From NCBI GenBank assembly GCA_016783715.1, contig JADHWA010000001.1, forward strand, positions 118 to 64,117: a stretch of 64,000 nucleotides of DNA. The letters run 5' to 3'. The translations under genes were made by a program, and so were the position numbers. The notes under the pieces are model-generated. The model had not been told where the DNA came from. It worked only from the letters and a program-made list of their open reading frames with translations, and searched no databases. Source of the DNA: Candidatus Omnitrophota bacterium. Lineage in GTDB: Bacteria; Omnitrophota; Gorgyraeia; Gygaellales; Profunditerraquicolaceae. Shown one piece after another: positions 1 to 64,000 of the stretch. Numbering within the stretch: the stretch's first letter is position 1; each line of letters begins with the position of its first letter.

Positions 1-40
1 CATCTTGACTTAGTAATAACACTCGTCTAAAAAGTTAAAG

Positions 41-496
41 CTATTCTTGGTCATCCTGACTATCTACAAGTTGAAAATCAACCACCTGCAAAGTATTAAG
101 TTCCCTATCGCAAATATGCGTCTCCACTATTTCGTTATCAAAAACATTTTTGGATATATGAGCGGCAAACAGGCCAGCGGCTCTTAAAAATTCCTCATCC
201 TCGCCCTGATCATCCCTTACTACCATGCGGAATTGATAAACATTACCTTCTTTTGCTAACTGCACGGTGGCGGGATTCTCTCCTTGGAAAAAACCAGTCT
301 CTAATAAGTATTCTCCAAGTTTCTGGGCTTTCTCTTTTGTAACATCAGGAGTATAAAAAAGCTCGCTATCGTTATACTCTAATTTCCCACCCTGTTTGGG
401 GGGAGATTTCTGCGTACATCCGCTAATAAACAGTGCAAAAAATATGAACACAAGAAGAACCACAGATCTAGTTCTATACCGCTTAAAATAACGCAT
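41..496 (-). CDS. hypothetical lipoprotein (signal peptide plus lipobox-like Cys, FISGC)
   Basis: N-terminal hydrophobic segment then Cys; no recognisable domain. Confidence 0.4.
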   Translation of the reverse strand: MRYFKRYRTRSVVLLVFIFFALFISGCTQKSPPKQGGKLEYNDSELFYTPDVTKEKAQKLGEYLLETGFFQGENPATVQLAKEGNVYQFRMVVRDDQGEDEEFLRAAGLFAAHISKNVFDNEIVETHICDRELNTLQVVDFQLVDSQDDQE

Positions 497-515
497 CGCT
501 ATCTCCTCTTATGAT

Positions 516-1139
516 TTAGAGAACAATCCTCTTAGTTACTCTAATAAAATTCTTCAGCTTCTGCGGGTCCTTCTTCCCCGGCCTGCTCTCCACTGAGCTT
601 GAGAGATCAACCCAGTCAGGCCTGACCTGTCTAATCGCTCTGGCAACATTCCTTTGATTCAGGCCGCCGGAGAGGATAATCTTTGCTTTTGCATCTTTTA
701 GTTCTGCGAGCAGGCTCCAGTTGAAACTTGTTCCTGTCCCGCCCGGCTTTGACCTCTTAAAGGTATCAAAGAGGTAAGCATAAGTCTTGAATTTGAGGAT
801 TTTGCGCAGGGGAATTTTATCTTTGATGCGAAAGGCCTTGATTACCCGGTAATTTTTGAATCTCCGGCAGAATTCAGGCGATTCACTGCCGTGAAGCTGC
901 AACATATCAAGAGAGCAGAATTCCGCTGTCTGGTAAATCAAATCCCAGCCGGCATTTACGAATACACCGACCTTAACTATCCTTTTGGGAAGCTTCTTGA
1001 TGATCTGTTTTGCTCTAAAAGGAAAGATGTGCCGGGGGCTATCTTGGTAAAAAACAAAACCCAAGGCATCCGCCCCTGCCCTGACTGCGGCTTGGGCGTC
1101 TTCCAGATTGGTTATCCCGCAAATTTTAACTTTTACCAT
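516..1139 (-). CDS. trpF: phosphoribosylanthranilate isomerase
   Basis: N-terminus MVKVKICGIT..AGADALGFVF, typical PRAI. Confidence 0.85.
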   Translation of the reverse strand: MVKVKICGITNLEDAQAAVRAGADALGFVFYQDSPRHIFPFRAKQIIKKLPKRIVKVGVFVNAGWDLIYQTAEFCSLDMLQLHGSESPEFCRRFKNYRVIKAFRIKDKIPLRKILKFKTYAYLFDTFKRSKPGGTGTSFNWSLLAELKDAKAKIILSGGLNQRNVARAIRQVRPDWVDLSSSVESRPGKKDPQKLKNFIRVTKRIVL

Positions 1140-1173
1140 TAAGTTAATAGGGCGTCACAAAAGTGCCGCCCTT

Positions 1174-1256
1174 GATTACGGTGATTAAAAATACAGATTG
1201 CAGAGATTATTTATCGACGAAACAATCTCTGTAATCTTATTAAAATCTCTGTAATC
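1174..1256. repeat. GATTACA-box element (trpC to trpF spacer): 2 direct + 2 inverted 14-mers
   Basis: GATTACGGTGATTA, GATTGCAGAGATTA, then AATCTCTGTAATC x2; flanked by the direct repeat ATTAAGTTAAT at 1138 and 1289. Confidence 0.6.
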
Positions 1257-1311
1257 ATAGGCTGGCACGAGTTTCGTGACAGCCTATTAAGTTAATCTAT
1301 AGAAGCTCTAA

Positions 1312-2103
1312 CTACCAACCCATCATATTTTCGACAGCTGCCTTTAGATCCGGCTCTTTCATAAAGGCTGTGCCGATCAGGCAGGCCTGGATACCCAGAA
1401 TCTTTAAGAACATTACATCCTGCTTGCTTTTTATGCCACTCTCTACAACTACGGTCTTATCCTTGGGTATCAAAAGATAAAGCCTTTCGGTGGTTTTGGA
1501 GTCAACCTCCAGTGTATGCAGGTTGCGGTTATTTATCCCAATCAGGTTAACTGCTTTTAACTTCAAGACTTTTTTCAGTTCCCTCTCATCATGCACCTCA
1601 ACCAATGCAGAGATCCCCAACTCCTGGGCAATCTGCGTGAAACTGGCAATCTGCTCCTGGGTCAGGAGATCGGCGATAAGAAGAAGGGCATCTGCGCCGT
1701 AGTAACGAGATTCATAGATCTGGTATTCATCAATGATAAAATCCTTGCGCAAGATCGGCACCTGGGTTAACTCCTTGACCTCTTTTAGATAATTGATATC
1801 CCCCTGGAAATAATCTTCTTCAGTCAAGACTGATATCGCCTGCACCTCTGTCTCCTGATAGGCTTTGGCGATCTCCAGATGGTTGAAATCCTGGCGGATC
1901 ACTCCTTGCGAAGGCGAGGCCTTCTTGATCTCTGCGATCAGCGAGATCTGGCGCGGCTTGTTTATTGCTTTTAAGAAGTCCCGCGTCGGCGCAAGCTCCG
2001 GAATTGCACTTTTAATCTGCTCCAGAGGCAGGGCTTCAATACACAGAGCGAGTCTTTCTTTCTTCTTAGCAATAATCTCTTTTAAGACATCTTTCTTGGC
2101 CAT
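1312..2103 (-). CDS. trpC: indole-3-glycerol phosphate synthase
   Basis: IAEIKKASPSQG and IGINNRNL motifs. Confidence 0.85.
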   Translation of the reverse strand: MAKKDVLKEIIAKKKERLALCIEALPLEQIKSAIPELAPTRDFLKAINKPRQISLIAEIKKASPSQGVIRQDFNHLEIAKAYQETEVQAISVLTEEDYFQGDINYLKEVKELTQVPILRKDFIIDEYQIYESRYYGADALLLIADLLTQEQIASFTQIAQELGISALVEVHDERELKKVLKLKAVNLIGINNRNLHTLEVDSKTTERLYLLIPKDKTVVVESGIKSKQDVMFLKILGIQACLIGTAFMKEPDLKAAVENMMGW

Positions 2104-2104
2104 T

Positions 2105-3112
2105 CTAAGTATTTGAATACTCCTTTAACAGGTTTAATTTATTTAATGCCTTTTTGGAATCGATTGAGTCCCTGGCGATGCCAATGCCTTCTTTGATCGA
2201 CCCTGCCTGATCAGCCGCATAGAGCCCAGCTGCGGCATTCAGCAACACTATATCTCTGACCGGCCCGCTTTTACCCTCTAATAGATCCAGAAGTATTTTA
2301 GCGTTCAATGATGCATCCCCTCCTGCTAAATCGCTGATTTTGGCTTTTTTGATACCGAAATCCTCCGGCGCGATCTCATAGTCAGTGATCTTTCCGTTAT
2401 TCTCTTCAGAGACCTCTGTTGAATCGGTGGTAGTTATCTCATCCAACCCATCCTTACCAGCCACCACTAAGGCATGCCTGGTCCCAAGTTTCGCCAATAC
2501 CTCGGCAAAACTTCTCGTCCATTCCTTACCGAAGACTCCAATCAGCTGGTGAGTGGCTCCGGCGGGATTGCTTAAAGGGCCGATCAGGTTGAATATCGTA
2601 CGCCTGGCTATCTGTTTTCTTGCCGGCATCGCGTATTTCATAGCCGGGTGCAGGCTCTGGGCAAAGAGAAATGCAATCCCTATTTTGTCCAGACACTCTT
2701 GTATCTTATCCGGAGTCATCTTGATATTTATACCTAAAGCCTCTAATATATCGGCGCTCCCGCATTTACTGGATACACTGCGGTTACCGTGCTTTGCCAC
2801 TGCTACCCCACTGCCACCAACTACAAAGGCCACTGCCGTAGAAATATTAAAGGTCCCCTTTTTGTCTCCGCCGGTCCCGCAGGTATCCAGGAGAACTTTT
2901 TGTTTTGTCTTGATCCTGGTGGCGTGCCTGCGCATTACCTTAACCGCGGCGAGCAGCTCATCCGGCGTCTCGCCTCTATTGCTCAACTGGGTTAAGAAAG
3001 AGACTACATCGGCAACTTCGGATTCTCCGCCCATTATCTCCTCCATCACCTGCTCGGTCTCTAGAGTAGATAAATCACGAGCCCTTAAGATCTTTACTGC
3101 TTCTTTAATCAT
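2105..3112 (-). CDS. trpD: anthranilate phosphoribosyltransferase
   Basis: GTGGDKKGTFNISTA and AKHGNRSVSSKCGSADILEALG motifs. Confidence 0.9.
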   Translation of the reverse strand: MIKEAVKILRARDLSTLETEQVMEEIMGGESEVADVVSFLTQLSNRGETPDELLAAVKVMRRHATRIKTKQKVLLDTCGTGGDKKGTFNISTAVAFVVGGSGVAVAKHGNRSVSSKCGSADILEALGINIKMTPDKIQECLDKIGIAFLFAQSLHPAMKYAMPARKQIARRTIFNLIGPLSNPAGATHQLIGVFGKEWTRSFAEVLAKLGTRHALVVAGKDGLDEITTTDSTEVSEENNGKITDYEIAPEDFGIKKAKISDLAGGDASLNAKILLDLLEGKSGPVRDIVLLNAAAGLYAADQAGSIKEGIGIARDSIDSKKALNKLNLLKEYSNT

Positions 3113-3672
3113 AACTTTAGGAAATTCCCCAACAATTTCTTCCCCTGCTGGGTAAGAATGGATTCGGGGTGAAACTGCACCCCCCAGAGAGGAAACCTCT
3201 TGTGCTTTATCCCCATAATCTCCTCACTCTTGGTCCAGGCAATAATATCGAAGCACTTCGGCAGGGCCGTCTTTGCAACAATCAGTGAATGGTAACGGGT
3301 AGCCTCAAAGGGACTGCTTATTCCTTTGAAGATATCCTTCTTGTTGTGATAGATAAGAGAGGTCTTCCCGTGCATCAATCTACGCGCTCCGACAATCTTA
3401 GCCCCAAAAACGTACCCCACTGCCTGGTGGCCAAGACATACTCCAAGGATCGGGACTTTCGAAGCAAACTCCTTTATCACCCTGCATGATATGCCTGAGC
3501 CTTCCGGGCGGCCCGGCCCGGGCGAGATCACTATTTTTTTTGGAGAGAGTTTCTTAATCTTTTCTATAGTTATCTTATCATTACGAAATACCTTTATCCT
3601 GACACCCAGCTCCCCTAAATATTGCACGAGATTGTAGGTAAAAGAGTCGTAATTATCAATCATTAAAATCAT
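3109..3672 (-). CDS. trpG: anthranilate synthase component II / glutamine amidotransferase
   Basis: MILMIDNYDSFTYNL, GVCLGHQ, HPES class-I GATase motifs; overlaps the trpD start. Confidence 0.8.
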   Translation of the reverse strand: MILMIDNYDSFTYNLVQYLGELGVRIKVFRNDKITIEKIKKLSPKKIVISPGPGRPEGSGISCRVIKEFASKVPILGVCLGHQAVGYVFGAKIVGARRLMHGKTSLIYHNKKDIFKGISSPFEATRYHSLIVAKTALPKCFDIIAWTKSEEIMGIKHKRFPLWGVQFHPESILTQQGKKLLGNFLKL

Positions 3673-3677
3673 AGGCC

Positions 3678-4940
3678 TTACTCTTTATCTTTTTTGATAC
3701 GAGCCCCTAATTCCTCTAACTTCTTCTCCATATTCTCGTACCCGCGCTCAAGATGGTAGATCCTGGTTACTGTGGTTTTCCCTTTAGCTATCAGTCCTGC
3801 TAAAACCAAAGATGCCGAGGCCCGCAGGTCAGATGCCATTACTACCGCTCCGGATAAATCTTTATTGCCAGAGATTATCGCATGCGGCCCTTCCCGCTGG
3901 ATATTTGCTCCCATGCGGTTTAACTCAGCGACATGCATAAATCTATCGGGGTAGATCTTTTCGGTTACAACGCTGATACCGGGAGTCACGCTCATCAGGC
4001 TCGTAAACTGCGCCTGCATGTCAGTGGGGAATCCCGGAAAAGGAAGTGTGGTAATGTTAACCGGTTTTATCTGACGACGGCAAGATACTCGAAGCGAAGA
4101 ATCCATTCTCCTAACTTGTACCCCTGCCTCCTGGACCTTATCAATCAAAGCCCCCAGATGCTGACTCAAGACATTCTTTATTGTAATATCCCCCCTGGTA
4201 ATTAAAGAGGCCAGGATAAATGTTCCGGCCTCGATCCTGTCCGGGATAATCCTGTGCTCGGCCCCATGCAAGTGCTTTACCCCCTCTATTTCGATAACCG
4301 GGGTACCGTGCCCTGAGATTTCAGCACCCATCTTAATCAGAAATTCCGCCAGATCCGCTACTTCAGGCTCACAGGCAGCGGATTCGATTGTGGTCTTCCC
4401 CCGGGCTAAAACCGCAGCCATCATTACATTGTCGGTCGCCAGCACCGAAGAGCCAAATACGCCGCCTAGATAAATCAGATTACCTTTAAGTGAATCTGCA
4501 GAGGCCGATATATATCCGGCATCAATATCTATATCAGCTCCCAGAGCCTTTAGGCCTTTGATGTGCAGGTCCACCGGCCTGATCCCAATTACGCATCCTC
4601 CGGGATATGAGACCTTTGCTTTCTTGAGTTTGGCCAAAAGCGGGCCCAATACGCAAAAAGAGGCCCGCATCTTAGATACCAATTCGTAATCTGCGATATG
4701 GCTTTTTCTCCTGCCGGATGTAACCGTAGCTATCCCCCTGTCAAACTCCACATTTTTACCAAGGGTCCGCAGGATCTTAAACATTGTCTCGGTATCGCGT
4801 AACTCCGGAATCCCTTTAATTATACAGGCATCATCAGTCATTAAGGTCGCCGCAAGTATCGGCAATGCCGAATTCTTCGCTCCCGATATCGAAACCTCTC
4901 CCTTAAGAGCTACCCCGCCTTCTATCACTAACTTATCCAT
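3678..4940 (-). CDS. murA: UDP-N-acetylglucosamine 1-carboxyvinyltransferase
   Basis: [20 protein letters not shown]-terminus. The ORF track starts 5 codons earlier (MRSLN) from an ATG created by the upstream repeat element; the likely start is the ATG at 4940. Confidence 0.9.
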
Positions 4941-4942
4941 AT

Positions 4943-5120
4943 TTAATGAGCGCATAACTTAGCGAAGCTAAGTTATAGCGTCCGTTATTTTACTTGTATA
5001 TAAGCGTGCGCGAATTAACCCAGCACTTATTTGGCATGTGCTTAGCATTCAACAAATAAGTGCTGGGCAAATTCCCCCGCACCCAAACAAGTAGTAGTAT
5101 ACACTTGACTGGGTGCGGGG
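4943..5120. repeat. type-A three-hairpin intergenic repeat element (fills the prmC stop to murA start spacer)
   Basis: hairpins ATAACTTAGC-GAA-GCTAAGTTAT, CCCAGCACTTATTTG..CAAATAAGTGCTGGG, CCCCGCACCCA..TGGGTGCGGGG; linker GCGAATTAA; termini AATGAG / TCATTT. Confidence 0.7.
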
Positions 5121-5948
5121 TCATTTGACCTTTTGCGCTATAATGATTCTCTCTATATTATTATAATCTCTAATTATCCTATAAACAGAAAAATCTTTCC
5201 TCTTTTTTAAAATACTCTCTACGGGCCTCCTCTGATTCAACCCGATCTCCAGGGCCAGAAACCCACCTGGCTGGAGATGTTTTAAGGAGCCAGCGATTAT
5301 CCTGCGATAAAAGTCTAATCCATCCCTGCCGCCATCTAAGCCAATACGCGGTTCATAACCAATCTCAGACGCCAAATTATCGATCTCTCCAGAGACAATA
5401 TAAGGCGGATTACTGACAATAATGTCGCATGTCGCATGTCGCATGTCGCATGTCGCAAACAAATCAGATTGGATAAACTCTATCCTTTTATCTACATAGT
5501 GCAAAGAGGCGTTATTTTTGGCTACTTCAAGCGCTTTCTCTGAAATATCAGTAGCGGTTATTGCTACCTGTGGTAATAATTTAGCCAGCGATACCGCAAT
5601 ACATCCCGAACCGGTACCTATCTCTAAGATCCTCCTACGATTAGCGATATGCGATAAGCGATTAGCTAACTTTATTATTGCTTCTACTAAAAGTTCTGTT
5701 TCCGGACGCGGGATAACCACTCCGGGATTTACCTTAAATTCAAAGCCCATAAATTCCTGTTTACCTAATATATACTGCAGGGGCTCACCTTTGGCTCTTC
5801 GTTTTAGAACAGAAGAGATCAAGCGCAATTGACTCTTATTAGGGGCCGGAGGTCTGCGGCTATAGAGGTCAATGCGATTGCACTTTAGAACATCGGTAAA
5901 TAATAATTCAGCTTCGTTCACCCAGCCTTTCCTCCTACTTGTACCCAA
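5121..5948 (-). CDS. prmC: release factor glutamine N5-methyltransferase
   Basis: IVSNPPYI motif, AdoMet-binding GTGSG; start uncertain (TTG as called; the N-terminus lies in a tandem repeat). Confidence 0.8.
   Translation of the reverse strand: MGTSRRKGWVNEAELLFTDVLKCNRIDLYSRRPPAPNKSQLRLISSVLKRRAKGEPLQYILGKQEFMGFEFKVNPGVVIPRPETELLVEAIIKLANRLSHIANRRRILEIGTGSGCIAVSLAKLLPQVAITATDISEKALEVAKNNASLHYVDKRIEFIQSDLFATCDMRHATCDIIVSNPPYIVSGEIDNLASEIGYEPRIGLDGGRDGLDFYRRIIAGSLKHLQPGGFLALEIGLNQRRPVESILKKRKDFSVYRIIRDYNNIERIIIAQKVK
5422..5456. repeat. heptamer microsatellite (ATGTCGC)x5 inside prmC coding sequence
   Basis: perfect 5 copies; encodes ATCDMRHATCD just before NPPY. Confidence 0.85.
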
Positions 5949-6043
5949 CCCTTTGGAAAGGCTGGGTCCTCCTACTTGTACCCAACCCTTTAGAAGGGCT
6001 GGGTCCTCCTATTTGTTTCCCAGTCCTTTATGAAGGGCTGGGT
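5931..6043. repeat. tandem repeat, 3 copies of 37-39 bp (CCTCCTACTTGTACCCAACCCTTTGGAAAGGCTGGGT) spanning the prfA stop and prmC start
   Basis: units at 5931-5967, 5968-6004, 6005-6043; the third unit encodes the prfA C-terminus. Confidence 0.8.
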
Positions 6044-7106
6044 CCTCTGCTGCCTTGATCAGAGCCAGAGAGACCTCATCAAGATCACCATCAAGCACTG
6101 CTTCTAATCGATGTATGGTAAAATTAATCCGATGGTCAGTAACCCGGCGGTCCGGAAAATTATAGGTACGGATCTTCTCGCTGCGATCCCCGGTACCGAT
6201 CTGTGAACGCCTCTCCTGGGAGACCTTCTTAGATTCCTCATGTTGTTTGGCATCCAGTAGGCGGGCGCGCAGTATACGCATTGCCCTAACTTTGTTTTTT
6301 CCCTGAGAACGCTCATCCTGACAGGCTACTACCGTACCGGTGGGGATATAGGTAATTCTCACTGCCGAATCAGTCTTTTGCATATGTTGGCCGCCGGGGC
6401 CGCTGGAGCGGTAAGTATCGATCCTCAGATCTTTGGCATCGATCTTTAAGTCTACTTCCTTAGGCTCAACCAGCACCGCTACCGTGGCCGTAGAGGTATG
6501 TATCCTCCCCTGCGCTTCGGTAACCGGAACACGCTGCACCCGGTGGACACCGCTTTCAAATTTAAGCCTCTTATAGGCATTCGGCCCTTTTACGCTAAAA
6601 GATACGTCTTTAAATCCCCCTGACTCATTGGTACTAGCTGACATCAACTCGACCTTCCACCCTTTATTGGCGGCATATTTTGTATACATCCGGTAAAGAT
6701 CAGCGGCAAATAGACCAGCCTCGTTTCCTCCGGTCCCCTGCCTGATCTCAACGATCAGATCCCTGCCCAAATCCTTGTCTTCTCCGGAAAGCATCTTCTT
6801 CAGGCGCTGCTGGAGGTCAACCCTCTTATTATTTAATTCCTCCGTCTCCTTTCGGGCCAGCTCCAGAAATTCTTCATCATGCTTCTCCTCTAAAACCTTT
6901 GCCAGATCGAGGATCTCGGCCGACACCCGCTGATACTCTAGAAACAACGCTACCGGCCCCCTAAGAGAAGCCATCTCCTTTGCGTATTTATTACACTCCT
7001 CCCTGTTTGAAATCACCTCAGGAGAAACTAAGAGCGCTTCCAGTTCCTGATATCTTTTTTTCATTGTTTCCAGCTGCTCGAACATAATAGTAAAACTCCC
7101 TGGCAC
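6009..7106 (-). CDS. prfA: peptide chain release factor 1
   Basis: GGQ motif ([10 protein letters not shown]), PVT tripeptide region, RF1 length. Confidence 0.9.
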
Positions 7107-7133
7107 CTACCTACTATCTACTAACTACTGATT

Positions 7134-7343
7134 TTAGTCTTTCTTTTTCTTCCCATATTTCTTCATATATTTATCTACCCGGCCTGCTGAATCAACGAAT
7201 TTCTGCTTACCGGTAAAGAAGGGGTGGCAGTTGGAGCAGACCTCCACTCTGATGTTCGGTTTTGTCGAGCGGGTATGTATGGTATTCCCGCAGGCACAGA
7301 CCACTACGCTATCCTGGTATTTTGGGTGAATCTTATCTTTCAT
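7134..7343 (-). CDS. rpmE: 50S ribosomal protein L31
   Basis: MKDKIHPKY..Cxx[14 protein letters not shown]. Confidence 0.85.
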
Positions 7344-7353
7344 TTTAACCTCC

Positions 7354-7476
7354 TAAATGAGTCCCGCAAATGTGGGACGAATTTTTGAGCACAACGCTCG
7401 TTTCTGTTTAGCGAAATCCCGCAAGCGCGGGGATCCCGCGTCCGCCGTTGCTCAGATATCTCGGACGGGGGATCTT
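7354..7476. repeat. type-B two-hairpin repeat element (rho stop to rpmE start)
   Basis: TAAATGAG + GTCCCGC..GTGGGAC + GAATTTTT .. CCCGCAAGCGCGGG .. GGGGGATCT. Confidence 0.55.
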
Positions 7477-7486
7477 TCTTCTTTTT

Positions 7487-8743
7487 TTACTGGTTCATAC
7501 TGTTTAAAAACTCTTCATTATTCTTTGTTTTACTCAGCTTGTCGATCAAAAGCTCCATTGCCTCGACATTATTTAATTCATTAAGCACCTTTCTTAAGAT
7601 CCAGGCCTTCTGCAGGATATCAGGCTTAAGCAGCAGCTCCTCATGACGGGTATTGGAGCGCTTGATATCGATTGCAGGATAGATCCTCCTCTGGAATAAA
7701 TTCCTATCCAGCTGCAATTCCATATTGCCGGTACCTTTGAATTCCTCAAAGATAACCTCATCCATACGGCTGCCGGTGTCCACCAGAGCTGTGGCGATGA
7801 TGGTCAGACTCCCCCCCTCCTCGACTGCGCGCGCAGCACCGAAGAAACGCTTAGGCTTCTGCAGGGCATTGGAATCTATACCTCCGGATAACACCTTACC
7901 GCTATGCGGGATAACCGAGTTGTATGCCCGGGCTAAGCGGGTAATACTATCCAGGAGGATTACTACATCCCGCTTATGCTCAACCAGTCTCTTGGCTTTC
8001 TCTAATACAACCTCGGCAACCTGAACATGCCTCTCCGGCGGCTCATCGAAAGTGGAAGATATGACTTCCCCCTTGACGCTTCGCTGCATATCGGTAACCT
8101 CCTCCGGACGTTCATCGATTAACAGGACTATCAGAATACAATCGGGATTATTATTCACTATAGCGTTGCCGAGCTTCTGCAATAAAACGGTCTTGCCGCT
8201 GTAGGGCTGTGCGACGATCAGTCCGCGCTGCCCCTTCCCGATAGGAGTCAAGAGATCCATGATCCGCATCGAGGTCTCTTTGGGGGTAGTCTCTAAGACA
8301 AAATTTTCCCTCGGGTAGATAGGCGTAAGGTTATCAAAGAGGATCTTATCTTTTGATTCTTCGGGATTCTCGAAATTCACCGCCTGGACCTTAAGCAGGG
8401 CAAAGTACTTCTCTCCCTCTTTCGGAGGACGTATCTCACCGCTTACGGTATCACCGGTCTTAAGGTCGAATTTCCTTATCTGCGAAGGTGATATGTATAT
8501 ATCGTCCGGGCAGGGCAGGTAATTGTAGTTAGGAGAGCGCAGGAAACCAAACCCCTCAGGAAGGATCTCTAAGATCCCCTCTCCGAACATCAGGCCTTCT
8601 TTTTCTGCCTGCCCCTGAAGGATCTTAAAGATCAGCTCCTGTTTTTTCAGTCCGCTTATTCCGTTTACACTGAGCTCTTTGGCGCGTTTATTGAGCTCGG
8701 TTATCTTCATATCTTTTAACTTTTGGATATCTAATTTTTCCAC
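7487..8743 (-). CDS. rho: transcription termination factor Rho
   Basis: N-terminal rho domain, Walker A GKT, RecA-like core; GTG start with AGGAGG 6 nt upstream. Confidence 0.9.
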
Positions 8744-9345
8744 AGTTTCCTCCTGATTTTACCTACTTGAAGTTTCGTCTTTTTTATCGATCCGTTATTA
8801 TCTATTACAAAATCCGCCATGCGGACCTTACAGGATAAAGGGATCTGTCTCTTGGCCCTCTTTAGAATTTGGTAGTGATTAAGCCCAGACCTGCTTTTGG
8901 CTCTCTTGAGCTGCTCGGCTTCCCCTATGTCTACAACAACCAGCCGGTCAACTTCATTATGCAACCCTGCCTCGATTAGAAGCGGGGCATCCAGAATAAT
9001 TTTTGGCTTTTTACAGGCGCGAATCTCTTCTTTAATGCTCTTGATCACCTCAGGATGCACTGCCCTATTAAGCTTATCTATGGTCTTCTTACTTATAAAG
9101 GCTTTCTCTGCAAGTTTGCGCCGGTCTATACTGCCGTCTTTCCTAAGAATGCCCTTACCAAAAGAAGAGATGATTCTCCTATAGCAGGCCTCCCCCGGTT
9201 TAGTCAGCCGGCGGGCGATCCTGTCTGCATCAATCACCAGGACATCCGGTGCCGCCAGCAGCTCTGTGACGGTGGTCTTCCCGCTAGAGAAACCCCCGGT
9301 TACCCCGACGATAGTCTTCTTCTTAGCCCTTTTACACCCTCTCAT
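8731..9345 (-). CDS. coaE: dephospho-CoA kinase
   Basis: [15 protein letters not shown]-loop; the track start at 9390 would overlap glgA by 59 nt; internal ATG at 9345 preferred. Confidence 0.75.
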
Positions 9346-10711
9346 ACAGCTCCAGGTATTGTCTCGCCGCTTCATCCCAGGAAAAATCATATTTCATGAC
9401 TTTTTTAACCAGTGTCTCCCATCCCGGTTTATCTGCGTAAGCACTAATCGCTCTCTGTATGGCCTCAACTAATCCCTCTTGATCATATCTATCAAAGACA
9501 AATCCGTTCTCCGGGCTAACGGTATCGGCCAGGCCTCCGGTTTTAAAGACCAAAGGAAGAGTGCCGTATCGAAAACTGATCAACTGGCTCAATCCGCAAG
9601 GTTCATACTTCGATGGCATCAGGAATAAGTCGCTGCCGGCATAGACTTTATGCGACAGGGGATTATCGAATCCCGGACGCAGGCAAAATTTTCCCGGATA
9701 TCTTTTGGCCAGCTTCTCTAAGACAGGATAATAATTTAGCTCCGGCATGCCTAGCACCACTAGCTGCAGATCCATCCCGCAGATCTGATCAATGGCCTTA
9801 ATCAACAGATCAATCCCTTTCTGCCCGGTGAGCCTGGATACCATACCGAACAACGGTAGATCAGCCCTAATATTAAGACCACAAGCCCTCTGCAGATCCT
9901 CTTTATCTTTACTCTTGCCTTCAAGATTATCCGATAGATAAGTGCTGGCGATATATTTATCGTTCTTTGGATCCCAGATAGAGTAATCTACGCCGTTTAA
10001 AATACCTATCAATGAACTCCTGTGTTTCTTCAAAACTTCCGCTAACCCAGCCCCATATTCTTCTGTCTGGATTTCCCGGCTATAGGTAGCGCTAACAGTA
10101 CTTATTGCATCGCAATACTCTATCCCACCTTTAAGCAGATTAAGCCTACCATCAAACTCTAAACCTCCCGGACCAAGCAGGCGTTCAGGAAGGCCTAACT
10201 TAGGGAACTCCTGCTTAGGAAACTGCCCCTGATATACAACATTGTGTATTGTTAATACGGTCTTTGCCTGCTTAAAAAACTCCTCCCGGGCATATAATTC
10301 CTTAAGAAAGATAGCAATCAGGCAGGTATGCCAATCGTGCAAATGGATAATCTCAGGCTGAAAATCTATCTCCTTCAATAAAGCAATAGTTCTCCTCGAA
10401 TAATACAAGAATCTATCAAGGTTATCCTTATAATCCTGATCTACGTCACCATAGATACCATCCCGATCAAAAAACTTTTTACTCTCAACAAAATAGACCT
10501 TTGTAGCCTTACCGATATTCGCCACTGATATATCCGGACTCAGACTCTCAATCTTTATCCCTGCGCTGCCTTCATCCTTATAACCGGGGACCACCACAAC
10601 TACCTGACACCCTTGCTTCTCTAATGCCACAGGCAGCGCCCCTAACACATCGGCAAGGCCGCCGACCTTAGAAAATGGCACCATCTCCGCAGCACACATT
10701 ACTACCTTCAT
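9332..10711 (-). CDS. glgA: glycogen (starch) synthase
   Basis: MKVVMCAAEMVPFSKVGGLADV GT5 N-terminus, GT1 C-terminal domain. Confidence 0.8.
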   Translation of the reverse strand: MKVVMCAAEMVPFSKVGGLADVLGALPVALEKQGCQVVVVVPGYKDEGSAGIKIESLSPDISVANIGKATKVYFVESKKFFDRDGIYGDVDQDYKDNLDRFLYYSRRTIALLKEIDFQPEIIHLHDWHTCLIAIFLKELYAREEFFKQAKTVLTIHNVVYQGQFPKQEFPKLGLPERLLGPGGLEFDGRLNLLKGGIEYCDAISTVSATYSREIQTEEYGAGLAEVLKKHRSSLIGILNGVDYSIWDPKNDKYIASTYLSDNLEGKSKDKEDLQRACGLNIRADLPLFGMVSRLTGQKGIDLLIKAIDQICGMDLQLVVLGMPELNYYPVLEKLAKRYPGKFCLRPGFDNPLSHKVYAGSDLFLMPSKYEPCGLSQLISFRYGTLPLVFKTGGLADTVSPENGFVFDRYDQEGLVEAIQRAISAYADKPGWETLVKKVMKYDFSWDEAARQYLELYERV

Positions 10712-13242
10712 TTAACAGACTCCATCTCCAGCCAATTCTTACCTTTCTTTACCGTGACCGTTATCGGGACCTTCAACTTCAAAGCAGATTCCATCCGCTC
10801 TCTGATTAATTCTATAGATTCCTTAAGCTCATCCTGCGGCACCTCAAATACCAGCTCATCATGAACCTGAAGCAACATCGCAGTCTTTAATTTCTTCTCC
10901 TGTATTTGATGGTATATATTAACCATCGCTAATTTTATCAAGTCGCTTGCCGAACCCTGTATCGGAGTATTTACCGCCTGGCGTTCGCTAAGCGCTCGGA
11001 TAGCCATATTAGAGCTGTTTATCTCAGGCAGATACCTGCGCCTTCCCAGTATTGTAGTAACAAACCCTTCTTCTCTGGCTCTTGTTATCTGCTCCTCTAT
11101 ATATTCTTTTACTTTCGGATACCTGAGGAAATAGGCGTCGATAAACTGCTGGGCATCTTCGAACGATATATTCAAGTCGCGCGAGAGCCCGTATGCACTC
11201 AAGCCATAGACTATACCGAAGTTAATCCGTTTTGCTACTTCTCGCATCTGATCATCCACATCTGTCTCCTTGATATCGTAAATCAAGGAAGCGGTGATCT
11301 TATGAATGTCTTTGCCGTCTCTGAAGGCTTCAATCAGCCTCTGATCTCCACAGAGATGGGCCAAAATCCTTAGCTCAACCTGAGAATAATCACAGGAGAC
11401 AAGATCCCACCCGGCAGCCGAAACTATAACCGCACGCCTGATCTGACTGCCTAAATCTGTCCTGATAGGAAGATTCTGCAGATTGGGATTGGCAGAACTT
11501 AAGCGGCCGGTTTCTGTGCCGGTCTGCTTAAAAGACGTATGAATCCGGGAAGTCAACTTATCGGCCAATTCCGGAAGCGCATCAATATATGTGCTCTTTA
11601 ATTTCATCAGTTGGCGATACTCCAGCAACATAGCCGGCAGCTTGTGCTTTTTGGCCAGCTTTCTTAAAACCTCCTCATTGGTAGAAGGCCCGGTTTTAGT
11701 CTTTTTGACCACCGGCAGTTTCAATTTTTCAAAGAGGATCTCTCTTAATTGCTTCGGAGAGTTTATATTAAAATCGGTACCGCTTGTACTATAGATCTCC
11801 TTGGTCAATTTTTTTAGTTTTTTCCCTAAATCCTCCGAAAGCCCCTTAAGAACTTTCCGGTCGATCTTTATCCCGTTTATCTCCATCTGGGCCAGCACCT
11901 CTACCAGAGGCATCTCAATATCATAAAAAAGCTTATCTAACGATTTATTATGGAGCTCCTTCTCCAGTTTTTGCTTCAATCTGACTATCGCTGTGATTGA
12001 GGTTGCCGCCTCAACAGGAGCAGCGAATCTGGCCTGGAGATACTCCCAGGATATATCCTCCAGGTCAAAGGCGCCTCCGGAGGGATTTAGTAAATAAGCG
12101 GCGATCATGGTATCAAAATACATGCCCCCTAAATCAACGCCGCAATCTTTCAATTTAATCCTGGTGGTTTTCAAATCGTGGCCGGATTTTTTTATCGAGG
12201 AGTCTGAGAGCACCTTCTTTGTCTGGGCGCCTGGAGAATTTAGCTTAAAAATTTTATCCCCCAGAGAAAAAAACATCTCTTGATTATCGGCCAAATAAAG
12301 GAAAATCTCTTTTTCCTTAATTGCCAGGTCAGCAAAATCTTTATCCTTCAGGGTATCTACCTTGATATCACACCTTTTCTCTTGTACAGGCAAGCTCCTA
12401 AGCAGCGACTTGAACTCAAACTGTTTAAATAATTTAAAGAGTTCATCTAAATCCGGTTCCTCGACCCTGGTCTCTGCAATCCCTATCTTGATCTCAGGCC
12501 TGCTGCCTAACACCGCTAATTCTTTACTTAGGCGCAAAATCTTGATTTCAGCCTTAATGCTTTCTTTTAATTTTCCCTGCTTTAGGGTATCCAGATTCTT
12601 AATCAGGTTCTCCACGCTCCCAAACTCTTTGATCAGCTTAACAGCGGTCTTCTCTCCGATGCCGGAGACCCCCGGAATATTATCGGCATTATCCCCCATC
12701 AGGGCGATAATATCCGGTATCGCCGATGGTTTTATCCCATAACGCTGGATGACCTTATCTTCATCATAAAGCGTACCCTCATCCTTATAGGGGCTGAAGA
12801 CTTCTACATTTTTATTAACTAACTGCAGCATATCTTTATCTGAACTGACGATGGTTGTAGAGATACCCTGATCCCCGGCTTTCTTGGCTAAGGTAGCGAT
12901 GACATCATCTGCCTCAAACCCTTCCTTCTCCAATATGGCGATCCCGTAAGCAGAGATTATCCTCTTAATCCAGGGGATCTGGCTACCCAGCTCATCTGGC
13001 ATCGGTGGCCGCTGAATCTTATACTCCGCGAACTTCTTCTGGCGAAAAGTATCCCGGGAAACATCAAAACAGGCCGCCAGATATTCAGGCTTCTCTTCCT
13101 TTAGCATCTTATCCAATATCTTTACAAAACCGTATATGGCATTGGTTGGCTGCCCGCTGGATGTGCTTAAGTTTTGCAGGCCATAAAACGCCCGATAGCA
13201 AAAGCCTGTAGCGTCTATCAGATACAAACGTTTATTCTTCAT
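10708..13242 (-). CDS. polA: DNA polymerase I
   Basis: 5'-3' exonuclease N-terminus, family A polymerase motifs (DYSQIELR, QVHDELV). Confidence 0.9.
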   Translation of the reverse strand: MKNKRLYLIDATGFCYRAFYGLQNLSTSSGQPTNAIYGFVKILDKMLKEEKPEYLAACFDVSRDTFRQKKFAEYKIQRPPMPDELGSQIPWIKRIISAYGIAILEKEGFEADDVIATLAKKAGDQGISTTIVSSDKDMLQLVNKNVEVFSPYKDEGTLYDEDKVIQRYGIKPSAIPDIIALMGDNADNIPGVSGIGEKTAVKLIKEFGSVENLIKNLDTLKQGKLKESIKAEIKILRLSKELAVLGSRPEIKIGIAETRVEEPDLDELFKLFKQFEFKSLLRSLPVQEKRCDIKVDTLKDKDFADLAIKEKEIFLYLADNQEMFFSLGDKIFKLNSPGAQTKKVLSDSSIKKSGHDLKTTRIKLKDCGVDLGGMYFDTMIAAYLLNPSGGAFDLEDISWEYLQARFAAPVEAATSITAIVRLKQKLEKELHNKSLDKLFYDIEMPLVEVLAQMEINGIKIDRKVLKGLSEDLGKKLKKLTKEIYSTSGTDFNINSPKQLREILFEKLKLPVVKKTKTGPSTNEEVLRKLAKKHKLPAMLLEYRQLMKLKSTYIDALPELADKLTSRIHTSFKQTGTETGRLSSANPNLQNLPIRTDLGSQIRRAVIVSAAGWDLVSCDYSQVELRILAHLCGDQRLIEAFRDGKDIHKITASLIYDIKETDVDDQMREVAKRINFGIVYGLSAYGLSRDLNISFEDAQQFIDAYFLRYPKVKEYIEEQITRAREEGFVTTILGRRRYLPEINSSNMAIRALSERQAVNTPIQGSASDLIKLAMVNIYHQIQEKKLKTAMLLQVHDELVFEVPQDELKESIELIRERMESALKLKVPITVTVKKGKNWLEMESVK

Positions 13243-13297
13243 TGATTAATTCAATGGATTTCATTTTCGCGGCAGGAAAAATTTGCTTTGCGGTCTT

Positions 13298-14107
13298 TTA
13301 TTTTGTCAATAGCCGTAATTGGATCTTCTCGACAAACTCTGAAATCTCCTCATTCCTGGGATCCAGCTGCATTGCGCTGATTCCGTCCCGAAAGGCCTCG
13401 GCCAGCTCGTCTCTCTGATAGTGCCCTCTGGCTCGCCCCAGATAGACCTTGGCAGCCTCTAAATCATCAGCTCTCATTAATTCCTTCTGAGCGGAGATAT
13501 CAAGTGCCAAATCCACTGCTTTGTTTTCTTGTACTACGTCGATATCCTTACCTAAAGCATAATACACGTCATTTAACCGCCCGCTTGCCCTCTCGGTCCA
13601 GGGATCATTGGGGTCCCCCAGGTCAATTCTCTTCTCCCAATAAGTAGCAGCTTCCTCAAACTTCCTCTGGCCCTGATACAGAGAAGCTAAATTAAAGTAT
13701 GCGCCCAGATATCCCGGATCAACCATGATTGCCATCTTATAGGCCTCTTCGGCTGCCACTATATTCCCCAAGGCCTCAGCGGTTATCCCCAGGTCGTTGT
13801 AGGCAGTCGCATATAGCGGATCCGCATAAACCGCCCTCTGGTAGAAGCTCATGGCCACCTGATAATTACCTCCGCCCTGGGCTTCTGCACCGAGGCTCCT
13901 GTATTCCCTGGCCATCCTGCGCAAAGGAAACAGGTCGTCATCCTCATCTAGAGTTGCGTCAGGTGATTTATCCCTGGAACCTGGTGGTTTTACGAAGTCA
14001 AATTCGAAGGTATCCGCGCTGGCAACACTAGAGACAAAAAAGCCGCTTAGTAGAATTGATAAAATTAAGCTGATTCTTAACGTAATTTTAAAGGCGGGAT
14101 GAGGCAT
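13298..14107 (-). CDS. secreted TPR-repeat protein
   Basis: signal peptide plus several TPR-like repeats (AYNDLG, AYFNLASLY). Confidence 0.6.
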   Translation of the reverse strand: MPHPAFKITLRISLILSILLSGFFVSSVASADTFEFDFVKPPGSRDKSPDATLDEDDDLFPLRRMAREYRSLGAEAQGGGNYQVAMSFYQRAVYADPLYATAYNDLGITAEALGNIVAAEEAYKMAIMVDPGYLGAYFNLASLYQGQRKFEEAATYWEKRIDLGDPNDPWTERASGRLNDVYYALGKDIDVVQENKAVDLALDISAQKELMRADDLEAAKVYLGRARGHYQRDELAEAFRDGISAMQLDPRNEEISEFVEKIQLRLLTK

Positions 14108-14119
14108 TTATTTGATTTT

Positions 14120-14147
14120 ATTATACATCCGAATACTGTATGGTCAA
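14120..14147 (-). promoter_or_regulatory. sigma70-like promoter candidate (TTGACC-16-TATAAT) for the TPR gene
   Basis: the -10 lies 12 nt upstream of the ATG; the -35 overlaps the first repeat of the upstream array. Confidence 0.5.
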
Positions 14148-14300
14148 GGAAAATTTACCTCTGGTAACAAGGAATTTTCCTTGATCTTGAGCAACGGAAG
14201 AGCGAAAGATCTCAAGGAAAATCTACACCTACATAGCCCCTCTCTCCTTGATCTCGAGGAGCAAAAGCGACGAGAGATCTCAAGGAAAATTTACCTCTGG
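14142..14300. promoter_or_regulatory. 68-bp periodic repeat array: TCAAGGAAAAT(T/C)TAC at 14144, 14212 and 14280, with inverted partners (CAAGGAATTTTCCTTGA, CCTTGATCTCGAGG)
   Basis: direct repeats exactly 68 bp apart, each with a dyad half-site; sits immediately upstream of and overlapping the -35. Confidence 0.55.
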
Positions 14301-14309
14301 AGACAGAGA

Positions 14310-16490
14310 TTACATCATCGGATCCATCTCTAAGGCCGGATGTTTTAGCTTCTGTAATGACTCCAATAGCTGCTCAGAAGTAGTTGTGGTTGTTTCATCT
14401 GCGATTTTTTCGATCAGATCCGGCTGGCCAAGCTCTTCGGCCCTCTTCTTTAATTTATCCCCCAGGAGTTCTTTGAGCTCCTTAGGCATCCAGAGCAGCC
14501 GTTTTAGCCCTCCTTCAGCAGAGATGAATTTCTTACTTACAAGGTATAATTTTCCTACACCTAAAAATCCGGGAGTCTGGACCCCGCCACCAACTGACCC
14601 GGCAAGAGTAGTAAAACTCATCCCGCAGGGGGTCATCCCGGAATAATCACGATGCACTACCATTACCCCGTTTGCTTCAGGAATAATTGCTACAATACAT
14701 TCAAAGCAGCCGCAGGAAGATTGCGGAGAGTCCATCAGCGAATACATACTCACTTTCTCTATGGTTTTATTTGATTTGCTGTAGAAGAATTCATTAATAT
14801 CTTTCCACTGTCCCAAATTCTGATCAACTACCGCTCCTTTAGCGACAGGTTGATTCGGTCCGGTAGGCGTAATCTCATAAGAAGCCTTCCCGTCCAGCCA
14901 GGAATAAGCCCCACATAGCCCCAGCCGCTCAGGAGTAATCATACAGACATGATTAGGAGCAAAGCTCTGACAGAGTGTACAGCTATAAAAGGTATCTACG
15001 CTCTCATCGGTCATTCCTCTTAAACGCTCGTCGCGCTCTTTAAAGGTATTACTGGCCTCTGCTAATAATTTTTCGAGATCCTCCTGCTTGGTATAGATTT
15101 TTATCTGCACCTTATCTACGATTGCGCTATACTCCTGATGCAACATCGCATGCAAGATCACGCCGATATGTTTAAGCCGGAATCCTTTACTGAAGGCCTC
15201 CTGAGAAACCCTGATCCAATTCATATCTCTCTGGCCCACATGCATCAGTCCCATAGCATAATTTACGAAACGATGGATCTGTCGCTCCAGAACAGGCTCA
15301 AAATCCTTCTGCATCTTACGTCCGGCGACTTCCACAATCAAGGCCAAAGGCATGGATTTTTTCCCCTTCTCAGGCTGATCTATATCAGGACCGATAATCT
15401 CGATCTTGCCGTCAACGACTTGATCCATATCTTTCATCGTCAGGTACTCAAATGCCTGTCCTGATTTACCCCCAAACTCAAGCTGAAGCTGCTCTTTACG
15501 CACACGCTCCCCCTCAAAAGCCGCTGCATAGGATACCGGCACTGCGATATTACTGACCTTGACCTTAACTCCCCTTACCTCGATACAGCGCGGGACTATT
15601 TTTTTATGATCCAGTTCCTTAACCAGGGCTTCATAGACGGTTATCCCGGAAGGCTTGATCTCGGGTATATCGGTATCAGCGATAATCGGAAAACCCATAT
15701 TGATCGCTCCGGCTCCGGTGGCATATTTAATATCATCCAATTCCCCCAAAACCAGCCCAAAGGCAAATACGCGTTCCTTTGTATAGAGAAGACACTTCTC
15801 GGCCTGGCCAGGCTTAATACCTCCGAAGGTCAGAGCCGAGCGAATTGCCCAATTCAAAGGATAGATACCGGAGATGGTATCCCGTCCGTATGGAACGATA
15901 TAATTATCCCACCCCATCTGGACATTCTCTTCTATTAACTGGTCAATTATTGAACGTCCGTTTACCGATGAACCGACAAATGCCAGGATATTTCTCTGCT
16001 GAAGCTCTCGCACAATCTTTACCGCTGTCTGATTATCCGGGGCGGCACCCAATATCGCAGCAAACCCGGGCATGCGCCCATCAACCAGCTGGATCCCCAG
16101 TGAACGCATAATAGTATCAGTAAAGAAGCCATTGCAATCTTTCTGCGGTTCCTGCTGATATAGATAACGGAGTGCTACGATTATCTCCTCAGAGAAGAGT
16201 GTGGCCATTCCGGCGTTTAGGGCATCCCCTAAATAAGGAAGCCATACTTTATCTGCCGGCACCTGAGGCAACAAACTCTCGGCATGTTTAAGGATAGCTA
16301 TGGCGTCCTTTAAGGTTTCAACCTTCACTCCCAAAAGCGCATTGGCCATAGGCATGTAAAATGCGGTCTCGGGAAATTCTATCCTTTGACTCTCTCCTTT
16401 TTCTTTAATCGCTTTATCCAGGAAATCAGATGCCTGCTTAAAGACCTCCCGGGATCCTCTAATAACTGCCTCAGCTACTATTTTAGACAT
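14310..16490 (-). CDS. acsB: CO-methylating acetyl-CoA synthase subunit (CODH/ACS alpha, AcsB)
   Basis: Near-collinear with Moorella AcsB: GKIEIIGPDIDQ, TFYSCTLCQSFAPNHVC, CGCFECIVAI, TPGFLGVGK, IADETT..HPALEMDPMM. Confidence 0.9.
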   Translation of the reverse strand: MSKIVAEAVIRGSREVFKQASDFLDKAIKEKGESQRIEFPETAFYMPMANALLGVKVETLKDAIAILKHAESLLPQVPADKVWLPYLGDALNAGMATLFSEEIIVALRYLYQQEPQKDCNGFFTDTIMRSLGIQLVDGRMPGFAAILGAAPDNQTAVKIVRELQQRNILAFVGSSVNGRSIIDQLIEENVQMGWDNYIVPYGRDTISGIYPLNWAIRSALTFGGIKPGQAEKCLLYTKERVFAFGLVLGELDDIKYATGAGAINMGFPIIADTDIPEIKPSGITVYEALVKELDHKKIVPRCIEVRGVKVKVSNIAVPVSYAAAFEGERVRKEQLQLEFGGKSGQAFEYLTMKDMDQVVDGKIEIIGPDIDQPEKGKKSMPLALIVEVAGRKMQKDFEPVLERQIHRFVNYAMGLMHVGQRDMNWIRVSQEAFSKGFRLKHIGVILHAMLHQEYSAIVDKVQIKIYTKQEDLEKLLAEASNTFKERDERLRGMTDESVDTFYSCTLCQSFAPNHVCMITPERLGLCGAYSWLDGKASYEITPTGPNQPVAKGAVVDQNLGQWKDINEFFYSKSNKTIEKVSMYSLMDSPQSSCGCFECIVAIIPEANGVMVVHRDYSGMTPCGMSFTTLAGSVGGGVQTPGFLGVGKLYLVSKKFISAEGGLKRLLWMPKELKELLGDKLKKRAEELGQPDLIEKIADETTTTTSEQLLESLQKLKHPALEMDPMM

Positions 16491-17748
16491 ACAGCTTCTC
16501 CTTATCTTTCACAAGATCCATGATATCAGGATATCCAAAGTTATCTTCCAACAATTTATCACGCAAAGTCGATACATCAATTCTCTCTCTGATCAATTTT
16601 AAAAATAAGCCGCTACTATTGATATTCCCCACCAGAACCGCCCCCACCAGTAAATTATTCTGCAAGACTACCTTTTTATATACATTAGCACCCCGGTCAT
16701 AGGTCTTGAGCTCAAGGTAGCCCTGAAGGTCTTTTAAGTTATAGATCCCCAAAGATACTGTGGGAAGCCCGAAGAACTCCAGCGAATTCATAGCTACCGA
16801 GCCGTCATATTGAATCTTCTCTCCGGCCATATTGCTGCCTGCGACCTTCCCCTGCTCTACGGCAACCGGCCATAATGCATTTACAGCTAATTTACCCAGC
16901 GTCAGATCAAAACTCTCGGCACAATCTCCGGCAGTATAAATATTTTCTATGTTTGTAGCCAGGGTATTGCCGGAAATTATCCCCATCCCTGTTTTAATAT
17001 CGGTATTTTTGACTAAGTCTATATTCGGCGATACACCCTTGCCGACGATCACCAAAGATGCCCCGATGGCCTTTCCAGAATCAAGTTTTACCGCCTTGAT
17101 CTCTTTTTCTTCCCCGATAATCTCTGAGACCCCTTCTCCTAAGACCACCTCGATACCGTTATCCTCCAGTTTCTTTTTTACTAAACCGGCTGCCTCGGGA
17201 TCCAATATCTGTGATAATACCTGGTTGCTTCTTACGATAACTTTTACATCTACGCCTCGCTTTTTTAAGGCGTAGGCAACCTTCAGGCCTACTAAACCGC
17301 CGCCTAAAACACAGGCAGATTTTGTAACCGCCAACAACCCGTCAATATCCATTGTATTCTTTAAGGTGCGAAAGCCAAATACGCCGGTCTTTTTGATCCC
17401 CTTGGTATCGGGGAATTTTGGCGAGGCTCCGGTTGCAATAAGCAGGGAGTCATAGTCAAATGCGCTCTTATCCTGACAGACGATACGGTTCTTTTTAGGG
17501 TCAACCCGGGTTACTTTTTTATTTAAAATAAGTTCTATATTATTATCTTTGTAGAAACTCTCCGGCCGGTATAAAATCTTCTCTTTCTTAACATCACCCG
17601 CCAGATAGTAAGAGATCAGGCAGCGGCAATAAGAAGGATGCTCTTCATCCGAGAGAACGATAATCTTGGAGTCTTTATCCCTGCTTCTTATCGCCTCAAC
17701 CGCCGAGAGGCCTGCGGCTGAATTCCCTATAATTACGAACTGCTTCAT
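16483..17748 (-). CDS. FAD/NAD(P)-dependent pyridine nucleotide-disulfide oxidoreductase (CooF-associated)
   Basis: VIIGNSAAG dinucleotide fold plus a second GGGLVG fold; sits after cooS-cooF as in clostridial and Carboxydothermus CODH loci. Confidence 0.7.
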   Translation of the reverse strand: MKQFVIIGNSAAGLSAVEAIRSRDKDSKIIVLSDEEHPSYCRCLISYYLAGDVKKEKILYRPESFYKDNNIELILNKKVTRVDPKKNRIVCQDKSAFDYDSLLIATGASPKFPDTKGIKKTGVFGFRTLKNTMDIDGLLAVTKSACVLGGGLVGLKVAYALKKRGVDVKVIVRSNQVLSQILDPEAAGLVKKKLEDNGIEVVLGEGVSEIIGEEKEIKAVKLDSGKAIGASLVIVGKGVSPNIDLVKNTDIKTGMGIISGNTLATNIENIYTAGDCAESFDLTLGKLAVNALWPVAVEQGKVAGSNMAGEKIQYDGSVAMNSLEFFGLPTVSLGIYNLKDLQGYLELKTYDRGANVYKKVVLQNNLLVGAVLVGNINSSGLFLKLIRERIDVSTLRDKLLEDNFGYPDIMDLVKDKEKLYV

Positions 17749-18194
17749 ACTTTAACCTCTGCTTCCTCACACCAGATGATCGCCCCTGTTGGACAGGCCT
17801 TCACGCATGCCGGTTCATCCTTATCCTGGCATTTATCGCAACGGATAGCCAGTTTTGTCAAAATATTTGGTCTTATCGCCCCGTATGGACAGGACATCAC
17901 GCACATCCAGCATCCTACACAGCGCTCCTGGTCATAGACAACCATATCTTTCTGGTCATCACGATATAATGCTGCGGCCATACAGGCATCAACGCATTTA
18001 GGCTCTTTACAATGCCTGCAGGAGACAGGATAATTATTACCCTTGCTGGAGTGGACTTTTTTTCTGGGTAAAGATTTCTTCTCTTCCTTAATCGCCTTAA
18101 ATATATCCTGGGTTAGCGAGTGTGCCAGGCTACAGGCGAGCTCGCAGGACTTGCATCCTAAACATTTTTTTACATCATAATAAAGCTTCTTCAT
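17745..18194 (-). CDS. cooF: CODH-associated 4Fe-4S ferredoxin
   Basis: four CxxCxxCxxxCP clusters; the track N-terminus MRSF arises from the repeat element, likely start MKKLYY at 18194. Confidence 0.75.
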   Translation of the reverse strand: MKKLYYDVKKCLGCKSCELACSLAHSLTQDIFKAIKEEKKSLPRKKVHSSKGNNYPVSCRHCKEPKCVDACMAAALYRDDQKDMVVYDQERCVGCWMCVMSCPYGAIRPNILTKLAIRCDKCQDKDEPACVKACPTGAIIWCEEAEVKV

Positions 18195-18296
18195 AAATGA
18201 ACGCATAACTTACGATCCGCCGCAGGCGGAGAGTAAGTTATATGCGTGAATTTATTCCCGGGCTCTGGTGGTGCGCAAAGGAAGCCCGGGAATCTC
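18194..18296. repeat. type-B two-hairpin repeat element (cooS stop to cooF start)
   Basis: TAAATGAACGCATAACTTAC..GTAAGTTATATGCGTGAATTTATTCCCGGGCT..AGCCCGGGAATCT. Confidence 0.7.
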
Positions 18297-18308
18297 CTAC
18301 TTATCAAT

Positions 18309-20222
18309 CTAACCGTTCTGATACATCATCGGCTTGAGCTTCAGGCCCTGGCGTTTTTTGTCGATATGCGCGATCATAAGATGAGCCGCCTTTATCGGAT
18401 CTACCTCAAAAGCGAATTTTCCTCCTACTATATTCTCTAAATCCTTAGTAATAAAATCAGTAACCTTCTGACTTCCTAAAACCGGCTGTGGCGTGCCAAA
18501 AACAGTAAATACCCCACTGGCTACAAAATAGAAACCGATAGAGATAGCTTTTTCACTCATCCATTCAGGGGCTGCCCCTGCTACTGGCAGGTCACTTAAA
18601 GATTCACCCAATCCGCCTTCTTCGACGATTTTAGAGCAGGCAATCAAAATTCTGGAATTATCTACGCAGCTGCCTACATGTAAAACCGGAGGAATGCCTA
18701 CGGCTTCGCAGATCTCCCGCAACCCATTACCGGCAAATTTAAGAGCTGCCTCAGGCTTAAGCAAACCCATCTTGGCATTAGCTATTGCGGAGCAGCCAGT
18801 CACGACTACTAAAACATCATTCTTAATCAACTCTTTGACCATTTCTGTATGGCCAAAATCATGGCGGACATTAGGATTATTGCAGCCCACTACTCCGGCC
18901 ACCCCCCTTAATCTACCGGAAATTATCCCTTCGTTTACAGGTTTCCAGGTTGATCGGTATTTACCTCCGATTATATAAGGAATATCCTCAGCGGTAAAAC
19001 CGGCCACTAAATCCATTGTTTCCTGAGGTATCACTACCCGTTCCTTCCTGCGATTCTTAAAATTCTCCACAGCTCTTTTAATAATCGTTTTTGATATCTC
19101 CATGGCTCTCTTCTCGTCAAATCCAATATGTGTTACCCCGGGAAATTTTGCTTTGGGGCTAGTAGTAATCAACTCAGTATGGAAACAATTAGCCAGCTCC
19201 GCTAAAGCAGGCATAATGCACTGCACATCAACCATCATTAACTCTACCGAACCTGTAAGAATCGCCAATTCCTGCTGCAGGAAGTTACCCGCTGAATGGA
19301 TACCGTGGCGCATAAGCATCTCATTAGCCGTACAGCACATCCCTACGATATTTATCCCCTCTGCGCCGTTCTTCTTTGCCAGCTTGATCAACTCAGCATC
19401 CTCTGCGGCCTGGACAACTACGTCGGACAGAGTAGGCTCATGTCCATGCACTACAACATTTACGTAATTCTCCTTTAATACTCCCAAGTTTACCTTTGAT
19501 TTGATGGGATTGGGGGCGCCGAATAAGATATCGCTCAACTCTGTAGCAATCATCGAACCGCCCCAACCGTCAGATAAAGCAGTGCGCAGCCCGTGCATAA
19601 TGATGTTCTTATAATCATTATCTACGCCCATGTGTGTACGATGCATACACTCAACAATCTCACGGTCAATTCCCCGAGGGGTAACCCCCAGCTTCCGCCA
19701 GAGATCCTGGGTTTTCTTTGGTGCGCGGGAAATAAACCGCAGTTCACCCTCTTGCTGCCCAAACTCAGACAAAGCCTTCAAAGCCACCTCGCCGGCGATC
19801 TCCAAATCCTTCTTACCATCAAGTTTGATTCCATACAGCGTGGCAATCTCCCTTAATCTTACCGGATTATTGACCCCGTAATCATGTGCTTTGCCTTCGG
19901 CTGCCAATAACAGGGCCTCGGCGATATCTCTTCCATGATCAGAATGAGCAGCCGCTCCTGTGGCGATCATCCTTAAAAGATTGCGCGCTACGATAGTGTC
20001 AGCGCTGGCCCCACAGACACCCTTCTGCGGCCCCTCGCCAAAAGGATCGATACGGCACGGCCCCATATTGCAAATACGGCAACAAATTCCCAGCTGACCA
20101 AAGCCACATTGTGGCTGCATAGTATCATAACGATCCCAGACAATTTTTATATTTTGAGCCTCGGCCTGCTCAATCATCTGCTGACTGGCAACATCTACAC
20201 TTTTTTGCTTTGCATCACTCAT
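18309..20222 (-). CDS. cooS: anaerobic carbon-monoxide dehydrogenase catalytic subunit
   Basis: CGFGQLGICCRICNMGPC N-terminal cluster motifs, about 630 aa, Ni-CODH family. Confidence 0.9.
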   Translation of the reverse strand: MSDAKQKSVDVASQQMIEQAEAQNIKIVWDRYDTMQPQCGFGQLGICCRICNMGPCRIDPFGEGPQKGVCGASADTIVARNLLRMIATGAAAHSDHGRDIAEALLLAAEGKAHDYGVNNPVRLREIATLYGIKLDGKKDLEIAGEVALKALSEFGQQEGELRFISRAPKKTQDLWRKLGVTPRGIDREIVECMHRTHMGVDNDYKNIIMHGLRTALSDGWGGSMIATELSDILFGAPNPIKSKVNLGVLKENYVNVVVHGHEPTLSDVVVQAAEDAELIKLAKKNGAEGINIVGMCCTANEMLMRHGIHSAGNFLQQELAILTGSVELMMVDVQCIMPALAELANCFHTELITTSPKAKFPGVTHIGFDEKRAMEISKTIIKRAVENFKNRRKERVVIPQETMDLVAGFTAEDIPYIIGGKYRSTWKPVNEGIISGRLRGVAGVVGCNNPNVRHDFGHTEMVKELIKNDVLVVVTGCSAIANAKMGLLKPEAALKFAGNGLREICEAVGIPPVLHVGSCVDNSRILIACSKIVEEGGLGESLSDLPVAGAAPEWMSEKAISIGFYFVASGVFTVFGTPQPVLGSQKVTDFITKDLENIVGGKFAFEVDPIKAAHLMIAHIDKKRQGLKLKPMMYQNG

Positions 20223-20239
20223 ATGATTAACCCCCTACT

Positions 20240-21109
20240 TTATAAACCTGCCGCATCTAATACTAGCGGCACTTTGGTATCCCAGCCGATTGGCATTATA
20301 TGCATACCCTGACAGATCGGCTTCATAGCCTTAATTAGCCCGGCGGCAATCTCAACTGAGACGGCCACTTTATCTTCTGCTTCCTGCATCTTCTTAATCA
20401 ACTCATCCGGTACGGTTACCCCGGCAACATTCTTATTCATATATTTAGCCATACCGGCTGACTTTAACAATACAATGCCCGCCATCACCGGAACTTTTAG
20501 ATGTTTTGTTTTATTTATGAAGTCTTCGAATATCTTTAAGTCATAGACTGCCTGGGTCTGGAAAAACTGGGCACCGGCCTCTATCTTTTGCTCCATCTTG
20601 ATAATCTGGGGTTCCAAAGGATCTGCCCCGGGGTTTACTACCGCTCCCATACAAAACTTTGGCGGGGCACCGGTAAGTTTATTATCCTTCATATCAACTC
20701 CTGTCTGTAGCTTACTTGCTACCTGTAGGAGCAAGACAGAATCCAGATCAAAGACCGGCTTTGCCTCGGGGTGGTCACCTAAGGTGGTGTGATCTCCGGT
20801 AAGAAGCAATAGATTCTCAATCCCCAAACTTGCGGCTGATAGTAGATCTGATTGCAGGGCCAGGCGATTTCTGTCACGGCAAGTCAGCTGAAAAATCGGC
20901 TCAAACCCTTTTTGCTTTAAGAGTGAACAAACCGCTAAAGACCCTAAGCGCATCACCGAACTCTGAAGGTCGGTAACGTTAATCGCATCCACACGGCTAC
21001 GGATCAGCTCGGCGTCCTCTAAGAGTTTAGCGGTCTCAATACCCTTGGGCGGACCGATCTCCGAGGTCAATAAAAACTTCCCTGATTGTAGTTTTTCCTT
21101 AAATGACAT
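20240..21109 (-). CDS. metF: methylenetetrahydrofolate reductase
   Basis: MTHFR fold, SEIGPPKG..LTGD..; sits in the Wood-Ljungdahl methyl-branch block. Confidence 0.8.
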   Translation of the reverse strand: MSFKEKLQSGKFLLTSEIGPPKGIETAKLLEDAELIRSRVDAINVTDLQSSVMRLGSLAVCSLLKQKGFEPIFQLTCRDRNRLALQSDLLSAASLGIENLLLLTGDHTTLGDHPEAKPVFDLDSVLLLQVASKLQTGVDMKDNKLTGAPPKFCMGAVVNPGADPLEPQIIKMEQKIEAGAQFFQTQAVYDLKIFEDFINKTKHLKVPVMAGIVLLKSAGMAKYMNKNVAGVTVPDELIKKMQEAEDKVAVSVEIAAGLIKAMKPICQGMHIMPIGWDTKVPLVLDAAGL

Positions 21110-21951
21110 TAAAGCTGTAATTTGGTGGCGGCGACAAGGTTGCGCATTAACATGGTAACGGTTAACGGGCCGACTCCGCCGGGAACTGGCGTAATATATG
21201 AGGCCTTTTTTTCGGCTGTCTGAAACTCTACATCTCCGACAATTTTACCTTCAATACGGTTTATCCCCACGTCAATTACTATCGCACCCTCTTTAATCCA
21301 ATCACCTTTAATAAGGTTAGCTTTACCTACTGCGACGATCAGAATCTCAGCGCGACCGACATGCTCCTCTAACTTTTTTGCCTCCGATGTCCCGATGTGA
21401 CATACTGTTACCGTAGCAAACTTCTCCAATAACAGAAGGGCCAGGGGTTTTCCGACAATCTCGCTATGGCCGACAACGACCACTTCCTTCCCGCGCAGAT
21501 TGATCTTTATACTTTCCAATAACTCCATCACCCCAGCCGGAGTACACGGCAGGATTCCCGCTTTACCGAATACAATCTTGCCGATATTCGCCGGATGCAT
21601 CCCCTCCACATCCTTCTCTGGAAGTATAAATTCACTAATCTTCTTGTAATCAATCTGCTCCGGAAGTGGCATCTGAATAATAATACCATTCACCGCTTTG
21701 TCGCGATTCAGTTTCTCGATAAATTCTATCAAAGAACTCTCTGCGGTAAGAACGTCCAGCTGATGAAGCTGGTAATTAATACCTAATCCTTCTGCGGTTT
21801 TGGTCTGTGATTTTACATAAGCCAGGGCTCCGGGATTATCCCCCACAATGATACTGGCTAAGACAGGCTTTATCTCCAACCCCGCGACTTCCTGTTTTAT
21901 CTCTTCCTTTATCTTTGCTGCGATTGGCTTACCCTCTAATAATTGCGCCAA
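21109..21951 (-). CDS. folD: bifunctional methylene-THF dehydrogenase / methenyl-THF cyclohydrolase
   Basis: LEGKPIA..VGDNPGA..GGVGPLTV motifs. Confidence 0.9.
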   Translation of the reverse strand: MAQLLEGKPIAAKIKEEIKQEVAGLEIKPVLASIIVGDNPGALAYVKSQTKTAEGLGINYQLHQLDVLTAESSLIEFIEKLNRDKAVNGIIIQMPLPEQIDYKKISEFILPEKDVEGMHPANIGKIVFGKAGILPCTPAGVMELLESIKINLRGKEVVVVGHSEIVGKPLALLLLEKFATVTVCHIGTSEAKKLEEHVGRAEILIVAVGKANLIKGDWIKEGAIVIDVGINRIEGKIVGDVEFQTAEKKASYITPVPGGVGPLTVTMLMRNLVAATKLQL

Positions 21952-22492
21952 CTTTCTCCTCCGTTTTAAGTCTGATCCTTTTTACTCTTCGATTCTTCTG
22001 TAATAACTCTTTTCTTACCTTGTGAGAGAAATCTTTGTCTTTGAGGTATTTTAAATTAATCTCTACATTGTAATATGCCGCACTAAAACCCGACTCAAGG
22101 AGTACCGCTGCCACCACCACATCACTGATTAAATTCCTGTTGGATTTTTCGATTAATGACGGGCACAACCTGATGGCTTCGTAGCATAACCTGCATACCA
22201 TAAAGGGTACATTTAAAGCGCTCCTGATATTCTTGCTCTTATAAGCGGCAACATCAAGATCCACTAAATTCAGGAATTCCTTCTTTAGGTTTTCTGCGCG
22301 CAGAAGTATCTCTTTTAGCTCTTTCTGGTGTTTTTCGTATTTAGGCTTGCCGAGGGTAAAATTCACCACCATACTGACCAGCGCCACCCCTAAAGCAGCC
22401 GTTAACGCAGCCGCAGAACCTCCGCCTGGGGCAGGAAGCTTGGCTGAAAGATGATCAAGATATTTCTGCAAAGATTCATGTTTATATTTCAT
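21929..22492 (-). CDS. fchA: methenyl-THF cyclohydrolase / cyclodeaminase-family protein
   Basis: PAPGGGSAAALTAALGVAL, characteristic of the FTCD C-terminal / FchA family. Confidence 0.7.
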   Translation of the reverse strand: MKYKHESLQKYLDHLSAKLPAPGGGSAAALTAALGVALVSMVVNFTLGKPKYEKHQKELKEILLRAENLKKEFLNLVDLDVAAYKSKNIRSALNVPFMVCRLCYEAIRLCPSLIEKSNRNLISDVVVAAVLLESGFSAAYYNVEINLKYLKDKDFSHKVRKELLQKNRRVKRIRLKTEEKVGAIIRG

Positions 22493-24183
22493 GATAATCC
22501 TGTAATATTGCCTCCAGAGTCAATATCTATTCTTTCGCCGGCCGGATGAGTCGGTAATCCCGGCATGGTCTGCATCGTGCCACAGAGAGGATAAAGGAAT
22601 CCGGCTCCCACAGAGGCACGAATATCCCTTATCGGCAGGACGAAATGTCTTGGTCTTCCTTTAAGCTCTGAATCATGCGATAGCGATAGATGAGTCTTGG
22701 CCATACAGATAGGTAATTTATTATAACCTCTTTTTGTAAAAAGAGTAATTTTTTCATCAGCTAGGGGCCCATATTCCACATCCTTGGCCCCGTAGATCTT
22801 TGTGGCGATTGTTTTAATTTTATCTTTAATTGAAGTATCCAAAGGATAAAGAAACTTGAATTTGCTCTTTAGCTTGCTTGCGCTTACAACTGCCCTGGCT
22901 AATTCGGTGCCGCCTCCAGAGCCTTTTGAAAAAACCTCACTTACCACACAATCATGGGCGCCGAATTCTCTGGCCATCTTCTTTACACATTCAATCTCAT
23001 TCTCTGTATCGTGAGCAAATTTATTTATCGCTACAACAACCGGAACGCCGAAGATTCTGACATTCTCAATCTGCTTCTCTAAATTACAGATCCCTTCCTT
23101 GATTGAAGGAATATCCTCCCTCTGTAGGCAGGCATCCAGCGGTCTACCTGCGACGATCTTGAATCTGCCGCTGTGGGACTTAAGCGCCCTAATAGAACAG
23201 ACTACCACTGCCGCATCGGGAACCAGGCCGCTGGCGCGGCATTTAATATCAAAGAACTTCTCAGCCCCGCAATCTGCTCCAAACCCCGCCTCGGTGACAA
23301 CATAATCCGAAAGTGCCAGGGCAATTCTATCCTGTATTATGGAGCTGTTTCCGTGGGCGATATTGGCGAATGGTCCGGCATGCACAAAACAAGGGGTGTG
23401 CTCTATGGTTTGAATCAGGTTAGGCATTATCGCATGTTTCAGGAGTGCGGTCATGCTCCCTGCCACCTTTAAATCTTCTGCGGTTACCGGCTTACCACTG
23501 GTTGTGTCTGCCAGCACGATTTTACCGATACGCCCCCTGAGATCCTTTAAGTTCTTGCTTAAGGCCAGGATCGCCATTATCTCACTGGCGACGGTGATAT
23601 CGAATCCTGTATCGCGCGGGATACCGTTATTCTGACCTCCCAGCCCTATCTTTACATGCCTTAGGAATCTGTCGCTGACATCGACAACCCGGCGCCAATG
23701 AATCCTCTCGGGATTAATCTTAAGATTATTTCCTTTAAAGTAAGAGTTATCAAGGAACGCCGCTGCTAAATTGTGTGCAAGTCCGACTGCATGGACATCA
23801 CCGGTAAAATGCAGGTTAAAATCTTCCATGGGAAGTACCTGCGAGTAGCCTCCGCCTGCAGCACCACCCTTGATCCCGAATACCGGCCCCAAAGACGGCT
23901 GCCTGATACAGGTTGAGGTCAACTTACCTATTCTACTCAAAGCCATTGAAAGCCCGATAGTAGTAACGGTCTTTCCTTCGCCCAATGGCGTGGGGGTAAT
24001 CGCGGTAACTAGAATATATTTACCCCTGGGACGGTTTTTGATTTTATTTAAAATCTCCAGATCTATCTTGGCGATGTATTTGCCCTGGGGGATAAGAAAC
24101 TTTTTGTCGATCTTAAGTTTCCTTGCGATCTTCTCGATGGGTTCTTTTTTTGCTTTTTGGGCGATTTGAATGTCTGAGTGCAT
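22489..24183 (-). CDS. fhs: formate--tetrahydrofolate ligase
   Basis: TPTPLGEGKTVTTIGL P-loop, FTHFS length. Confidence 0.9.
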   Translation of the reverse strand: MHSDIQIAQKAKKEPIEKIARKLKIDKKFLIPQGKYIAKIDLEILNKIKNRPRGKYILVTAITPTPLGEGKTVTTIGLSMALSRIGKLTSTCIRQPSLGPVFGIKGGAAGGGYSQVLPMEDFNLHFTGDVHAVGLAHNLAAAFLDNSYFKGNNLKINPERIHWRRVVDVSDRFLRHVKIGLGGQNNGIPRDTGFDITVASEIMAILALSKNLKDLRGRIGKIVLADTTSGKPVTAEDLKVAGSMTALLKHAIMPNLIQTIEHTPCFVHAGPFANIAHGNSSIIQDRIALALSDYVVTEAGFGADCGAEKFFDIKCRASGLVPDAAVVVCSIRALKSHSGRFKIVAGRPLDACLQREDIPSIKEGICNLEKQIENVRIFGVPVVVAINKFAHDTENEIECVKKMAREFGAHDCVVSEVFSKGSGGGTELARAVVSASKLKSKFKFLYPLDTSIKDKIKTIATKIYGAKDVEYGPLADEKITLFTKRGYNKLPICMAKTHLSLSHDSELKGRPRHFVLPIRDIRASVGAGFLYPLCGTMQTMPGLPTHPAGERIDIDSGGNITGLS

Positions 24184-24188
24184 GAGGT

Positions 24189-24527
24189 CTAGTAGGAGTA
24201 GTGGCCGCCTAAACTAAAGGCATCTCTAATCAGCCTGATCTGCGGCCTCTGGTCTAAATATGTTATAGATAAAACGTCAAACCTTAATTTCTGAGAATTT
24301 AATTTCTTATCTTTAAGATATGCAAGAGCTGTCTTGGTAATATGCCTCTTTTTTAAATCTGTTATTGCTTCCTCCGGAAGTCCGAATCTAGCGCTCCTGC
24401 GGGCCTTAACTTCAACGAAACAGATAGTTCTTCTTTCTGAGGCAATGATATCTATTTCTCCGAATCCACACCGGTAATTCCTGGCTATTATTCTGTAGCC
24501 GTTTTTTTGAAGGAACTCTGCTGCCAT
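24189..24527 (-). CDS. yraN: UPF0102 / YraN-family endonuclease
   Basis: AAEFLQKNGYRIIARNYRCGFGEIDII..FVEVKAR; start trimmed to the internal ATG at 24527 to avoid overlap with rnhB. Confidence 0.7.
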   Translation of the reverse strand: MAAEFLQKNGYRIIARNYRCGFGEIDIIASERRTICFVEVKARRSARFGLPEEAITDLKKRHITKTALAYLKDKKLNSQKLRFDVLSITYLDQRPQIRLIRDAFSLGGHYSY

Positions 24528-24561
24528 GCTCTCTGTGCAGGTAGCAAGCCTCAGTCGTTCT

Positions 24562-25164
24562 TTAGACACAGGAGAAACTCTCCCTGTGCAGAAAACAACG
24601 ACCATGCTTCTCTATGGCCTGCCTGTGCCTGGCGGTTGGATATCCCTTATTCTCTATGAAGCCGTAATCCGGGACTATCCGGTCGTATATACCCATGATC
24701 CTATCGCGGACGACCTTGGCGATAATCGAAGCAGAAGCAATAGCCAAGGAGCGCGAATCACCCTTGGTAATACTTAAAAAGGGGAGAGCCAGATCAAGCT
24801 TCATCTGGCCGTCAACCAGACAAAAGCAGGATTTCTTCTCTTTGCTCTCTAATTTCTGCATCACTGAGGAGACTGCCTCCTGCATAGCCAGCCGCGTAGC
24901 CTCCAGTATATTAATCCGGTCTATCAACTTCTCGTTGACTACGCCGATACCAAAGATCACCTTGCTGACTAATACGGAAAATGCCTCTTGCCTTTGCAAA
25001 GAGCTGAGTTTCTTGGAATCGTCTATACGGCAGCCAAAAGAGAAATCTTTTAATGCTGCAGCTGCCGCTACCACCGGGCCTGCCAGAGGGCCTCGGCCCA
25101 CTTCATCCACCCCGATGATATAATCAAATCCTTTTTTTTTAAATTTTCGCTCGTAATAGAGCAT
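24562..25164 (-). CDS. rnhB: ribonuclease HII
   Basis: IIGVDEVGRGPLAGPVV; start taken as the ATG at 25164, 1 nt after the rplS stop. Confidence 0.85.
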   Translation of the reverse strand: MLYYERKFKKKGFDYIIGVDEVGRGPLAGPVVAAAAALKDFSFGCRIDDSKKLSSLQRQEAFSVLVSKVIFGIGVVNEKLIDRINILEATRLAMQEAVSSVMQKLESKEKKSCFCLVDGQMKLDLALPFLSITKGDSRSLAIASASIIAKVVRDRIMGIYDRIVPDYGFIENKGYPTARHRQAIEKHGRCFLHRESFSCV

Positions 25165-25165
25165 C

Positions 25166-25534
25166 CTAAGAGGGCGGATTCTCTTTCTTAGTTTTTGATG
25201 CAATCTTGGTTGCGCGCTTGCCAACTTTGCCGCGTAGATAATAGAGCTTTGCCTTCTTTACCTTGCCGGAACGGCTAATCTCGATACGCTCGATGCTCGG
25301 CGAATGAAGCGGATAGACGCGCTCTATACCCTCTCCGTAAGAAACCTTCCTTACTGTAAAGCTCTCTTTTACTCCTTTGCCTTTTTTGGCGATCACTACC
25401 CCCTCAAAGGGGTGCAATCTTACCTTATCGGGTCCTTCGGGGATCTTGACTAAAACTTTGACCGTATCCCCTACATTGAACTTAGGCATATCTTTCTTTA
25501 AATATTCGGATTCAATAAGTTTAATTTTATCCAT
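25166..25534 (-). CDS. rplS: 50S ribosomal protein L19
   Basis: [20 protein letters not shown]. Confidence 0.9.
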
Positions 25535-25541
25535 TGCTTGT

Positions 25542-26249
25542 TTACTGCTCCTTTCGCTTTCTTCTAAGATTAAGGAGGTCAGGCCTTCTCTTCCTCGTCT
25601 TCTTTAATGCCTCTTTCCTCCTCCAATCTTCTATTTTCTTGTGATTACCTGCTAGAAGTATTTCCGGAACACACATCCTGCGAAAATTTGCGGGCCTGGT
25701 GTACTGCGGATACTCTAATAGATTACCAACGAATGACTCAAAATTCAAGGAATTTTTATCCCCTAATACCCCAGGGATAAGCCGGATAATCGAATCTACC
25801 AGGACCATTGCCGGCAGCTCACCTCCGGTCAGAACATAATCTCCAATTGAAATCTTCCTATCCACAAGATATTTTCTGACACGCTCATCTACGCCCTCAT
25901 AACGACCACAGATTAAGATCAGATGTTTCTTTTGGCTTAAGGTTTTGGATAACTTCTGGCTTAAAACCTCTCCCTGAGGACACAAGAGGATAACCTCGGG
26001 CTTATTTTTGGATTTTACCGACTTAATTATTGACTCAACTGCCCGGAAGATAGGCTCTGCATTCATTACCATCCCCGATCCGCCGCCAAACGGGCGATCA
26101 TCGACCTTGCGGTGCCGGTCTAAGGTATAGTCGCGCAGATTGTGTACGTGAATCTTAACTTTTTTACTAGCTTGAGCCCGCTTGATGATCGACTCATTCA
26201 ACACCGGCTCAAACATCTTTGGGAATATAGTAATAATATCTATGCGCAT
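25542..26249 (-). CDS. trmD: tRNA (guanine37-N1)-methyltransferase
   Basis: [15 protein letters not shown] knot motifs. Confidence 0.9.
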
Positions 26250-26327
26250 AATTTTTTAGTAGATAGTATGTAGTAGTTAGGGTTTAGGGTGACTTTTTCC
26301 TTCCTACCCCTACATTCTACCTACTAT

Positions 26328-27437
<1,110 letters not shown>

Positions 27438-28541
27438 CTAAATTATCAGCATTGCATCGCCGTAACTGTAAAAACGGTATCTGCTCTCAATTGCTTCTCT
27501 GTATGCCTTCTTGGCTAACTCGATTCCCGCTCCGCCATAAAGATTGGCGGATGCGCCTGCGGCGCAAAAAGCACAAACCAGCATAAACAGCGTGGTCCGC
27601 GGCAGATGAAAGTTCGTCAACAGGCAATCTACGGCTTTAAATTTATATCCAGGATAAATAAATATATCGGTGGCACCTTGCTGCTTCTTCTCTATTACGT
27701 TGGCTTCTAATGCCCGGCAACTGGTTGTCCCCACGGCAACAATCCGTTTACCCGAGCTATGGGTTTGGTGAATTAGTTTTAAGGAATCTTTCGATATCTG
27801 GTAAAATTCCTCCTCCATCTTATGTCCACGGATATCCTCTGACTTCACCGGCTTAAATGTACCAACACCTACATGCAGAGTAAGCTCAGCGATATTTACG
27901 CCGGAGGATTTAATCTCCTCCAGCAGAGCAGGTGTAAAATGCAAGCCGGCGGTGGGCGCGGCTACCGCCCCAGCTTTCTTTGCATATACGGTCTGATAAT
28001 AAGAATCATCCAGTTTTTCTACATCTCTTTTTATATAAGGAGGCAGGGGCATCCTCCCTAAGGAATATATCTTTTCTGTGTCAGCGGTGTTAAAGCCTAT
28101 CTCTCTTTTGCCCTTTATTACTCCAAGGGTCTTACCTCCATTAAAGATTATCTGCTCCTGGAGTTTTACCCGGGTAGGTTTAATCAAAGCCTCAAATGAA
28201 GCCCCTTCCAAATTCCTTCCTGAGGCGGAATCCCGACCCCCGACGATTCTGCCGGGGCGTCGGGAGAGCAACCCGCTTTTCTTCTTGTTAAGCAGAAATA
28301 CTTCTACCCTTCCCCCAGTCCTCCTCCTGCCGATCAGACGACACCGCAGGACCTTTGTATTATTTAATACTAATAAATCTCCGGGCTCAAGGTAGCTCTC
28401 CAGCTCACCGAAGTTGCAATGTTTGATTGATCCAGCCTTCCGGTCTAAAACCAGGAGGCGCGCATCATCCCGCTTCTTTAGCGGATATTGCGCTATCAGC
28501 TCCTTAGGAAGATGATAGTCAAAGTCTGAAAGCTTAAGCAT
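27438..28541 (-). CDS. queA: S-adenosylmethionine:tRNA ribosyltransferase-isomerase
   Basis: MLKLSDFDYHLPKELIAQYP N-terminus. Confidence 0.9.
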   Translation of the reverse strand: MLKLSDFDYHLPKELIAQYPLKKRDDARLLVLDRKAGSIKHCNFGELESYLEPGDLLVLNNTKVLRCRLIGRRRTGGRVEVFLLNKKKSGLLSRRPGRIVGGRDSASGRNLEGASFEALIKPTRVKLQEQIIFNGGKTLGVIKGKREIGFNTADTEKIYSLGRMPLPPYIKRDVEKLDDSYYQTVYAKKAGAVAAPTAGLHFTPALLEEIKSSGVNIAELTLHVGVGTFKPVKSEDIRGHKMEEEFYQISKDSLKLIHQTHSSGKRIVAVGTTSCRALEANVIEKKQQGATDIFIYPGYKFKAVDCLLTNFHLPRTTLFMLVCAFCAAGASANLYGGAGIELAKKAYREAIESRYRFYSYGDAMLII

Positions 28542-28568
28542 AAGTATCTAATAGATCTTTTTCGGGTA

Positions 28569-29753
28569 TTAGTTTTTCTTAAGAAATGCTATTGTCTTTG
28601 GGGTAATATTATCATATGAGTAAAGGACAATTGCCTCAGGAGCCAAATCCTTAACTGATTCGTACTGCCTGTAGAATTTATCTAAGTTATCTGGCATTAG
28701 AAAAAATCCCAGGCCTATATATACCTTGCCTTTGGCGTTATAGGCATTGGCTGCTCTGGTAATCTCTTTGACCAGATGGTCATCTTTGGAGTAATTCATC
28801 AGCACCACATGATCCACGATCCCCTCCTCCAGCCATAGAGGCCAATCCTGGAACATACTGCTGTATGCGCGTTCAGCAGCGGTGATAGCTGCAGCGGATA
28901 ATTTAAAACCTTTGTGCTTCTTCCCAACCTCACGGTTTATCCTCTCCACCAATGAAGTAATCTGATCCCGCCTCCACTGATCCCAGAGCGCAAAGTCCTT
29001 ATCCTCATTCAATCCTTCGAGAACATCAATACCCCTAGTCTGGCGGAAACGCTCGATATTCTTCTGCCCATATCCGTAGCTTATCCCGAATTTAGTGAAT
29101 TTTGAGCTGGGAATAAAAGGGACTGTCATCGGATACCTTACGTAGTCCAGGTGTATCCCGGAAAACCCCGGGTATCTATTCATAATCTCTTGAGCAACCG
29201 CAAGTAAAAAATCCGATACCCGCGGGTCTCCGGGCTCTAAGAATAACTGATCTTCCCTCAGGTAATATTCATCAGATTCATTTGGATTCTTACGGCCTGA
29301 AGCCCGCAAGTACTGGTCGCGGGTCAGAATACTGCGACCATGCTTGGCTATGATCAGGGCATCTTCATTCAAACCCAGGCTCAACAGATTCACCCAGGCA
29401 TGCACCCTGATATTATTGACCGAGGCCTCCGCTATTATAAAATCCAGTGCATCTTTATCTTTCTCCCTGAATAATTTAGAATATTTGCTCTTATCGTGAG
29501 TCGGGGAATCATAATAAGCCTTGCCTGACTGGTAGATCTGCAGATATATATCGCTGATCCCGGCCTGCTTACAGGTATCGATAAGCTCAGAGGCCGCCTT
29601 CCTCGAATACAAAACCTCTTTATCGGTGAAGACGCTTACCCAAACCCCCTTCTCCGGATTCGCTGTCTCTGCATGCGCATGCAAGGATAATAGAGATAAA
29701 ACAAAACAAACTACAACCAAAAATTTTTTATAATTTTTCATCTCTTCCCCCAA
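28569..29753 (-). CDS. secreted GHL10 / UPF0748 (YngK-like) putative glycoside hydrolase
   Basis: signal peptide; TIM-barrel-like family resemblance only. Confidence 0.45.
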   Translation of the reverse strand: MGEEMKNYKKFLVVVCFVLSLLSLHAHAETANPEKGVWVSVFTDKEVLYSRKAASELIDTCKQAGISDIYLQIYQSGKAYYDSPTHDKSKYSKLFREKDKDALDFIIAEASVNNIRVHAWVNLLSLGLNEDALIIAKHGRSILTRDQYLRASGRKNPNESDEYYLREDQLFLEPGDPRVSDFLLAVAQEIMNRYPGFSGIHLDYVRYPMTVPFIPSSKFTKFGISYGYGQKNIERFRQTRGIDVLEGLNEDKDFALWDQWRRDQITSLVERINREVGKKHKGFKLSAAAITAAERAYSSMFQDWPLWLEEGIVDHVVLMNYSKDDHLVKEITRAANAYNAKGKVYIGLGFFLMPDNLDKFYRQYESVKDLAPEAIVLYSYDNITPKTIAFLKKN

Positions 29754-29959
29754 AAATAAAAGATTACAGAAATTATCAGGCTCAACAACAAACAGGTAGC
29801 CAGGGGAAAATAAACCGTAAAATTCTTCCTCTGGATTAAAATATCCCCCGGTAGCTTACCGGCAAAAGGAATCTTGTTAAAAAGAACAAGAATAACTCCT
29901 AAGATGACTAACGCTCCCCCTAAAAAAATTAGTGCTCTGCCCAACAGCCCTAGATTCAT
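29738..29959 (-). CDS. DUF2905-family small membrane protein
   Basis: two TM helices, KLPGDI motif. Confidence 0.5.
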   Translation of the reverse strand: MNLGLLGRALIFLGGALVILGVILVLFNKIPFAGKLPGDILIQRKNFTVYFPLATCLLLSLIISVIFYFWGKR

Positions 29960-30510
29960 CTTTTTACCTTATGCTTTCTATCATTTTTCTCAGTGAGCGA
30001 AAATTCACAGCCACAATACTTTTGACAATAGATCCCTTCAGCCTTTGCCTGTTGGTGTGCCAGCCTGTATCCGGAACGGAAATCCTCCCAGTAAAAGGGC
30101 ACCCCTGTTTCAGCCGAGATATCCTGGCCTATCTTCTTTAAACTATCCTGGTCCTGATGAGGGCTGACTAAAAGCGTAGTCGTAAAATGGCTAAAGCCGC
30201 GCTCTAAGGCATTGAGTGCAGTCCTCTGTAACCGCAGTGACCAACAGATCAAACAACGTTCCTTCCCTTCTTTCTGATTGCCGATCGCCTGATAATACTC
30301 ATTAGGATCATATCCGGGATAGATCATCTCGGCACCGTTTATCTGGCTTAGTTTCTCCACCGCATCTCTTCTGCGCTGATACTCCTCTTGAGGATGAATA
30401 TTCGGATTGTAAAAGAACCCGGCTACCTGAAAACCCTTCTCCTTCAGGAGGTTCTGCGGCCAGATCAGACACGGTGCACAACATGTATGAATGAGTATTT
30501 TAGAGGACAT
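29956..30510 (-). CDS. queH: epoxyqueuosine reductase QueH (DUF208)
   Basis: LIHTCCAPC N-terminal motif and conserved Cys pattern of QueH; lies 2 genes from queA-tgt. Confidence 0.7.
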   Translation of the reverse strand: MSSKILIHTCCAPCLIWPQNLLKEKGFQVAGFFYNPNIHPQEEYQRRRDAVEKLSQINGAEMIYPGYDPNEYYQAIGNQKEGKERCLICWSLRLQRTALNALERGFSHFTTTLLVSPHQDQDSLKKIGQDISAETGVPFYWEDFRSGYRLAHQQAKAEGIYCQKYCGCEFSLTEKNDRKHKVKR

Positions 30511-30545
30511 AGAACTAGAGTGCTGACAGGGGTATTAAAAAAGAT

Positions 30546-31646
30546 TTACTTATCAAATAATTCCGACTGCTTCTGTTTATCTTTTAAACCGAAGTGTTCA
30601 AGGGCAAGCTTAGTCACGATTCTGCCGCGCGAGGAGCGCTTCAGGTATCCGGCCTGTAAGAGATAGGGCTCGATAGTATCAACTATAGTATCGACTTCTT
30701 CATTCAATGAGGCAGCTAATGATTCTACTCCCACCGGTCCGCCGTCATAAACCTCGATAATCGTCTTTAGAACTCTGCGGTCGCAATCATCAAAGCCGGC
30801 TTTATCAATCCCCAGCTCATCCAGGGTCCCGGAAGCAGTCTCTAAATCAACCTGGGAGAGTCTCTTTACCTGAACGTAATCTCTTACCCGCCTCAGCAGG
30901 CGATTAGCGATCCGGGGGGTGCCGCGGGAGCGATTAGCGATCTCAATTGCAGCCTGATCCCCGACCTTAAGCTCTAGTGTCTTGGCGGAATGTTTGATGA
31001 TCTGCCCCAAGTCTTCCTGCTTATAAAAATTCAAATGATAGAAGATGCCAAACCTGGCCCGCATCGGTGCGGCCAGCAACCCGCTTCTGGTAGTGGCTCC
31101 GATAAGGGTAAAGGGCTTGAGGTTAAACTTGATCGTCCTGGCAAACTGCCCTTTATCAATCACAAAATCGATCTGGAAATTCTCCATCGCCGGATACAGG
31201 AATTCCTCGACTACCTTTGAAAGCCGATGGATCTCGTCAATAAAGAGGATATCGCCTTTCTCTAGATTAGTAAGGATACCGATTAAATCCCCTGCCCGCT
31301 CGATTGCCGGGCCAGAAGTTGCGGTAATCTTGGTTCCCATCTCTTTTGCCACAATATGGGCAAGTGAAGTCTTTCCTAGCCCGGGAGGCCCTGAGAAGAG
31401 CACATGCTCCAGAGGTTCTTTTCTCTGTTTTGCCGCAGTTAGGCATACCTTAAGGTTACTAGAGACTTCCTTCTGGCCGACAAATTCAGAGAGTTTCTTC
31501 GGCCGCAGCGAAATATTCAGAACTACATCCTCTTCGGACTCCTTTTCGATATCGAGGATATCGGGCCTGTGCAGGTCGTCTTTTACCGGGGGTGCTTTCT
31601 TTACCGAGGATGCGTCAATTAGTTTGTGTCTGGTCTGGTCGCTCAT
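30546..31646 (-). CDS. ruvB: Holliday junction ATP-dependent DNA helicase
   Basis: LRPKKLSEFVGQ..GPPGLGKTSLA. Confidence 0.9.
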   Translation of the reverse strand: MSDQTRHKLIDASSVKKAPPVKDDLHRPDILDIEKESEEDVVLNISLRPKKLSEFVGQKEVSSNLKVCLTAAKQRKEPLEHVLFSGPPGLGKTSLAHIVAKEMGTKITATSGPAIERAGDLIGILTNLEKGDILFIDEIHRLSKVVEEFLYPAMENFQIDFVIDKGQFARTIKFNLKPFTLIGATTRSGLLAAPMRARFGIFYHLNFYKQEDLGQIIKHSAKTLELKVGDQAAIEIANRSRGTPRIANRLLRRVRDYVQVKRLSQVDLETASGTLDELGIDKAGFDDCDRRVLKTIIEVYDGGPVGVESLAASLNEEVDTIVDTIEPYLLQAGYLKRSSRGRIVTKLALEHFGLKDKQKQSELFDK

Positions 31647-32373
31647 ATGGTATTATATTATTAATGTTGCGGGTAATCTCTATCTCTTGGAATAAATCTT
31701 TCTGTACCGCAACGATCTCCTTCATCCTGATCAACTCCAATATTGCCAGGAAAGTTACGATAATCTCCAGCTTATTCTTGGCCTGCGAGAATAATTCCGA
31801 TATTCCGATCCGTTTCCTCTCAAGCAGAAGATGCAGAACAGAATGCACTTTTTCTTCTATGGTAAATTCATCTTTAAAGACTTCGTAGAATACCTCGCGG
31901 GGAACTTCCTCTAAAGCCTTAGAGAATGCGCTGATCAGATCAAAGATACTCGCCTCAAAATAAACCTCGTCGTCTGCGCGGATCTCTTTCTTATCAACTG
32001 TCTTCGGGCGTTTGAAGACTTCCTTCTGGCCACTCTCCCGCTGGCGTAATTCTTCGGCAATCTCCTTGAATTTCTCGTACTCCAGCAGCCGCTTCACCAG
32101 TTCTGCCCGGGGATCTTCCTGCGCCTGGTCTGGCTCCTCGGTTTCGGCCGGAAGCAGCATCTTCGATTTAATCTGCATCAGAGTAGCGGCCATAACCAGG
32201 AATTCGCCGGCGATGTTTAGGTCAAGCATTTTCATCAACTCAATATACCCCATGTATTGATCGGTAATCAGGGAAATCGGGATATCATAGATATTCAGAT
32301 GATCCTTCTTTACCAGGTATAGCAATAAATCAAGCGGCCCCTCAAAAATATCCAGTTTTATCTTATAAGTCAT
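31615..32373 (-). CDS. scpA: segregation and condensation protein A
   Basis: FEGPLDLLLYLV N-terminus. Confidence 0.8.
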   Translation of the reverse strand: MTYKIKLDIFEGPLDLLLYLVKKDHLNIYDIPISLITDQYMGYIELMKMLDLNIAGEFLVMAATLMQIKSKMLLPAETEEPDQAQEDPRAELVKRLLEYEKFKEIAEELRQRESGQKEVFKRPKTVDKKEIRADDEVYFEASIFDLISAFSKALEEVPREVFYEVFKDEFTIEEKVHSVLHLLLERKRIGISELFSQAKNKLEIIVTFLAILELIRMKEIVAVQKDLFQEIEITRNINNIIPYERPDQTQTN

Positions 32374-32375
32374 CT

Positions 32376-33356
32376 TTATATATTGATAAGTTTCTTAACC
32401 TCCGACATGGTTTTTTCTGCGATAACTGATGCCTTTTTTGCGCCTTGGTCTAAAATATCGTCTAACTTTAGCTTATCCTTGAGGAGTTCTTTTCTCTTCT
32501 TCTGGATCGGCTCTAAGAATCTAATTAACTCCTGCGCCAGTTCTTTCTTGCAATCCGTACATCCAAGCGATGCCTCCCTGCACCCCTGGGCGATTTCTTT
32601 TGATCTTCCGGGAGCAAAGACAGTATAGTAGCTGTGCAGGTTACACTTTTCGGGGTGGCCGGGATCGTTGCGTCTGACCCTGGCAGGATCGGTAAACATC
32701 TTCTGAATCTTGACACGGATATCCTCGGGAGATTCTGAGATTGCTATTGTGTTATTATAACTCTTGCTCATCTTGCGGCCGTCGGTCCCCAGTAACTTTG
32801 AAGACTTAGTCAGCACCGCCTCCGGATCAGGAAATACCTTCTCTTTATAGAGATTGTTGAATTTTCTGGCGATCTCCCTGGTCAGTTCCAGATGAGGAAG
32901 CTGGTCACCGCCGACGGGAACCGCCTGCGCCTTATAGACCAGGATATCGGCAGCCTGCAATACCGGATACCCCAGAAAACCGTAAGTACTAAGATCGCGC
33001 CCCTTGACCTCCCGTAACTGCTCCTTATAAGTAGGGCAGCGTTCAAGCCAGCCTAAAGGTGTGATTATCGATAGAACCGCATAAAGCTCGAGGTGCTCTT
33101 TGACCCTGGATTGAATAAAAATGGTGGATTTTTGGGGGGAGATGCCGCAGGCCAGCCAATCAATGACGTTATCACGCACATTTTCCCCGAGATCCTTGGG
33201 GGACTCATACTCTGACATAAGTGCATGCCAATCCGCAACCATAAAAAGGCAATCATACTTATCCTGCAACTCGACCCAGTTCCCCAATGCTCCCACCAGA
33301 TGACCCAGGTGTAGTTTACCTGTGGGACGCATTCCGCTTAATATACGCTTTTTCAT
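32376..33356 (-). CDS. trpS: tryptophan--tRNA ligase
   Basis: SGMRPTGKLHLGH HIGH motif, KMSKS. Confidence 0.9.
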   Translation of the reverse strand: MKKRILSGMRPTGKLHLGHLVGALGNWVELQDKYDCLFMVADWHALMSEYESPKDLGENVRDNVIDWLACGISPQKSTIFIQSRVKEHLELYAVLSIITPLGWLERCPTYKEQLREVKGRDLSTYGFLGYPVLQAADILVYKAQAVPVGGDQLPHLELTREIARKFNNLYKEKVFPDPEAVLTKSSKLLGTDGRKMSKSYNNTIAISESPEDIRVKIQKMFTDPARVRRNDPGHPEKCNLHSYYTVFAPGRSKEIAQGCREASLGCTDCKKELAQELIRFLEPIQKKRKELLKDKLKLDDILDQGAKKASVIAEKTMSEVKKLINI

Positions 33357-33357
33357 T

Positions 33358-35478
33358 TTATAACTTTCTGGCTATCTTTTCGATCTCGAAAGCCTCGATT
33401 ATATCCGACTGCTGAAGGCTCTCAAATCCTTTTAAGGTAATCCCGCACTCGAACCCCTCAGCTACCTCCCTTACATCATCCTTAAAGCGTTTGAGGTTTA
33501 GGATATTGCCTTCGTAGAGGACTTCGCCGTTTCTCACCAAGTTTACCGTCGCACTTCGGGCAATCTTACCCTTAGTAACAAAACAGCCGGCCACTGCTCC
33601 GGAGCGTGATAAATTAAAGACTTTTCTGATCTCGGCTCTCCCTAAGAAATTTTTCTTTATGGTTGGTTCCAGCATCCCCTCCAGCGCTGCCTTAATCTCT
33701 CTAGAGAGCTCATAGATAACATTGTATATGCGCACCTCTACACCTTCTTTTACTGAAAGCTCCTTGGCCAATTCATCCTGTTTAATATTAAAGCCTAGGA
33801 CAAGAGCATCTGAAGCAGCCGCCAGGATCACGTCCGAAGAATTAATATTTCCTACACCTTCATGGATAATGGTGAGTTTTATCTCGGAATCCTTAACCTT
33901 GGTGAAGGTATCTTTGATTGCCTCCAGGGACCCCTGGACATCGGCCTTAATGATCAACTTTAACTCCTTGATCTTCCCTTCTTTAATACTACTATATAAG
34001 CCCTCCAGGCCAATATGCTTGATCTCTTTGACCTGAAGCTGCTTTTCTTTCTCCTGGCGTATTAGAGAGATATCTTTTGCCTGCCTGTCATCGTCAAATA
34101 CAAAAAACTGCTCCCCGGCAGCAGGAATTCCCGAAAGGCCTGCTATCTCTACCGGATATGAAGGCGGGGCAACTTCTACGGCGGCTCCATGGTCATTAAA
34201 CATCCCGCGAATCTTGCCGTAAAATTTACCGATTAAGATATTATCGTTGAGCCGCAGGGTCCCATTCTGGACTAATAATGTAGCAACCGGACCGCGGCCC
34301 TTAGACATCCTAGCTTCGATCACGATCCCCTTGGCCAATCGATCAGGATTGGCTTTGAGCTCAAGCATCTGGGCCTCTAAGAGAATCATCTCCAGGAGAG
34401 TATCGATACCCTCGCCGGTCTTTGCCGAAACCCCGACGATGATAGTCTTTCCTCCCCAGTCCTCTGCCAGGAGATCCATTGAGGATAACTGTTTCTTTAC
34501 CCGGTCCAGGTCTGCCTGGGGTTTATCAATCTTATTTATGGCAATAATAATTGAAACACCTGCGGCGCGGGCATGATCAATCGCCTCTTTAGTCTGAGGC
34601 ATAATACCGTCATCAGCTGCCACAACCAATACCACCATGTCGGTAACGCTGGCTCCCCGGGCACGCATAGCAGTGAATGCCTCATGACCCGGAGTATCCA
34701 AAAATGTGATCTCACCGCCGGACAGATTCACTCGATATGCACCGATATGCTGAGTTATCCCGCCGTGCTCTTCATCAACTACCTTTGATTTACGGATAAC
34801 ATCTAAAAGCGAGGTCTTCCCATGATCAACATGCCCCATAAAGGTCACTATCGGCGGCCGGGATATCAGCTGCTTAGGGGTATCCTCCTGCTGATGCAGT
34901 TTTAATGCCTGCTCTTCCTGATCAGGGGCTTTTTTAATCTCAAAACCCAGTTTTTCCCCCAGCATAAGCAAGACAGATTCTTCTAATCTCTGGTTTATGG
35001 CAGCCATCACCTTCATCCCCATAAGCATTTTGATCAGATTTGAAGGCTTCTCCTGCAATTTGACTGCCAGGTCTTTTACCGTAACCGGAAAATTTATCTC
35101 TAACTCTTTTAAATCCTTTTTCTTTTCCGCAGGGGCTCCAACAGTTACCTTTGGCTGCTCCTGGACGACTGGTTCCGGCTTCTGCTTCTTAAGGGCAACG
35201 GAGGCGGCCGGTTTAATGATCTTCTCTTCTACTGTGCCCTGCGGCGCAACTGGTACAACAGGGGCCTTTTGTTTCTTGGGAGCCGGTTTTGTTATCTTGG
35301 CCCTGGTTTTCTTAGGAGCCCCGGTCTTAGCTGTCGGCTTTGCGTGAACCTGGGTACTAGTTTTAGCCGCCGAAGAAGCCTTAGAAACCGGCTTAGCGCG
35401 CTTAAGTTTAACAGCGCTTGCCTTTGCCTTAGGCTTCTTTACTGATGCCTTTTTTTCCTTCTTAGGTTTTGTAACCAT
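33358..35478 (-). CDS. infB: translation initiation factor IF-2
   Basis: GHVDHGKTSLLD G-domain, Lys/Ala-rich N-terminus. Confidence 0.9.
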   Translation of the reverse strand: MVTKPKKEKKASVKKPKAKASAVKLKRAKPVSKASSAAKTSTQVHAKPTAKTGAPKKTRAKITKPAPKKQKAPVVPVAPQGTVEEKIIKPAASVALKKQKPEPVVQEQPKVTVGAPAEKKKDLKELEINFPVTVKDLAVKLQEKPSNLIKMLMGMKVMAAINQRLEESVLLMLGEKLGFEIKKAPDQEEQALKLHQQEDTPKQLISRPPIVTFMGHVDHGKTSLLDVIRKSKVVDEEHGGITQHIGAYRVNLSGGEITFLDTPGHEAFTAMRARGASVTDMVVLVVAADDGIMPQTKEAIDHARAAGVSIIIAINKIDKPQADLDRVKKQLSSMDLLAEDWGGKTIIVGVSAKTGEGIDTLLEMILLEAQMLELKANPDRLAKGIVIEARMSKGRGPVATLLVQNGTLRLNDNILIGKFYGKIRGMFNDHGAAVEVAPPSYPVEIAGLSGIPAAGEQFFVFDDDRQAKDISLIRQEKEKQLQVKEIKHIGLEGLYSSIKEGKIKELKLIIKADVQGSLEAIKDTFTKVKDSEIKLTIIHEGVGNINSSDVILAAASDALVLGFNIKQDELAKELSVKEGVEVRIYNVIYELSREIKAALEGMLEPTIKKNFLGRAEIRKVFNLSRSGAVAGCFVTKGKIARSATVNLVRNGEVLYEGNILNLKRFKDDVREVAEGFECGITLKGFESLQQSDIIEAFEIEKIARKL

Positions 35479-35502
35479 AAACTCCCTCTGGTTGCAATTT
35501 GT

Positions 35503-36756
35503 CTATTTTTTAAAATCCTGGATTAATTTCTCCGCCTTCTTCTTACCGATTCCCTTGACCTTAACTAAACCCTCGACTCCGGCATCGAGGATATCCTTCA
35601 CACTATTAAAACCTGCCTCTTTCAGATTTTCAAGGGTTTTTTCGCCGACCCCGGAGAGACCCTCCAGAGAGTCAGCTTTGCTTGCGGGTTTCTTCGGTTT
35701 GGCCTGAGCCCCTTCTGCTGTCTTTTTCTTTTTAGTCTTCTGGGCCTTCTTCTCCTTGGGGCCTTCTGCCTCTGTCGCCACTTCTTCTTCTGCCTCTTTG
35801 GCAGGAGGCGTTTTTGTACGAATATCCAATTCCCAGCCGATTAGCCTTGAGGCCAGGCGGACATTCTGGCCGTGCTTTCCTATCGCCAATGAAAGCTGAT
35901 CATCATCAACGATTACCTCCGCCTTCTGCTTCTCCTTTTCCATTTTTATCTCGGAGATCTTTGCCGGCGAAAGCGCTGCCTTGATATATTCACGGATATC
36001 TTCATTGTAGCGCACGATATCAATCTTCTCTCCCTGGATCTCATTAACGATATTCCTGACACGGTTACCGCGCATGCCGACACATGCCCCTACCGAATCG
36101 ACCTTATCGTTCTTGGAAGAGACAGCGATCTTTGTCCTTTCTCCTGCTTGCCGTGCGACCGCTCTTATCTCGACAATGCCTTCGTAAATTTCAGGAACCT
36201 CCAGCTCAAATAACTTCTTTATCAGGTTGGGATGGGTTCGCGAGAGGATAATCTGTGCGCCCTTTGATTCTTTCTTAACCTCTAAAACGAATGCCCGGAT
36301 ACGCTGACCCTGCTTGTAATCCTCCTTAGGAGATTGTTCTCTGCGCAGAAGCAACCCTTCTGCTTTGCCTAAGAGGTCTATAACGATATTCCCCTTCTCA
36401 AAACGATAGACCACGCCCGAGACAATCTCCCCGACCTTTCCCTGAAAGTCGTTAAAAATGATCTCCTTCTCGGCTTCACGGATCTTCTGAATAATCACCT
36501 GCCTGGCGGTAGAGGCTGCGATCCTGCCGAAATCAATCGAGTCAACTTCTCGCCTATTCTCACCATTTTCTACATAGGCATGGATCTTTCCGCTATTACG
36601 ATCCAGGCTGACACTCAGATCCTCACCCGGTTTGACGTCTATGACTTTACGTGCCGCGCTTAAAACCGCGGCCTCTACGGTCTCAACCAAGACCTCTTTC
36701 TTTATCCCTTTTTCCCTCTCCATCTGCTCAAGTATTGCTAATAATTCCTGGCTCAT
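35503..36756 (-). CDS. nusA: transcription termination/antitermination protein NusA
   Basis: S1 and KH domains, C-terminal HhH. Confidence 0.9.
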   Translation of the reverse strand: MSQELLAILEQMEREKGIKKEVLVETVEAAVLSAARKVIDVKPGEDLSVSLDRNSGKIHAYVENGENRREVDSIDFGRIAASTARQVIIQKIREAEKEIIFNDFQGKVGEIVSGVVYRFEKGNIVIDLLGKAEGLLLRREQSPKEDYKQGQRIRAFVLEVKKESKGAQIILSRTHPNLIKKLFELEVPEIYEGIVEIRAVARQAGERTKIAVSSKNDKVDSVGACVGMRGNRVRNIVNEIQGEKIDIVRYNEDIREYIKAALSPAKISEIKMEKEKQKAEVIVDDDQLSLAIGKHGQNVRLASRLIGWELDIRTKTPPAKEAEEEVATEAEGPKEKKAQKTKKKKTAEGAQAKPKKPASKADSLEGLSGVGEKTLENLKEAGFNSVKDILDAGVEGLVKVKGIGKKKAEKLIQDFKK

Positions 36757-36789
36757 TTGATCACCACTCTCTTTCTTGGATACAATTTC

Positions 36790-37248
36790 TTAAATTTCCC
36801 GTTTTGCCTTGTTAATCTTCGATAAAGGTACCTCTAACTTAATCTCCCCCGCATCAACAAGAACTCTCTGGTCTTCTACTCCTTGAATCTGGCCTGCCCA
36901 CTCTAATTTGCCCTCTAAGGGCTCACTTAGAAAGAACCTCACCCGCTTATTAATACAGCGCGCGAAATCCTCTTTTCTTTTTAAGGGGCGATCGATACCG
37001 GGTGAGGAAACCTCTAAAAGATAACTTCTATCTAAACAATCGCTAAGATCTAGAATCTTGCCGATCTCCTGATTCAGTAAAGCACACTCCCCCAGATTTA
37101 TGCCTCCCCCGGGCCTATCTACAAGAATCCTTAAGACCAGATTATTGCCTTCCTGATGATGGGTCAACTCTATTAACTCCAGGGCCTGCCCAGAAAGATA
37201 CTCTCCGATAATATTCTCTAGTTTTGCGGAAATTTCATATCTATCCAT
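36790..37248 (-). CDS. rimP: ribosome maturation factor RimP
   Basis: DUF150 pattern; start placed at ATG 37248 (GAAGGAG 5 nt upstream). The track GTG start at 37269 lies inside the repeat hairpin. Confidence 0.8.
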   Translation of the reverse strand: MDRYEISAKLENIIGEYLSGQALELIELTHHQEGNNLVLRILVDRPGGGINLGECALLNQEIGKILDLSDCLDRSYLLEVSSPGIDRPLKRKEDFARCINKRVRFFLSEPLEGKLEWAGQIQGVEDQRVLVDAGEIKLEVPLSKINKAKREI

Positions 37249-37260
37249 TAGAACTCCTTC

Positions 37261-37345
37261 AATGAACACATAACTTAGCGAGTAATAGCGAAGCTAAGTT
37301 ATAAGTGTGAATTGAATCCGCCAGGCTTTGTGGCGGATAAATGTT
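37261..37345. repeat. type-B repeat element (proS 3' end to rimP start)
   Basis: AATGAACACATAACTTAGCG..CGAAGCTAAGTTATAAGTGTGAATTGAATCCGCC..GGCGGATAAATG; the second hairpin is inside proS coding sequence. Confidence 0.65.
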
Positions 37346-38567
37346 TTAATAAATTTTCTTTCTTATCGATAAGTTTTTTGCCTGTGCGGCGCGCCTTTAA
37401 TTCCAGCTTGCCTGTTTCTAAAAAATCTTTCCCGATAATTACCTGATATGTAATACCTGAAAGGTCGGCATCCTTGAATTTGACTCCGGCGCGCTCATCA
37501 CGGTCATCCAGAAGAACACTTACTCCATCCCTCCGGAGCACTCCGTAGGACTCCTCTGCCTGCTTAATAATTAAGCTATTTGTTACATCCAGAGGCAGAA
37601 TTAGCACCTGGTAGGGGCTGACTTCCGGCGGCCAAATGATCCCGTTTTGGTCATGATTCTGCTCGATCGCCGCCGATATTATCCTTGATACCCCGATCCC
37701 GTAACAACCCATTATAATCGGTTTCTTACTTCCTTTGGCGTCTAAGAATTCGGCATTTAGAACACTGCTGTACTTAGTCCCTAATTTAAATATGTGACCG
37801 ACCTCCAGCGTATTAGTCTTTTTTAATTCCCCTTTGCACTTGGTGCATTTATTGGCTTGTTTCTGGTCGCAGGGAAAAGCTGAATTACACCCCGGACAAT
37901 ACATTAGGGCATCCTCTCCGAAACCGGCCGGGACCATGAATTCGTGAGAGACGCTACCCCCCATTACCCCGGGATCTGCTTCTACGCAGAGACAATCCAG
38001 GCCGCATCGGCTGAATATCCTCTTATAAGCCTCTAACATCAAATTGTAGTTTTTATCTAGCCCCTTCTGATCCTGATCAAAGCTATATGCATCCTTCATA
38101 ATAAACTCGCAGCTTCTGACTAAACCAAATCTCGGCCTGATCTCATCGCGGAACTTGGTCTGTATCTGATACAACAGCAGAGGCAGCTGTTTATAGGAAG
38201 AGATATGGCTCTTTACCAACTCGGTAATAACTTCCTCATGGGTAGGCCCCAGGCAAATTTTGCGGCCCTTGCGGTCGGTAAAACGAATCATCACCTCTCC
38301 CATGTCCTTATCGCGCCCACTCTTCTGCCATAACTCCTGAGGCTGCAGCGCAGGAAGCAGAACCTGCGCGGCACCGCTATTATCCATCTCCTCACGGATA
38401 ATCCTAGTGATATTCTCCAGGACCCGCCAGCCCAAAGGTAGGTATGAATAAACTCCTGCCATGAGCATACGGATTAGACCGGAGCGCAGCAAGAGCTTTT
38501 GACTAACCGACTCTGCCTCTTGCGGTGTCTCTCTAAGTGTAGGAATAAATGTCTTTGACCAGTACAT
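37299..38567 (-). CDS. proS: proline--tRNA ligase (short form lacking the INS editing domain; internal C4 zinc-ribbon-like insert)
   Basis: class II aaRS motifs, anticodon-binding C-terminus; CPGC..CTKC insert; the last ~14 codons overlap the repeat element. Confidence 0.85.
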   Translation of the reverse strand: MYWSKTFIPTLRETPQEAESVSQKLLLRSGLIRMLMAGVYSYLPLGWRVLENITRIIREEMDNSGAAQVLLPALQPQELWQKSGRDKDMGEVMIRFTDRKGRKICLGPTHEEVITELVKSHISSYKQLPLLLYQIQTKFRDEIRPRFGLVRSCEFIMKDAYSFDQDQKGLDKNYNLMLEAYKRIFSRCGLDCLCVEADPGVMGGSVSHEFMVPAGFGEDALMYCPGCNSAFPCDQKQANKCTKCKGELKKTNTLEVGHIFKLGTKYSSVLNAEFLDAKGSKKPIIMGCYGIGVSRIISAAIEQNHDQNGIIWPPEVSPYQVLILPLDVTNSLIIKQAEESYGVLRRDGVSVLLDDRDERAGVKFKDADLSGITYQVIIGKDFLETGKLELKARRTGKKLIDKKENLLKHLSATKPGGFNSHL

Positions 38568-38614
38568 ATTTTAATTGAAGCTCTCAAAAAATTCTTAAAC
38601 CTACAGAGCTTTCT

Positions 38615-38676
38615 GATTACACAGATTAGAGTTAGATTACACAGATTAAACCTTTGATGAATTAATCTGTGTAATC
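38615..38676. repeat. GATTACA-box element (between the CpaF-like ATPase and proS)
   Basis: GATTACACAGATTA x2 direct, TAATCTGTGTAATC inverted (14-bp TIR-like). Confidence 0.7.
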
Positions 38677-38711
38677 GGTTTCTCTTAATCTTTTAATCAT
38701 ATGATTTTTTA

Positions 38712-39974
38712 TTAATCCTTATTAAAAATCTCTTTCGGCAGGGCCACGCCGGCTTTTTTTAGCATTGGGTAAAAACAAGGTACTATTCCCGTAGCCTTCC
38801 AGCGCCCGCGCACTTTTCCGCTCTGCTCAACATCTTCAATATCATAGTAAAAAATATCCTCTAATACCGCCCGACCGTTGGCCAGCCCGTTTACCTGGGC
38901 GATATGGGTAATTTTTCTTGTACCATCCACTAATTGATCCTGCTGAATCAGGATATTTACCGCCGCAGCAACCTGGCGGTGTATCGCATCCAGCCCTATG
39001 GGGACACCGGATGTCAGAATCATAGTCTCTATACGATAAATCACATCCTCCGGGGTATTGGCGTGAATAACCGCCAGGGAACCGGTGTGCCCGGAACAGA
39101 TCGCCTGAAGCATATCCAGGGCCTCGCCACCTCTGATTTCACCCAGGATGATTCGCTGCGGCCGCATACGCAAAGAATTCCTAAAGAGATCGCGGGTCGT
39201 GACCTCTCCTTTGCCTTCGATATTCGGCTGGCGAGTCTCCAGCCTTACGACGTGCTCCTGGAATAAGTGCAACTCCGCAGTATCCTCAATGGTAATAATA
39301 CGCTCCTGGTTATGGATATAGGTAGAAAGCACCCCCAAAGTTGTCGTCTTTCCGGAACCGGTGGCACCGCCTATAACAATATTCATCTTTGCCTTCATGC
39401 AGGCGATCAGAAAATCTGCCATACGCTTATCCAGGGTGCCGACCTTAAGCAGATCCTCCACCTTCTTGATAGTTTCTAAGAATTTCCTGATTGTCACTGT
39501 CACCCCGTCTAAGGCCAGGGGTGGAATTATTATATTTACGCGTGAGCCGTCTTTCAGGGAGACATCGGTAAAAGGAAAAAACTCATCGACGTGGCGGCGG
39601 GTAGGCATAAGGATCTTATCAACCAGGTGCCTAAGCTGATCCTCGCTCTCAAAGGTGGCTTTGCTTAGCTGCTTATGGCCGTCTTTTTCAATAAAAATCT
39701 TCTTTGCGCCATTGATCATGATTTCGGTAATCGTTGGGTCATTTAAGAGATCCTCGATCGGCCCAAACCCGATAAATTCGACTAAGAACTCATTCATCAA
39801 CGCCTGCCTGTCATTCAACGGGACAAGGATATTCTCATCCTGGGCAAGATCGTCGAATATCTCACTAAAGGCTCTTCTTAATTCACCCTCATCGAACTTT
39901 CCCTGCTGAGAAAATAATCCGCGGTAATCGGTTATTAACTTTTTCTTGATCTTCTCTTTGAGCTTTTTATCCAT
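38712..39974 (-). CDS. CpaF/TadA-family (VirB11-like) secretion ATPase, orphan
   Basis: GGATGSGKTTTL Walker A, ITIEDTAEL, His box; no pilus or secretion partners in the window. Confidence 0.75.
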   Translation of the reverse strand: MDKKLKEKIKKKLITDYRGLFSQQGKFDEGELRRAFSEIFDDLAQDENILVPLNDRQALMNEFLVEFIGFGPIEDLLNDPTITEIMINGAKKIFIEKDGHKQLSKATFESEDQLRHLVDKILMPTRRHVDEFFPFTDVSLKDGSRVNIIIPPLALDGVTVTIRKFLETIKKVEDLLKVGTLDKRMADFLIACMKAKMNIVIGGATGSGKTTTLGVLSTYIHNQERIITIEDTAELHLFQEHVVRLETRQPNIEGKGEVTTRDLFRNSLRMRPQRIILGEIRGGEALDMLQAICSGHTGSLAVIHANTPEDVIYRIETMILTSGVPIGLDAIHRQVAAAVNILIQQDQLVDGTRKITHIAQVNGLANGRAVLEDIFYYDIEDVEQSGKVRGRWKATGIVPCFYPMLKKAGVALPKEIFNKD

Positions 39975-39975
39975 C

Positions 39976-41034
39976 TTATCCCCCCATTTCTTTTAATAAC
40001 ACGGGTATACATTTACTAAAAGAAACCTTCTTGACCGCTTTACCTCTCTTAAAATAAAGGCCACTCTTTTTACCGAAGGCAACCCCCATGTCGGCTGCGG
40101 CTGCCTCGCCGGGACCGTTAACCACGCACCCCATAAGAGCGATCTTTAAATTCGGGTTTAGCCGCCTTCCGGATGCATTTAACTTCCTCTGGAAATCATT
40201 GACTAATCTGACTAAATCTACCTCGCAGCGTCCGCAGGTCGGACAGCTAATCACTTCCGGGCCAAAGGCCCCTAACCCTAATGCTGCCAATATGTTCTTT
40301 GCGGTCTCAACTTCGGTATGCGGAGGTTCGGTCAAAGATGTCCTTATTGTATCACCAATCCCCTCTAATAGCAAACATCCAATGCCGATACTGGATTTGA
40401 CGATCCCCGAAAAGAAGGAGCCGCTTGCGGTAATGCCCAGATGCAGCGGATAATCACAACGGCGGCTGATCAGCCGATAAGCCTCAATAGTATCAAAAAT
40501 ATTCGAGGCTTTTAATGAAATCACTATATCGTAAAAGTTACAACTCTCTATGATCTTTAAATAATCCAGGGCGCTTTTGACCATCGACTCTGCCGGGCGC
40601 CTACCTTTTAGGCTGCCTCCGGGGAGAGACCCGGAATTCAAGCCAACCCGAATTGCGATTTTTCTTCTCTTTGCCGCCTGAGCTATCTCGACGACATCTT
40701 GTTTCCTGTAAATATTCCCGGGGTTAAGCCTGATCTTATCTGCGCCGCAGGCAATCGCCTCTAGCGCCAGCCGCCGGTCAAAATGGATGTCGGCTACCAG
40801 TGGGATTTTTATCTTTGCCTTTATCTTTGCGATTGCCCGGGCATCCCGGAGATCTTTTACTGCCACTCGCACAATCGCACAGCCCAGAAGCTCCAGCTCC
40901 CTGATCTGCTTTACTACTCCTCTAATATCGGAAGTGGCGCACTTGACCATCGATTGTATGGCTATTGGGTTACCCCCTCCAATAGCAACTTTGCCGATCT
41001 TAACAACTTTTGACTTGCGCCTTTTTATTCTCAT
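39976..41034 (-). CDS. ispG: 4-hydroxy-3-methylbut-2-en-1-yl diphosphate synthase
   Basis: GcpE family, C-terminal CPxCGRC. Confidence 0.9.
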   Translation of the reverse strand: MRIKRRKSKVVKIGKVAIGGGNPIAIQSMVKCATSDIRGVVKQIRELELLGCAIVRVAVKDLRDARAIAKIKAKIKIPLVADIHFDRRLALEAIACGADKIRLNPGNIYRKQDVVEIAQAAKRRKIAIRVGLNSGSLPGGSLKGRRPAESMVKSALDYLKIIESCNFYDIVISLKASNIFDTIEAYRLISRRCDYPLHLGITASGSFFSGIVKSSIGIGCLLLEGIGDTIRTSLTEPPHTEVETAKNILAALGLGAFGPEVISCPTCGRCEVDLVRLVNDFQRKLNASGRRLNPNLKIALMGCVVNGPGEAAAADMGVAFGKKSGLYFKRGKAVKKVSFSKCIPVLLKEMGG

Positions 41035-42113
41035 TTGAAAAACGATCCGATCTTATCGCCAAAGAACCTCAAGATATCATTATAGGCCACCAGAACCGCA
41101 AGAGTCACGATCAGAACAAATCCGGTCTGCGTAATCCTGTGCTCAATTTTCGGGCTTATCTGTCTACCTTTGATCTTCTCAATAAAAAGCAAAGCCAGAT
41201 GCCCTCCGTCTAAGATCGGCAGAGGCAGGAGATTAAAGATAGCCAGACTTATGCTTAATACTCCCATAAGATTCAAGACCGCAATTATACCTGTCTCGGC
41301 GGCTTTGGCGGTGATATAAAAAATGCCGATCGGTCCGGTCACTGATTCACGTAAAGATAGCGCGCCGGTAAGCATCCTCCAGAGCGCCTTATATGTGATC
41401 TGGGTCAGGACCTTGGTCTTCTCCATCCCCATCAATGCGGATTTAAAAAATCCGTATTTTACCTTAATGGTCTCAGAAACCTCCGGAGTTATCCCCAAAA
41501 GAGGTACGCTGCGCTTACCCCCCATCTGATCATCCAGCTGACTCTCCTGCAGTTGGATACTTTTAAGGAATTCCTTATTATTACGCATAACCCCAAGGTT
41601 GACTACCGCAGACGGTTCTTGAGTATAGATAAACGACTGAAGCTCCTCCCAAGAATTTATATCCCTGCCGTCTACAGAAACAATCCTGTCGCCTTTGCGC
41701 AGACCCGCCCTCTCTGCGCCGTAACCCTCCATTACCCCTCCGATCTCTGCCGGAATAGTGGGATAACCGACAAAAAATATCCACCAAAAACATAAGAAAC
41801 CGAAAAGATAATTCAAAAGAGGGCCACAGAAGATTATCTTTGCGCGCGCAAGAGGGGTTTTGCTTAAATATTCATCAGGTTTACCTTTGCGCTCTCCGAG
41901 ATTGTCTCCGGCCATCTTCACATACCCGCCGAAGGGGATGGCATTGATCTTATACAAAGTTTTATTCTTTAAAATTTTGTAGAGGCACGGCCCGAATCCT
42001 ACAGAGAAGCACTCCACCTTAACCCCTTGCCGCTTGGCAACGATAAAATGGCCGAACTCGTGCACAATAATTAAAACTCCAAAAACTATTACAAAAGTTA
42101 AAAATGTTATCAT
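41031..42113 (-). CDS. rseP: RIP zinc metalloprotease RseP
   Basis: HEFGH site-2 protease motif, PDZ, LDG motif. Confidence 0.85.
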   Translation of the reverse strand: MITFLTFVIVFGVLIIVHEFGHFIVAKRQGVKVECFSVGFGPCLYKILKNKTLYKINAIPFGGYVKMAGDNLGERKGKPDEYLSKTPLARAKIIFCGPLLNYLFGFLCFWWIFFVGYPTIPAEIGGVMEGYGAERAGLRKGDRIVSVDGRDINSWEELQSFIYTQEPSAVVNLGVMRNNKEFLKSIQLQESQLDDQMGGKRSVPLLGITPEVSETIKVKYGFFKSALMGMEKTKVLTQITYKALWRMLTGALSLRESVTGPIGIFYITAKAAETGIIAVLNLMGVLSISLAIFNLLPLPILDGGHLALLFIEKIKGRQISPKIEHRITQTGFVLIVTLAVLVAYNDILRFFGDKIGSFFK

Positions 42114-43273
42114 CTTTTTTGGCTCCTTAGTTGTACAAACCGCCAGGCCCTTGAGCGCGCCCAGCGATCGGCATCGAGAATCTGCTCTAGCCCGGGGGAC
42201 TTTATGATCTTATGCTCGTTTGTAACCTTCTCGATAATATAGGCGATAGAGGTAAAATCAATTAGTTCACTCAAGAATCCCTGCACACTGATCTCGTTTG
42301 CCGCATTCAATACCGCCGGTAATGTACCTCCCTTTTTTGCTGCCAGAAGCGATAATTTTAAACAGGGGAATAATTTAAAATTAGGCTCTGCGAAGTTTAA
42401 ATTCTTTATTTTATAAAAATCCAGCTCCGGCAGAGAGCTGGGAAGCCTCTGTGGATAAGTCAGGGCATACTGGATCGGTATGCGCATATCAGTAGCCGAT
42501 AACTGAGCCAAGATTATTCCGTCAACGAACTCAACCATTGAATGCACTATCGCCTCCGGATGTATCAAGATTCGAATCTTATCATGCCCCACCCCGAATA
42601 AATACATTGCCTCCAATAATTCCAGCCCCTTATTCATCAGGGTGGCAGAATCTACGGTAATCTTCTTGCCCATCTTCCAGCGGGGATGCTTTAACACCTG
42701 GGCTACGGTAACTTTCTTAATCCTCTGCCTGCTGCTGCCCCTTAAAGGGCCACCGGAGGCGGTAAGATAAATCTTTTTGAGTCGATTCATATCTTCACCC
42801 CGTAGGCACTGCCAGATCGCCGACTGTTCGCTGTCTACCGGAATTATCTTTACTCCCCTAAGGCGCGCTCTCTTCATAATCAGGGGTCCGGCCATTACTA
42901 ATGCTTCCTTATTTGCCAAGGCGATATCCAGCCCATAGTCAATCGCCCTCAGTAGCGGCTTAAGAGCCGCCGACCCGCTGACTGCCAGAATTACCTTATC
43001 CAGCCGCCTGTCCGATAGGATCTTATCCAGGCCACAATCTTCAGAGAAAACACTAACCTTGCCGTTAGTGATCGATTTCAAAGATGCCGCAGTAGCTCTA
43101 TCGGCTACCCAGGCAGACTTGCAAGCTGTCTCTTTAATCTGCTCTGAGAGAACCTTGATATTAGAGTTTGCACTCAAGGCCAAGATCCGAAAATCCTTCC
43201 TTAGTTCCTTGATTATTTTTATGCTGTTTTTTCCGATTGAGCCTGTTGAGCCCAAGATAGCTATATTTTTCAT
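42110..43273 (-). CDS. dxr: 1-deoxy-D-xylulose 5-phosphate reductoisomerase
   Basis: ILGSTGSIG NADPH motif. Confidence 0.9.
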   Translation of the reverse strand: MKNIAILGSTGSIGKNSIKIIKELRKDFRILALSANSNIKVLSEQIKETACKSAWVADRATAASLKSITNGKVSVFSEDCGLDKILSDRRLDKVILAVSGSAALKPLLRAIDYGLDIALANKEALVMAGPLIMKRARLRGVKIIPVDSEQSAIWQCLRGEDMNRLKKIYLTASGGPLRGSSRQRIKKVTVAQVLKHPRWKMGKKITVDSATLMNKGLELLEAMYLFGVGHDKIRILIHPEAIVHSMVEFVDGIILAQLSATDMRIPIQYALTYPQRLPSSLPELDFYKIKNLNFAEPNFKLFPCLKLSLLAAKKGGTLPAVLNAANEISVQGFLSELIDFTSIAYIIEKVTNEHKIIKSPGLEQILDADRWARSRAWRFVQLRSQKR

Positions 43274-44067
43274 CTGCCAACAATATTGATGTAAAAATAA
43301 AATACCGGTGCCGTAAAGAGCAGGCTGTCCATTACGTCTAAAACTCCCCCCATCCCGGGAATGATCCCGCCGGAATCCTTAATGCGGCAATCCCGCTTGA
43401 TTAAAGACTCTGCCAAGTCCCCCAGTTGGCCCAGGAATCCTAGAATCAACCCGAAAATCACAAGATGCAGATACCCCAGGTTTAATAATGTTCGACAGCT
43501 CAGTGCTCCCAATACACTAAAAAACAAACCTCCTAATGCCCCCTCTAAAGACTTCTTGGGACTGATTCGCGGCACTAGAGGAGTCCTGCCAAAACGCGAG
43601 CCGATTAAATAGGCGCCAACATCCCCTAATTTTGTAACCACCAGCAGCGTGGCAAAAAGGGCAATACCGTCTTGGAAATTCCTGATCTTGATCAGAAAAC
43701 TAAAGAACCATGAAATATAAAGTATGCCGAATACCGTAGTTGATATATCCACTACCACACCGCTGTGATCGCGTCGCTTAAAAAGCATGATAATCAAGAA
43801 TAATAAGGTCAGAATTATAAAAAATAATTCCCACTTCTTGGTTAATTCAAAATTGAAAATAATCGAAAGCGGGATTATTGTGCCCATTACAATGCCAAAA
43901 TATTTATAGGCGTGAATACTTTTCTTCTCCAACATCGTAAAGAACTCGTATAAGCCGGTGATGATAAAGAAGATCACCATGATGTTAAAGAACCAATCTA
44001 GAAAAATAGTCGCCCAGACCACAGCAATCAGAAGCAAAGCGCTGAGTATCCTTTTTATCAACATCAT
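43270..44067 (-). CDS. cdsA: phosphatidate cytidylyltransferase
   Basis: CTP_transf_1 signature region; start set to the ATG at 44067, which forms an ATGA overlap with the uppS stop. The track start at 44145 would overlap uppS by 82 nt. Confidence 0.8.
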   Translation of the reverse strand: MMLIKRILSALLLIAVVWATIFLDWFFNIMVIFFIITGLYEFFTMLEKKSIHAYKYFGIVMGTIIPLSIIFNFELTKKWELFFIILTLLFLIIMLFKRRDHSGVVVDISTTVFGILYISWFFSFLIKIRNFQDGIALFATLLVVTKLGDVGAYLIGSRFGRTPLVPRISPKKSLEGALGGLFFSVLGALSCRTLLNLGYLHLVIFGLILGFLGQLGDLAESLIKRDCRIKDSGGIIPGMGGVLDVMDSLLFTAPVFYFYINIVGR

Positions 44068-44777
44068 GCCCCTCCGAATCTTCGCTCTCTTTTCTGGTAA
44101 ACTTTTATCGCTTTCTCTAAATCCTCCCGCCGGAATTCCGGCCAATATTTCTTAGGGAAGTATAATTCCGCATAAGAAAGCTGCCAGAGTAAAAAATTGC
44201 TTAGTCGTTTTTGAGCACTGGTGCGAATCAGCAGGTCTGGTTCCGGCAGGCCGCGGGTATACAGATAATCAGAGAAGTTCTCAACGTTAAGATCCTGGAT
44301 ATCTACCTGGCCCTTTAGGAGCCTCTCTGAGAACTCCTTTACCGCGTCAACGATCTCCTGCCTGGATCCATAATTCATGGCTAAGACTACCGTCATCCCG
44401 GTATTGTCTCTTGTCTTATCTTCTGCCTGACGAAGCCTATTCAATAGACTCTTAGGGACAGGCTCTTCTCTTCCTATGACTTTAAAACGGATATTATTCT
44501 TGTGTAACTCTTTAATTTCCCGGTTGAGAAAGCTACTCAGGTAACGTAAGAGAATACTGACTTCCTGTTTTGGCCTGCTCCAATTTTCCGTGGAGAAAGC
44601 AAAGAAAGTAATCGCACTAACCCCGATCTCTGCAGCTGCCTTGACAATCTCCCTGACCCTCTCTACTCCCTGGTGGTGTCCGGCTGAACGGGGCAGACCC
44701 CTCTCTTTCGCCCACCTGCCGTTACCATCCATGATAATGGCAATATGTTTAGGTATATTATCCTTGCTTAACATCAT
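44064..44777 (-). CDS. uppS: undecaprenyl diphosphate synthase
   Basis: HIAIIMDGNGRWA. Confidence 0.9.
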   Translation of the reverse strand: MMLSKDNIPKHIAIIMDGNGRWAKERGLPRSAGHHQGVERVREIVKAAAEIGVSAITFFAFSTENWSRPKQEVSILLRYLSSFLNREIKELHKNNIRFKVIGREEPVPKSLLNRLRQAEDKTRDNTGMTVVLAMNYGSRQEIVDAVKEFSERLLKGQVDIQDLNVENFSDYLYTRGLPEPDLLIRTSAQKRLSNFLLWQLSYAELYFPKKYWPEFRREDLEKAIKVYQKRERRFGGA

Positions 44778-44801
44778 AATAAGTCTAGAGTCGGTTTTAA
44801 C

Positions 44802-44830
44802 AAAAAAGGGGATATTCTATCCCCTTTTTT
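44802..44830 (-). terminator. rho-independent terminator (bidirectional dyad AAAAAAGGGGATATTCTATCCCCTTTTTT)
   Basis: perfect 7-bp GC stem flanked by A6 and T6; sits after the coiled-coil gene and before uppS. Confidence 0.65.
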
Positions 44831-44871
44831 AAAAAATTAGAGGCAGCTTTTGTAATATCTGGCGGCCTAGG

Positions 44872-45246
44872 TCATCTCTTCTCGCTTGTCTTCTTTTTCA
44901 GGCCCGCCTCTTGGGCGTCTTTAAGGGCAGATATCTTCTCCAACTCTTCCTGCAGCTCTTCCAGGCTCTGGTGCTCTAAGGCTAACTCATCCTCTAGCGC
45001 ATGATACTTTGTTTCCTGGGCCTGGAGATCCGCCTTGGCCGTATTAAGCTGCTCTTCCAAGTCAGCTTTCTCTTCATTAAAGCTGCTGAATTTTTCTTCT
45101 AGTTCAAATCTCTTCCCCCTCTCATTCTCACGAGAGAGACTCTGACGGCGGGCATTGCTGCAAGAGCCTACAGTCACCAAAAATAGGATAGCGCAGATTA
45201 TTGTCAGAATTATAATAACCCTATTCTTTAAACCGGATTCTACCAT
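44872..45246 (-). CDS. membrane-anchored coiled-coil protein
   Basis: N-terminal TM then heptad-rich EEL/QEL segment; no recognisable domain. Confidence 0.4.
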   Translation of the reverse strand: MVESGLKNRVIIILTIICAILFLVTVGSCSNARRQSLSRENERGKRFELEEKFSSFNEEKADLEEQLNTAKADLQAQETKYHALEDELALEHQSLEELQEELEKISALKDAQEAGLKKKTSEKR

Positions 45247-45273
45247 CAGATACCCTTCTTGTTTTTAACTATA

Positions 45274-45900
45274 TTATTTAATTCTGAAACTACTATCTAG
45301 ATCCTTTGACTTGGCAATCTCCGGGAGTATGACTATCTCTACCCGGCGGTTCAATTGGCGGCCTTCTTTTGTATCATTATCTGAGACCGGGCTAAACTCT
45401 CCGTATCCGATCGCCGATAACCGCTGCGGAGCCACCCTTTCTTCTTTCTGGAGATAATGCAGGACACTTAAGGCCCGCGCCGAAGAAAGCTCCCAGTTTG
45501 ACTTCCATCCAGAATACTGTATCGGAATATTATCGGTATGCCCCTCAATACCTACATTATAATCAGATACATCCTCTCTCAGGACCCGACCTACCTGATC
45601 AAGCACATTATTGGCCTCCGCCCTGATATCTGCTTTTCCGGAATCAAAGAGAAGGTCCCCTACAACGGTAATAACCAGGCCCTTATCTCTCATCTGCAGG
45701 CTAACCTGCTGATCCTGAATCTCTTGACCTAATCTGTTTTCAAGAGTCCTTTTGGCGCGCTCCAACTCATTAAGCTGCTCTGAAAGCTCTTTGATCTTAT
45801 CTGTATCCGAACGTCTTCCGGCTTGGAAGATAAATGTGCAGCCGGATACCGCCAGAGACAAAAAAACTACCATCCCGATTTTAAATAATCTGGTTTTCAT
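45274..45900 (-). CDS. OmpA/MotB-domain lipoprotein
   Basis: lipobox, coiled coil, C-terminal OmpA-like GHTDN..SSARA..NRRVEI. Confidence 0.65.
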   Translation of the reverse strand: MKTRLFKIGMVVFLSLAVSGCTFIFQAGRRSDTDKIKELSEQLNELERAKRTLENRLGQEIQDQQVSLQMRDKGLVITVVGDLLFDSGKADIRAEANNVLDQVGRVLREDVSDYNVGIEGHTDNIPIQYSGWKSNWELSSARALSVLHYLQKEERVAPQRLSAIGYGEFSPVSDNDTKEGRQLNRRVEIVILPEIAKSKDLDSSFRIK

Positions 45901-45952
45901 CTACTAACCTCCTGTGTTCTATAATGTTATTAAAAATTTCGGTTGGAGCTTA

Positions 45953-45981
45953 ACTATAACATAATCAATAGGTTTAGTCAA
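45953..45981 (-). promoter_or_regulatory. sigma70-like promoter candidate (TTGACT-17-TATAGT) for the OmpA-like / coiled-coil operon
   Basis: read on the minus strand; AGGAGG RBS follows. Confidence 0.45.
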
Positions 45982-46002
45982 GAGCTAAATTTTTACCTGA
46001 AG

Positions 46003-47286
<1,284 letters not shown>

Positions 47287-48522
47287 TTAAGGATTAACGC
47301 TGAATATCTTGCGCGCAATATCAGGATGCCTGGCGATAAACTTCAACTCCTCGTCGACCAGTGGTTTCTGATTATGGACATTGGCGTAACGTACAAGCTC
47401 TAGGACCTCTGTAGCCTCCTGGTCATTGTGAAATGCCACCTCTAATTTTTCATAGACATTACGGAACCCCTTGATCCCTGAATACTCTCCGGCTGTGATT
47501 TTGCGGCCGGTCTCAACGACTTCCGGCTCTCCGCGGCCCAGCTCTTCATAATCATACAGCTCATAGTTTCTTCTGTCTTTGAGTGCACCGTCGGCATGTA
47601 TTCCGGATTCATGTGCAAAAGCGTTGGCACCGATCCCCGGCTGATTAATCGGTATTGGCACCCCGAATGCATAAGAGGCATATTTACAACTCTTCCATGC
47701 CTTTTTGAGATTTATTCCTTCATCCAGTTTATAACTGGCCATACCGCTGCCGTGCTTAACTGCTAAAATTACCGAAACTAAATCCGCGTTTCCTGCGCGC
47801 TCCCCCATACCGTTGACACAGGTGTTGATATAGGCATCGCATCCGCAATCAACAGCCGCCCTTGCTCCGGCGATCGAATTTGCCACCACCAGTCCTAAAT
47901 CATTATGGCAGTGAATTTCAATCGGCAGTGAAATTGCCTTAGCCAGGGCCTTGATCCGCTGGTATATCGAAAAAGGCGTATCACATCCTAAGGTATCGCA
48001 ATAGCGGACTCTCTTGGCTCCTGCTTTTTTGGCAGCCCGGGCAAACTTTATAAGATATTTTAAGTCTGTCCTTGATGCATCTTCTGCATTGACGCCTATA
48101 CTCTCTACGCCCAACTCTATCGCCTCACTTACCGCCTGAACCATCGTCTTAATTACCAGAGAGTGGTCCAGCTTACCTTTAAACTTATGGAGGATCATCT
48201 GGTCAGAGGTAGAAATAGACAGATTTACATTCTTCAAGGACGGCACCAGCGATAAGCCACCCCTGACATCATCGACAGTAGCCCGCATCCATCCTCCAAG
48301 CCTGATTGGGCTCAATACGCCTTTCTCTGCTAATTCCAGATTTGCGTTCAGGTAATTTGTCTCATGGTGCGTCAGGGGAAAACCAAACTCGGACTGAAAG
48401 ACCCCCATCTGATTAAGGTGTATATTCAGCATGGTCTTCTGCAGCTTAGATAGGCAGATACGCGAAGTCTGTACTCCGTCACGATTAGTAACATCGATTA
48501 AATAAATTTTAGCTTTCTTCAT
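47287..48522 (-). CDS. HMGL-like aldolase of the isopropylmalate / homocitrate / citramalate synthase family (short form, no regulatory domain)
   Basis: IDVTNRDGVQ, HCHNDLG, TCVNGMGERAGN motifs. Confidence 0.65.
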   Translation of the reverse strand: MKKAKIYLIDVTNRDGVQTSRICLSKLQKTMLNIHLNQMGVFQSEFGFPLTHHETNYLNANLELAEKGVLSPIRLGGWMRATVDDVRGGLSLVPSLKNVNLSISTSDQMILHKFKGKLDHSLVIKTMVQAVSEAIELGVESIGVNAEDASRTDLKYLIKFARAAKKAGAKRVRYCDTLGCDTPFSIYQRIKALAKAISLPIEIHCHNDLGLVVANSIAGARAAVDCGCDAYINTCVNGMGERAGNADLVSVILAVKHGSGMASYKLDEGINLKKAWKSCKYASYAFGVPIPINQPGIGANAFAHESGIHADGALKDRRNYELYDYEELGRGEPEVVETGRKITAGEYSGIKGFRNVYEKLEVAFHNDQEATEVLELVRYANVHNQKPLVDEELKFIARHPDIARKIFSVNP

Positions 48523-48535
48523 AACAATCCTCCTT

Positions 48536-48720
48536 CAATGAGCAGATCCTTGACATCGGAGATGTCAAGGATAGCGTCAATCGTTTATCAGTCTATCAGC
48601 GTCTGCGAATTGAACCCAGCACTAATTTTGCTTCGGATCGTAAACTACAGAAAATTAGTGCTGGGTAAAATTCAGCCACCGAACTTACCTCGCTTACTCT
48701 CCGTAAGTTCGGGCTTCATT
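48536..48720. repeat. type-A three-hairpin repeat element (stop of the nucleotidase-like gene to leuA-like start)
   Basis: collinear with 4943-5120: linker AGCGTC..GCGTCTGCGAATTGAACCCAGCAC conserved, hairpin sequences swapped (CCTTGACATC../..GATGTCAAGG; CCGAACTTAC..GTAAGTTCGG). Confidence 0.7.
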
Positions 48721-50505
48721 TTACCTCCTGAATATTTTCTTGAATTCCTCTTGGCTGCCTGGGCCGCTGGTGCTGAAAATCTGCTGATTATCGATTAAGA
48801 ATGTAGGCCCGAACATAACCTGTAATTCACTATTAAGCCTGATGTTCTCGCTGAGCAAATCTCTTCCCTCCTGACTCCTGGCACAGTCTCTGACCCGGGA
48901 GACGTCGCATTCACCCGATAGACACTCCTCCCACCAGGAGCTGTTGATATTTTTTGCCCGGCAGATTATATAATCCCAGAAATCCTGCGGACACCAAGTT
49001 TTGACACAGAGGCTGCGCAGATACTCCTCGATCTCACCGGTGCCACCGGCAGAATCGAATTTACCCTCTAGCTCGGTGGCCAGGAAGTGAATCCGGGGAT
49101 CAAAACTCCTGGTTGCTTCTAATATAGACGATGAATACTTATTGTAGAGGCTTATGAATAGGTCAAGGCCCCCGGATATTTTCTTCCTGTTGATATAATA
49201 GGATACGCCCGAGAATTCCGGTTTAAGTATTAGAAACTCATCCCCCTCGACGAACTTCTCTCTTAAGGCCCCAAAATTAGGCTCTTCGACGATCTCTTTC
49301 TCAAAGATAAAGGCCGGCAGAGTCTGGATATCCAGCTCGGCGACTATTTTCCTGGCTTGCCTTTGGGGATAGACAAGCTTAGAAGTAGTTACCCCTGGAA
49401 ATGTCTCTTCAAGATAAGTAATACTCCCGGCTGCATTAAACAACTCCCTTCTCTTGGGTTCAATTACCCAGAGCTTAACCTCCCCGGCAGGAGTAAATTC
49501 ACACTTAGCATCTGAAGTGCCCGGATTACCACAGGAGGCAATACTTCCTTTCTTCTTGCAATCGTTATCCCTGAAACACTGCGGCAGGACAGATTTAATC
49601 TCAGGATCGTCCCTAAACTTCTTGGTCAGTTCTATATCTTCGCTCTTTACATCTGTTATCCGGCCTGCCTCTATCTCCAGGGTAACCTTGCCTAAACTTC
49701 TGGCCTGCCAGGAAGGCTGTAAGATTATGGTGGAACTCTCTTCTGCCGTAAGGTCCTTCTCCATCCTGTTGTATCTGGTTATAAGTAGATCTACCCCCGG
49801 CACCTTCTTGACTAACTCCAGATCTTCACCCGGATCCAGCCGGCTCAAAAGTATGATTACTCCGACCTGATTATCTTTTAGCTGCTTAATCGTATCCCGG
49901 AGCGCTTCTTGGGGGGCGCTGACGCTGACACCGGATACTCTTCTGGCTATCCTGGGAGCTGATATGCCGATAATCCCCACCTTGACACTGCCGACTTGCT
50001 TGATAATAAAAGGATGAATCTTATCAAGCTTAACATTGCATGATACAAGCGGGAATTTATTCTCGTCGGAGAATTTTGTAAAGAACTCTTTCCCGAAGCC
50101 AAACTCATCCTCTCCGATACAGGCAGCGGTATACCCCATCAATTGCATCGCCCTGATATTGGCCAGTGTTCTCTCTTTATCAAGCCGGGAATTCTGCGCG
50201 TATTCATCTTGTGGTCCCCCGGCAAAAAAAGATCCCGAATCAAGTAATAAGGCATCAGGAGCCTGCTTTCTGATCTGCTTTACCAGCGTAGACCTACGGG
50301 CTAAACCCCCGTTTCGCTCGTGCGGGCAGTCACAAGGGTATAGCATCGCGTGAGTGTCGCCGGTATATAAAATTGTAATTTCCTCCGCGAAAGAGAGCGA
50401 AAAGTTCAAAACGCAAAGTGCAAAACTAAAACTTAAAGCTAAAAGCTTTACACTTTTAACTTCACCTTTGCGCTCTGCGCTTTGCGCTTTGCGCTTATTT
50501 ATCAT
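48721..50505 (-). CDS. secreted calcineurin-like metallophosphoesterase / 5'-nucleotidase-family protein with Cys-rich and DsbA-like C-terminal extension
   Basis: signal peptide; GDTHA metallophosphatase motifs; C-terminal GPTFLIDNQ resembles a thioredoxin-fold cis-Pro loop; many Cys. Confidence 0.55.
   Translation of the reverse strand: MINKRKAQSAERKGEVKSVKLLALSFSFALCVLNFSLSFAEEITILYTGDTHAMLYPCDCPHERNGGLARRSTLVKQIRKQAPDALLLDSGSFFAGGPQDEYAQNSRLDKERTLANIRAMQLMGYTAACIGEDEFGFGKEFFTKFSDENKFPLVSCNVKLDKIHPFIIKQVGSVKVGIIGISAPRIARRVSGVSVSAPQEALRDTIKQLKDNQVGVIILLSRLDPGEDLELVKKVPGVDLLITRYNRMEKDLTAEESSTIILQPSWQARSLGKVTLEIEAGRITDVKSEDIELTKKFRDDPEIKSVLPQCFRDNDCKKKGSIASCGNPGTSDAKCEFTPAGEVKLWVIEPKRRELFNAAGSITYLEETFPGVTTSKLVYPQRQARKIVAELDIQTLPAFIFEKEIVEEPNFGALREKFVEGDEFLILKPEFSGVSYYINRKKISGGLDLFISLYNKYSSSILEATRSFDPRIHFLATELEGKFDSAGGTGEIEEYLRSLCVKTWCPQDFWDYIICRAKNINSSWWEECLSGECDVSRVRDCARSQEGRDLLSENIRLNSELQVMFGPTFLIDNQQIFSTSGPGSQEEFKKIFRR
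50467..50494. repeat. heptamer microsatellite (TTTGCGC / TCTGCGC)x4 at codons 5-13 of the nucleotidase-like gene
   Basis: 4 copies, 1 variant; encodes KRKAQSAERK. Confidence 0.7.
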
Positions 50506-52088
50506 ATTTTTATCGCCCTAACCTCTAGAATATTCTTGATCTTTTTGAGCTGTTTTAGGATATCCGCGGAAACCGGGGTATCGATATTCAAAACTGATAT
50601 TGACTTACCGCCGGGTTTATCCCGTCCGAAGGTCATTGCCGCAATATTAATATTGTGTTTAGCCAGCATACTCCCGAGATTTCCGATAATGCCGGGCAAA
50701 TCCCGGTTATGAATAACCAGCATAACCCCGCCAGGGGAAACCTCTACATAATAATTGTTGATCTTTACGATGCGCGGCTTCTTGTTTGCCGAAAGTGTCC
50801 CGGAGACCTTAAGTGTCTCCTTATCGGTCTTGATCTCCAATTCAACCAGAGTCACAAACTCCTGCTCTTTTGACAGCCTGGATTCCTTAATCGTAATACC
50901 CCTGCCGCTGGCAAGGCTGGTGGCATTGATAAAATTAACCGTCTCCTGTAATATAGGAAAGAGGACCCCTCTGACCGCAGCCATAGTCAAGGGGCTAAGC
51001 TCATATGTAGCTATCTCTCCGCCATAGCTTATATTTACCGTTTCTATCCTCCCGACTGCCAACTGCCCGCAGAAGTTACCTAATTTCTCCGCCAGGCTGA
51101 TATAGGGCTCTAGAACCTTGTATACCTCTGCCTCAAGACAGGGATAATTTGCCGCATTTCTGATTCCTTTTCCCAAGAGGGCATCGCGGACGATCTCTGC
51201 TACTTCGACTGCGACATTGACCTGTGCCTCCTCTGTAGAAGCGCCCAGGTGCGGGGTAACTACGATATTCTCCTGCTGTAAGAGCTGGCTATCTGCGGAT
51301 AACGGCTCCTTCTCGAAGACATCAATCGCCGCACCAGCTACTTTTTTGCTCTTGACTGCCTCAACCAGTGCTTTCTCATCGATAATTCCGCCCCGGGCGC
51401 AATTAACCAGCCGGACCCCGTCTTTCATTAAAGCAAATTCCTTGGTAGAGATCATATGTTTAGTCTCTTCGGTTAAAGGGGTATGCACGCTAATATAGTC
51501 GGAGCGCTTAAATAAATCCTTGAGCTCTACGATCTCAACGCCTAAGCTTTCAGCGACCTGCTTGGATAAAAAGGGATCATAGGCCAAGATCTTCATCCCG
51601 AATGATAAGGCCCTTTTAGCCACCTCTGAACCTATGCGTCCGAAACCGACTACTCCCAAGACCTTATTGTAAACCTCCACCCCCATGAATTTAGAGCGGT
51701 TCCATTCTCCTTTTTGCATAGAGGCATTTGCTTGAGGGATATTACGGGAGAGTGAAAGGATCATACTCATGGTATGCTCGGCGGTAGACATGGTATTCCC
51801 CGCCGGGGTATTCATCACGATAATCCCCTTTTGGGTTGCCGCTGCCAAATCTACATTATCTAATCCTACTCCGGCGCGGCCGATAACTTTCAGATTCCCT
51901 GCTGCCTCAATAACCTCTCTGGTTACCTTTGTGGCAGAGCGCACGATCAAGGCATCATAATCCTTTATCACCTTTACAAGCTGCTCGGGTGTCAACCCGG
52001 TATTGACATCAACCTTAAAGTCCTTCACCTCTTTTAAGACTTTAAGGCCGTTTTCAGACAGTTTATCGCTGACCAATATATTCATCAT
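50502..52088 (-). CDS. serA: D-3-phosphoglycerate dehydrogenase (with ACT domain)
   Basis: 2-hydroxyacid dehydrogenase GxGxxG, long C-terminal ASB/ACT. Confidence 0.85.
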   Translation of the reverse strand: MMNILVSDKLSENGLKVLKEVKDFKVDVNTGLTPEQLVKVIKDYDALIVRSATKVTREVIEAAGNLKVIGRAGVGLDNVDLAAATQKGIIVMNTPAGNTMSTAEHTMSMILSLSRNIPQANASMQKGEWNRSKFMGVEVYNKVLGVVGFGRIGSEVAKRALSFGMKILAYDPFLSKQVAESLGVEIVELKDLFKRSDYISVHTPLTEETKHMISTKEFALMKDGVRLVNCARGGIIDEKALVEAVKSKKVAGAAIDVFEKEPLSADSQLLQQENIVVTPHLGASTEEAQVNVAVEVAEIVRDALLGKGIRNAANYPCLEAEVYKVLEPYISLAEKLGNFCGQLAVGRIETVNISYGGEIATYELSPLTMAAVRGVLFPILQETVNFINATSLASGRGITIKESRLSKEQEFVTLVELEIKTDKETLKVSGTLSANKKPRIVKINNYYVEVSPGGVMLVIHNRDLPGIIGNLGSMLAKHNINIAAMTFGRDKPGGKSISVLNIDTPVSADILKQLKKIKNILEVRAIKI

Positions 52089-52117
52089 CCTACACTCCTT
52101 TAATGTTCCTGCAAAAA

Positions 52118-52232
52118 ACTCTAAACCCTAAATCCTAAACCCTAAATAAAATCCTAAATCCAAAACTCAAATTATTAAAAATAAAACTTTGGGTTTGTTT
52201 AGAGTTTAGTGTTTCGAACTTAGGATTTAAAA
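52118..52232. repeat. CCCTAAA-type heptamer repeats plus long imperfect inverted repeat between the serC-like gene and serA
   Basis: AACTCTAAACCCTAAATCCTAAACCCTAAAT.. pairs with ..GTTTAGAGTTTAG..TTAGGATTTAAA. Confidence 0.6.
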
Positions 52233-52235
52233 TCA

Positions 52236-53381
52236 TTATTCACCTTGCAAAAAGACTTCTTCGGCGGCTCGGACACCCGCGCCTAACTCGAATTTGTACC
52301 CCATCTGAGTAAGAACCTTCTCTAAGCAGCAGATACCGGCAATAATATCGAGCTCCTCAATAAAACCCATGTGGGCGATACGGAATATCTTTCCTTTAAG
52401 CTGGGCCTGTCCGCCGGCGATAGTTACCCCGTATTGATCGCGCATGGTCTTAACTAACTTTTCACCGTCTATCCCTTCGGGAACCCTTACGGCGGTTACC
52501 GCATCCGAGGCAGCATCGACACTGAGTAATTCCAGCCCTAAGGCCTTCATCGCCGTACGGGTGGCAACTGCCAGCCTCTTATGACGTGTAAAGATATTCT
52601 CTAATCCGTCTTTGCGCATAATCTTCAGGGCTTCCTTTAATGCAATCACCAGAGTAATCGCCGGAGTAAAGGCGGTATCAAACTTATCCAGCGCCTTCTT
52701 GGCGGCCTTTAAATTAAAATAGTATGCAGCAGCCTTATTGCCGTCTATTATCCCCCATGCTTTTTTTGAGACGCTCATAAAGGCAAGCCCTGGAGGAAGC
52801 ATTAATCCTTTTTGTGACCCTGAAACACAGATATCTACACCCCAGGCATCGGTCTTCATATCAATCGCTCCTAATCCGCTGATCGCATCTACGACTAACG
52901 CTGCCTGAGCCCCCTTGGCGATCTTGCCTATAGCCTGGATATCCGTTGTGACACCTGTAGAGGTCTCACAGAGTGTAGTGAACACCGCCTTAATCTTGGG
53001 ATTAGCCTTTAATTTTTTTTCTATCTCTTTGGGATCGACCGCCTGGCCCCACTCTACATCAATAACCTCCGCATTTATTCCGTAGGCCTTGGCAATCTCT
53101 GCCCATCTCTCGCCGAATTTTCCGCCCTGAACTGTTAAAACCGTATCCCCTTTGGAGGCCAGGTTCACAACCGCTGCCTCCATAGCTCCGGTGCCCGAAG
53201 ATGTCAATACAAAACAGTCATTTGCGGTCTGGAAGATAACTTTTAGCCCCTCACAGACCTCTTTGAATATCTCCTGGAAGTCAGGTGTGCGGTGATGGAT
53301 TATCGGCTGTGCCTGCGAGAGAAGCACCTCAGGAGGCAATGGCGTTGGCCCAGGCGTCAATAAATATTTCTTTTTCATCAT
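52236..53381 (-). CDS. class-V aminotransferase (phosphoserine or serine-glyoxylate type), probable SerC function
   Basis: PGPTPLPPEVL N-terminus, PLP-lysine region; adjacent to serA. Confidence 0.65.
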   Translation of the reverse strand: MMKKKYLLTPGPTPLPPEVLLSQAQPIIHHRTPDFQEIFKEVCEGLKVIFQTANDCFVLTSSGTGAMEAAVVNLASKGDTVLTVQGGKFGERWAEIAKAYGINAEVIDVEWGQAVDPKEIEKKLKANPKIKAVFTTLCETSTGVTTDIQAIGKIAKGAQAALVVDAISGLGAIDMKTDAWGVDICVSGSQKGLMLPPGLAFMSVSKKAWGIIDGNKAAAYYFNLKAAKKALDKFDTAFTPAITLVIALKEALKIMRKDGLENIFTRHKRLAVATRTAMKALGLELLSVDAASDAVTAVRVPEGIDGEKLVKTMRDQYGVTIAGGQAQLKGKIFRIAHMGFIEELDIIAGICCLEKVLTQMGYKFELGAGVRAAEEVFLQGE

Positions 53382-53394
53382 TACTATTCTCCTT

Positions 53395-53526
53395 CAATAA
53401 GCTGACCCAGCCCTTGCATGCAAGGGCGGGGTAGCATCTATTGTTTACCAATCTATTAAGCGTCTGCGCATTGAACCCAGCACCCAGTCTAGTATTTATA
53501 TTACTTGTTTGGGTGCGGGGTCATTT
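53395..53526. repeat. type-A repeat element (upstream of the serC-like gene)
   Basis: GTTTACCAATCTATTAAGCGTCTGCGCATTGAACCCAGCAC block about 85% identical to 48582-48625; ends GGGTGCGGGGTCATTT as at 5103-5120. Confidence 0.7.
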
Positions 53527-53555
53527 ACTTCTTCTTTTTCATATGAGCTATTACT

Positions 53556-53655
53556 TAAATGAGCACATCACTTAGCGAGCACTAGCGAAGCTAAGTGATA
53601 AGTGCGAATTAATCCCGGGACTCCATATCTTAATATGCGGAGGCCAGGGATCTTC
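53556..53655. repeat. type-B two-hairpin repeat element flanked by the 31-bp duplicated clpP 3' end
   Basis: TAAATGAGCACATCACTTAGCG..CGAAGCTAAGTGATAAGTGCGAATTAATCCCGGGACTCC..GGAGGCCAGGGATCT; the stem carries the compensatory pair AACT>CACT / AGTT>AGTG. Confidence 0.7.
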
Positions 53656-53662
53656 TCGTATT

Positions 53663-54277
53663 CTACTTCTTTTTCTTCATATGAGCTATTACTTCGTCTA
53701 CCAGCCCATAGGTCTTGGCTTCTTCTGCAGACATAAAATAATCCCTGTCAGTGTCCTTCTGAATCTTCTCCAGAGATTGTCCGGTATGCTGTGCGAGGAT
53801 CTGGTTAATCTTATCTTTCATTTTTAGTATTTCTTTGGCCTGTATCGATATGTCCGATGCCGCCCCCTGTACTCCGCCCCATGGTTGATGAATCATAACC
53901 CGCGAATTCGGCAGGGTATGGCGTTTCCCCTTGGTCCCGGCAGATAAAAGTAATGCCCCCATACTGGCAGCCTGGCCTACGCAGTAGGTAGCTACGTCAC
54001 ATTTTACAAACTGCATAGTATCGTATACCGCAAGACCTGCAGTCACCGAACCGCCGGGGGAATTTATATATATATTGATATCTTTATTTACATCTTCCAT
54101 CTGCAGAAAAAGCATCTGCGCGATAATCAGATTAGCTACGGTATCGTCAATCGGGGTACCGATAAAAACAATCCTGTCTTTTAGCAGGCGTGAATAGATA
54201 TCGTATGCCCGCTCATATCCCCGTGCAGTCTGCTCAATCACCATCGGAACTAAGACCTGCGCTTTTTCGCTACTCAT
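53663..54277 (-). CDS. clpP: ATP-dependent Clp protease proteolytic subunit
   Basis: Ser-His-Asp triad context [11 protein letters not shown]; the track N-terminal extension is rejected and the start is the ATG at 54277 (AGGAGG upstream). Confidence 0.9.
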
Positions 54278-54288
54278 CCTACACCTCC

Positions 54289-54405
54289 TAAATGAGCCCC
54301 GCCCTTTTTTACCAATAAACAAATTATATTTTTTTAAGGTACAAAAGAGCGGGGCGAATTTATCCCGGGCAGCCATTTTTCCTTTCGTCAGCTGCGTGGG
54401 ATCTC
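54289..54405. repeat. type-B two-hairpin repeat element (tig stop to clpP start)
   Basis: TAAATGAGCCCCGCCCTTTT..AAAAGAGCGGGGCGAATTTATCCCGGGCAGCC..GCTGCGTGGGATCTC. Confidence 0.6.
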
Positions 54406-54448
54406 AAATAATATCAATAATAATATTCCTGGCGCCTCGTTAATCTGA

Positions 54449-55327
54449 CTATCCCTGCTGCCAATCAGCTTCCCTAAGCAGGAATTCGATCACCTTCTGC
54501 GGCATCTGGTCATTTACCTCTATATTCTCTTTTTTAGCTATATGTGCTAACACCAAATAATCCCTGACCTGCCTCTTTGCCTCCGGCTCCAGCTGCTGAC
54601 GCAGCTGCTTTTCCTGCTTATCTATCTCCTGGCGCTCCACACCCTTTAAGGCTAGATTTACTTTGGCCTGCCGTAACATCTCATCCTGATGCCTGCTTAC
54701 CATAACCTGAGGGATTTTAAGGTCCAGGTCTTTGGTGAGCCCTTCGATTAGATCCTTCTCTATTCTTTGCCTCTGCTGATTCTCCTTACGGATAAAGATC
54801 TGTCTCTCTAAAGCAGCCTTTAACTCCGCAAGATCAGGATAACCGATGCTTCTGGCGAAGCGGTCATCAATACTGTCGAGTTTCCTGGACTCCTTTAAGG
54901 CATCAAGGTCGCGCTTAAGCTCATCGGCTGCTACCTCAATCTTCTTATAATTGACTCTGATCCCCTTATATTTCTTTAACTGGATCTCCGGCATCACTTC
55001 AACCGTTGCGGTAAACTTTAGCTCATCTCGCTTAATATGTACGTCTGTTACCTGCGGCATCTCGATCACATCAAGCGCTTCAGCTTTTACCACTTCGTCA
55101 TAAACCTCAGGGATCAGATTCTTAAGCACAAGCTCTTGCGCGTGACCAGAGAAGTTTTTCTCTAAAATATCGCGAGGGGCATGCCCGGGCCTAAAACCCG
55201 GGATTTTGGCGCTCTTTGATATCTCGCCAAAGGCCTCTTCGAATTTATTCTTTATACGTTCACCGCTTACTTCGATATCGATCTGGCGTTTTGTACTATC
55301 AAGTTTCTTTACTTCTGACTTTGTCAT
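54449..55327 (-). CDS. tig: trigger factor, natural PPIase-less short form (N and C domains only)
   Basis: ribosome-binding GFRPGHAP signature; C-domain aligns to E. coli TF with the FKBP domain absent. Confidence 0.8.
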   Translation of the reverse strand: MTKSEVKKLDSTKRQIDIEVSGERIKNKFEEAFGEISKSAKIPGFRPGHAPRDILEKNFSGHAQELVLKNLIPEVYDEVVKAEALDVIEMPQVTDVHIKRDELKFTATVEVMPEIQLKKYKGIRVNYKKIEVAADELKRDLDALKESRKLDSIDDRFARSIGYPDLAELKAALERQIFIRKENQQRQRIEKDLIEGLTKDLDLKIPQVMVSRHQDEMLRQAKVNLALKGVERQEIDKQEKQLRQQLEPEAKRQVRDYLVLAHIAKKENIEVNDQMPQKVIEFLLREADWQQG

Positions 55328-55374
55328 TCCTTGTCTCCAGGTTTAATTGTTAGATATAATCAAAGGCTACAGTT

Positions 55375-55448
55375 GATTACACAGATTATAAAATAGATTA
55401 CTCAGATTAAAACTCTTATCTGCGTAATCTGAATTAATCTGTGTAATC
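55375..55448. repeat. GATTACA-box element (lptB to tig spacer)
   Basis: GATTACACAGATTA, GATTACTCAGATTA direct; TATCTGCGTAATC and TAATCTGTGTAATC inverted. Confidence 0.7.
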
Positions 55449-55457
55449 ATATTTAAC

Positions 55458-56180
55458 CTACATTTTAAATCTTTCACCTAGGTAGATTTCTCTGGCCTTG
55501 GGATTGTTGATCAGGTCGTCGGCGCTTCCTGCAATCAGGATCTTTCCCTCGGCGATCAGATAGGCCCGGTCAGTAATCGTCAGGGTCTCTCTGACATTAT
55601 GATCGGTAAGCAGTATCCCCAACCCCCTCTCTTTGAGCTCTTTGATGATCTCCTGAGCCTCATTGACCACGATCGGATCTATTCCTGAGAAAGGTTCATC
55701 GAGGAGGATAAACGACGGATTGGTTACCAGTGCCCGGGTTATCTCTAAACGCCTTCTTTCTCCTCCCGAGAGGGTAAATGCCTTATTCTTCCTTAAATAG
55801 GCGATGTTTAACTCATCTAAAAGGCTCTCCAGCCTGTTCTCTCTCTCCTTCTTGCTGATCGGAAGGGTCTCCAGGATCGCCATGATATTCTCTTCAACGG
55901 TGAGCTTACGAAAGATAGAAGCCTCCTGCGAAAGATATCCGATCCCGTAACGGGCACGCTCATGAATAGAGAGGTTGGTAATATCGCTATTATCGAAAGT
56001 AATCTTCCCGCTTTTAGGCGGTATAACTCCCACGATCATATAGAATGTGGTAGTCTTACCTGCTCCGTTAGGGCCAAGTAGACCTACGATCTCTCCGCGC
56101 TTTACTACTAAATCTACGCCTCTGACTACTTCCCTTCCGCCGTATGCCTTAGAGAGCCCTTTTACTTCGAGTAGATGCAT
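55458..56180 (-). CDS. lptB: LPS export ABC transporter ATP-binding protein
   Basis: GPNGAGKTT Walker A, LSGGERRRLEI signature. Confidence 0.85.
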   Translation of the reverse strand: MHLLEVKGLSKAYGGREVVRGVDLVVKRGEIVGLLGPNGAGKTTTFYMIVGVIPPKSGKITFDNSDITNLSIHERARYGIGYLSQEASIFRKLTVEENIMAILETLPISKKERENRLESLLDELNIAYLRKNKAFTLSGGERRRLEITRALVTNPSFILLDEPFSGIDPIVVNEAQEIIKELKERGLGILLTDHNVRETLTITDRAYLIAEGKILIAGSADDLINNPKAREIYLGERFKM

Positions 56181-56198
56181 ATTGCTCCTTCTATCTGG

Positions 56199-57128
56199 TT
56201 ATTGGCCCATAGCCTGGAAATCATCGGTTGAATAAATCAGCAGCTTCGGCCTTCCTGAAAGGATAACTTTGTTCTCCCCTACCGAATATACCGCCTCTTC
56301 GCTATAAGTTATATTATCGCCGCGCACTGTCTTGACATTATGCCTGGCGATTATCTTATCTATCTGGTTACCCATTATCATCGGGTCGCCGGTTGCATCC
56401 TCAGGCGCCTCCTTGGTGTCTTTAGAACTAAAATACAATTCCATGATTTCGCTATAGATCTGCGAATCCTCTCTGTCTACCTTTACATTATTATTAAAGA
56501 TAGCAACGTTCTTTTGATAGTCGATCTCCAGCGGACCATCGCAGGTAATCACGATCTTCTTAGCTTCGGATGAATCTCCTGCCGCTGCTCCCTCTATCTC
56601 CGGCGTGAACTCAACTAAGACCTCTTCCTCTAAGTTCATCTTGTTAAGGGCCATTTCTCCTCTTGCCCCGCGGCCCCGTGTAAACAAGTTCTGCCTTGTA
56701 ATGTTTACTACATCATCAGTTGAGACCACCGAGTTGCTTCTATCCCAATCCAGGGAATCAGTAGTAAGCTTGGCTCCGCTGGAGGTGGTAATCACCACAT
56801 CCTTCTCGACATGGATTCTACCGTTAGATCGGTCAAAATCACCTTCTTTAGCAGTAAGCTTGACATCCTCCTCTTTGCCGTAAAGGTTACCGGTAAGATC
56901 TTTTAGCTTAACCGTATTCTCGAATATATCGGCGGTTTTGCCGGAGAGATCCCAAGTCTTCTTCCCGCGCTCCCCGTAACCGGCGAGAGAAAAATCTCCG
57001 ATCTGCTGATCTGAATCATCGGCACTTTCTGCCTGCGCAAAAGTTGATCTTACCTCGAATCTGCCGCTAAGACACATTGATAATATCAGAGCAATAAAAA
57101 CAACTAAATTCTTCTTCGGGCTACTCAT
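56199..57128 (-). CDS. LptC/LptA-family (OstA-like) periplasmic LPS transport protein
   Basis: N-terminal anchor then beta-jellyroll-like repeats; sits between kdsC and lptB. Confidence 0.55.
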   Translation of the reverse strand: MSSPKKNLVVFIALILSMCLSGRFEVRSTFAQAESADDSDQQIGDFSLAGYGERGKKTWDLSGKTADIFENTVKLKDLTGNLYGKEEDVKLTAKEGDFDRSNGRIHVEKDVVITTSSGAKLTTDSLDWDRSNSVVSTDDVVNITRQNLFTRGRGARGEMALNKMNLEEEVLVEFTPEIEGAAAGDSSEAKKIVITCDGPLEIDYQKNVAIFNNNVKVDREDSQIYSEIMELYFSSKDTKEAPEDATGDPMIMGNQIDKIIARHNVKTVRGDNITYSEEAVYSVGENKVILSGRPKLLIYSTDDFQAMGQ

Positions 57129-57657
57129 AAGAGCTGATAACTTCCTGCCACTTGCCTTGCGCTTTCAGAATAAGCTCTGCCACTTCACGCACCGCTCCTC
57201 TGCCGCCGTGGCGGATGGTAATATAGGAGGCAGCGCGCTTTATCTCAGGACAGGCATTAAACACTGCTATAGGGAAACCCACTCTTTTCATTATACACAA
57301 ATCCACTAAGTCATCACCGACAAAGCAGATATCTTTAGCGCTAAGATGATACTTTTTTAAGATCTTCTCCAGTGCCAGAGTCTTTGGATGGAGACCAGCA
57401 AAGACCTCTTCAACCCTCATATCCCGGGCTCGCGGCTTAATAGTCCGGGAGCTTTTAGCTGTAACCAATATGGTTTTGACTCCGATCTTGCTTAAAAGAT
57501 ACACCCCTAAACCGTCATGGACGTCAAAGAACTTCAGGTCCCGTCCATGAGAATCATAGATTATCCGGCCGTCGGTGATTACCCCGTCGACATCCAGAAG
57601 CAATAGTTTAATATTCTTTGCCAGAGCTAATACGGATTGTTCGATCGCCAGAGCCAT
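57121..57657 (-). CDS. kdsC: 3-deoxy-D-manno-octulosonate 8-phosphate phosphatase
   Basis: HAD motif LLLLDVDGVITDG. Confidence 0.8.
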   Translation of the reverse strand: MALAIEQSVLALAKNIKLLLLDVDGVITDGRIIYDSHGRDLKFFDVHDGLGVYLLSKIGVKTILVTAKSSRTIKPRARDMRVEEVFAGLHPKTLALEKILKKYHLSAKDICFVGDDLVDLCIMKRVGFPIAVFNACPEIKRAASYITIRHGGRGAVREVAELILKAQGKWQEVISSYE

Positions 57658-57659
57658 TC

Positions 57660-58622
57660 TTAAATTATCCCCGCCTTTAATAGATCTTGAATGTCGAGAA
57701 GCCCCACCGGCTTACCGGATCGGTCCACTACCGGCAGTTCATCGATCTTCTTCTTTCTTAATATCCTCAAGGCGCCGGCAGCCAGCATTCCGGGGTTTAT
57801 GGTCGTGGGGGTCCTGGTCATCACTTCAGAGACCGGCCTTCTGACCAGATTTGGGTCTGTTTTTAGATGACGGCGCAGATCGCCATCAGTAAAGATCCCA
57901 ACCAGCTTCCCTTTATTATCTACGACAGAAGCACTCCCTGAGTGCCCATGAGTAATCTTTACCAACACCTCAGATACTAATTTATTCTTTTTTACTATCG
58001 GATTGTTATGACCTTTACGCATAATATCTTCAACCTTAAGAAGCAGCTTTCTCCCGAGTTGCCCGCCGGGATGATAAAACGCAAAGTCGCGCGCTTTGAA
58101 ACCTTTGGTCTCCAGCAAACAGACTGCCAGGGCATCGGTCATGGCAAGTGTCGCCGTAGTTGAGGCAGTGGGTGCTAGCCCCAGAGGACAGGCTTCCTTC
58201 TTTACCGAAACATCTAAAACTATATCGCTATAATTGGCCAGGTCTGAGTCAGGCGACCCGGTCAGCGCGATAATCTTAGAGCCGATCTGCTTCAAGAGAG
58301 GCAGAAGCTGCTTGATCTCTGAGCCGCTACCGCTGTTTGAGATAACAATAATCACATCATCGGCAGTTACCCTGCCTAAATCACCGTGGATAGCCTCGAC
58401 AGTATGCAAAAATAGACTGGGGGTACCCGTAGAGGCCAGGGTCGCCGAGAACTTCTGGGCGATGATGCCAGTCTTGCCCATCCCGCTAACCACCACCCTG
58501 CCTTTACTCTTTAAAATCAAAGAAAGTGCACCTTCAAAATTCTTCTTTATCCGCGGTTTCAAATCTCTGATCGCCGCCGCTTCAATATCTAAAACCTGTT
58601 TTGCGCGCTTGATAATATTCAT
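57660..58622 (-). CDS. kdsD: arabinose 5-phosphate isomerase (SIS plus tandem CBS)
   Basis: VVSGMGKTG SIS motif, CBS pair at the C-terminus. Confidence 0.85.
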   Translation of the reverse strand: MNIIKRAKQVLDIEAAAIRDLKPRIKKNFEGALSLILKSKGRVVVSGMGKTGIIAQKFSATLASTGTPSLFLHTVEAIHGDLGRVTADDVIIVISNSGSGSEIKQLLPLLKQIGSKIIALTGSPDSDLANYSDIVLDVSVKKEACPLGLAPTASTTATLAMTDALAVCLLETKGFKARDFAFYHPGGQLGRKLLLKVEDIMRKGHNNPIVKKNKLVSEVLVKITHGHSGSASVVDNKGKLVGIFTDGDLRRHLKTDPNLVRRPVSEVMTRTPTTINPGMLAAGALRILRKKKIDELPVVDRSGKPVGLLDIQDLLKAGII

Positions 58623-59431
58623 ATGGCTTGGCTGATTTTTTTGACCTGCTTTAAGAGCTTCTCTAAACTTTTAAGGTTAATCATATTCTGCCCGTCACAG
58701 AGTGCTTTATCCGGATTAGGATGAACCTCTAAAAAAAGCCCCTGACAGCCAAAAGCCGTCGCTGCTCTTGCGAGCCCGGATACAAATTCCCGCTGGCCTC
58801 CGGAAGAGCTCCCCCTGCCACCCGGCAACTGCACGCTATGGGTAGCATCATAGATAACCGGATAGCCGAAATCCTCGATAATCTTTAAGCTGCGCAGGTC
58901 TGAAACCAGATTATTATAACCGAAACAAACCCCCCGCTCGGTGATCATGATCTTCCTGTTTCCAGCTGATTCTATCTTGCGGATGATCGGCAGGATGTCA
59001 CAGGGAGAGAGGAATTGCCCCTTCTTAAGATTAATCACCTTGCCGGTTTTAGCGGCACTTACTACGATATCGGTCTGGCGACAGAGAAATGCCGGTATCT
59101 GAATGATATCCAACACACAAGCTGCATCTTTAATCTCCTTCTGACAGTGGATATCGCTGAGCACAGGCACACCTAATTCCTTCTTGACCTTATAAAGGAC
59201 ATCCAAACCTTTCTTTATCCCCGGCCCGCGGAAGGAATCCCCGGATAAGCGGTTGGCTTTATCAAAACTGGACTTAAATATAAAGGGAACTTTAAGGCGT
59301 CTGGTAATATCATATATCTTCTTTGCGGTCGAGAGAGTCATCGCCTCTGACTCGATTACGCAGGGGCCTGCAATCAGCACCAGAGGAGCATTCTTGCCGA
59401 TCTTTATCTTTCCGACTTTTATCTGGGTCAT
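58619..59431 (-). CDS. kdsA: 2-dehydro-3-deoxyphosphooctonate aldolase
   Basis: LIAGPCVIES, DAK family. Confidence 0.9.
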   Translation of the reverse strand: MTQIKVGKIKIGKNAPLVLIAGPCVIESEAMTLSTAKKIYDITRRLKVPFIFKSSFDKANRLSGDSFRGPGIKKGLDVLYKVKKELGVPVLSDIHCQKEIKDAACVLDIIQIPAFLCRQTDIVVSAAKTGKVINLKKGQFLSPCDILPIIRKIESAGNRKIMITERGVCFGYNNLVSDLRSLKIIEDFGYPVIYDATHSVQLPGGRGSSSGGQREFVSGLARAATAFGCQGLFLEVHPNPDKALCDGQNMINLKSLEKLLKQVKKISQAI

Positions 59432-59432
59432 C

Positions 59433-60173
59433 TTATAATCCTTCCCTGGTCAGAGACTCTCTTACTCTATCCAGGTCTCCGGGGGTATCTACTCCGATGG
59501 TATCGTATTTAGTCTCTACTACTTTGATCCTGAAACCTTCCTCTAATACCCGCAGCTGCTCAAGAGACTCTGTGCCCTCCAAGTTTGAAGGCGGAAGATT
59601 CTTGTAAATAAAAAGAAAATCTTTGGTGTAGGCGTAAATGCCGATATGCTTATAGTAAACAGGCGTTGTAATCTCCGGACCCTCAGCATGATAAGGGATC
59701 TTAGCCCGGGAGAAATATAAGGCAAAGTTATTTTTATCTACTACTACTTTGACCGTATGCGGGTCATCTAAAGCAAAGGAATTGTCTATTCTTTTCATAA
59801 TCGTCGACATCGAAACCTCTTTATCCTCAAGCAAGGCCCGCGCTGCCATATCAATCATCGTCGGATGTACCAGGGGTTCATCGCCCTGGATATTGACTAC
59901 AATCTTAACATCCAGAGGATTAACAACTTCGATTATCCTGTCAGTGCCGCAGGTATGCCCTTTTGCGGTCAGCACGGCTTTGGCGCCGAAACCCCAGGCA
60001 GCCTCTGCTACACGTTCATCATCACAGGCGATAATTACATCATCTAAGATCTGCGACTGCTTGGTGCGCTCCCAGACATGCTGAATCATCGGTTTACCGA
60101 GAATCTCGGCCAAGACTTTGCCTTCAAAGCGACTGGAAGAGTATCTTGCCGGTATTACACCAATAACATCCAT
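59433..60173 (-). CDS. kdsB: 3-deoxy-manno-octulosonate cytidylyltransferase
   Basis: IGVIPARYSSSRFEGK. Confidence 0.9.
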   Translation of the reverse strand: MDVIGVIPARYSSSRFEGKVLAEILGKPMIQHVWERTKQSQILDDVIIACDDERVAEAAWGFGAKAVLTAKGHTCGTDRIIEVVNPLDVKIVVNIQGDEPLVHPTMIDMAARALLEDKEVSMSTIMKRIDNSFALDDPHTVKVVVDKNNFALYFSRAKIPYHAEGPEITTPVYYKHIGIYAYTKDFLFIYKNLPPSNLEGTESLEQLRVLEEGFRIKVVETKYDTIGVDTPGDLDRVRESLTREGL

Positions 60174-60175
60174 AA

Positions 60176-61198
60176 TTATTTAGCTTTAATCGCCGTTAGT
60201 AATTCGCTGCGGCTGGCTGTTGCGGTACCCAGCTTTCCTACTACGATGCCTGCCGCAAGGTTGGCCAGATAAGCTGCCTCCTGCTTCCCTGCGCCGCAGG
60301 CAAGAGCCAGAGAGAAAACTGAGACCACCGTATCCCCCGCACCGGAAACATCATAGACCTCCTGTGCCATGGTGGGAATATGAATAGATTTATTGCTCTT
60401 CTTCTCTAACAGAAGCATACCTTCCTCGCCTAGAGTAACCAGAAGCGATTCTAATCCCAGATAATTAATTATCTCTTTTGCTGCCCGATTAATATCCCTG
60501 GCTGTAGAGAGCCGGTCATTATCCGCCCGGAAAGAATTACTCCTGTCTTTGATCTTCAAATTCCTTACCGCGTTCTCCAGCTCCTTGCGGTTAGGAGTAA
60601 TCGCGGTGACCCCGCGATAAAATTGGAAGTGATCCTCTTTGGGGTCTACGATGATAATCTTCTTGGCGCCTGTGGCCAGGGCAGTTATCTCTTTAAGCAG
60701 CTGGGCATTGACTACACCCTTACCGTAATCTTCGATTATCAGAGAATCGAAATTTTTTATGCTCTTTTTTACAAAATCGATGATCTTTCGGTTTAGTGCA
60801 GCAGAAAGAGATCTTGTATGCTCCCAGTCTACCCTTACCACCTGCTGATGCCCGGCAATAATCCGAGTCTTTAGCGTTGTTGGTCGTCCGGCTTCACTAA
60901 AGATACCGTTTGTTCTAATCTTATTCTTACGCAGCTGAGCAACTAAAGATGCAGCCTTTTCGTCTCTGCCGATAACCCCTGCGAGAGAAACGTTCCCTCC
61001 GAGCGACCGGATATTATAAGCGACGTTTGCCGCACCTCCGGGGACGAAGGTGCTTTTGTTAGCCCAGACTATCGGTACCGGCGCTTCCGGAGAGATCCTT
61101 TCTACATTACCGATAATATACTCATCAAGGATCAAATCTCCGATTACCAGAACCTTTGCTTTATTAAATTTACGAACAATTCTTTCTAGATTCTTCAT
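60176..61198 (-). CDS. hldE: D-glycero-beta-D-manno-heptose 7-phosphate kinase (HldE/RfaE domain I only)
   Basis: ribokinase-like, VLVIGDLILDEY..PGGAANVA; no adenylyltransferase domain fused. Confidence 0.8.
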   Translation of the reverse strand: MKNLERIVRKFNKAKVLVIGDLILDEYIIGNVERISPEAPVPIVWANKSTFVPGGAANVAYNIRSLGGNVSLAGVIGRDEKAASLVAQLRKNKIRTNGIFSEAGRPTTLKTRIIAGHQQVVRVDWEHTRSLSAALNRKIIDFVKKSIKNFDSLIIEDYGKGVVNAQLLKEITALATGAKKIIIVDPKEDHFQFYRGVTAITPNRKELENAVRNLKIKDRSNSFRADNDRLSTARDINRAAKEIINYLGLESLLVTLGEEGMLLLEKKSNKSIHIPTMAQEVYDVSGAGDTVVSVFSLALACGAGKQEAAYLANLAAGIVVGKLGTATASRSELLTAIKAK

Positions 61199-62124
61199 AT
61201 CCTCTCGATGATTGCCTGCGCCAATAAGGGCAACATAATCTCATGGTGGCCGACGATATAATAACCCCTGCCCAAGGGAGCCACCGGCCGCCGCACGATA
61301 TTCTCTGCCGGACGATAATGATAGATCATATCGAAATTTGCCGCGGTGAAATCCTTTACCGGAAACCCCAGATTGCGCGCCAGATTCAATGCCTTTAAAA
61401 ATACCTCCGGCAGGATTACCGCTGAGCCGAAATTTAATACCACGCCGCCCTTGTTAAGTTTGATTACATTTTCGGTCAAGATCTTAAAATCTCTAAGACT
61501 CCCCTCGCCGGTCAAGCTGGCATCAAAAGACGGATGCTGATGAATAATATCAGTGCCGATTCCCACATGGACAGTGACCGGTACCTTAAATTTAGCGGCA
61601 TTATAAAGGAGGCTCAGGCTCTTATGGGGGAGTTTTGCCGTGGAGATCCTTGAGGCAACCGCATATCCCAGGCCTAAACCATCTTCGACCCCATCTCTGG
61701 CTGCAGTATTGATAAAGACAGCGGTTTCCTTACCCATCCCGAACTTACCATGTTTCAGGTTCCCAGCCACATCTTCGGATGTCTTACCCGCAAAGGCAAG
61801 CTCGAAATCATGGATAATCCCAGCACCATTTAAGGCGATGCAGGTGATTACTTTCTTCTTAATCAGCTCTATGAGTAGCGGATTTAAACCGCATTTGATC
61901 ACATGCGCCCCGCACATAAAGATCACTGATTTCTTCTTCCTGCGGGCAGCGACTATCGCATCTACAATCGCGCGTATCTCCTTTGTTTTTAGGATGTTTG
62001 GTAAAGAATTATAGAATTTCGCAAAACTACTCCTTCTAACAGGTAGTTTAGCAAAATCACTCACTTTTACCTTGCTGTAGCGGGACTTTACCGAATATGT
62101 CTTGACTCTGTTAATATTGATCAT
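61195..62124 (-). CDS. deoxyhypusine-synthase-like (DHS-fold) protein of unknown function heading the LPS-core operon
   Basis: IFMCGAHVIKCGL..NGAGIIHDFE pattern resembles the DHS family; weak; start set to the ATG at 62124. Confidence 0.4.
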   Translation of the reverse strand: MININRVKTYSVKSRYSKVKVSDFAKLPVRRSSFAKFYNSLPNILKTKEIRAIVDAIVAARRKKKSVIFMCGAHVIKCGLNPLLIELIKKKVITCIALNGAGIIHDFELAFAGKTSEDVAGNLKHGKFGMGKETAVFINTAARDGVEDGLGLGYAVASRISTAKLPHKSLSLLYNAAKFKVPVTVHVGIGTDIIHQHPSFDASLTGEGSLRDFKILTENVIKLNKGGVVLNFGSAVILPEVFLKALNLARNLGFPVKDFTAANFDMIYHYRPAENIVRRPVAPLGRGYYIVGHHEIMLPLLAQAIIERI

Positions 62125-62135
62125 CAGAATCACCA

Positions 62136-62236
62136 ATTATAACACAACTCTGTTTAAAAACAAATGGATATTTACGCAAGAAGCCTGCTTAAAAAAACCA
62201 CACCCATAGTATCTTTTATAACCGCTTTTCTGTCAA
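62136..62236 (-). promoter_or_regulatory. candidate promoters for the LPS-core operon: extended -10 TGTTATAAT just upstream of the ATG, and TTGACA-17-GATACT about 75 nt upstream
   Basis: hexamers read on the minus strand. Confidence 0.3.
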
Positions 62237-62347
62237 GAGGTATTGATATATTCGCGGCGTCGGAACCGATCCCTTCAGGGTGAGATAACGCCACTGTGTA
62301 TCAACCCTTGAAAAACCGAGAAAACCCGTTGGCTTGTTTATACTTAC

Positions 62348-64000
62348 CTACAAAATGCCCTCTGCTATCTTAAGGAGATCATCAACTGTAACCGCCTTTA
62401 AACACTCAAAGCCCTTCAAGCAATTGTGCGCCAGACAATGGCTGCAACCTACATCTTTATGCAAGAAATACCCCCTGCTGCCGACCGGGCCCCAGCGCTG
62501 CGGGCTTAAACCCCTCTGGGCACGCCCAAAGATAGAGATCACCGGCACCCCGACTGCCGAGGCGATATGCACAGGACCTGAATCATTGGAGATAAATAGA
62601 CTTGCCCTTTTTAAGACGCTGGCTAACTGGCTTACTGATGTCATACCGGCTAGATCAATTGCCCGTACATGCATACGCCTGGTAACCCGCGCGGCCACAG
62701 CGGTATCTTTGGCCCCGGCGACAATTATAACCTTCAGGCCGTATCTCTTGCTCAAGTTATCTGCCACCTCGGAGAATCGCCCTGCCGACCAGACCTTTGA
62801 AGGACAGCTTGCACCGGGATGGATCACCAATATTTTATCTTTGGCGGTAACCTTCTCTCTGCTCAATAACTCCCTTAACCACGCTTGGGAGGTCTCTTTG
62901 ATCGGCATATACAACTGCCTATCTTTGGCCTCTATACCAAGGCGCCTCAATAAATCCAGGTTATAATCTAACTCGTGTTTCTGGCCAAATTGCTTAAGAT
63001 GCCTGACTCTCTCTGTAAGCAGCCATCCCAGCTTGCGATTCCAACCTACCCTCCTCTTGATCCCGGCGAAGAATGTCACCAGGTGCATGCGGTTAGTCGG
63101 ATGGAGAATAACCGCAGCATCGAACCTCTTCTTCTTAAGGGCCCGGGCGAACTTCATTGAATTATACCAGCTTTTATGTAAGGCAAACTTATCATAAATT
63201 ATAACTTCATCCAGATAGGGATTCCCGTCGACTATATCCCTGGCGCCGGGGGCGACAATCATCGCAATATAGGCATGAGGATACTCATCCCTTAGGCTCT
63301 TAATCACCGGAGTGGATAATACCACGTCTCCGAGCCTGTCTGTCCTGACGATCAAGATTCTTTCTAGGCGCATCTTTTTCCCAGCAGGCACTCCTGGGGA
63401 CTCTTCTAAAAAATTACCTGAGGCCCCCAACATCCTCTTTGCGACTACAATCACATCCCGGGTCTTGACTGCAGCAATACAATTCAGGGTACCGAGGCGG
63501 CATTGGGCTTTTTCACACGGCCGGCAGAAAACCTCCTTCTTGACCAGAGAGGAGTAATCCGACCAGGGGCCGTATTTTTTTTCGTTAGTAGCGCCAAAGA
63601 CTGCCAACACCGGCAGATTCATATAGCTGCCCATGTGGAGTGCGGCACTATCATTGGTAATCAGAAGATTGGCCCGCTGCAACAGATATGCCAACTCGGC
63701 CAGATTAGTCCTGCCGCAGAGGTCGATCACCGGATAGCCGCAGTGCCGCCTGATGTACTCTGCGATTGACGAGTCATTTTTGTCGCCGACTAAGGCTACA
63801 CTTACCGCCAACTCTTTTATCAATAAAAAGATAAGCTCGGCAAACTTATCCTTTGACCATCTCTTAATATGACTCCTTGCCCCCACTGAGACCACAACTA
63901 ACCTGCCGGAAGGCTTGATTCGGCTATCGGCAAGAAGATTATTAACGCGTAACTTATCCTCAGGCCCGATAAAAAGGCTGGTCTCCCTGATATCACCCCG
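62348..64000 (-). CDS. tandem GT9 heptosyltransferase (ADP-heptose:LPS heptosyltransferase domains fused; 5'-partial, continues past the window end)
   Basis: complete GT9 from the internal MRLERILIVRTDRLGDVV (ATG 63373), preceded in frame with no stop by the C-terminal half of another GT9 that reads open to 64000. Confidence 0.7.
   Translation of the reverse strand, partial: RGDIRETSLFIGPEDKLRVNNLLADSRIKPSGRLVVVSVGARSHIKRWSKDKFAELIFLLIKELAVSVALVGDKNDSSIAEYIRRHCGYPVIDLCGRTNLAELAYLLQRANLLITNDSAALHMGSYMNLPVLAVFGATNEKKYGPWSDYSSLVKKEVFCRPCEKAQCRLGTLNCIAAVKTRDVIVVAKRMLGASGNFLEESPGVPAGKKMRLERILIVRTDRLGDVVLSTPVIKSLRDEYPHAYIAMIVAPGARDIVDGNPYLDEVIIYDKFALHKSWYNSMKFARALKKKRFDAAVILHPTNRMHLVTFFAGIKRRVGWNRKLGWLLTERVRHLKQFGQKHELDYNLDLLRRLGIEAKDRQLYMPIKETSQAWLRELLSREKVTAKDKILVIHPGASCPSKVWSAGRFSEVADNLSKRYGLKVIIVAGAKDTAVAARVTRRMHVRAIDLAGMTSVSQLASVLKRASLFISNDSGPVHIASAVGVPVISIFGRAQRGLSPQRWGPVGSRGYFLHKDVGCSHCLAHNCLKGFECLKAVTVDDLLKIAEGIL

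Follow-up and report, generated by a model that had tools for sequence, protein, structure and literature searches.

Mycobacterial interspersed repetitive units (MIRU-VNTR) consist of 40-100-bp units that lie between the genes of operons and vary in copy number from strain to strain. Intergenic minisatellites or VNTRs of bacteria provide the wider context for such loci (PMC5056196, PMC2413405). Structured repeats between co-directional genes also include the REP/BIME sequences of Enterobacteria, which form 3'-untranslated stem-loops and can bar 3' exonucleases (PMC2777011). In addition, template switching that perfects inverted repeats is documented in bacteria (PMC5941160, PMC7202029). Herein, we describe an array of 68-bp units situated at a terminator-promoter junction. 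Judging from the aligned sequences, we consider it somewhat probable that this array represents a lineage-specific, copy-number-variable 68-bp intergenic minisatellite (VNTR-like) rather than a set of regulator binding sites.

The array lies in a stretch of 64,000 nucleotides from a Candidatus Omnitrophota MAG (the window, meaning the whole 64 kb that were analysed), and the genes around it are all on the minus strand. According to Pfam and the ORF list, their order is cooS (18309-20222), a 4Fe-4S protein gene, an FAD/NAD oxidoreductase gene, acsB, the spacer, a gene for a TPR-repeat protein, polA, glgA, and coaE. The initial annotation had placed the array between acsB and the TPR gene, and Pfam confirms the identity of both. 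The immediate setting is as follows.

14310..16490, minus strand: acsB, acetyl-CoA synthase beta subunit (Pfam ACS_CODH_B_C at 1e-122 and CdhC at 1e-65; ORF list)
14108-14309, minus strand: acsB-TPR spacer, 202 bp
14120..14147, minus strand: sigma-70-type promoter, TTGACC (14147..14142)-16-TATAAT (14125..14120), 11/12 match
13298..14107, minus strand: gene for a TPR-repeat protein of 269 aa (Pfam TPR families)

acsB is the final gene of the cooS/Fe-S protein/FAD oxidoreductase/acsB cluster, with its TAA stop codon at 14312-14310. A cluster look-up showed that the TPR protein, whose N-terminus appears signal-peptide-like (…FFVSSVASA/DT), is identical to MBL7069849.1, which comes from a Candidatus Omnitrophota MAG. 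At the protein level, it evolves much faster than acsB, with dN/dS values of 0.25-0.52 vs 0.08-0.12 when window positions 13298-14107 (TPR) and 14313-15212 (acsB) are compared with the relatives L002-L005 described below.

On the plus strand, the 11-mer TCAAGGAAAAT starts at 14144, 14212, and 14280; the spacing of 68 and 68 bp is exact, as first noted, and these are the only three copies in the 64-kb window. Its reverse complement has one exact copy there, at 14174. By our arithmetic, 128 kb of two-strand sequence should contain an exact 11-mer ~0.03 times, and the only other 11-mer that is tripled within 200 bp in the window belongs to a 37-bp tandem array at 5930-6047. The inverted partners AAGGAATTTTCCTTGA (14169) and CCTTGATCTCGAGG (14246) are both present as well. 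The three reported AGATCT palindromes, on the other hand, are actually two (14207 and 14275), the third palindrome being CTCGAG (14253). Because the genes here are all on the minus strand, the repeat reads ATTTTCCTTGA in the sense direction, and the array contains the 11-mer three times direct and twice inverted, i.e., five copies in alternating orientation. Aligned from the stop codon onward, the spacer read in the sense direction falls into three frames of 68, 68, and 66 nt.

14242..14309, minus strand: unit 1 (U1), 68 bp; TCTCTGTCTCCAGAGGTAAATTTTCCTTGA then GATCTCTCGTCGCTTTTGCTCCTCGAGATCAAGGAGAG; the native 30-nt module (small hairpin plus AAATTTTCCTTGA) and 38 nt closing palindrome A
14174..14241, minus strand: unit 2 (U2), 68 bp; AGGGGCTATGTAGGTGTAGATTTTCCTTGA then GATCTTTCGCTCTTCCGTTGCTCAAGATCAAGGAAAAT; a diverged copy of the 30-nt module (…GTGTAGATTTTCCTTGA) and 38 nt closing palindrome B
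14108..14173, minus strand: unit 3 (U3), the native promoter region; TCCTTGTTACCAGAGGTAAATTTTCCTTGA then CCATACAGTATTCGGATGTATAATAAAATCAAATAA, then ATG; the third CCAGAGGTAAATTTTCCTTGA copy, the remaining promoter sequence, and ~5 nt of leader

The first 30 nt of U1 and U3 are identical at 26/30 positions, including a perfect run of 21, and the ungapped identities amount to 32/68 for U1/U2 and 37/66 for U1/U3. In a gapped alignment of U1 and U2, the 3' 48 nt are ~83% alike (our count), unlike the first 20 nt. Tandem Repeats Finder returned nothing between 13500 and 15000, the divergence of the units being too great for it. No local source of the 17-20-nt loop sequences could be identified by blastn-short of the spacer against the window, and the only Rfam match at a permissive E-value within 13800-14600 was to a lncRNA (E = 0.48) outside the array, which we judged meaningless. 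The independent ENA assembly L001 carries the array with one SNP different, and it is therefore not an assembly artefact.

Starting from homologues of the TPR protein and their contigs, we obtained eleven orthologous acsB-TPR junctions, representing five haplotypes plus an outgroup. Their spacers are constituted as follows.

L004 and L005, 66 bp, no extra unit: stop codon, small hairpin, AAATTTTCCTTGACC-16-TATAAT-12-ATG
Window and L001, 202 bp, two extra units: the 66-bp spacer plus 136 bp (2 x 68) directly after the TTGA of the -35
L003, L079, L080, L081, and L083, 116 bp, one extra unit: one hairpin unit, small hairpin deleted
L002 and L082, 160 bp, no extra unit: zero hairpin units; the -10 and the ATG are separated by a 94-bp insertion of unrelated sequence
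L006, a distant outgroup (~75% nucleotide identity at the acsB 3' end), 71 bp, no extra unit: TTTTTTTCTTGACA-16-TATAAT-13-ATG, no hairpins

In length, 202-66 equals 2 x 68 and 116 equals 66+68-18, and the degenerate 68-bp tandem duplication that had been suggested holds: the window has the spacer of its relatives plus exactly two units. When 136 nt after the first TTGA are removed from the window's spacer, it shows 5/66 differences from L004 (our count), and the first 30 nt of U1 together with the last 36 nt of U3 reconstitute the 66-bp spacer of L004/L005. In neighbour-joining trees of both the TPR gene and the acsB 3' end, the window's sister is the hairpin-free L002 clade (nucleotide identity to the window of 94.8% and 98.2%, respectively), and the one-unit clade stands separate. 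Identity of the flanking genes is 91-98% among the genomes that carry the 0-, 1-, and 2-unit alleles. In their hairpin-containing parts, U1, U2, and the unit of L003 agree at ~83%, which is similar to the neutral divergence between lineages. As in a VNTR, the copies follow each other head-to-tail at a constant period, and the spacers of close genomes differ by unit-sized lengths. Since the array is missing from close relatives with the same promoter, these comparisons argue for an intergenic minisatellite and not for a conserved regulatory device.

The insertion of the L002 lineage (L002 1039-1134 and L082 658-753, 94-96 bp) is a separate one with its own hairpin, GCCCCAA-N15-TTGGGGC. It is flanked by duplicated GATGTATAA / AAAATCAAAT and has no match in the window by blastn-short. 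The 66-bp spacer, having received different insertions in sister lineages, therefore seems to be a hotspot.

The likeness to MIRU-VNTR lies in a unit of tens of base pairs, the head-to-tail arrangement between co-directional genes, and a copy number of 0, 1, or 2 extra units. Unlike MIRUs, which occupy ~40 loci, the array was found at a single locus, and its units are far more diverged from one another. Each unit moreover holds a palindrome built on the flank of the neighbouring promoter, and the small ORFs that are often found in MIRUs are not evident in the array.

The promoter proposed for the TPR gene at the outset, with the near-leaderless start implied by an ATG (14107) 12 nt past the -10, is supported by its conservation. 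TTGACC-16-TATAAT-12-ATG is conserved in four of the five haplotypes, the exception being L002/L082 with their 94-bp insertion between the -10 and the ATG, and the outgroup has TTGACA-16-TATAAT-13-ATG (L006 2958-3003). The predicted TPR mRNA is nearly leaderless and lacks a Shine-Dalgarno sequence (window 14105-14147). The hexamers themselves are invariant across all five haplotypes despite an inter-lineage dS of 0.12-0.35, and selection therefore acts on the promoter, not on the array. A promoter scan of the minus strand listed no extra promoters within units 1 and 2 besides the native one. As read from the aligned spacers, the repeated 11-mer is the TPR promoter's own upstream/-35 flank, which pre-exists in the array-free alleles. 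Likewise, the 5' arm of the large hairpins is native, being present as ATTTTCCTTGACC in the hairpin-free haplotypes and as TTTTTTTCTTGACA in L006.

From these alleles, a course of events can be proposed. The ancestral spacer would have measured 66 bp and comprised the stop codon, a small terminator-like hairpin, the A/T-rich tail AAATTTTCC, and TTGACC-16-TATAAT-12-ATG, with the tail doubling as the upstream flank of the TPR promoter. In the window's lineage, two units (136 bp) would then have been placed immediately past the TTGA of the -35. The first part of each unit would be ~38 nt in length and would finish with the ATTTTCCTTGA(GATCT) that precedes it, now inverted, thus closing a palindrome on native sequence; in the second part, the 30-nt native module would be copied anew in direct orientation. 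The TPR promoter is left intact because its -35 and the flank upstream are restored by the last of these direct copies. We infer a local origin via inverted-then-direct template switching or slippage, after which recombination or slippage involving the direct repeats of 21-30 bp may have added and removed units, and such events would account for the clean 0-, 1-, and 2-unit alleles. The complementarity of the arms may have been kept either by weak selection or by template-switch correction of quasi-palindromes.

This proposal resembles quasi-palindrome/template-switch mutagenesis (PMC5941160, PMC7202029, PMC13100816) in that an inverted copy of adjacent sequence makes or perfects a hairpin, in that the arms stay complementary without the need of selection, and in its promoter-proximal location. 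It differs in the direct 30-nt re-duplication, in a loop for which the search gave no source, and in the iteration to two units, and the mechanism is put forward here as a proposal. The functional consequence is probably small. The stop codon and terminator of the acs operon would be shifted 136 bp from the TPR promoter, and an acs transcript that reads through would gain two stem-loops of about -17 kcal/mol each; at most, the array would provide hairpins past the acs operon, as part of a 3' UTR or as insulation.

The stem-loops of the spacer are the features that could speak for more than a minisatellite.

14293..14310, minus strand: small terminator-like hairpin, ATCTCTG-tctc-CAGAGGT then AAATTTTCCTT; terminator scan, -7.5 kcal/mol
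14243..14288, minus strand: hairpin A, UUUUCCUUG...(internal loop)...UCUCG / CGAGA...CAAGGAGAG; 9+5 bp, -17.6 kcal/mol
14173..14223, minus strand: hairpin B, GAUUUUCCUUGA-ga-UCUU / AAGA-UCAAGGAAAAUU; 12+4 bp, 2-nt bulge, -17.1 kcal/mol

The small hairpin belongs both to the ancestral 66-bp spacer and to unit 1, has a T-rich tail with four U residues, and is the sole terminator-like site that the terminator scan lists within the spacer (14310-14293). It is retained in L002/L004/L005 with 2/7 pairs changed on both sides, a covariation that is suggestive but not significant with four sequences, and the L003 haplotype has lost it by deletion. Together with the T-rich tail, which is also the upstream flank of the next promoter, the small hairpin gives the ancestral spacer the appearance of a compact terminator-promoter junction. 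Compared with Rho-independent terminators, however, the small hairpin is weak (-7.5 kcal/mol, four U), and hairpins A and B fall outside the terminator definition altogether.

A and B are extragenic imperfect palindromes that fold into stable hairpins, scoring 71 and 73 bits, respectively, with the hairpin covariance model. Among the three distinct hairpins compared, 95.6% of stem cells pair while the loops differ extensively; 2/15 stem pairs are replaced on both sides (in each case U-A by C-G), and the 2-nt bulge is conserved. In hairpin A, two of the pairs are G-U on the sense strand. As for hairpin B, its 3' arm has a possible alternative partner in the third copy of the repeat at the -35 (14144-14155), with 12-nt perfect arms 17 nt apart, and the full-length MFE fold adopts this alternative pairing.

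The retention of stems while loops differ, the compensatory changes, the sense-only G-U pairs, and the conserved bulge all speak against a mere minisatellite, and the conservation of the stems could reflect selection on RNA or DNA structure. A and B may accordingly be read as 3'-UTR stem-loops of the acs operon that are under selection, either to block 3'-5' exonucleases or to strengthen termination and the insulation of the TPR-polA unit from the highly expressed acs operon, by analogy with E. coli REP/BIME. We regard this as possible but rather doubtful. In its favour, both stem-loops lie directly past the acsB stop codon on the sense strand, the G-U pairs of hairpin A are valid on the sense transcript only, the large hairpin of the L003 haplotype replaces the small one right after the stop codon, and REP stem-loops are known as structured 3' barriers (PMC2777011). 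Neither hairpin has a U-tract, however, the tails being GAGAGGGGCU and AAAAUUCCUUGUU, and neither is listed by the terminator scan. A and B are also preceded by the terminator-like hairpin and its T-rich tail and may therefore be little transcribed. Furthermore, the two stem-loops form on either strand with an equally good antisense fold, the covariation is not significant with three sequences (105/500 shuffles reach it), and three lineages with the same operon manage without the hairpins.

Template-switch correction of quasi-palindromes yields the same stem pattern without selection (PMC5941160, PMC7202029), so that the hairpins can be accommodated by the minisatellite as well. The latter does carry a burden of its own: a recent simple duplication would have left the units more alike than 32/68, the array must therefore be about as old as the radiation of the lineages, and with so old a duplication several precise losses or recombinational exchange have to be assumed.

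The initial annotation had raised the possibility of a phased multi-site operator for the TPR gene. On this reading, the five ATTTTCCTTGA half-sites would be occupied by a regulator that oligomerises or forms loops, and the TPR promoter would be under its control. The alternating orientation of the 11-mer copies, the overlap of one copy with the -35, and the 12-nt perfect inverted repeat flanking the promoter-proximal region fit such a device, which nevertheless seems very unlikely to us. The added direct and inverted copies are absent from the sister lineage L002/L082 and from L004 and L005, which all retain this promoter and this TPR gene, and from L006 as well; conservation is confined to the sole native copy at the -35, which is the promoter's own upstream flank. 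Moreover, 68 bp divided by 10.5 makes 6.5 helical turns, and neighbouring direct copies are therefore out of phase. The arms are 17 or 27 nt apart, unlike those of a dimer operator, and no regulator gene adjoins the array, its neighbours by Pfam being acsB, TPR, polA, glgA, and coaE.

Further sites within the 64 kb are lacking, too. The 11-mer has no other exact copies in the window, and matches with one mismatch stay at chance level; motif searches and blastn across the window returned no further copy of the hairpin, and the covariance model, run over the 64 kb with filters off, detected nothing beyond A and B (next match 13.8 bits, E = 0.28). Sequence collections were scanned with the exact-match two-arm pattern CCTTGAGATCT-N12-30-AGATCAAGG. 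Among the GTDB species representatives, 33 single matches in unrelated taxa without flanking similarity were rejected as chance, including L033, an example with two weak blast matches that lies inside ribosomal protein genes. The JGI metagenomes gave 39 unrelated matches, none with TTTTCC/GGAAAA flanks or further similarity, which is consistent with chance. The idea that other dyads might define a regulon thus found no backing in the 64-kb window, the GTDB representatives, or the JGI metagenomes. We conclude that the hairpin appears to be local, not dispersed, within the ~64 kb of this genome, the few kb of its relatives, and the exact-match scans of the collections.

Other repeats of the window include a dispersed palindromic family, GAATT[A/G]AACCCAGCACT[T/A]ATTT and its inverse, at two distant loci (5012-5074 and 48607-48673), with further positions listed at 5065-5130, 5920-5967, and 53405-53432. 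In appearance, this is a true REP-like family belonging to the genome. Related ACCCAGC…GCTGGGT hairpins occur in the window together with the 37-bp x 3.1 tandem array mentioned above (90% matches). A second inverted-repeat motif, GATTACACAGATTA(A) / TTAATCTGTGTAATC, is found 17 kb apart at 38615-38676 and 55364-55459, and the inverted repeat at 38635-38676 has 15-nt perfect arms. Inside the acs/coo cluster, the spacer between cooS and the 4Fe-4S protein gene (18205-18293) holds two further inverted repeats, one at 18205-18241 (17-nt arms, 88% complementary, 3-nt loop) and one at 18254-18293 (11-nt perfect arms ATTCCCGGGCT/AGCCCGGGAAT). In addition, there are 7-nt tandem arrays at 5422-5457, 50466-50496, and 52116-52166 (ATGTCGC x5.1, perfect; CTTTGCG x4.4; AAACCCT-like x4-7). 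As other dispersed palindromic families were found in the window, such families are detectable at this scale.

This bears on another reading, according to which the unit is a miniature mobile palindromic element (REP/REPIN-, MITE-, or IS200/IS605-PATE-like) that inserts 3' of TTGA, excises precisely, and landed twice in tandem at the -35. The array shares with REP/BIME the imperfect palindromes that form stem-loops, sometimes in tandem or alternating orientation. The insert indeed starts right past TTGA, each unit ends in TTGA, presence and absence are clean among close relatives, the L002 lineage has received another hairpin-bearing 94-bp insertion in the same 66-bp spacer, and the genome does hold other dispersed palindromic families. 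Nonetheless, we deem such an element very improbable. REPs are mobilised by RAYT transposases and come in hundreds of dispersed copies, unlike this hairpin, for which no second locus is detectable in the window, the GTDB representatives, or the JGI metagenomes; half of the hairpin is native promoter sequence, its 5' arm being present in the uninterrupted alleles and the outgroup, and the 30-nt local copy in each unit (a flanking direct repeat of 21-30 bp) far exceeds any target-site duplication.

Lastly, a degenerate CRISPR array (~26-nt repeat, ~42-nt spacer) would fit the 68-bp period, which is within the CRISPR range, and the three repeat copies, but its "spacers" share 78% identity and include the repeat in inverse form, and the third repeat is the conserved promoter; given also that the structure is repeated in an independent assembly with one SNP and the one-unit allele in five separate assemblies, both CRISPR and assembly artefact are refuted, their probability being negligible.

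Coming back to the minisatellite, its alternating copies might even so form a real switch that couples transcription of the Wood-Ljungdahl operon to expression of TPR-polA, although we hold this to be very unlikely. The 3' arm of hairpin B would then have two alternative partners, namely its own 5' arm and the copy over the TPR -35, and coupling would be brought about by acs read-through (at the RNA level) or by cruciform extrusion or slipped structures (at the DNA level). If true, this uncultured Omnitrophota lineage would possess a contingency locus, its tuning knob being the number of units, which is inherited and differs from strain to strain.

The locus carries a caution, as a periodic, dyad-rich array over a good promoter looks operator-like, and it is a handful of orthologous spacers that reveal a promoter flank duplicated and inverted in one lineage. 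It also documents a conserved, putatively sigma-70-like and near-leaderless promoter in Omnitrophota. Finally, the alleles with 0, 1, or 2 units form a clean series of natural origin, located where a terminator meets a promoter in an uncultured phylum; this series may serve as a strain marker, and it may also offer a test case for the evolution of promoter-proximal palindromes by template switching and slippage.

Follow-up and report, generated by a model that had tools for sequence, protein, structure and literature searches.

Gene content of the locus

The window, the whole stretch of 64,000 nucleotides analyzed here, is nearly the entire contig (64,239 bp) of a Candidatus Omnitrophota MAG, so the same record leaves no room for genes "just beyond" it. 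ORF calling and an NCBIfam/Pfam profile scan covered all 61 window ORFs. Every one of the 61 genes is co-directional and 95% of the sequence is coding; neighbouring genes lie a median of 5 bp apart, with 32 of the 60 junctions spanning 10 bp or less. On the minus strand, downstream of tgt and queA, twelve intact ORFs follow in the order trmD, rplS, rnhB, yraN, fhs, fchA, folD, metF, cooS, cooF, FAD/NAD oxidoreductase and acsB (Table 1), trmD being the first gene past a 78-bp gap after tgt. Read from acsB to trmD on the longest ORFs, the gaps are -8, -4, 102, 17, -1, -23, -4, 5, -44, -59 and 7 bp, nine of the eleven being 10 bp or less. A sequence-only reading had already proposed these identities and their order, the 5-bp yraN-fhs gap and a repeat element between cooS and cooF, and the ORF calls, profile matches and gap computation bear it out.

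Table 1. Features of the trmD-acsB block and its borders (window coordinates).
Feature	Position	Strand	Evidence
trmD, tRNA (m1G37) methyltransferase	25542-26249	-	NF000648, 329 bits; position conserved in relatives
rplS, ribosomal protein L19	25166-25534	-	TIGR01024, 143 bits
rnhB, RNase HII	24562-25224 (longest ORF)	-	NF000595, 198 bits
yraN (UPF0102) family protein	24189-24605 (longest ORF)	-	NF009154, 116 bits
fhs, formate-tetrahydrofolate ligase	22489-24183	-	NF010030, 795 bits
fchA-like methenyl-THF cyclohydrolase (FTCD_C)	21929-22492	-	PF04961, 171 bits
folD, methylene-THF dehydrogenase/cyclohydrolase	21109-21951	-	FolD models, ~327 bits
metF, methylene-THF reductase	20240-21109	-	PF02219, 116 bits
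cooS/acsA, Ni-CODH catalytic subunit	18309-20222	-	TIGR01702, 684 bits
Strain-specific insertion, cooS/cooF interval (~120 nt)	18195-18317	-	L184 comparison, folds
cooF-like 2x[4Fe-4S] ferredoxin	17745-18194	-	PF13247 Fer4_11; HydN/DmsB-type matches
FAD/NAD(P) oxidoreductase "FNOR" (Pyr_redox_2 + Rubredoxin_C)	16483-17748	-	Pfam
acsB, acetyl-CoA synthase	14310-16490	-	NF040764, 1039 bits; PDB alignments
acsB-TPR intergenic	14108-14309	-	Two long hairpins: 14246-14285, 14172-14223
tgt-trmD intergenic	26250-26327	-	~70-nt "TAGTAG" hairpin, fold -25.1 kcal/mol

Gene calls in the related locus L184 (AcsB 96% identical; 200 and 126 aa, respectively) suggest that the real starts of rnhB (near 25164) and yraN probably lie downstream of the longest-ORF starts. 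For cooF, alignment with L184 and L001 places the true start at the ATG at 18194 (149 aa), the longest ORF having reached 18206. Two family assignments stay below model cutoffs: the fchA-like gene against NF045657 (150 bits), and the top NCBIfam match of FNOR, which is PadH-like (299 bits).

Homology and conserved ligands show the block to carry predicted genes for the formate-to-methyl-THF branch (Fhs, FchA/FolD, MetF) and for both CODH/ACS catalytic subunits (CooS as AcsA, and AcsB), the metal-cluster ligands of CODH and ACS being kept. The best PDB matches of CooS are 6T7J (763 bits) and, nearest among ACS-bound CODHs, that of Clostridium autoethanogenum (6YTT, 682 bits), with the cluster-ligand motifs retained in the alignment. 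AcsB, identical to NCBI MBL7069850.1, is full length including the N-terminal CODH-binding domain, and contains all the A-cluster motifs (CxxC...C, GLCGA, SCGCFEC). Its residues 11-726 align with Moorella ACS (1OAO/1MJG, E ~1e-210), upholding the end-to-end match claimed earlier, and residues 9-726 with that of Carboxydothermus. An identity of 81-96% in more than 100 relatives indicates strong purifying selection on this protein. Gene context suggests that the CooF-type ferredoxin and FNOR provide an electron path to and from CODH.

On the other hand, acsC/acsD (PF03599), acsE (PF00809), RACo and a CooC-type ATPase are absent from the 61 ORFs of the window, as had been stated for acsCDE and cooC. 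Neither formate dehydrogenase nor metV/hdr partner genes occur near the block; metV (DUF5981), situated beside metF in L086, L087 and L089, does not adjoin it in the window. Without cooC and metV, the contig alone accounts for neither CODH maturation nor the electron partner of MetF.

In the insertion between cooS and cooF, a GC hairpin occupies 18257-18290, and 18195-18253 belongs to the "TATAACTTAGC...GCTAAGTTATG" family of hairpin repeats, for which seven matches were observed against 0.69 expected. Through it cooS gains two codons; in L184 the insertion is absent, and 2 nt separate the cooS stop from the cooF ATG. Past acsB, a TTGACC-16-TATAAT match (14120-14147) lies 12 nt before the ATG of a TPR gene, and together with the two hairpins it likely marks the end of the Wood-Ljungdahl (WL) unit, in a window where the promoter scan is not enriched (30 found, 24.4 expected in shuffles) and promoter and terminator scans overall are at chance level. 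The "TAGTAG" hairpin before trmD has a related copy at 7098-7136.

Conservation of the arrangement

Synteny was compared across 80 GTDB species representatives, with the yraN junction scored in 25 loci; trees were built by neighbour-joining from single proteins and carry no support values. In 24 of the 25 related loci, fhs, fchA or folD directly follows yraN, so that the WL arrangement beside trmD-rplS-rnhB-yraN is old. Downstream, acsB is followed by TPR/polA in 35 of the 80 species, as in the window, and by acsC, RACo or acsD in 23, two closed genomes among them. The full order cooS-cooF-FNOR-acsB-acsC-RACo-cooC-acsD-acsE is found in these closed genomes (CP070837, CP070780) and at other loci, and the block is seemingly the first half of this WL supercluster typical of Omnitrophota. 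None of the 35 TPR-type species has acsC, acsD, acsE or RACo within 10 kb of acsB, and three of them (L021, L026, L027) keep cooC before cooS. Since L043 (rnhB-fhs) and L047 (trmD-rplS-rnhB-yraN-fhs) combine the upstream housekeeping genes with acsC downstream, the junction on the yraN/fhs side is older than the acsC split. In sister lineages cooS and cooF are lost as well, leaving a metF-acsB order. That ACS stands apart from its corrinoid partners, a point singled out by the sequence-only reading, holds for the window's lineage and would be a derived state there; the unsplit cluster is found in relatives that include closed genomes.

The same reading saw the WL genes as embedded in a ribosomal/tRNA-modification operon. 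Taken functionally, trmD to acsB would form one conserved transcript, expressing C1/acetyl-CoA genes together with translation and tRNA-modification genes. The adjacency kept in 24 of 25 loci stands, and the short in-block gaps, the want of a strong terminator-like site between yraN and fhs, and the position of the clearest boundary signals outside the block (14108-14309 and 26250-26327) agree with such a unit. However, with all 61 genes sharing a strand and a 5-bp median gap, the close linkage of the WL genes to trmD-rplS is a genome-wide property, and the yraN-fhs junction gives no evidence of special fusion in an equally packed contig. Moreover, the window lacks rpsP and rimM, which belong to the canonical trmD operon, in-block insertions are tolerated in relatives (e.g., L001, L021, L029), and the window itself carries its hairpin insertion between cooS and cooF. 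Altogether, a functional superoperon is possible but rather doubtful.

The corrinoid half

A separate Omnitrophota array reads gatCAB-ctpA-tsaD-...-LarB-like-FmdE-acsC-RACo-cooC-acsD-acsE-tilS-ftsH. Its AcsC proteins form a monophyletic clade (57-79% identity within; at most 65% to any of 185 AcsC from homology searches), two of them being named Candidatus Omnitrophota at NCBI (MDD5252476.1, MFA5230996.1). Two lineages with 67% identical AcsC share this housekeeping context, and GC at these loci is 0.38-0.47, against 0.46 in the window. Where the flanks of acsC extend a full 10 kb on either side (L130/L172), they contain no acsB, and none occurs in the shorter flanking sequences of L135 and of L178/L179. 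Homology searches with AcsC returned mostly acsB-adjacent genes, the split clade being seen only in a metagenome scan; matching of accession numbers found no genome that has both the acsB-TPR arrangement and the detached acsC genes. Most likely, the corrinoid half was relocated to this second housekeeping locus and not lost.

Alternatively, corrinoid protein, methyltransferase, RACo and CooC would have been lost, with AcsB and CooS persisting as remnants or in another role, such as CO handling. The absence of these genes from 64 kb and from the acsB surroundings of the 35 TPR-type species would fit, as would the cooS/cooF loss in sister lineages, suggestive of ongoing erosion, and the lack of an obviously matching large clade in the AcsC homology searches. 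Such degeneration is nevertheless unlikely, given a full-length AcsB with every A-cluster ligand, its conservation in more than 100 relatives, the complete methyl branch beside it, the separate locus labelled Omnitrophota, and the scoring of AcsB-E as present in these families (Seymour et al., PMC10066038).

A recent horizontal gain of the WL block as a unit, inserted into the housekeeping array, is very improbable: WL clusters do move between phyla, and similar ones occur in MAGs labelled Planctomycetes, Elusimicrobia and "Clostridia", but many of these odd assignments come from naming at the MAG level, whose quality is uncertain, GC (0.44-0.47) and skew are even over block and flanks, integrase, tRNA and flanking repeats were not found, and the insertion point is common to species with AcsB only 60-83% identical.

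Relation to known systems

The closest systems are the full Omnitrophota clusters (CP070837.1, CP070780.1 and MAG JABMQJ01, L054), which share the folD/metF-cooS-cooF-FNOR-acsB order (CooS 60-73%, AcsB 67-70% identical) and, in L054, fhs-fchA upstream. They run on to acsC-RACo-cooC-acsD-acsE where the window has TPR-polA; unlike the window, L054 has cooC before cooS, the full clusters L086 and L087 have metV before metF, and the AcsB of CP070837.1 and CP070780.1 contains an intein. Compared with the classical acetogen acs clusters (Moorella thermoacetica, Carboxydothermus hydrogenoformans CODH-III/ACS, C. autoethanogenum), AcsB is homologous end to end (700-718 bits) and all metal-cluster motifs are common, whereas in the window cooF and FNOR separate acsA from acsB, acsC, acsD, acsE and cooC are missing from the cluster, and formate dehydrogenase and metV/hdr partners are missing nearby. 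Dehalococcoides mccartyi reportedly has a truncated WL pathway keeping AcsB and the corrinoid protein without CODH, MetF and AcsE, a precedent relevant to the sister metF-acsB clade; the window, in contrast, has CODH and MetF.

The cooS-cooF-FNOR trio matches, in gene order and domains (Ni-CODH, CooF-type 4Fe-4S protein, Pyr_redox_2 flavoprotein), the clusters of Clostridium ljungdahlii/autoethanogenum (cooS1) and Geobacter sulfurreducens (PMC6344411). The resemblance pointed out before is thus real, but stand-alone CO oxidation does not follow from it: unlike those clusters, the trio is internal to the WL/ACS cluster, phylum-wide, as the standard upstream neighbour of acsB, which would make it the ACS-associated CODH and not a separate CO-oxidation unit. 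Splits of acsCDE from cooS/acsB have already been described in Oscillospirales of the human gut (PMC11338639), whose cooS-cooC-acsB clusters likewise hold CODH and AcsB together, with acsCDE elsewhere or outside the context, and commonly lack formate dehydrogenase. They belong to another phylum, carry cooC instead of cooF-FNOR between cooS and acsB, and are not embedded among translation/DNA-repair genes.

Implications for Omnitrophota

The WL pathway, "AcsB-E" included, was previously reported in Omnitrophota, families QZM4-1-127 and QZM4-1-77 being among the most complete (Seymour et al., 2023, PMC10066038). The names of these families presumably come from the MAGs QZM4_1.bins.127 and QZM4_1.bins.77, whose loci (L017 and L019) are TPR-type with cooS. 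The window is probably best explained by an ordinary WL pathway in a packed one-strand genome, the block being the first half of the supercluster. The ancestral cluster would have continued from acsB into acsC-RACo-cooC-acsD-acsE; a rearrangement in the window's lineage would have cut this half off, and it now most likely resides in the co-directional gatCAB...tilS-ftsH array. Nearly every gene of these streamlined genomes is arranged head to tail on one strand, and the trmD-yraN neighbourhood in particular would have descended vertically within the phylum; transcription may read through from upstream into the WL genes, and the downstream unit boundary most likely lies in the hairpin- and promoter-like region past acsB. 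The window is a rearranged form of an already known system, and with the detached half most likely in the second array, the pathway is probably complete except for formate dehydrogenase. It may serve as a formate- and CO2/CO-dependent route to acetyl-CoA, or as an electron sink in fermentation, as published for the phylum.

Gene Content of the Wood-Ljungdahl Block

The window makes up nearly all of a 64,239-bp contig record, and its ORFs of at least 60 aa all lie on the minus strand, with the exception of two short plus-strand ORFs, probably spurious. The gene identities and order read from the sequence alone were borne out by ORF calling and by NCBIfam and Pfam profiles: in the direction of transcription, the Wood-Ljungdahl (WL) block runs trmD, rplS, rnhB, yraN, fhs, fchA, folD, metF, cooS, cooF, FNOR and acsB. 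FchA is a cyclohydrolase of the FTCD_C type, CooF a CooF-type 2x[4Fe-4S] protein, and FNOR a flavoprotein with Pyr_redox_2 and Rubredoxin_C domains. The proposed adjacency of genes for a Ni-CODH, a CooF-type poly-ferredoxin and a FAD-dependent NAD(P) oxidoreductase (COG1251-like) likewise held, and profile searches found the methyl-branch set (Fhs, FchA/FolD, MetF) complete within the window. Upstream of trmD lie tgt, queA, queH, ruvB, scpA, trpS, infB, nusA, rimP, proS and LPS genes; downstream of acsB follow a TPR protein gene, polA, glgA, coaE, rho, rpmE, prfA, prmC, murA and trp genes.

AcsB is full length. It matches NF040764 at 1039 bits, residues 9-726 align to ACS structures, and the alignments to the solved enzymes of Carboxydothermus, Clostridium autoethanogenum and Moorella run approximately end to end (705-718 bits), confirming the match to Moorella AcsB claimed earlier. 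The window protein retains both the CODH-binding domain at the N terminus and the ligands of the A-cluster (CxxC...C...C and CGC), and near-identical homologues carry PF18537, PF03598 and PF19436. The protein is identical to MBL7069850.1, from a Candidatus Omnitrophota MAG, and it has more than 120 database clusters at 81% identity or above; of these, the named ones are almost all Omnitrophota/Omnitrophica. CooS (TIGR01702, 684 bits) aligns over its full length to solved Ni-CODHs, the closest among the ACS-bound enzymes being that of C. autoethanogenum (682 bits); its B-, C- and D-cluster ligands (CC..C..C, HGH, CC, QC, GC, GC and SC motifs) are present in the 6T7J and 6YTT alignments. In two closed Omnitrophota genomes, CP070837.1 (L084) and CP070780.1 (L085), AcsB reaches 1254 and 1275 aa, respectively, because an intein interrupts its C-terminal part; the intein contains a homing-endonuclease domain of the LAGLIDADG type.

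Not one of the 61 annotated window ORFs encodes AcsC/AcsD, AcsE (no PF00809 protein), RACo or a CooC-type ATPase (CooC/AcsF), in agreement with the sequence-only reading, which had noted the absence of the corrinoid Fe-S protein, the methyltransferase and the Ni-insertion ATPase. Two ORFs downstream of acsB, 269 and 459 aa long and thus AcsE/CooC- and AcsC-like in size, proved to encode the TPR protein and GlgA.

Packing and Possible Transcript Boundaries

The tight junctions claimed for the block are real (5 bp between yraN and fhs; at most 10 bp at 9 of its 11 junctions). The whole contig, nevertheless, is a co-directional array of 61 genes on one strand, 95% coding, with a median gap of 5 bp and gaps of at most 10 bp at 32 of 60 junctions, and the yraN-fhs spacing is therefore typical of this genome. 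Furthermore, the canonical rpsP-rimM part is absent from the window, trmD being preceded instead by tgt and queA. Thus, of the proposal that the pathway is embedded in a ribosomal/tRNA-modification operon, the co-linearity stands and the special tightness does not. GC skew is negative throughout the window (-0.08 to -0.22).

Consensus promoter and terminator scans of the window gave matches at chance level overall, and Rfam and tRNA scans gave no match across the 64 kb. The clearest boundary-like sequences fall outside the block, in the acsB-TPR and tgt-trmD spacers. A -35/-10 pair near consensus stands immediately 5' of the TPR gene, and a direct repeat is associated with the two hairpins of the same spacer. 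The tgt-trmD spacer carries a second, TAGTAG-rich type of intergenic repeat, with a related copy between rpmE and prfA.

Features of the window and of related loci (positions in the sequence named)
Feature	Sequence	Position	Strand	Remarks
WL block	Window	14310-26249	minus	trmD to acsB
acsB	Window	14310-16490	minus	
FNOR	Window	16483-17748	minus	
Hairpin repeat	Window	4945-5005	minus	~55-60 nt; conserved arms TATAACTTAGC / GCTAAGTTATG
Hairpin repeat	Window	18195-18253	minus	as above; in cooS-cooF spacer (102 bp)
Hairpin repeat	Window	37261-37320	minus	as above
Hairpin repeat	Window	53558-53617	minus	as above
Hairpin repeat, weaker	Window	63940-63956	minus	
GC hairpin	Window	18257-18290		in cooS-cooF spacer
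acsB-TPR spacer	Window			202 bp; two long hairpins; TTGACC-16-TATAAT match 12 nt 5' of TPR ATG
Direct repeat TCAAGGAAAATTTACCTCTGG	Window	14144-14169; 14280-14305		in acsB-TPR spacer
TAGTAG-rich repeat	Window	26257-26340		in tgt-trmD spacer (78 bp); ~70-nt hairpin
TAGTAG-rich repeat, related copy	Window	7098-7136		between rpmE and prfA
Region of LarB-like (and FmdE-domain) genes	L172	9327-9998		before separate acsC locus
Region of LarB-like (and FmdE-domain) genes	L178	7378-8444		before separate acsC locus
Region of LarB-like (and FmdE-domain) genes	L102	168-1339		before separate acsC locus
Insertion in WL block	L001	7799-8720		lineage-specific
Flavoprotein kept between metF and acsB (cooS and cooF absent)	L066	9012-9920		second clade
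acsB with intein	L084	6227-9991		CP070837.1
acsB with intein	L085	6164-9991		CP070780.1

A Family of Hairpin Repeats

The spacer between cooS and cooF holds a member of a repeat family with the consensus 'AATTCRCRC.TATAACTTAGC...GCTAAGTTATGYGYTCATT', which is matched 7 times against 0.69 expected. The copies fold as hairpins of -17 to -27 kcal/mol, usually follow a short GC hairpin, and lie just 5' of the first gene past a larger gap (murA, cooF, rimP and the aminotransferase/serA genes). Longest-ORF starts are wrong there because an ATG occurs in the 3' arm of the repeat. In L184, the closest relative with genomic context (AcsB 96% identical), the cooS-cooF copy is absent and only 2 nt separate the cooS stop from the cooF ATG; the window therefore bears a strain-specific insertion of ~120 nt, by which cooS gains two codons and the hairpin comes to lie directly 5' of the real cooF start at 18194. 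Several similar intergenic hairpin copies and a presence/absence difference between close strains are REP/MITE-like traits, and the family could be a mobile element of that kind or a 5' structure of the mRNA.

Conservation of the Array Across Omnitrophota

An AcsB scan of GTDB species representatives yielded 80 loci, 60-83% identical and mostly from Omnitrophota, whose neighborhoods were compared with the window proteins by BLASTP after local ORF calling. Much of the phylum keeps the order queA-tgt-trmD-rplS-rnhB-yraN-fhs-fchA-folD-metF-cooS-cooF-FNOR-acsB-TPR-polA-glgA-coaE-rho-rpmE-prfA-prmC-murA, and fhs/fchA/folD directly follow yraN in 24 of the 25 loci having this gene. Two types of locus are distinguished by what follows acsB, namely TPR/polA (35 loci) or acsC, RACo or acsD (23 loci); in the latter, Pfam identifies acsC (FeS and CdhD domains), RACo, a CooC-type ATPase, acsD and acsE. 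The cooS-cooF-FNOR order is kept in 14 of the 35 and 7 of the 23 loci, respectively (counting those with enough upstream sequence). Both closed genomes, CP070837 and CP070780, and several other contigs show cooS-cooF-FNOR-acsB-acsC-RACo-(cooC)-acsD-acsE. In several other full clusters metV adjoins metF, and in L054 cooC precedes cooS. Some relatives (L021, L026 and L027) have cooC between metF and cooS. AcsC and AcsD are absent from the loci (+/-10 kb) of the 35 related species of the TPR type.

From this synteny, cooS-cooF-FNOR emerges as what normally lies upstream of acsB within this group, the ancestral state was likely the full cluster, and the gene orders indicate that the arrangement of the window is derived and truncated. 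Two acsC-bearing loci retain the upstream housekeeping genes (L047, trmD-rplS-rnhB-yraN-fhs; L043, rnhB-fhs), so the upstream junction predates loss of the acsC-acsE part. The earlier statement that ACS is split from its corrinoid partners is thus correct within the window, the layout being read here as derived from the full cluster. In a neighbor-joining tree of AcsB, the TPR-type loci form two clades, with L032/L087 and L072 as nearest acsC-adjacent relatives. A recent horizontal transfer of the block was dismissed, since composition is flat across it.

Small lineage-specific insertions occur inside the block in close relatives (L001, L021, L029, L006), so interruption of it is tolerated. 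Among these insertions are an Imm-NTF2-2 immunity-like protein and a 152-aa ORF between cooF and FNOR, and an esterase between folD and metF; signaling proteins also follow acsB in close relatives.

A Separate acsC Locus

Homology searches seeded with L032 and P0127 returned about 185 AcsC proteins. Here acsB adjoins acsC in 6 of the 7 contexts checked, the seventh (L091) being a short contig with an integrase fragment upstream. A further AcsC clade, not reached by these searches, came to light when metagenomes were scanned with an alignment of AcsC (L099, L100, L102, L104, L105, L111, L121, L125, L130, L135, L142, L147). Its members are 57-79% identical to one another, do not exceed 65% identity with any AcsC of the two homology searches, and share a characteristic N-terminus; in an AcsC tree they form a single clade nested within the sequences of Omnitrophota. 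This AcsC carries the label Candidatus Omnitrophota at NCBI.

The acsC genes of this clade are not beside acsB. They lie in gatC-gatA-gatB-ctpA-polysaccharide deacetylase-tsaD-mgtC-bactofilin/HTH-HTH-LarB-like AIRC protein-(FmdE-domain protein)-acsC-RACo-cooC-acsD-acsE-(tilS)-ftsH-folP-pdxJ. Two lineages, with 67% identity between their AcsC proteins, share this context, and in one of them the contig is 606 kb long. In related genomes, cooC stands between RACo and acsD at this locus, and AcsE is also encoded. This second co-directional housekeeping array, from the same phylum and of similar GC, holds precisely those genes that the window lacks, and the simplest reading of the sequences is that genomes with the acsB-TPR arrangement carry this candidate locus. 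In Seymour et al. 2023 (PMC10066038), "AcsB-E" is described in these lineages, and QZM4-1-127 and QZM4-1-77 are listed among the families with the most complete pathway; these families are taken as named after the MAGs QZM4_1.bins.127 (L017) and QZM4_1.bins.77 (L019), both with TPR-type loci. To that extent, the publication lends independent support to the presence of the acsC-acsE half in acsB-TPR genomes.

Two ideas were rejected. A supposed membrane hydrogenase/Mrp complex upstream of the separate acsC was resolved by Pfam into gatCAB, ctpA, tsaD and other housekeeping genes, and the GT9 heptosyltransferase at the right end of the window, considered as a marker of the acsE-panB-...-GT9 site of L086/L087, is only 28% identical and so a paralogue. 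A LarB-like protein of ~222 aa with an AIR-carboxylase domain always precedes the separate locus, followed in most lineages by an FmdE-domain protein of 133-143 aa; both may assist the corrinoid half as additional partners that handle cofactors or metals.

Proposed Working of the Pathway

As homology shows, Fhs activates formate, FchA/FolD and MetF reduce it to methyl-THF, and CooS reduces CO2 to CO for AcsB. CooF and the flavoprotein may connect the pools of ferredoxin and pyridine nucleotides with the CODH. Transfer of the methyl group by AcsE and AcsC/D, reactivation by RACo and Ni insertion by CooC would all depend on the second locus. A formate dehydrogenase, which would let CO2 enter the methyl branch, is absent from the window ORFs, and Seymour et al. 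2023 (PMC10066038) report it missing from Omnitrophota genomes encoding the pathway. The WL pathway is a published trait of the phylum, in lineages with and without CooS (PMC10066038; PMC8542988; PMC11484514), and following the published view it may provide a formate/CO2-dependent route to acetyl-CoA or an electron sink in fermentation.

In a second Omnitrophota clade (L058, L063, L065, L066, L071, L077, L083), cooS and cooF are absent. At least 7 species of it keep a Pyr_redox_2 flavoprotein of ~300 aa between metF and acsB, 28-33% identical to the FNOR of the window and without the Rubredoxin_C domain, which points to a function independent of CODH. In the clade of the window, metV is lost beside metF. 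That the flavoprotein acts as an electron donor or acceptor for MetF, or in the reductive activation of ACS, is an idea drawn from these gene arrangements that we consider rather improbable. Were it true, trmD...metF-(cooS-cooF)-FNOR-acsB would amount to a C1 module that is minimal and read through constitutively, and methylene-THF reductase would have a new redox partner.

Significance

Compared with known acs systems, all parts found in the window are canonical, the presence of the pathway in the phylum is already published, and splits of acsCDE from cooS/acsB are known elsewhere (PMC11338639); no new enzyme or mechanism is revealed. In the literature searched, the conserved fusion of WL genes with a housekeeping array, the conserved division of the cluster into two halves and its stepwise trimming in sister lineages are undescribed. 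The value of the comparison lies in the organization of a core carbon-fixation pathway in a streamlined, uncultured phylum, where the cluster is inherited within long one-strand housekeeping arrays, cut into two conserved halves and progressively trimmed in sister lineages, losing cooC and metV first and cooS and cooF next. In annotation, it warns that a single contig is insufficient to call the pathway incomplete. For the physiology of these bacteria, it points to a possible co-occurrence of the two halves, and to a flavoprotein possibly serving MetF/ACS rather than CODH.

What the first reader, a model, noticed from the sequence alone, without database searches (positions are those of the whole stretch)
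53526..53694. 31-bp duplication of the clpP 3' end flanking a 100-bp repeat element: insertion footprint or att-site remnant
The real clpP end is TACTTCTTTTTCTTCATATGAGCTATTACTT at 53662-53694. It encodes VIAHMKKKK then TAG. It is repeated 106 bp downstream at 53526-53556 as TACTTCTTCTTTTTCATATGAGCTATTACTT.

The downstream copy still reads in frame as VIAHMKKKK then TAA, so it differs only by synonymous changes and a different stop codon. The type-B element at 53556-53655 lies exactly between the two copies.

This pattern is expected in two cases. One is insertion into a gene 3' end that carried a replacement 3' end. The other is site-specific integration at an att site overlapping the clpP terminus followed by deletion of the cargo. 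Either way it is direct evidence that these elements are, or were, mobile and target gene termini.
Basis: seen in the sequence. Interest (0 to 1): 0.75.

Follow-up and report, generated by a model that had tools for sequence, protein, structure and literature searches.

The report
Displaced clpP end beside hairpin repeat
The last 31 bases of the clpP gene really are repeated 138 bases downstream, and the repeat is a recombination or insertion scar left when a small, gene-less two-hairpin repeat module was added behind clpP in an uncultured Omnitrophota bacterium; it is not the remnant of a phage or island attachment site.

Summary
Two 31-bp direct copies (53664-53694 and 53526-53556, 29/31 identical) flank a 107-bp two-hairpin module (B, 53557-53663). 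Four independent assemblies carry the arrangement.

Close relatives (ClpP 94-99% identical) supply the requested alleles:
- Five have a single clpP end and no B.
- Five contigs, representing two distinct alleles, have a B-like module right after the clpP stop, with no duplication.

The window stacks both spacer types. The distal copy keeps the native context (TAA-ATGA...), so it is the displaced original clpP end.

clpP matches its nearest relative over 283 nt (1 mismatch), then shows 11 mismatches in the last 58 nt next to B. This suggests B arrived with a replacement gene end. The right joint sits at an AAG microhomology.

No integrase or transposase lies in the 64 kb, so the att-site reading is not supported.

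B belongs to a widespread Omnitrophota family of hairpin modules. These sit between stop codons and ribosome-binding sites. In other metagenome contigs some hairpins carry small GIY-YIG nuclease genes.

The closest known parallel is endonuclease-ORF-mediated C-terminal replacement in fungal mitochondria. The duplication is of moderate interest; the element family deserves follow-up.

The parts
53663..54277 (-). clpP coding sequence (204 aa, ends VIAHMKKKK, stop TAG at 53663-53665)
   Evidence: ORF list. The exact protein was found in public assemblies with Pfam CLP_protease. Homologues were found.
53664..53694 (-). Proximal 31-bp copy: the functional clpP terminus (codons V I A H M K K K K plus TA of the stop)
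53663..53720 (-). Divergent terminal tract of clpP (candidate imported replacement 3' end). It has 11/58 mismatches to the nearest relative L088, mostly synonymous, against 1/283 in the preceding 283 nt.
   Evidence: A Fisher test run with the conservative count of 10/58 versus 1/283 gave p about 1e-7.
53557..53663 (-). B module, 107 nt with no ORF. On the gene strand it reads: G of the TAG stop, then AATACGAGAA, hairpin 1 (53612-53652), linker TAATTCGC (53604-53611), hairpin 2 (53563-53605), and the terminus GCTCATTT (53557-53564).
   Evidence: Folding gave z = -4.6 and -4.9 on the two strands. The left half is 57/59 identical to the module at the same site in L086. Hairpin 2 is 84% identical to 37257-37320.
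53526..53556 (-). Distal 31-bp copy: the displaced, non-functional clpP terminus. It is followed by the A that completes TAA and by ATGAC, the same junction as in single-copy alleles.
53396..53525 (-). Truncated A-type hairpin array. It comprises the left terminus AATGAC (53520-53525), a hairpin (53476-53520), the conserved core GGGTTCAATGCGCAGACGCT...GATGCTA (53432-53478), hairpin 3 (53405-53431) and the right terminus CAGCTTATT (53396-53404).
   Evidence: It shares its architecture with 56 metagenome copies.
53376..53395 (-). Ribosome-binding site GAAGGAG and the start (ATGATG) of the downstream aminotransferase gene (52236-53381). The array abuts this site.
   Evidence: Synteny is conserved in about 20 Omnitrophota genomes.

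Best explanation
The distal 31-mer is the displaced original end of clpP.

The ancestral spacer was short. In this clade it became occupied by modular hairpin arrays that run from the stop codon to the ribosome-binding site of the next gene.

Proposed event: in an allele of the 'alpha' type (clpP-TAA-ATGA..A array..SD), a B-type two-hairpin module arrived by recombination or double-strand-break repair from a 'beta'-type allele. In beta alleles B directly follows a TAG stop.
- The left joint was a homologous exchange inside clpP, between about 53721 and 53762. This brought in a replacement clpP terminus.
- The right joint was illegitimate. It joined the natural right end of B (GCTCATTT-AAG, which normally abuts AAGGAG) to the AAG 31 bp before the resident stop codon.
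- The resident terminus therefore survives as a silent copy, and clpP stays intact.

What is shown: the duplication, the empty and alternative alleles, the mosaic identity, and the absence of a recombinase.

What is inferred: the order of events, and the link to endonuclease-driven gene conversion. That link is suggested because hairpins of the same family carry GIY-YIG nuclease genes elsewhere.
For: 1. Single-copy, B-less alleles occur in L088, L085, L083, L084 and L093. B-only alleles without duplication occur in L086, L087, L091, L092 and L089.
2. The distal copy is followed by TAA-ATGA, exactly as in alpha alleles. The proximal copy is followed by TAG plus B, as in beta alleles.
3. The left half of B is 57/59 identical to the L086 module at the same position.
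4. Identity is mosaic. tig is 98.5% identical to L086; the aminotransferase and serA genes are 98.4% identical to L088/L085 and about 90% to L086. clpP has 1/283 mismatches to L088 up to 53721, then 11/58 (mostly synonymous) to the stop. Seven of these lie upstream of the repeat, which a simple target duplication does not predict.
5. Beta and hybrid populations co-occur in the same samples: L086 with L090 in ERZ24794671, and L092 with L094 in ERZ24794666.
6. The junction shows an AAG microhomology. The clpP end also resembles the translation-start region that normally follows B (D8).
7. The same genome shows other local duplications at gene-end/SD junctions: the prfA end is present three times at 5930-6050, and there are repeats at 14144-14305.
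8. The hairpin family is linked to GIY-YIG nuclease ORFs.
9. Endonuclease-ORF insertions that bring a replacement C-terminus and leave the native one downstream are documented in PMC3630166.
Against: - Within the 31 bp, the distal copy is no closer to the nearest alpha relative than the proximal one. Each differs from L088 at 3 sites, and both share GCTCAT. The 'native versus imported' test is therefore not met inside the repeat itself; gene conversion between the copies or an unsampled recipient must be invoked.
- The imported tract matches no sampled donor. L089 shares about six of its derived states but has private changes.
- B contains no endonuclease gene, and none was found in the window.
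- X-element-X geometry is also what a target-site duplication gives.
- 5 of 56 family members show 6-13-bp flanking duplications of the ribosome-binding site.
Confidence: 0.5

Rival explanations
1. True target-site duplication. B is a non-autonomous mobile element that inserted at the clpP stop codon through staggered cleavage, or target-primed copying, 31 bp apart. Gap repair then duplicated the target.
For: - The geometry is exactly X-B-X, with both repeat ends coinciding with the ends of B.
- Both copies share the lineage-specific GCTCAT.
- 5 of 56 related elements carry flanking duplications of a locus-specific ribosome-binding site: L098 13 bp, L148 9 bp, L132 8 bp.
- B looks like a 5'-truncated form of the full element.
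Against: - Other B-like copies have no such flank: 37258-37330 and the L086 and L089 alleles.
- The family's flanking repeats are 6-13 bp and variable, not 31 bp.
- The foreign-looking tract extends 27 nt beyond the repeat.
- The same left half of B sits at the same site in beta alleles, so B was not a de novo arrival.
- There is no transposase in 64 kb.
Confidence: 0.2
2. Intragenomic unequal crossing-over, or microhomology-mediated tandem duplication, of the unit [clpP last 31 bp + spacer array]. This was followed by rapid replacement of the hairpin interiors, so that the two arrays no longer look alike.
For: - AAG microhomology is present at both unit boundaries (GACG-AAG-TAAT and CATTT-AAG / ATTG-AAG-GAG).
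- Both arrays share the plan hairpin-TYAATKCGC-hairpin-GCTYATT.
- Tandem duplications of a gene end plus SD occur at prfA (37 bp, three copies) and at 14144-14305.
- Hairpin interiors are swapped even between near-identical strains, as in the window versus L090.
Against: - The two arrays share no alignable sequence beyond the linkers.
- It does not explain the divergent 58-nt clpP tract.
- It does not explain why the left half of B equals the beta-allele module.
Confidence: 0.2
3. Remnant of site-specific integration. A tyrosine- or serine-recombinase element integrated at an att site overlapping the clpP terminus. Its cargo was later deleted, leaving attL and attR 107 bp apart.
For: Direct repeats of att-like length flank the insert and restore the gene end.
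Against: - No integrase, excisionase or transposase domain was found in any ORF of the 64-kb window.
- About 25 Omnitrophota clpP loci show no island downstream of clpP.
- The 107 bp are homologous to resident spacer modules: L086 at the same site, and 37257-37320 in the same genome.
- There are no matches in viral contigs.
Confidence: 0.03
4. The distal copy is kept for a function, for example a five-codon leader ORF (ATG AAA AAG AAG AAG TAA) or a regulatory mimic of the clpP end or of the aminotransferase start region.
For: The copy contains an intact ATG...TAA mini-ORF. It is 77% similar to the start region of the next gene (D8).
Against: - No ribosome-binding site precedes it.
- It is absent from all sampled sister lineages.
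- No promoter- or terminator-like signal lies in the spacer.
- There is no Rfam match.
Confidence: 0.05

Closest known systems
Endonuclease-ORF ('mORF') mediated C-terminal replacement in fungal mitochondrial genes (Allomyces macrogynus atp6; Glomus atp6, atp9, cox2, nad3), as described in PMC3630166
   Same: An inserted segment supplies an in-frame replacement 3' end, and the native 3' end is left as an unused duplicate downstream. The inserted flank is more diverged than the rest of the gene. The mobile agents there are LAGLIDADG or GIY-YIG endonucleases, and the hairpin family here is associated with GIY-YIG ORFs in other loci.
   Different: - There is no ORF between the copies here, only a 107-bp hairpin module.
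- This is a bacterial chromosome, not mtDNA.
- The native remnant is only 31 bp.
- The test 'native copy closer to relatives' is not met within the repeat.
- Nuclease activity and target are untested.
attL/attR direct repeats of integrative elements, and cis-mobilisable remnants (CIMEs)
   Same: Direct repeats of a few tens of bp overlap a gene 3' end and preserve the reading frame.
   Different: There is no recombinase and no cargo. The intervening DNA is a resident repeat module, and no related genome has an island at this site.
MITEs and REP/BIME-type intergenic palindromic repeats (own knowledge; reviews PMC10969869, PMC2229807 listed)
   Same: These are short, ORF-less, structured, multi-copy intergenic elements built as mosaics of hairpins and linkers. 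They show presence/absence polymorphism between strains.
   Different: - Orientation is strict and placement precise: the left end sits at or in the stop codon, and the right end abuts the ribosome-binding site.
- Linkers are conserved while hairpin interiors are interchangeable.
- There is no fixed-length target duplication.
- No RAYT or DDE transposase was seen; the associated ORFs are GIY-YIG.
Homology-facilitated illegitimate recombination and microhomology-mediated duplication (own knowledge; PMC2621351 listed)
   Same: One joint lies in homology and the other at a 3-bp microhomology. The result is an insertion with a local duplication.
   Different: This is a process rather than an element family. 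It does not explain why the module family sits at gene boundaries.

Membership tests
Integrase att-site duplication / CIME remnant | Direct repeats (att core) flanking the inserted DNA | tested here: met
   31 bp, 29/31 identical, flanking 107 bp
Integrase att-site duplication / CIME remnant | Site-specific recombinase gene in or next to the element | tested here: not met
   No integrase, resolvase or transposase Pfam domain was found in the roughly 49 window ORFs scanned directly. The remaining genes, about 53,000-62,000, carry only housekeeping Pfam annotations on the matching contig L001. The rest of the genome was not available.
Integrase att-site duplication / CIME remnant | Intervening DNA is foreign cargo, and relatives carry larger islands at the same att | tested here: not met
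   B is homologous to the resident spacer module of L086 and to 37257-37320. About 25 Omnitrophota clpP loci have no island.
Transposon/MITE insertion with target-site duplication | Duplication of fixed length at every insertion of the family | tested here: not met
   Other B-like copies have none. Among full elements, 5 of 56 have 6-13 bp and the rest have none detectable.
Transposon/MITE insertion with target-site duplication | Terminal inverted repeats and multiple copies | tested here: inconclusive
   Full arrays end in AATGAG...CTCATT. B itself has only the right terminus. There are many copies.
Endonuclease-ORF C-terminal replacement (Allomyces atp6 type) | Gene 3' end duplicated downstream of the insert, with the proximal copy in frame and used | tested here: met
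Endonuclease-ORF C-terminal replacement (Allomyces atp6 type) | Inserted terminus more diverged from close relatives than the native, displaced terminus | tested here: inconclusive
   There are 11/58 mismatches in the proximal tract against 1/283 upstream. Within the 31 bp, however, both copies differ from L088 at 3 sites. The distal copy keeps the native TAA-ATGA context.
Endonuclease-ORF C-terminal replacement (Allomyces atp6 type) | Homing-endonuclease ORF between the two termini | tested here: not met
   B is 107 nt without an ORF. GIY-YIG ORFs occur only in related hairpins of other contigs.
REP/BIME | Imperfect palindromes in many intergenic copies, arranged as mosaics | tested here: met
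REP/BIME | Associated RAYT (Y1 transposase) and its conserved recognition tetranucleotide | not tested
None was found in the window.
Diversity-generating retroelement (template/variable repeat) | Adenine-specific mismatches between repeats and a nearby reverse transcriptase | tested here: not met
   The two differences are a G-to-A and an A-to-G in Lys codons. There is no RT domain in the window.
Microhomology-mediated tandem duplication | Head-to-tail repeat units with microhomology at the junction | tested here: inconclusive
   AAG is present at the junction. However, only the 31 bp and the linker architecture are repeated, not the arrays themselves.

The most novel reading that the evidence does not exclude
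The hairpin modules (A and B types) may be miniature, ORF-less derivatives of an undescribed Omnitrophota family of inverted-repeat-flanked GIY-YIG endonuclease elements. On this reading the elements home to the stop-codon/ribosome-binding-site junction between genes and spread by break-induced gene conversion that co-converts gene termini. The clpP duplication would then be a bacterial-chromosome counterpart of the mitochondrial 'mORF' C-terminal replacement, made by a non-autonomous copy.
Probability: 0.35. Interest if true: 0.8.

Novelty: new variant of a known kind. Interest (0 to 1): 0.5.

Why it matters
The duplication is a dated, allele-resolved scar. It shows that the intergenic hairpin modules of this uncultured lineage are gained, lost and exchanged between co-occurring strains, and that they can rewrite the last codons of an essential gene without breaking it.

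Following the scar exposed a stereotyped element of about 200 nt:
- at least 56 copies in metagenomes;
- always ending at a ribosome-binding site;
- interchangeable hairpins, with strong compensatory variation in the one hairpin tested (hp3);
- some hairpins carrying GIY-YIG nuclease genes.

If these are endonuclease-driven elements that target gene boundaries, they would be a new model for how homing-type elements colonise bacterial chromosomes. They would also show how such elements shape operon spacers, stop codons and C-terminal tails.

Tried and rejected
- **Rfam, whole window and 12 canonical element loci:** no family other than tRNAs.
- **tRNA/tmRNA scan:** none, so there is no tRNA-type att site.
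- **Metagenome scan with the clpP-end pattern:** 0 hits, because that collection does not hold these genomes.
- **Viral contigs with the element core:** 0 hits.
- **Promoter and terminator scan of the spacer:** nothing above the shuffled expectation. B is therefore not an obvious promoter or intrinsic terminator.
- **Diversity-generating retroelement reading:** rejected, because the mismatches are not adenine-specific and there is no RT.
- **Chance or assembly artefact:** rejected, given 0 matches in shuffles and four assemblies.
- **Using the 31-bp sequences to decide which copy is native:** tried, but the signal is too weak. Both copies differ from L088 at 3 sites, and the distal copy equals the L089 end except at one base and the stop.
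- **Literature searches for Omnitrophota repeats or GIY-YIG hairpin elements:** no description found in the held library.

Full report
**Observation**

The region was read on both strands. clpP is the minus-strand ORF 53663..54277 (MSSEK...VIAHMKKKK, stop TAG).
- The 31-mer at 53664-53694 is its last nine codons plus parts of the flanking Glu and stop codons.
- It recurs at 53526-53556 with 29/31 identity. No such match occurs in shuffled sequence and there is no third copy.
- The two differences are synonymous Lys-codon changes, and the stops are TAG (proximal) and TAA (distal).
- The 107 nt in between (53557-53663) fold into two strong hairpins (z about -4.6 to -4.9).
- They belong to a repeat family with other copies in the window (37257-37320 at 84%; 4942; 54291).
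- The same arrangement is present in independent assemblies from other samples (L001, L094; L090 as far as it reaches).

**Organism and ancestral state**

The window is from an uncultured Candidatus Omnitrophota bacterium. All genes run on the minus strand and are housekeeping genes. No integrase, transposase or reverse transcriptase domain was found in the window ORFs scanned directly, and the genes around 53,000-62,000 carry only housekeeping Pfam families on the matching contig L001.

In about 20 more distant Omnitrophota genomes, clpP is followed by the same aminotransferase gene after only 15-60 bp, with no repeat. The 281-bp spacer of the window is therefore an expansion.

**Allelic series in close relatives**

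Proteins 94-99% identical to this ClpP all end in VIAHMKKKK. Their contigs give three spacer types:
- **Alpha alleles (L088, L085, L083, L084, L093).** There is one clpP end with stop TAA running straight into ATGAGG. A hairpin array of about 200 bp follows and ends in CTGCTTATT / GTGCTCATTT, directly abutting the ribosome-binding site of the aminotransferase gene. These are the empty sites for B.
- **Beta alleles (L086, L087, L091, L092; L089).** There is one clpP end with stop TAG. A B-like module then abuts the ribosome-binding site (CTCATTT-AAGGAG). In L086 its left half is 57/59 identical to B of the window.
- **The window allele.** It has B, then the 31-bp copy, then a truncated alpha array. 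It is therefore a stack of the two types. The distal copy sits in the native alpha context (TAA-ATGA). The junction on its other side is B's natural right end joined at AAG (GCTCATTT-AAG|TAATAGC).

**Mosaic identity**
- tig is 98.5% identical to the beta strain L086.
- The aminotransferase and serA genes are 98.4% identical to the alpha strains L088/L085, but about 90% to L086.
- Within clpP the window has one mismatch to L088 in 283 nt (54003-53721). It then has 11 in the last 58 nt: seven in 53702-53720, three inside the repeat, and the stop. A Fisher test run with the conservative count of 10/58 versus 1/283 gave p about 1e-7.
- These changes are mostly synonymous. About six of them are shared with the beta allele L089.
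- Beta and hybrid populations co-occur in the same samples.

This is what is expected if B came in with a replacement clpP terminus through a homologous exchange on the left and an illegitimate joint on the right. It is not what a simple staggered-cut target duplication predicts, because the foreign-looking tract extends beyond the repeat.

One weakness remains. Inside the 31 bp the distal copy is no closer to L088 than the proximal one, and both share GCTCAT. Either conversion between the copies or an unsampled recipient has to be assumed.

**The element family**

Spacers in the window are full of hairpins with conserved linkers. On the gene strand these read AATGAG-hairpin-CGAATT and AATTCG-hairpin-CTCATT.
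- Units at the left of an array start at or inside the upstream stop codon. The prmC TGA lies in AAATGAC. The last eight codons and the stop of the hisS-like gene are element-encoded.
- Units at the right end abut the ribosome-binding site.
- The tig-clpP spacer also has empty alleles (L089, L083, L084) and filled alleles. The window and L090 differ there only by a swapped hairpin interior.
- Hairpin 2 of B differs from its L086 counterpart by four double compensatory changes (read from the sequences).

A metagenome scan with the 19-nt core of the A array returned 73 loci. Of these, 56 are copies of one stereotyped element:

(GAAGG)TCAAATGAAGCC-hp1-GGCTGAATTTGACCC-hp2-GGGTTCAATTCGCAGACGCT-...-GCTA-hp3-TCTGCTCATT|GAAGGAGG-N5-9-ATG

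- All 56 copies have the same orientation as the downstream gene.
- Hairpin 3 shows compensatory double changes at 11 of 16 pairs in 50 copies.
- In 5 of 56 copies the left end is preceded by a copy of the locus-specific ribosome-binding site, 6-13 bp long.
- No Rfam family matches, there are no viral hits, and no description was found in the held literature.

B corresponds to the right-hand two-hairpin part of this architecture.

**GIY-YIG link**

In seven loci the loop of the middle hairpin contains an ORF of about 75-100 aa: L137, L164, L168, L105, L111, L162 and L131. Remnants occur in L154 and L147.
- The ORFs have a GIY-YIG nuclease domain (Pfam PF01541, E 1e-11 to 1e-15).
- The same stems occur without an ORF in many other copies, including the CCCCGCACCCAG-type hairpins of the window.
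- Another inverted-repeat-flanked GIY-YIG gene (L166) has a miniature counterpart in L117.
- The protein family has 112 members, and the only source names given are Candidatus Omnitrophica/Omnitrophota.

The hairpins therefore look like miniature derivatives of small nuclease-bearing elements. Nuclease activity, target and any role in mobility are untested. No GIY-YIG gene lies in the window.

**Comparison with known systems**

The closest documented parallel is the fungal mitochondrial 'mobile ORF' case. There, a LAGLIDADG or GIY-YIG endonuclease ORF inserts at a gene's 3' end together with a foreign C-terminus, and the native C-terminus remains downstream (PMC3630166, read).
- Shared features: the duplicated terminus, the in-frame replacement, and the diverged inserted flank.
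- Missing here: an ORF between the copies.
- The native-versus-inserted identity test is inconclusive.

For the integrase att/CIME model, the recombinase, foreign-cargo and island features were tested and not met.

For the classical MITE/TSD model, the fixed-length duplication feature is not met.

Unequal crossing-over or microhomology-mediated tandem duplication remains a serious rival. The same genome has tandem copies of the prfA end (5930-6050) and of a promoter flank (14144-14305).

**Verdict**

The duplication is real. It is best read as the scar of a recombinational insertion of a hairpin module with a replacement clpP end (confidence about 0.5).

Rivals:
- true target duplication, about 0.2;
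- intragenomic unequal exchange, about 0.2;
- retained functional copy (mini-ORF or regulatory mimic), about 0.05;
- att-site remnant, about 0.03.

The duplication itself is of moderate interest. The element family it points to is the more novel result and deserves a dedicated study.

Noticed in passing
window 5930-6050: The last 37 bp or so of prfA, with its stop and an SD-like GGAGG, are present three times in tandem (period 37-39 bp, 87-95% identity). Each unit contains a hairpin. This is a second case of a gene 3' end copied downstream.
   Followed up: partly
window 14108-14309: A strong promoter-like site (TTGACC-17-TATAAT) is preceded by two hairpin units. Each unit carries a copy of the promoter's upstream flank (26-nt direct repeat 14144-14169 / 14280-14305, spacing 136 bp; 24-nt repeat at spacing 68).
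   Followed up: no
window 37258-37330 and 5070-5125: Hairpin elements overlap gene ends. The last eight codons and the stop of the hisS-like ORF (37299..38567) lie inside an element. The TGA stop of prmC (5121-5123) lies in the AAATGAC terminus of a hairpin unit.
   Followed up: partly
L137, L164, L168, L105, L111, L162, L131, L166 (metagenome loci): Small GIY-YIG nuclease ORFs (75-110 aa) sit inside the loop of inverted-repeat hairpins of the SD-abutting element. ORF-less hairpins with the same stems are common. The protein family (112 members) is named only from Candidatus Omnitrophica/Omnitrophota.
   Followed up: partly
window 54278-54448 versus L090, L089, L083, L084: The tig-clpP spacer has empty alleles (11-nt spacer, stop TAA) and filled alleles (stop TAG plus a module ending CTCATTT|AGGAGG). 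The window and L090 are otherwise identical but carry different hairpin interiors at one position.
   Followed up: partly
window 1224-1259, 38615-38648, 55375-55409: A separate short repeat, GATTACACAGATTA / AATCTGTGTAATC, occurs in direct and inverted copies in three spacers.
   Followed up: no
window 52116-52165 and 26250-26327: Runs resembling telomere repeats (CCCTAAA / TTTAGGG-like units) lie in two intergenic spacers.
   Followed up: no
window 54449-55327: Trigger factor is only 292 aa (Trigger_N plus Trigger_C, with no PPIase domain). The same length is annotated in L001, L002, L083 and L089.
   Followed up: no
L011 4604-4770 (Candidatus Undivivens industriae): A more distant Omnitrophota genome also has hairpins downstream of clpP, but with different conserved linkers (TTCACTCGTGYG...AAGGAG). 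This suggests analogous module families in other genera.
   Followed up: no
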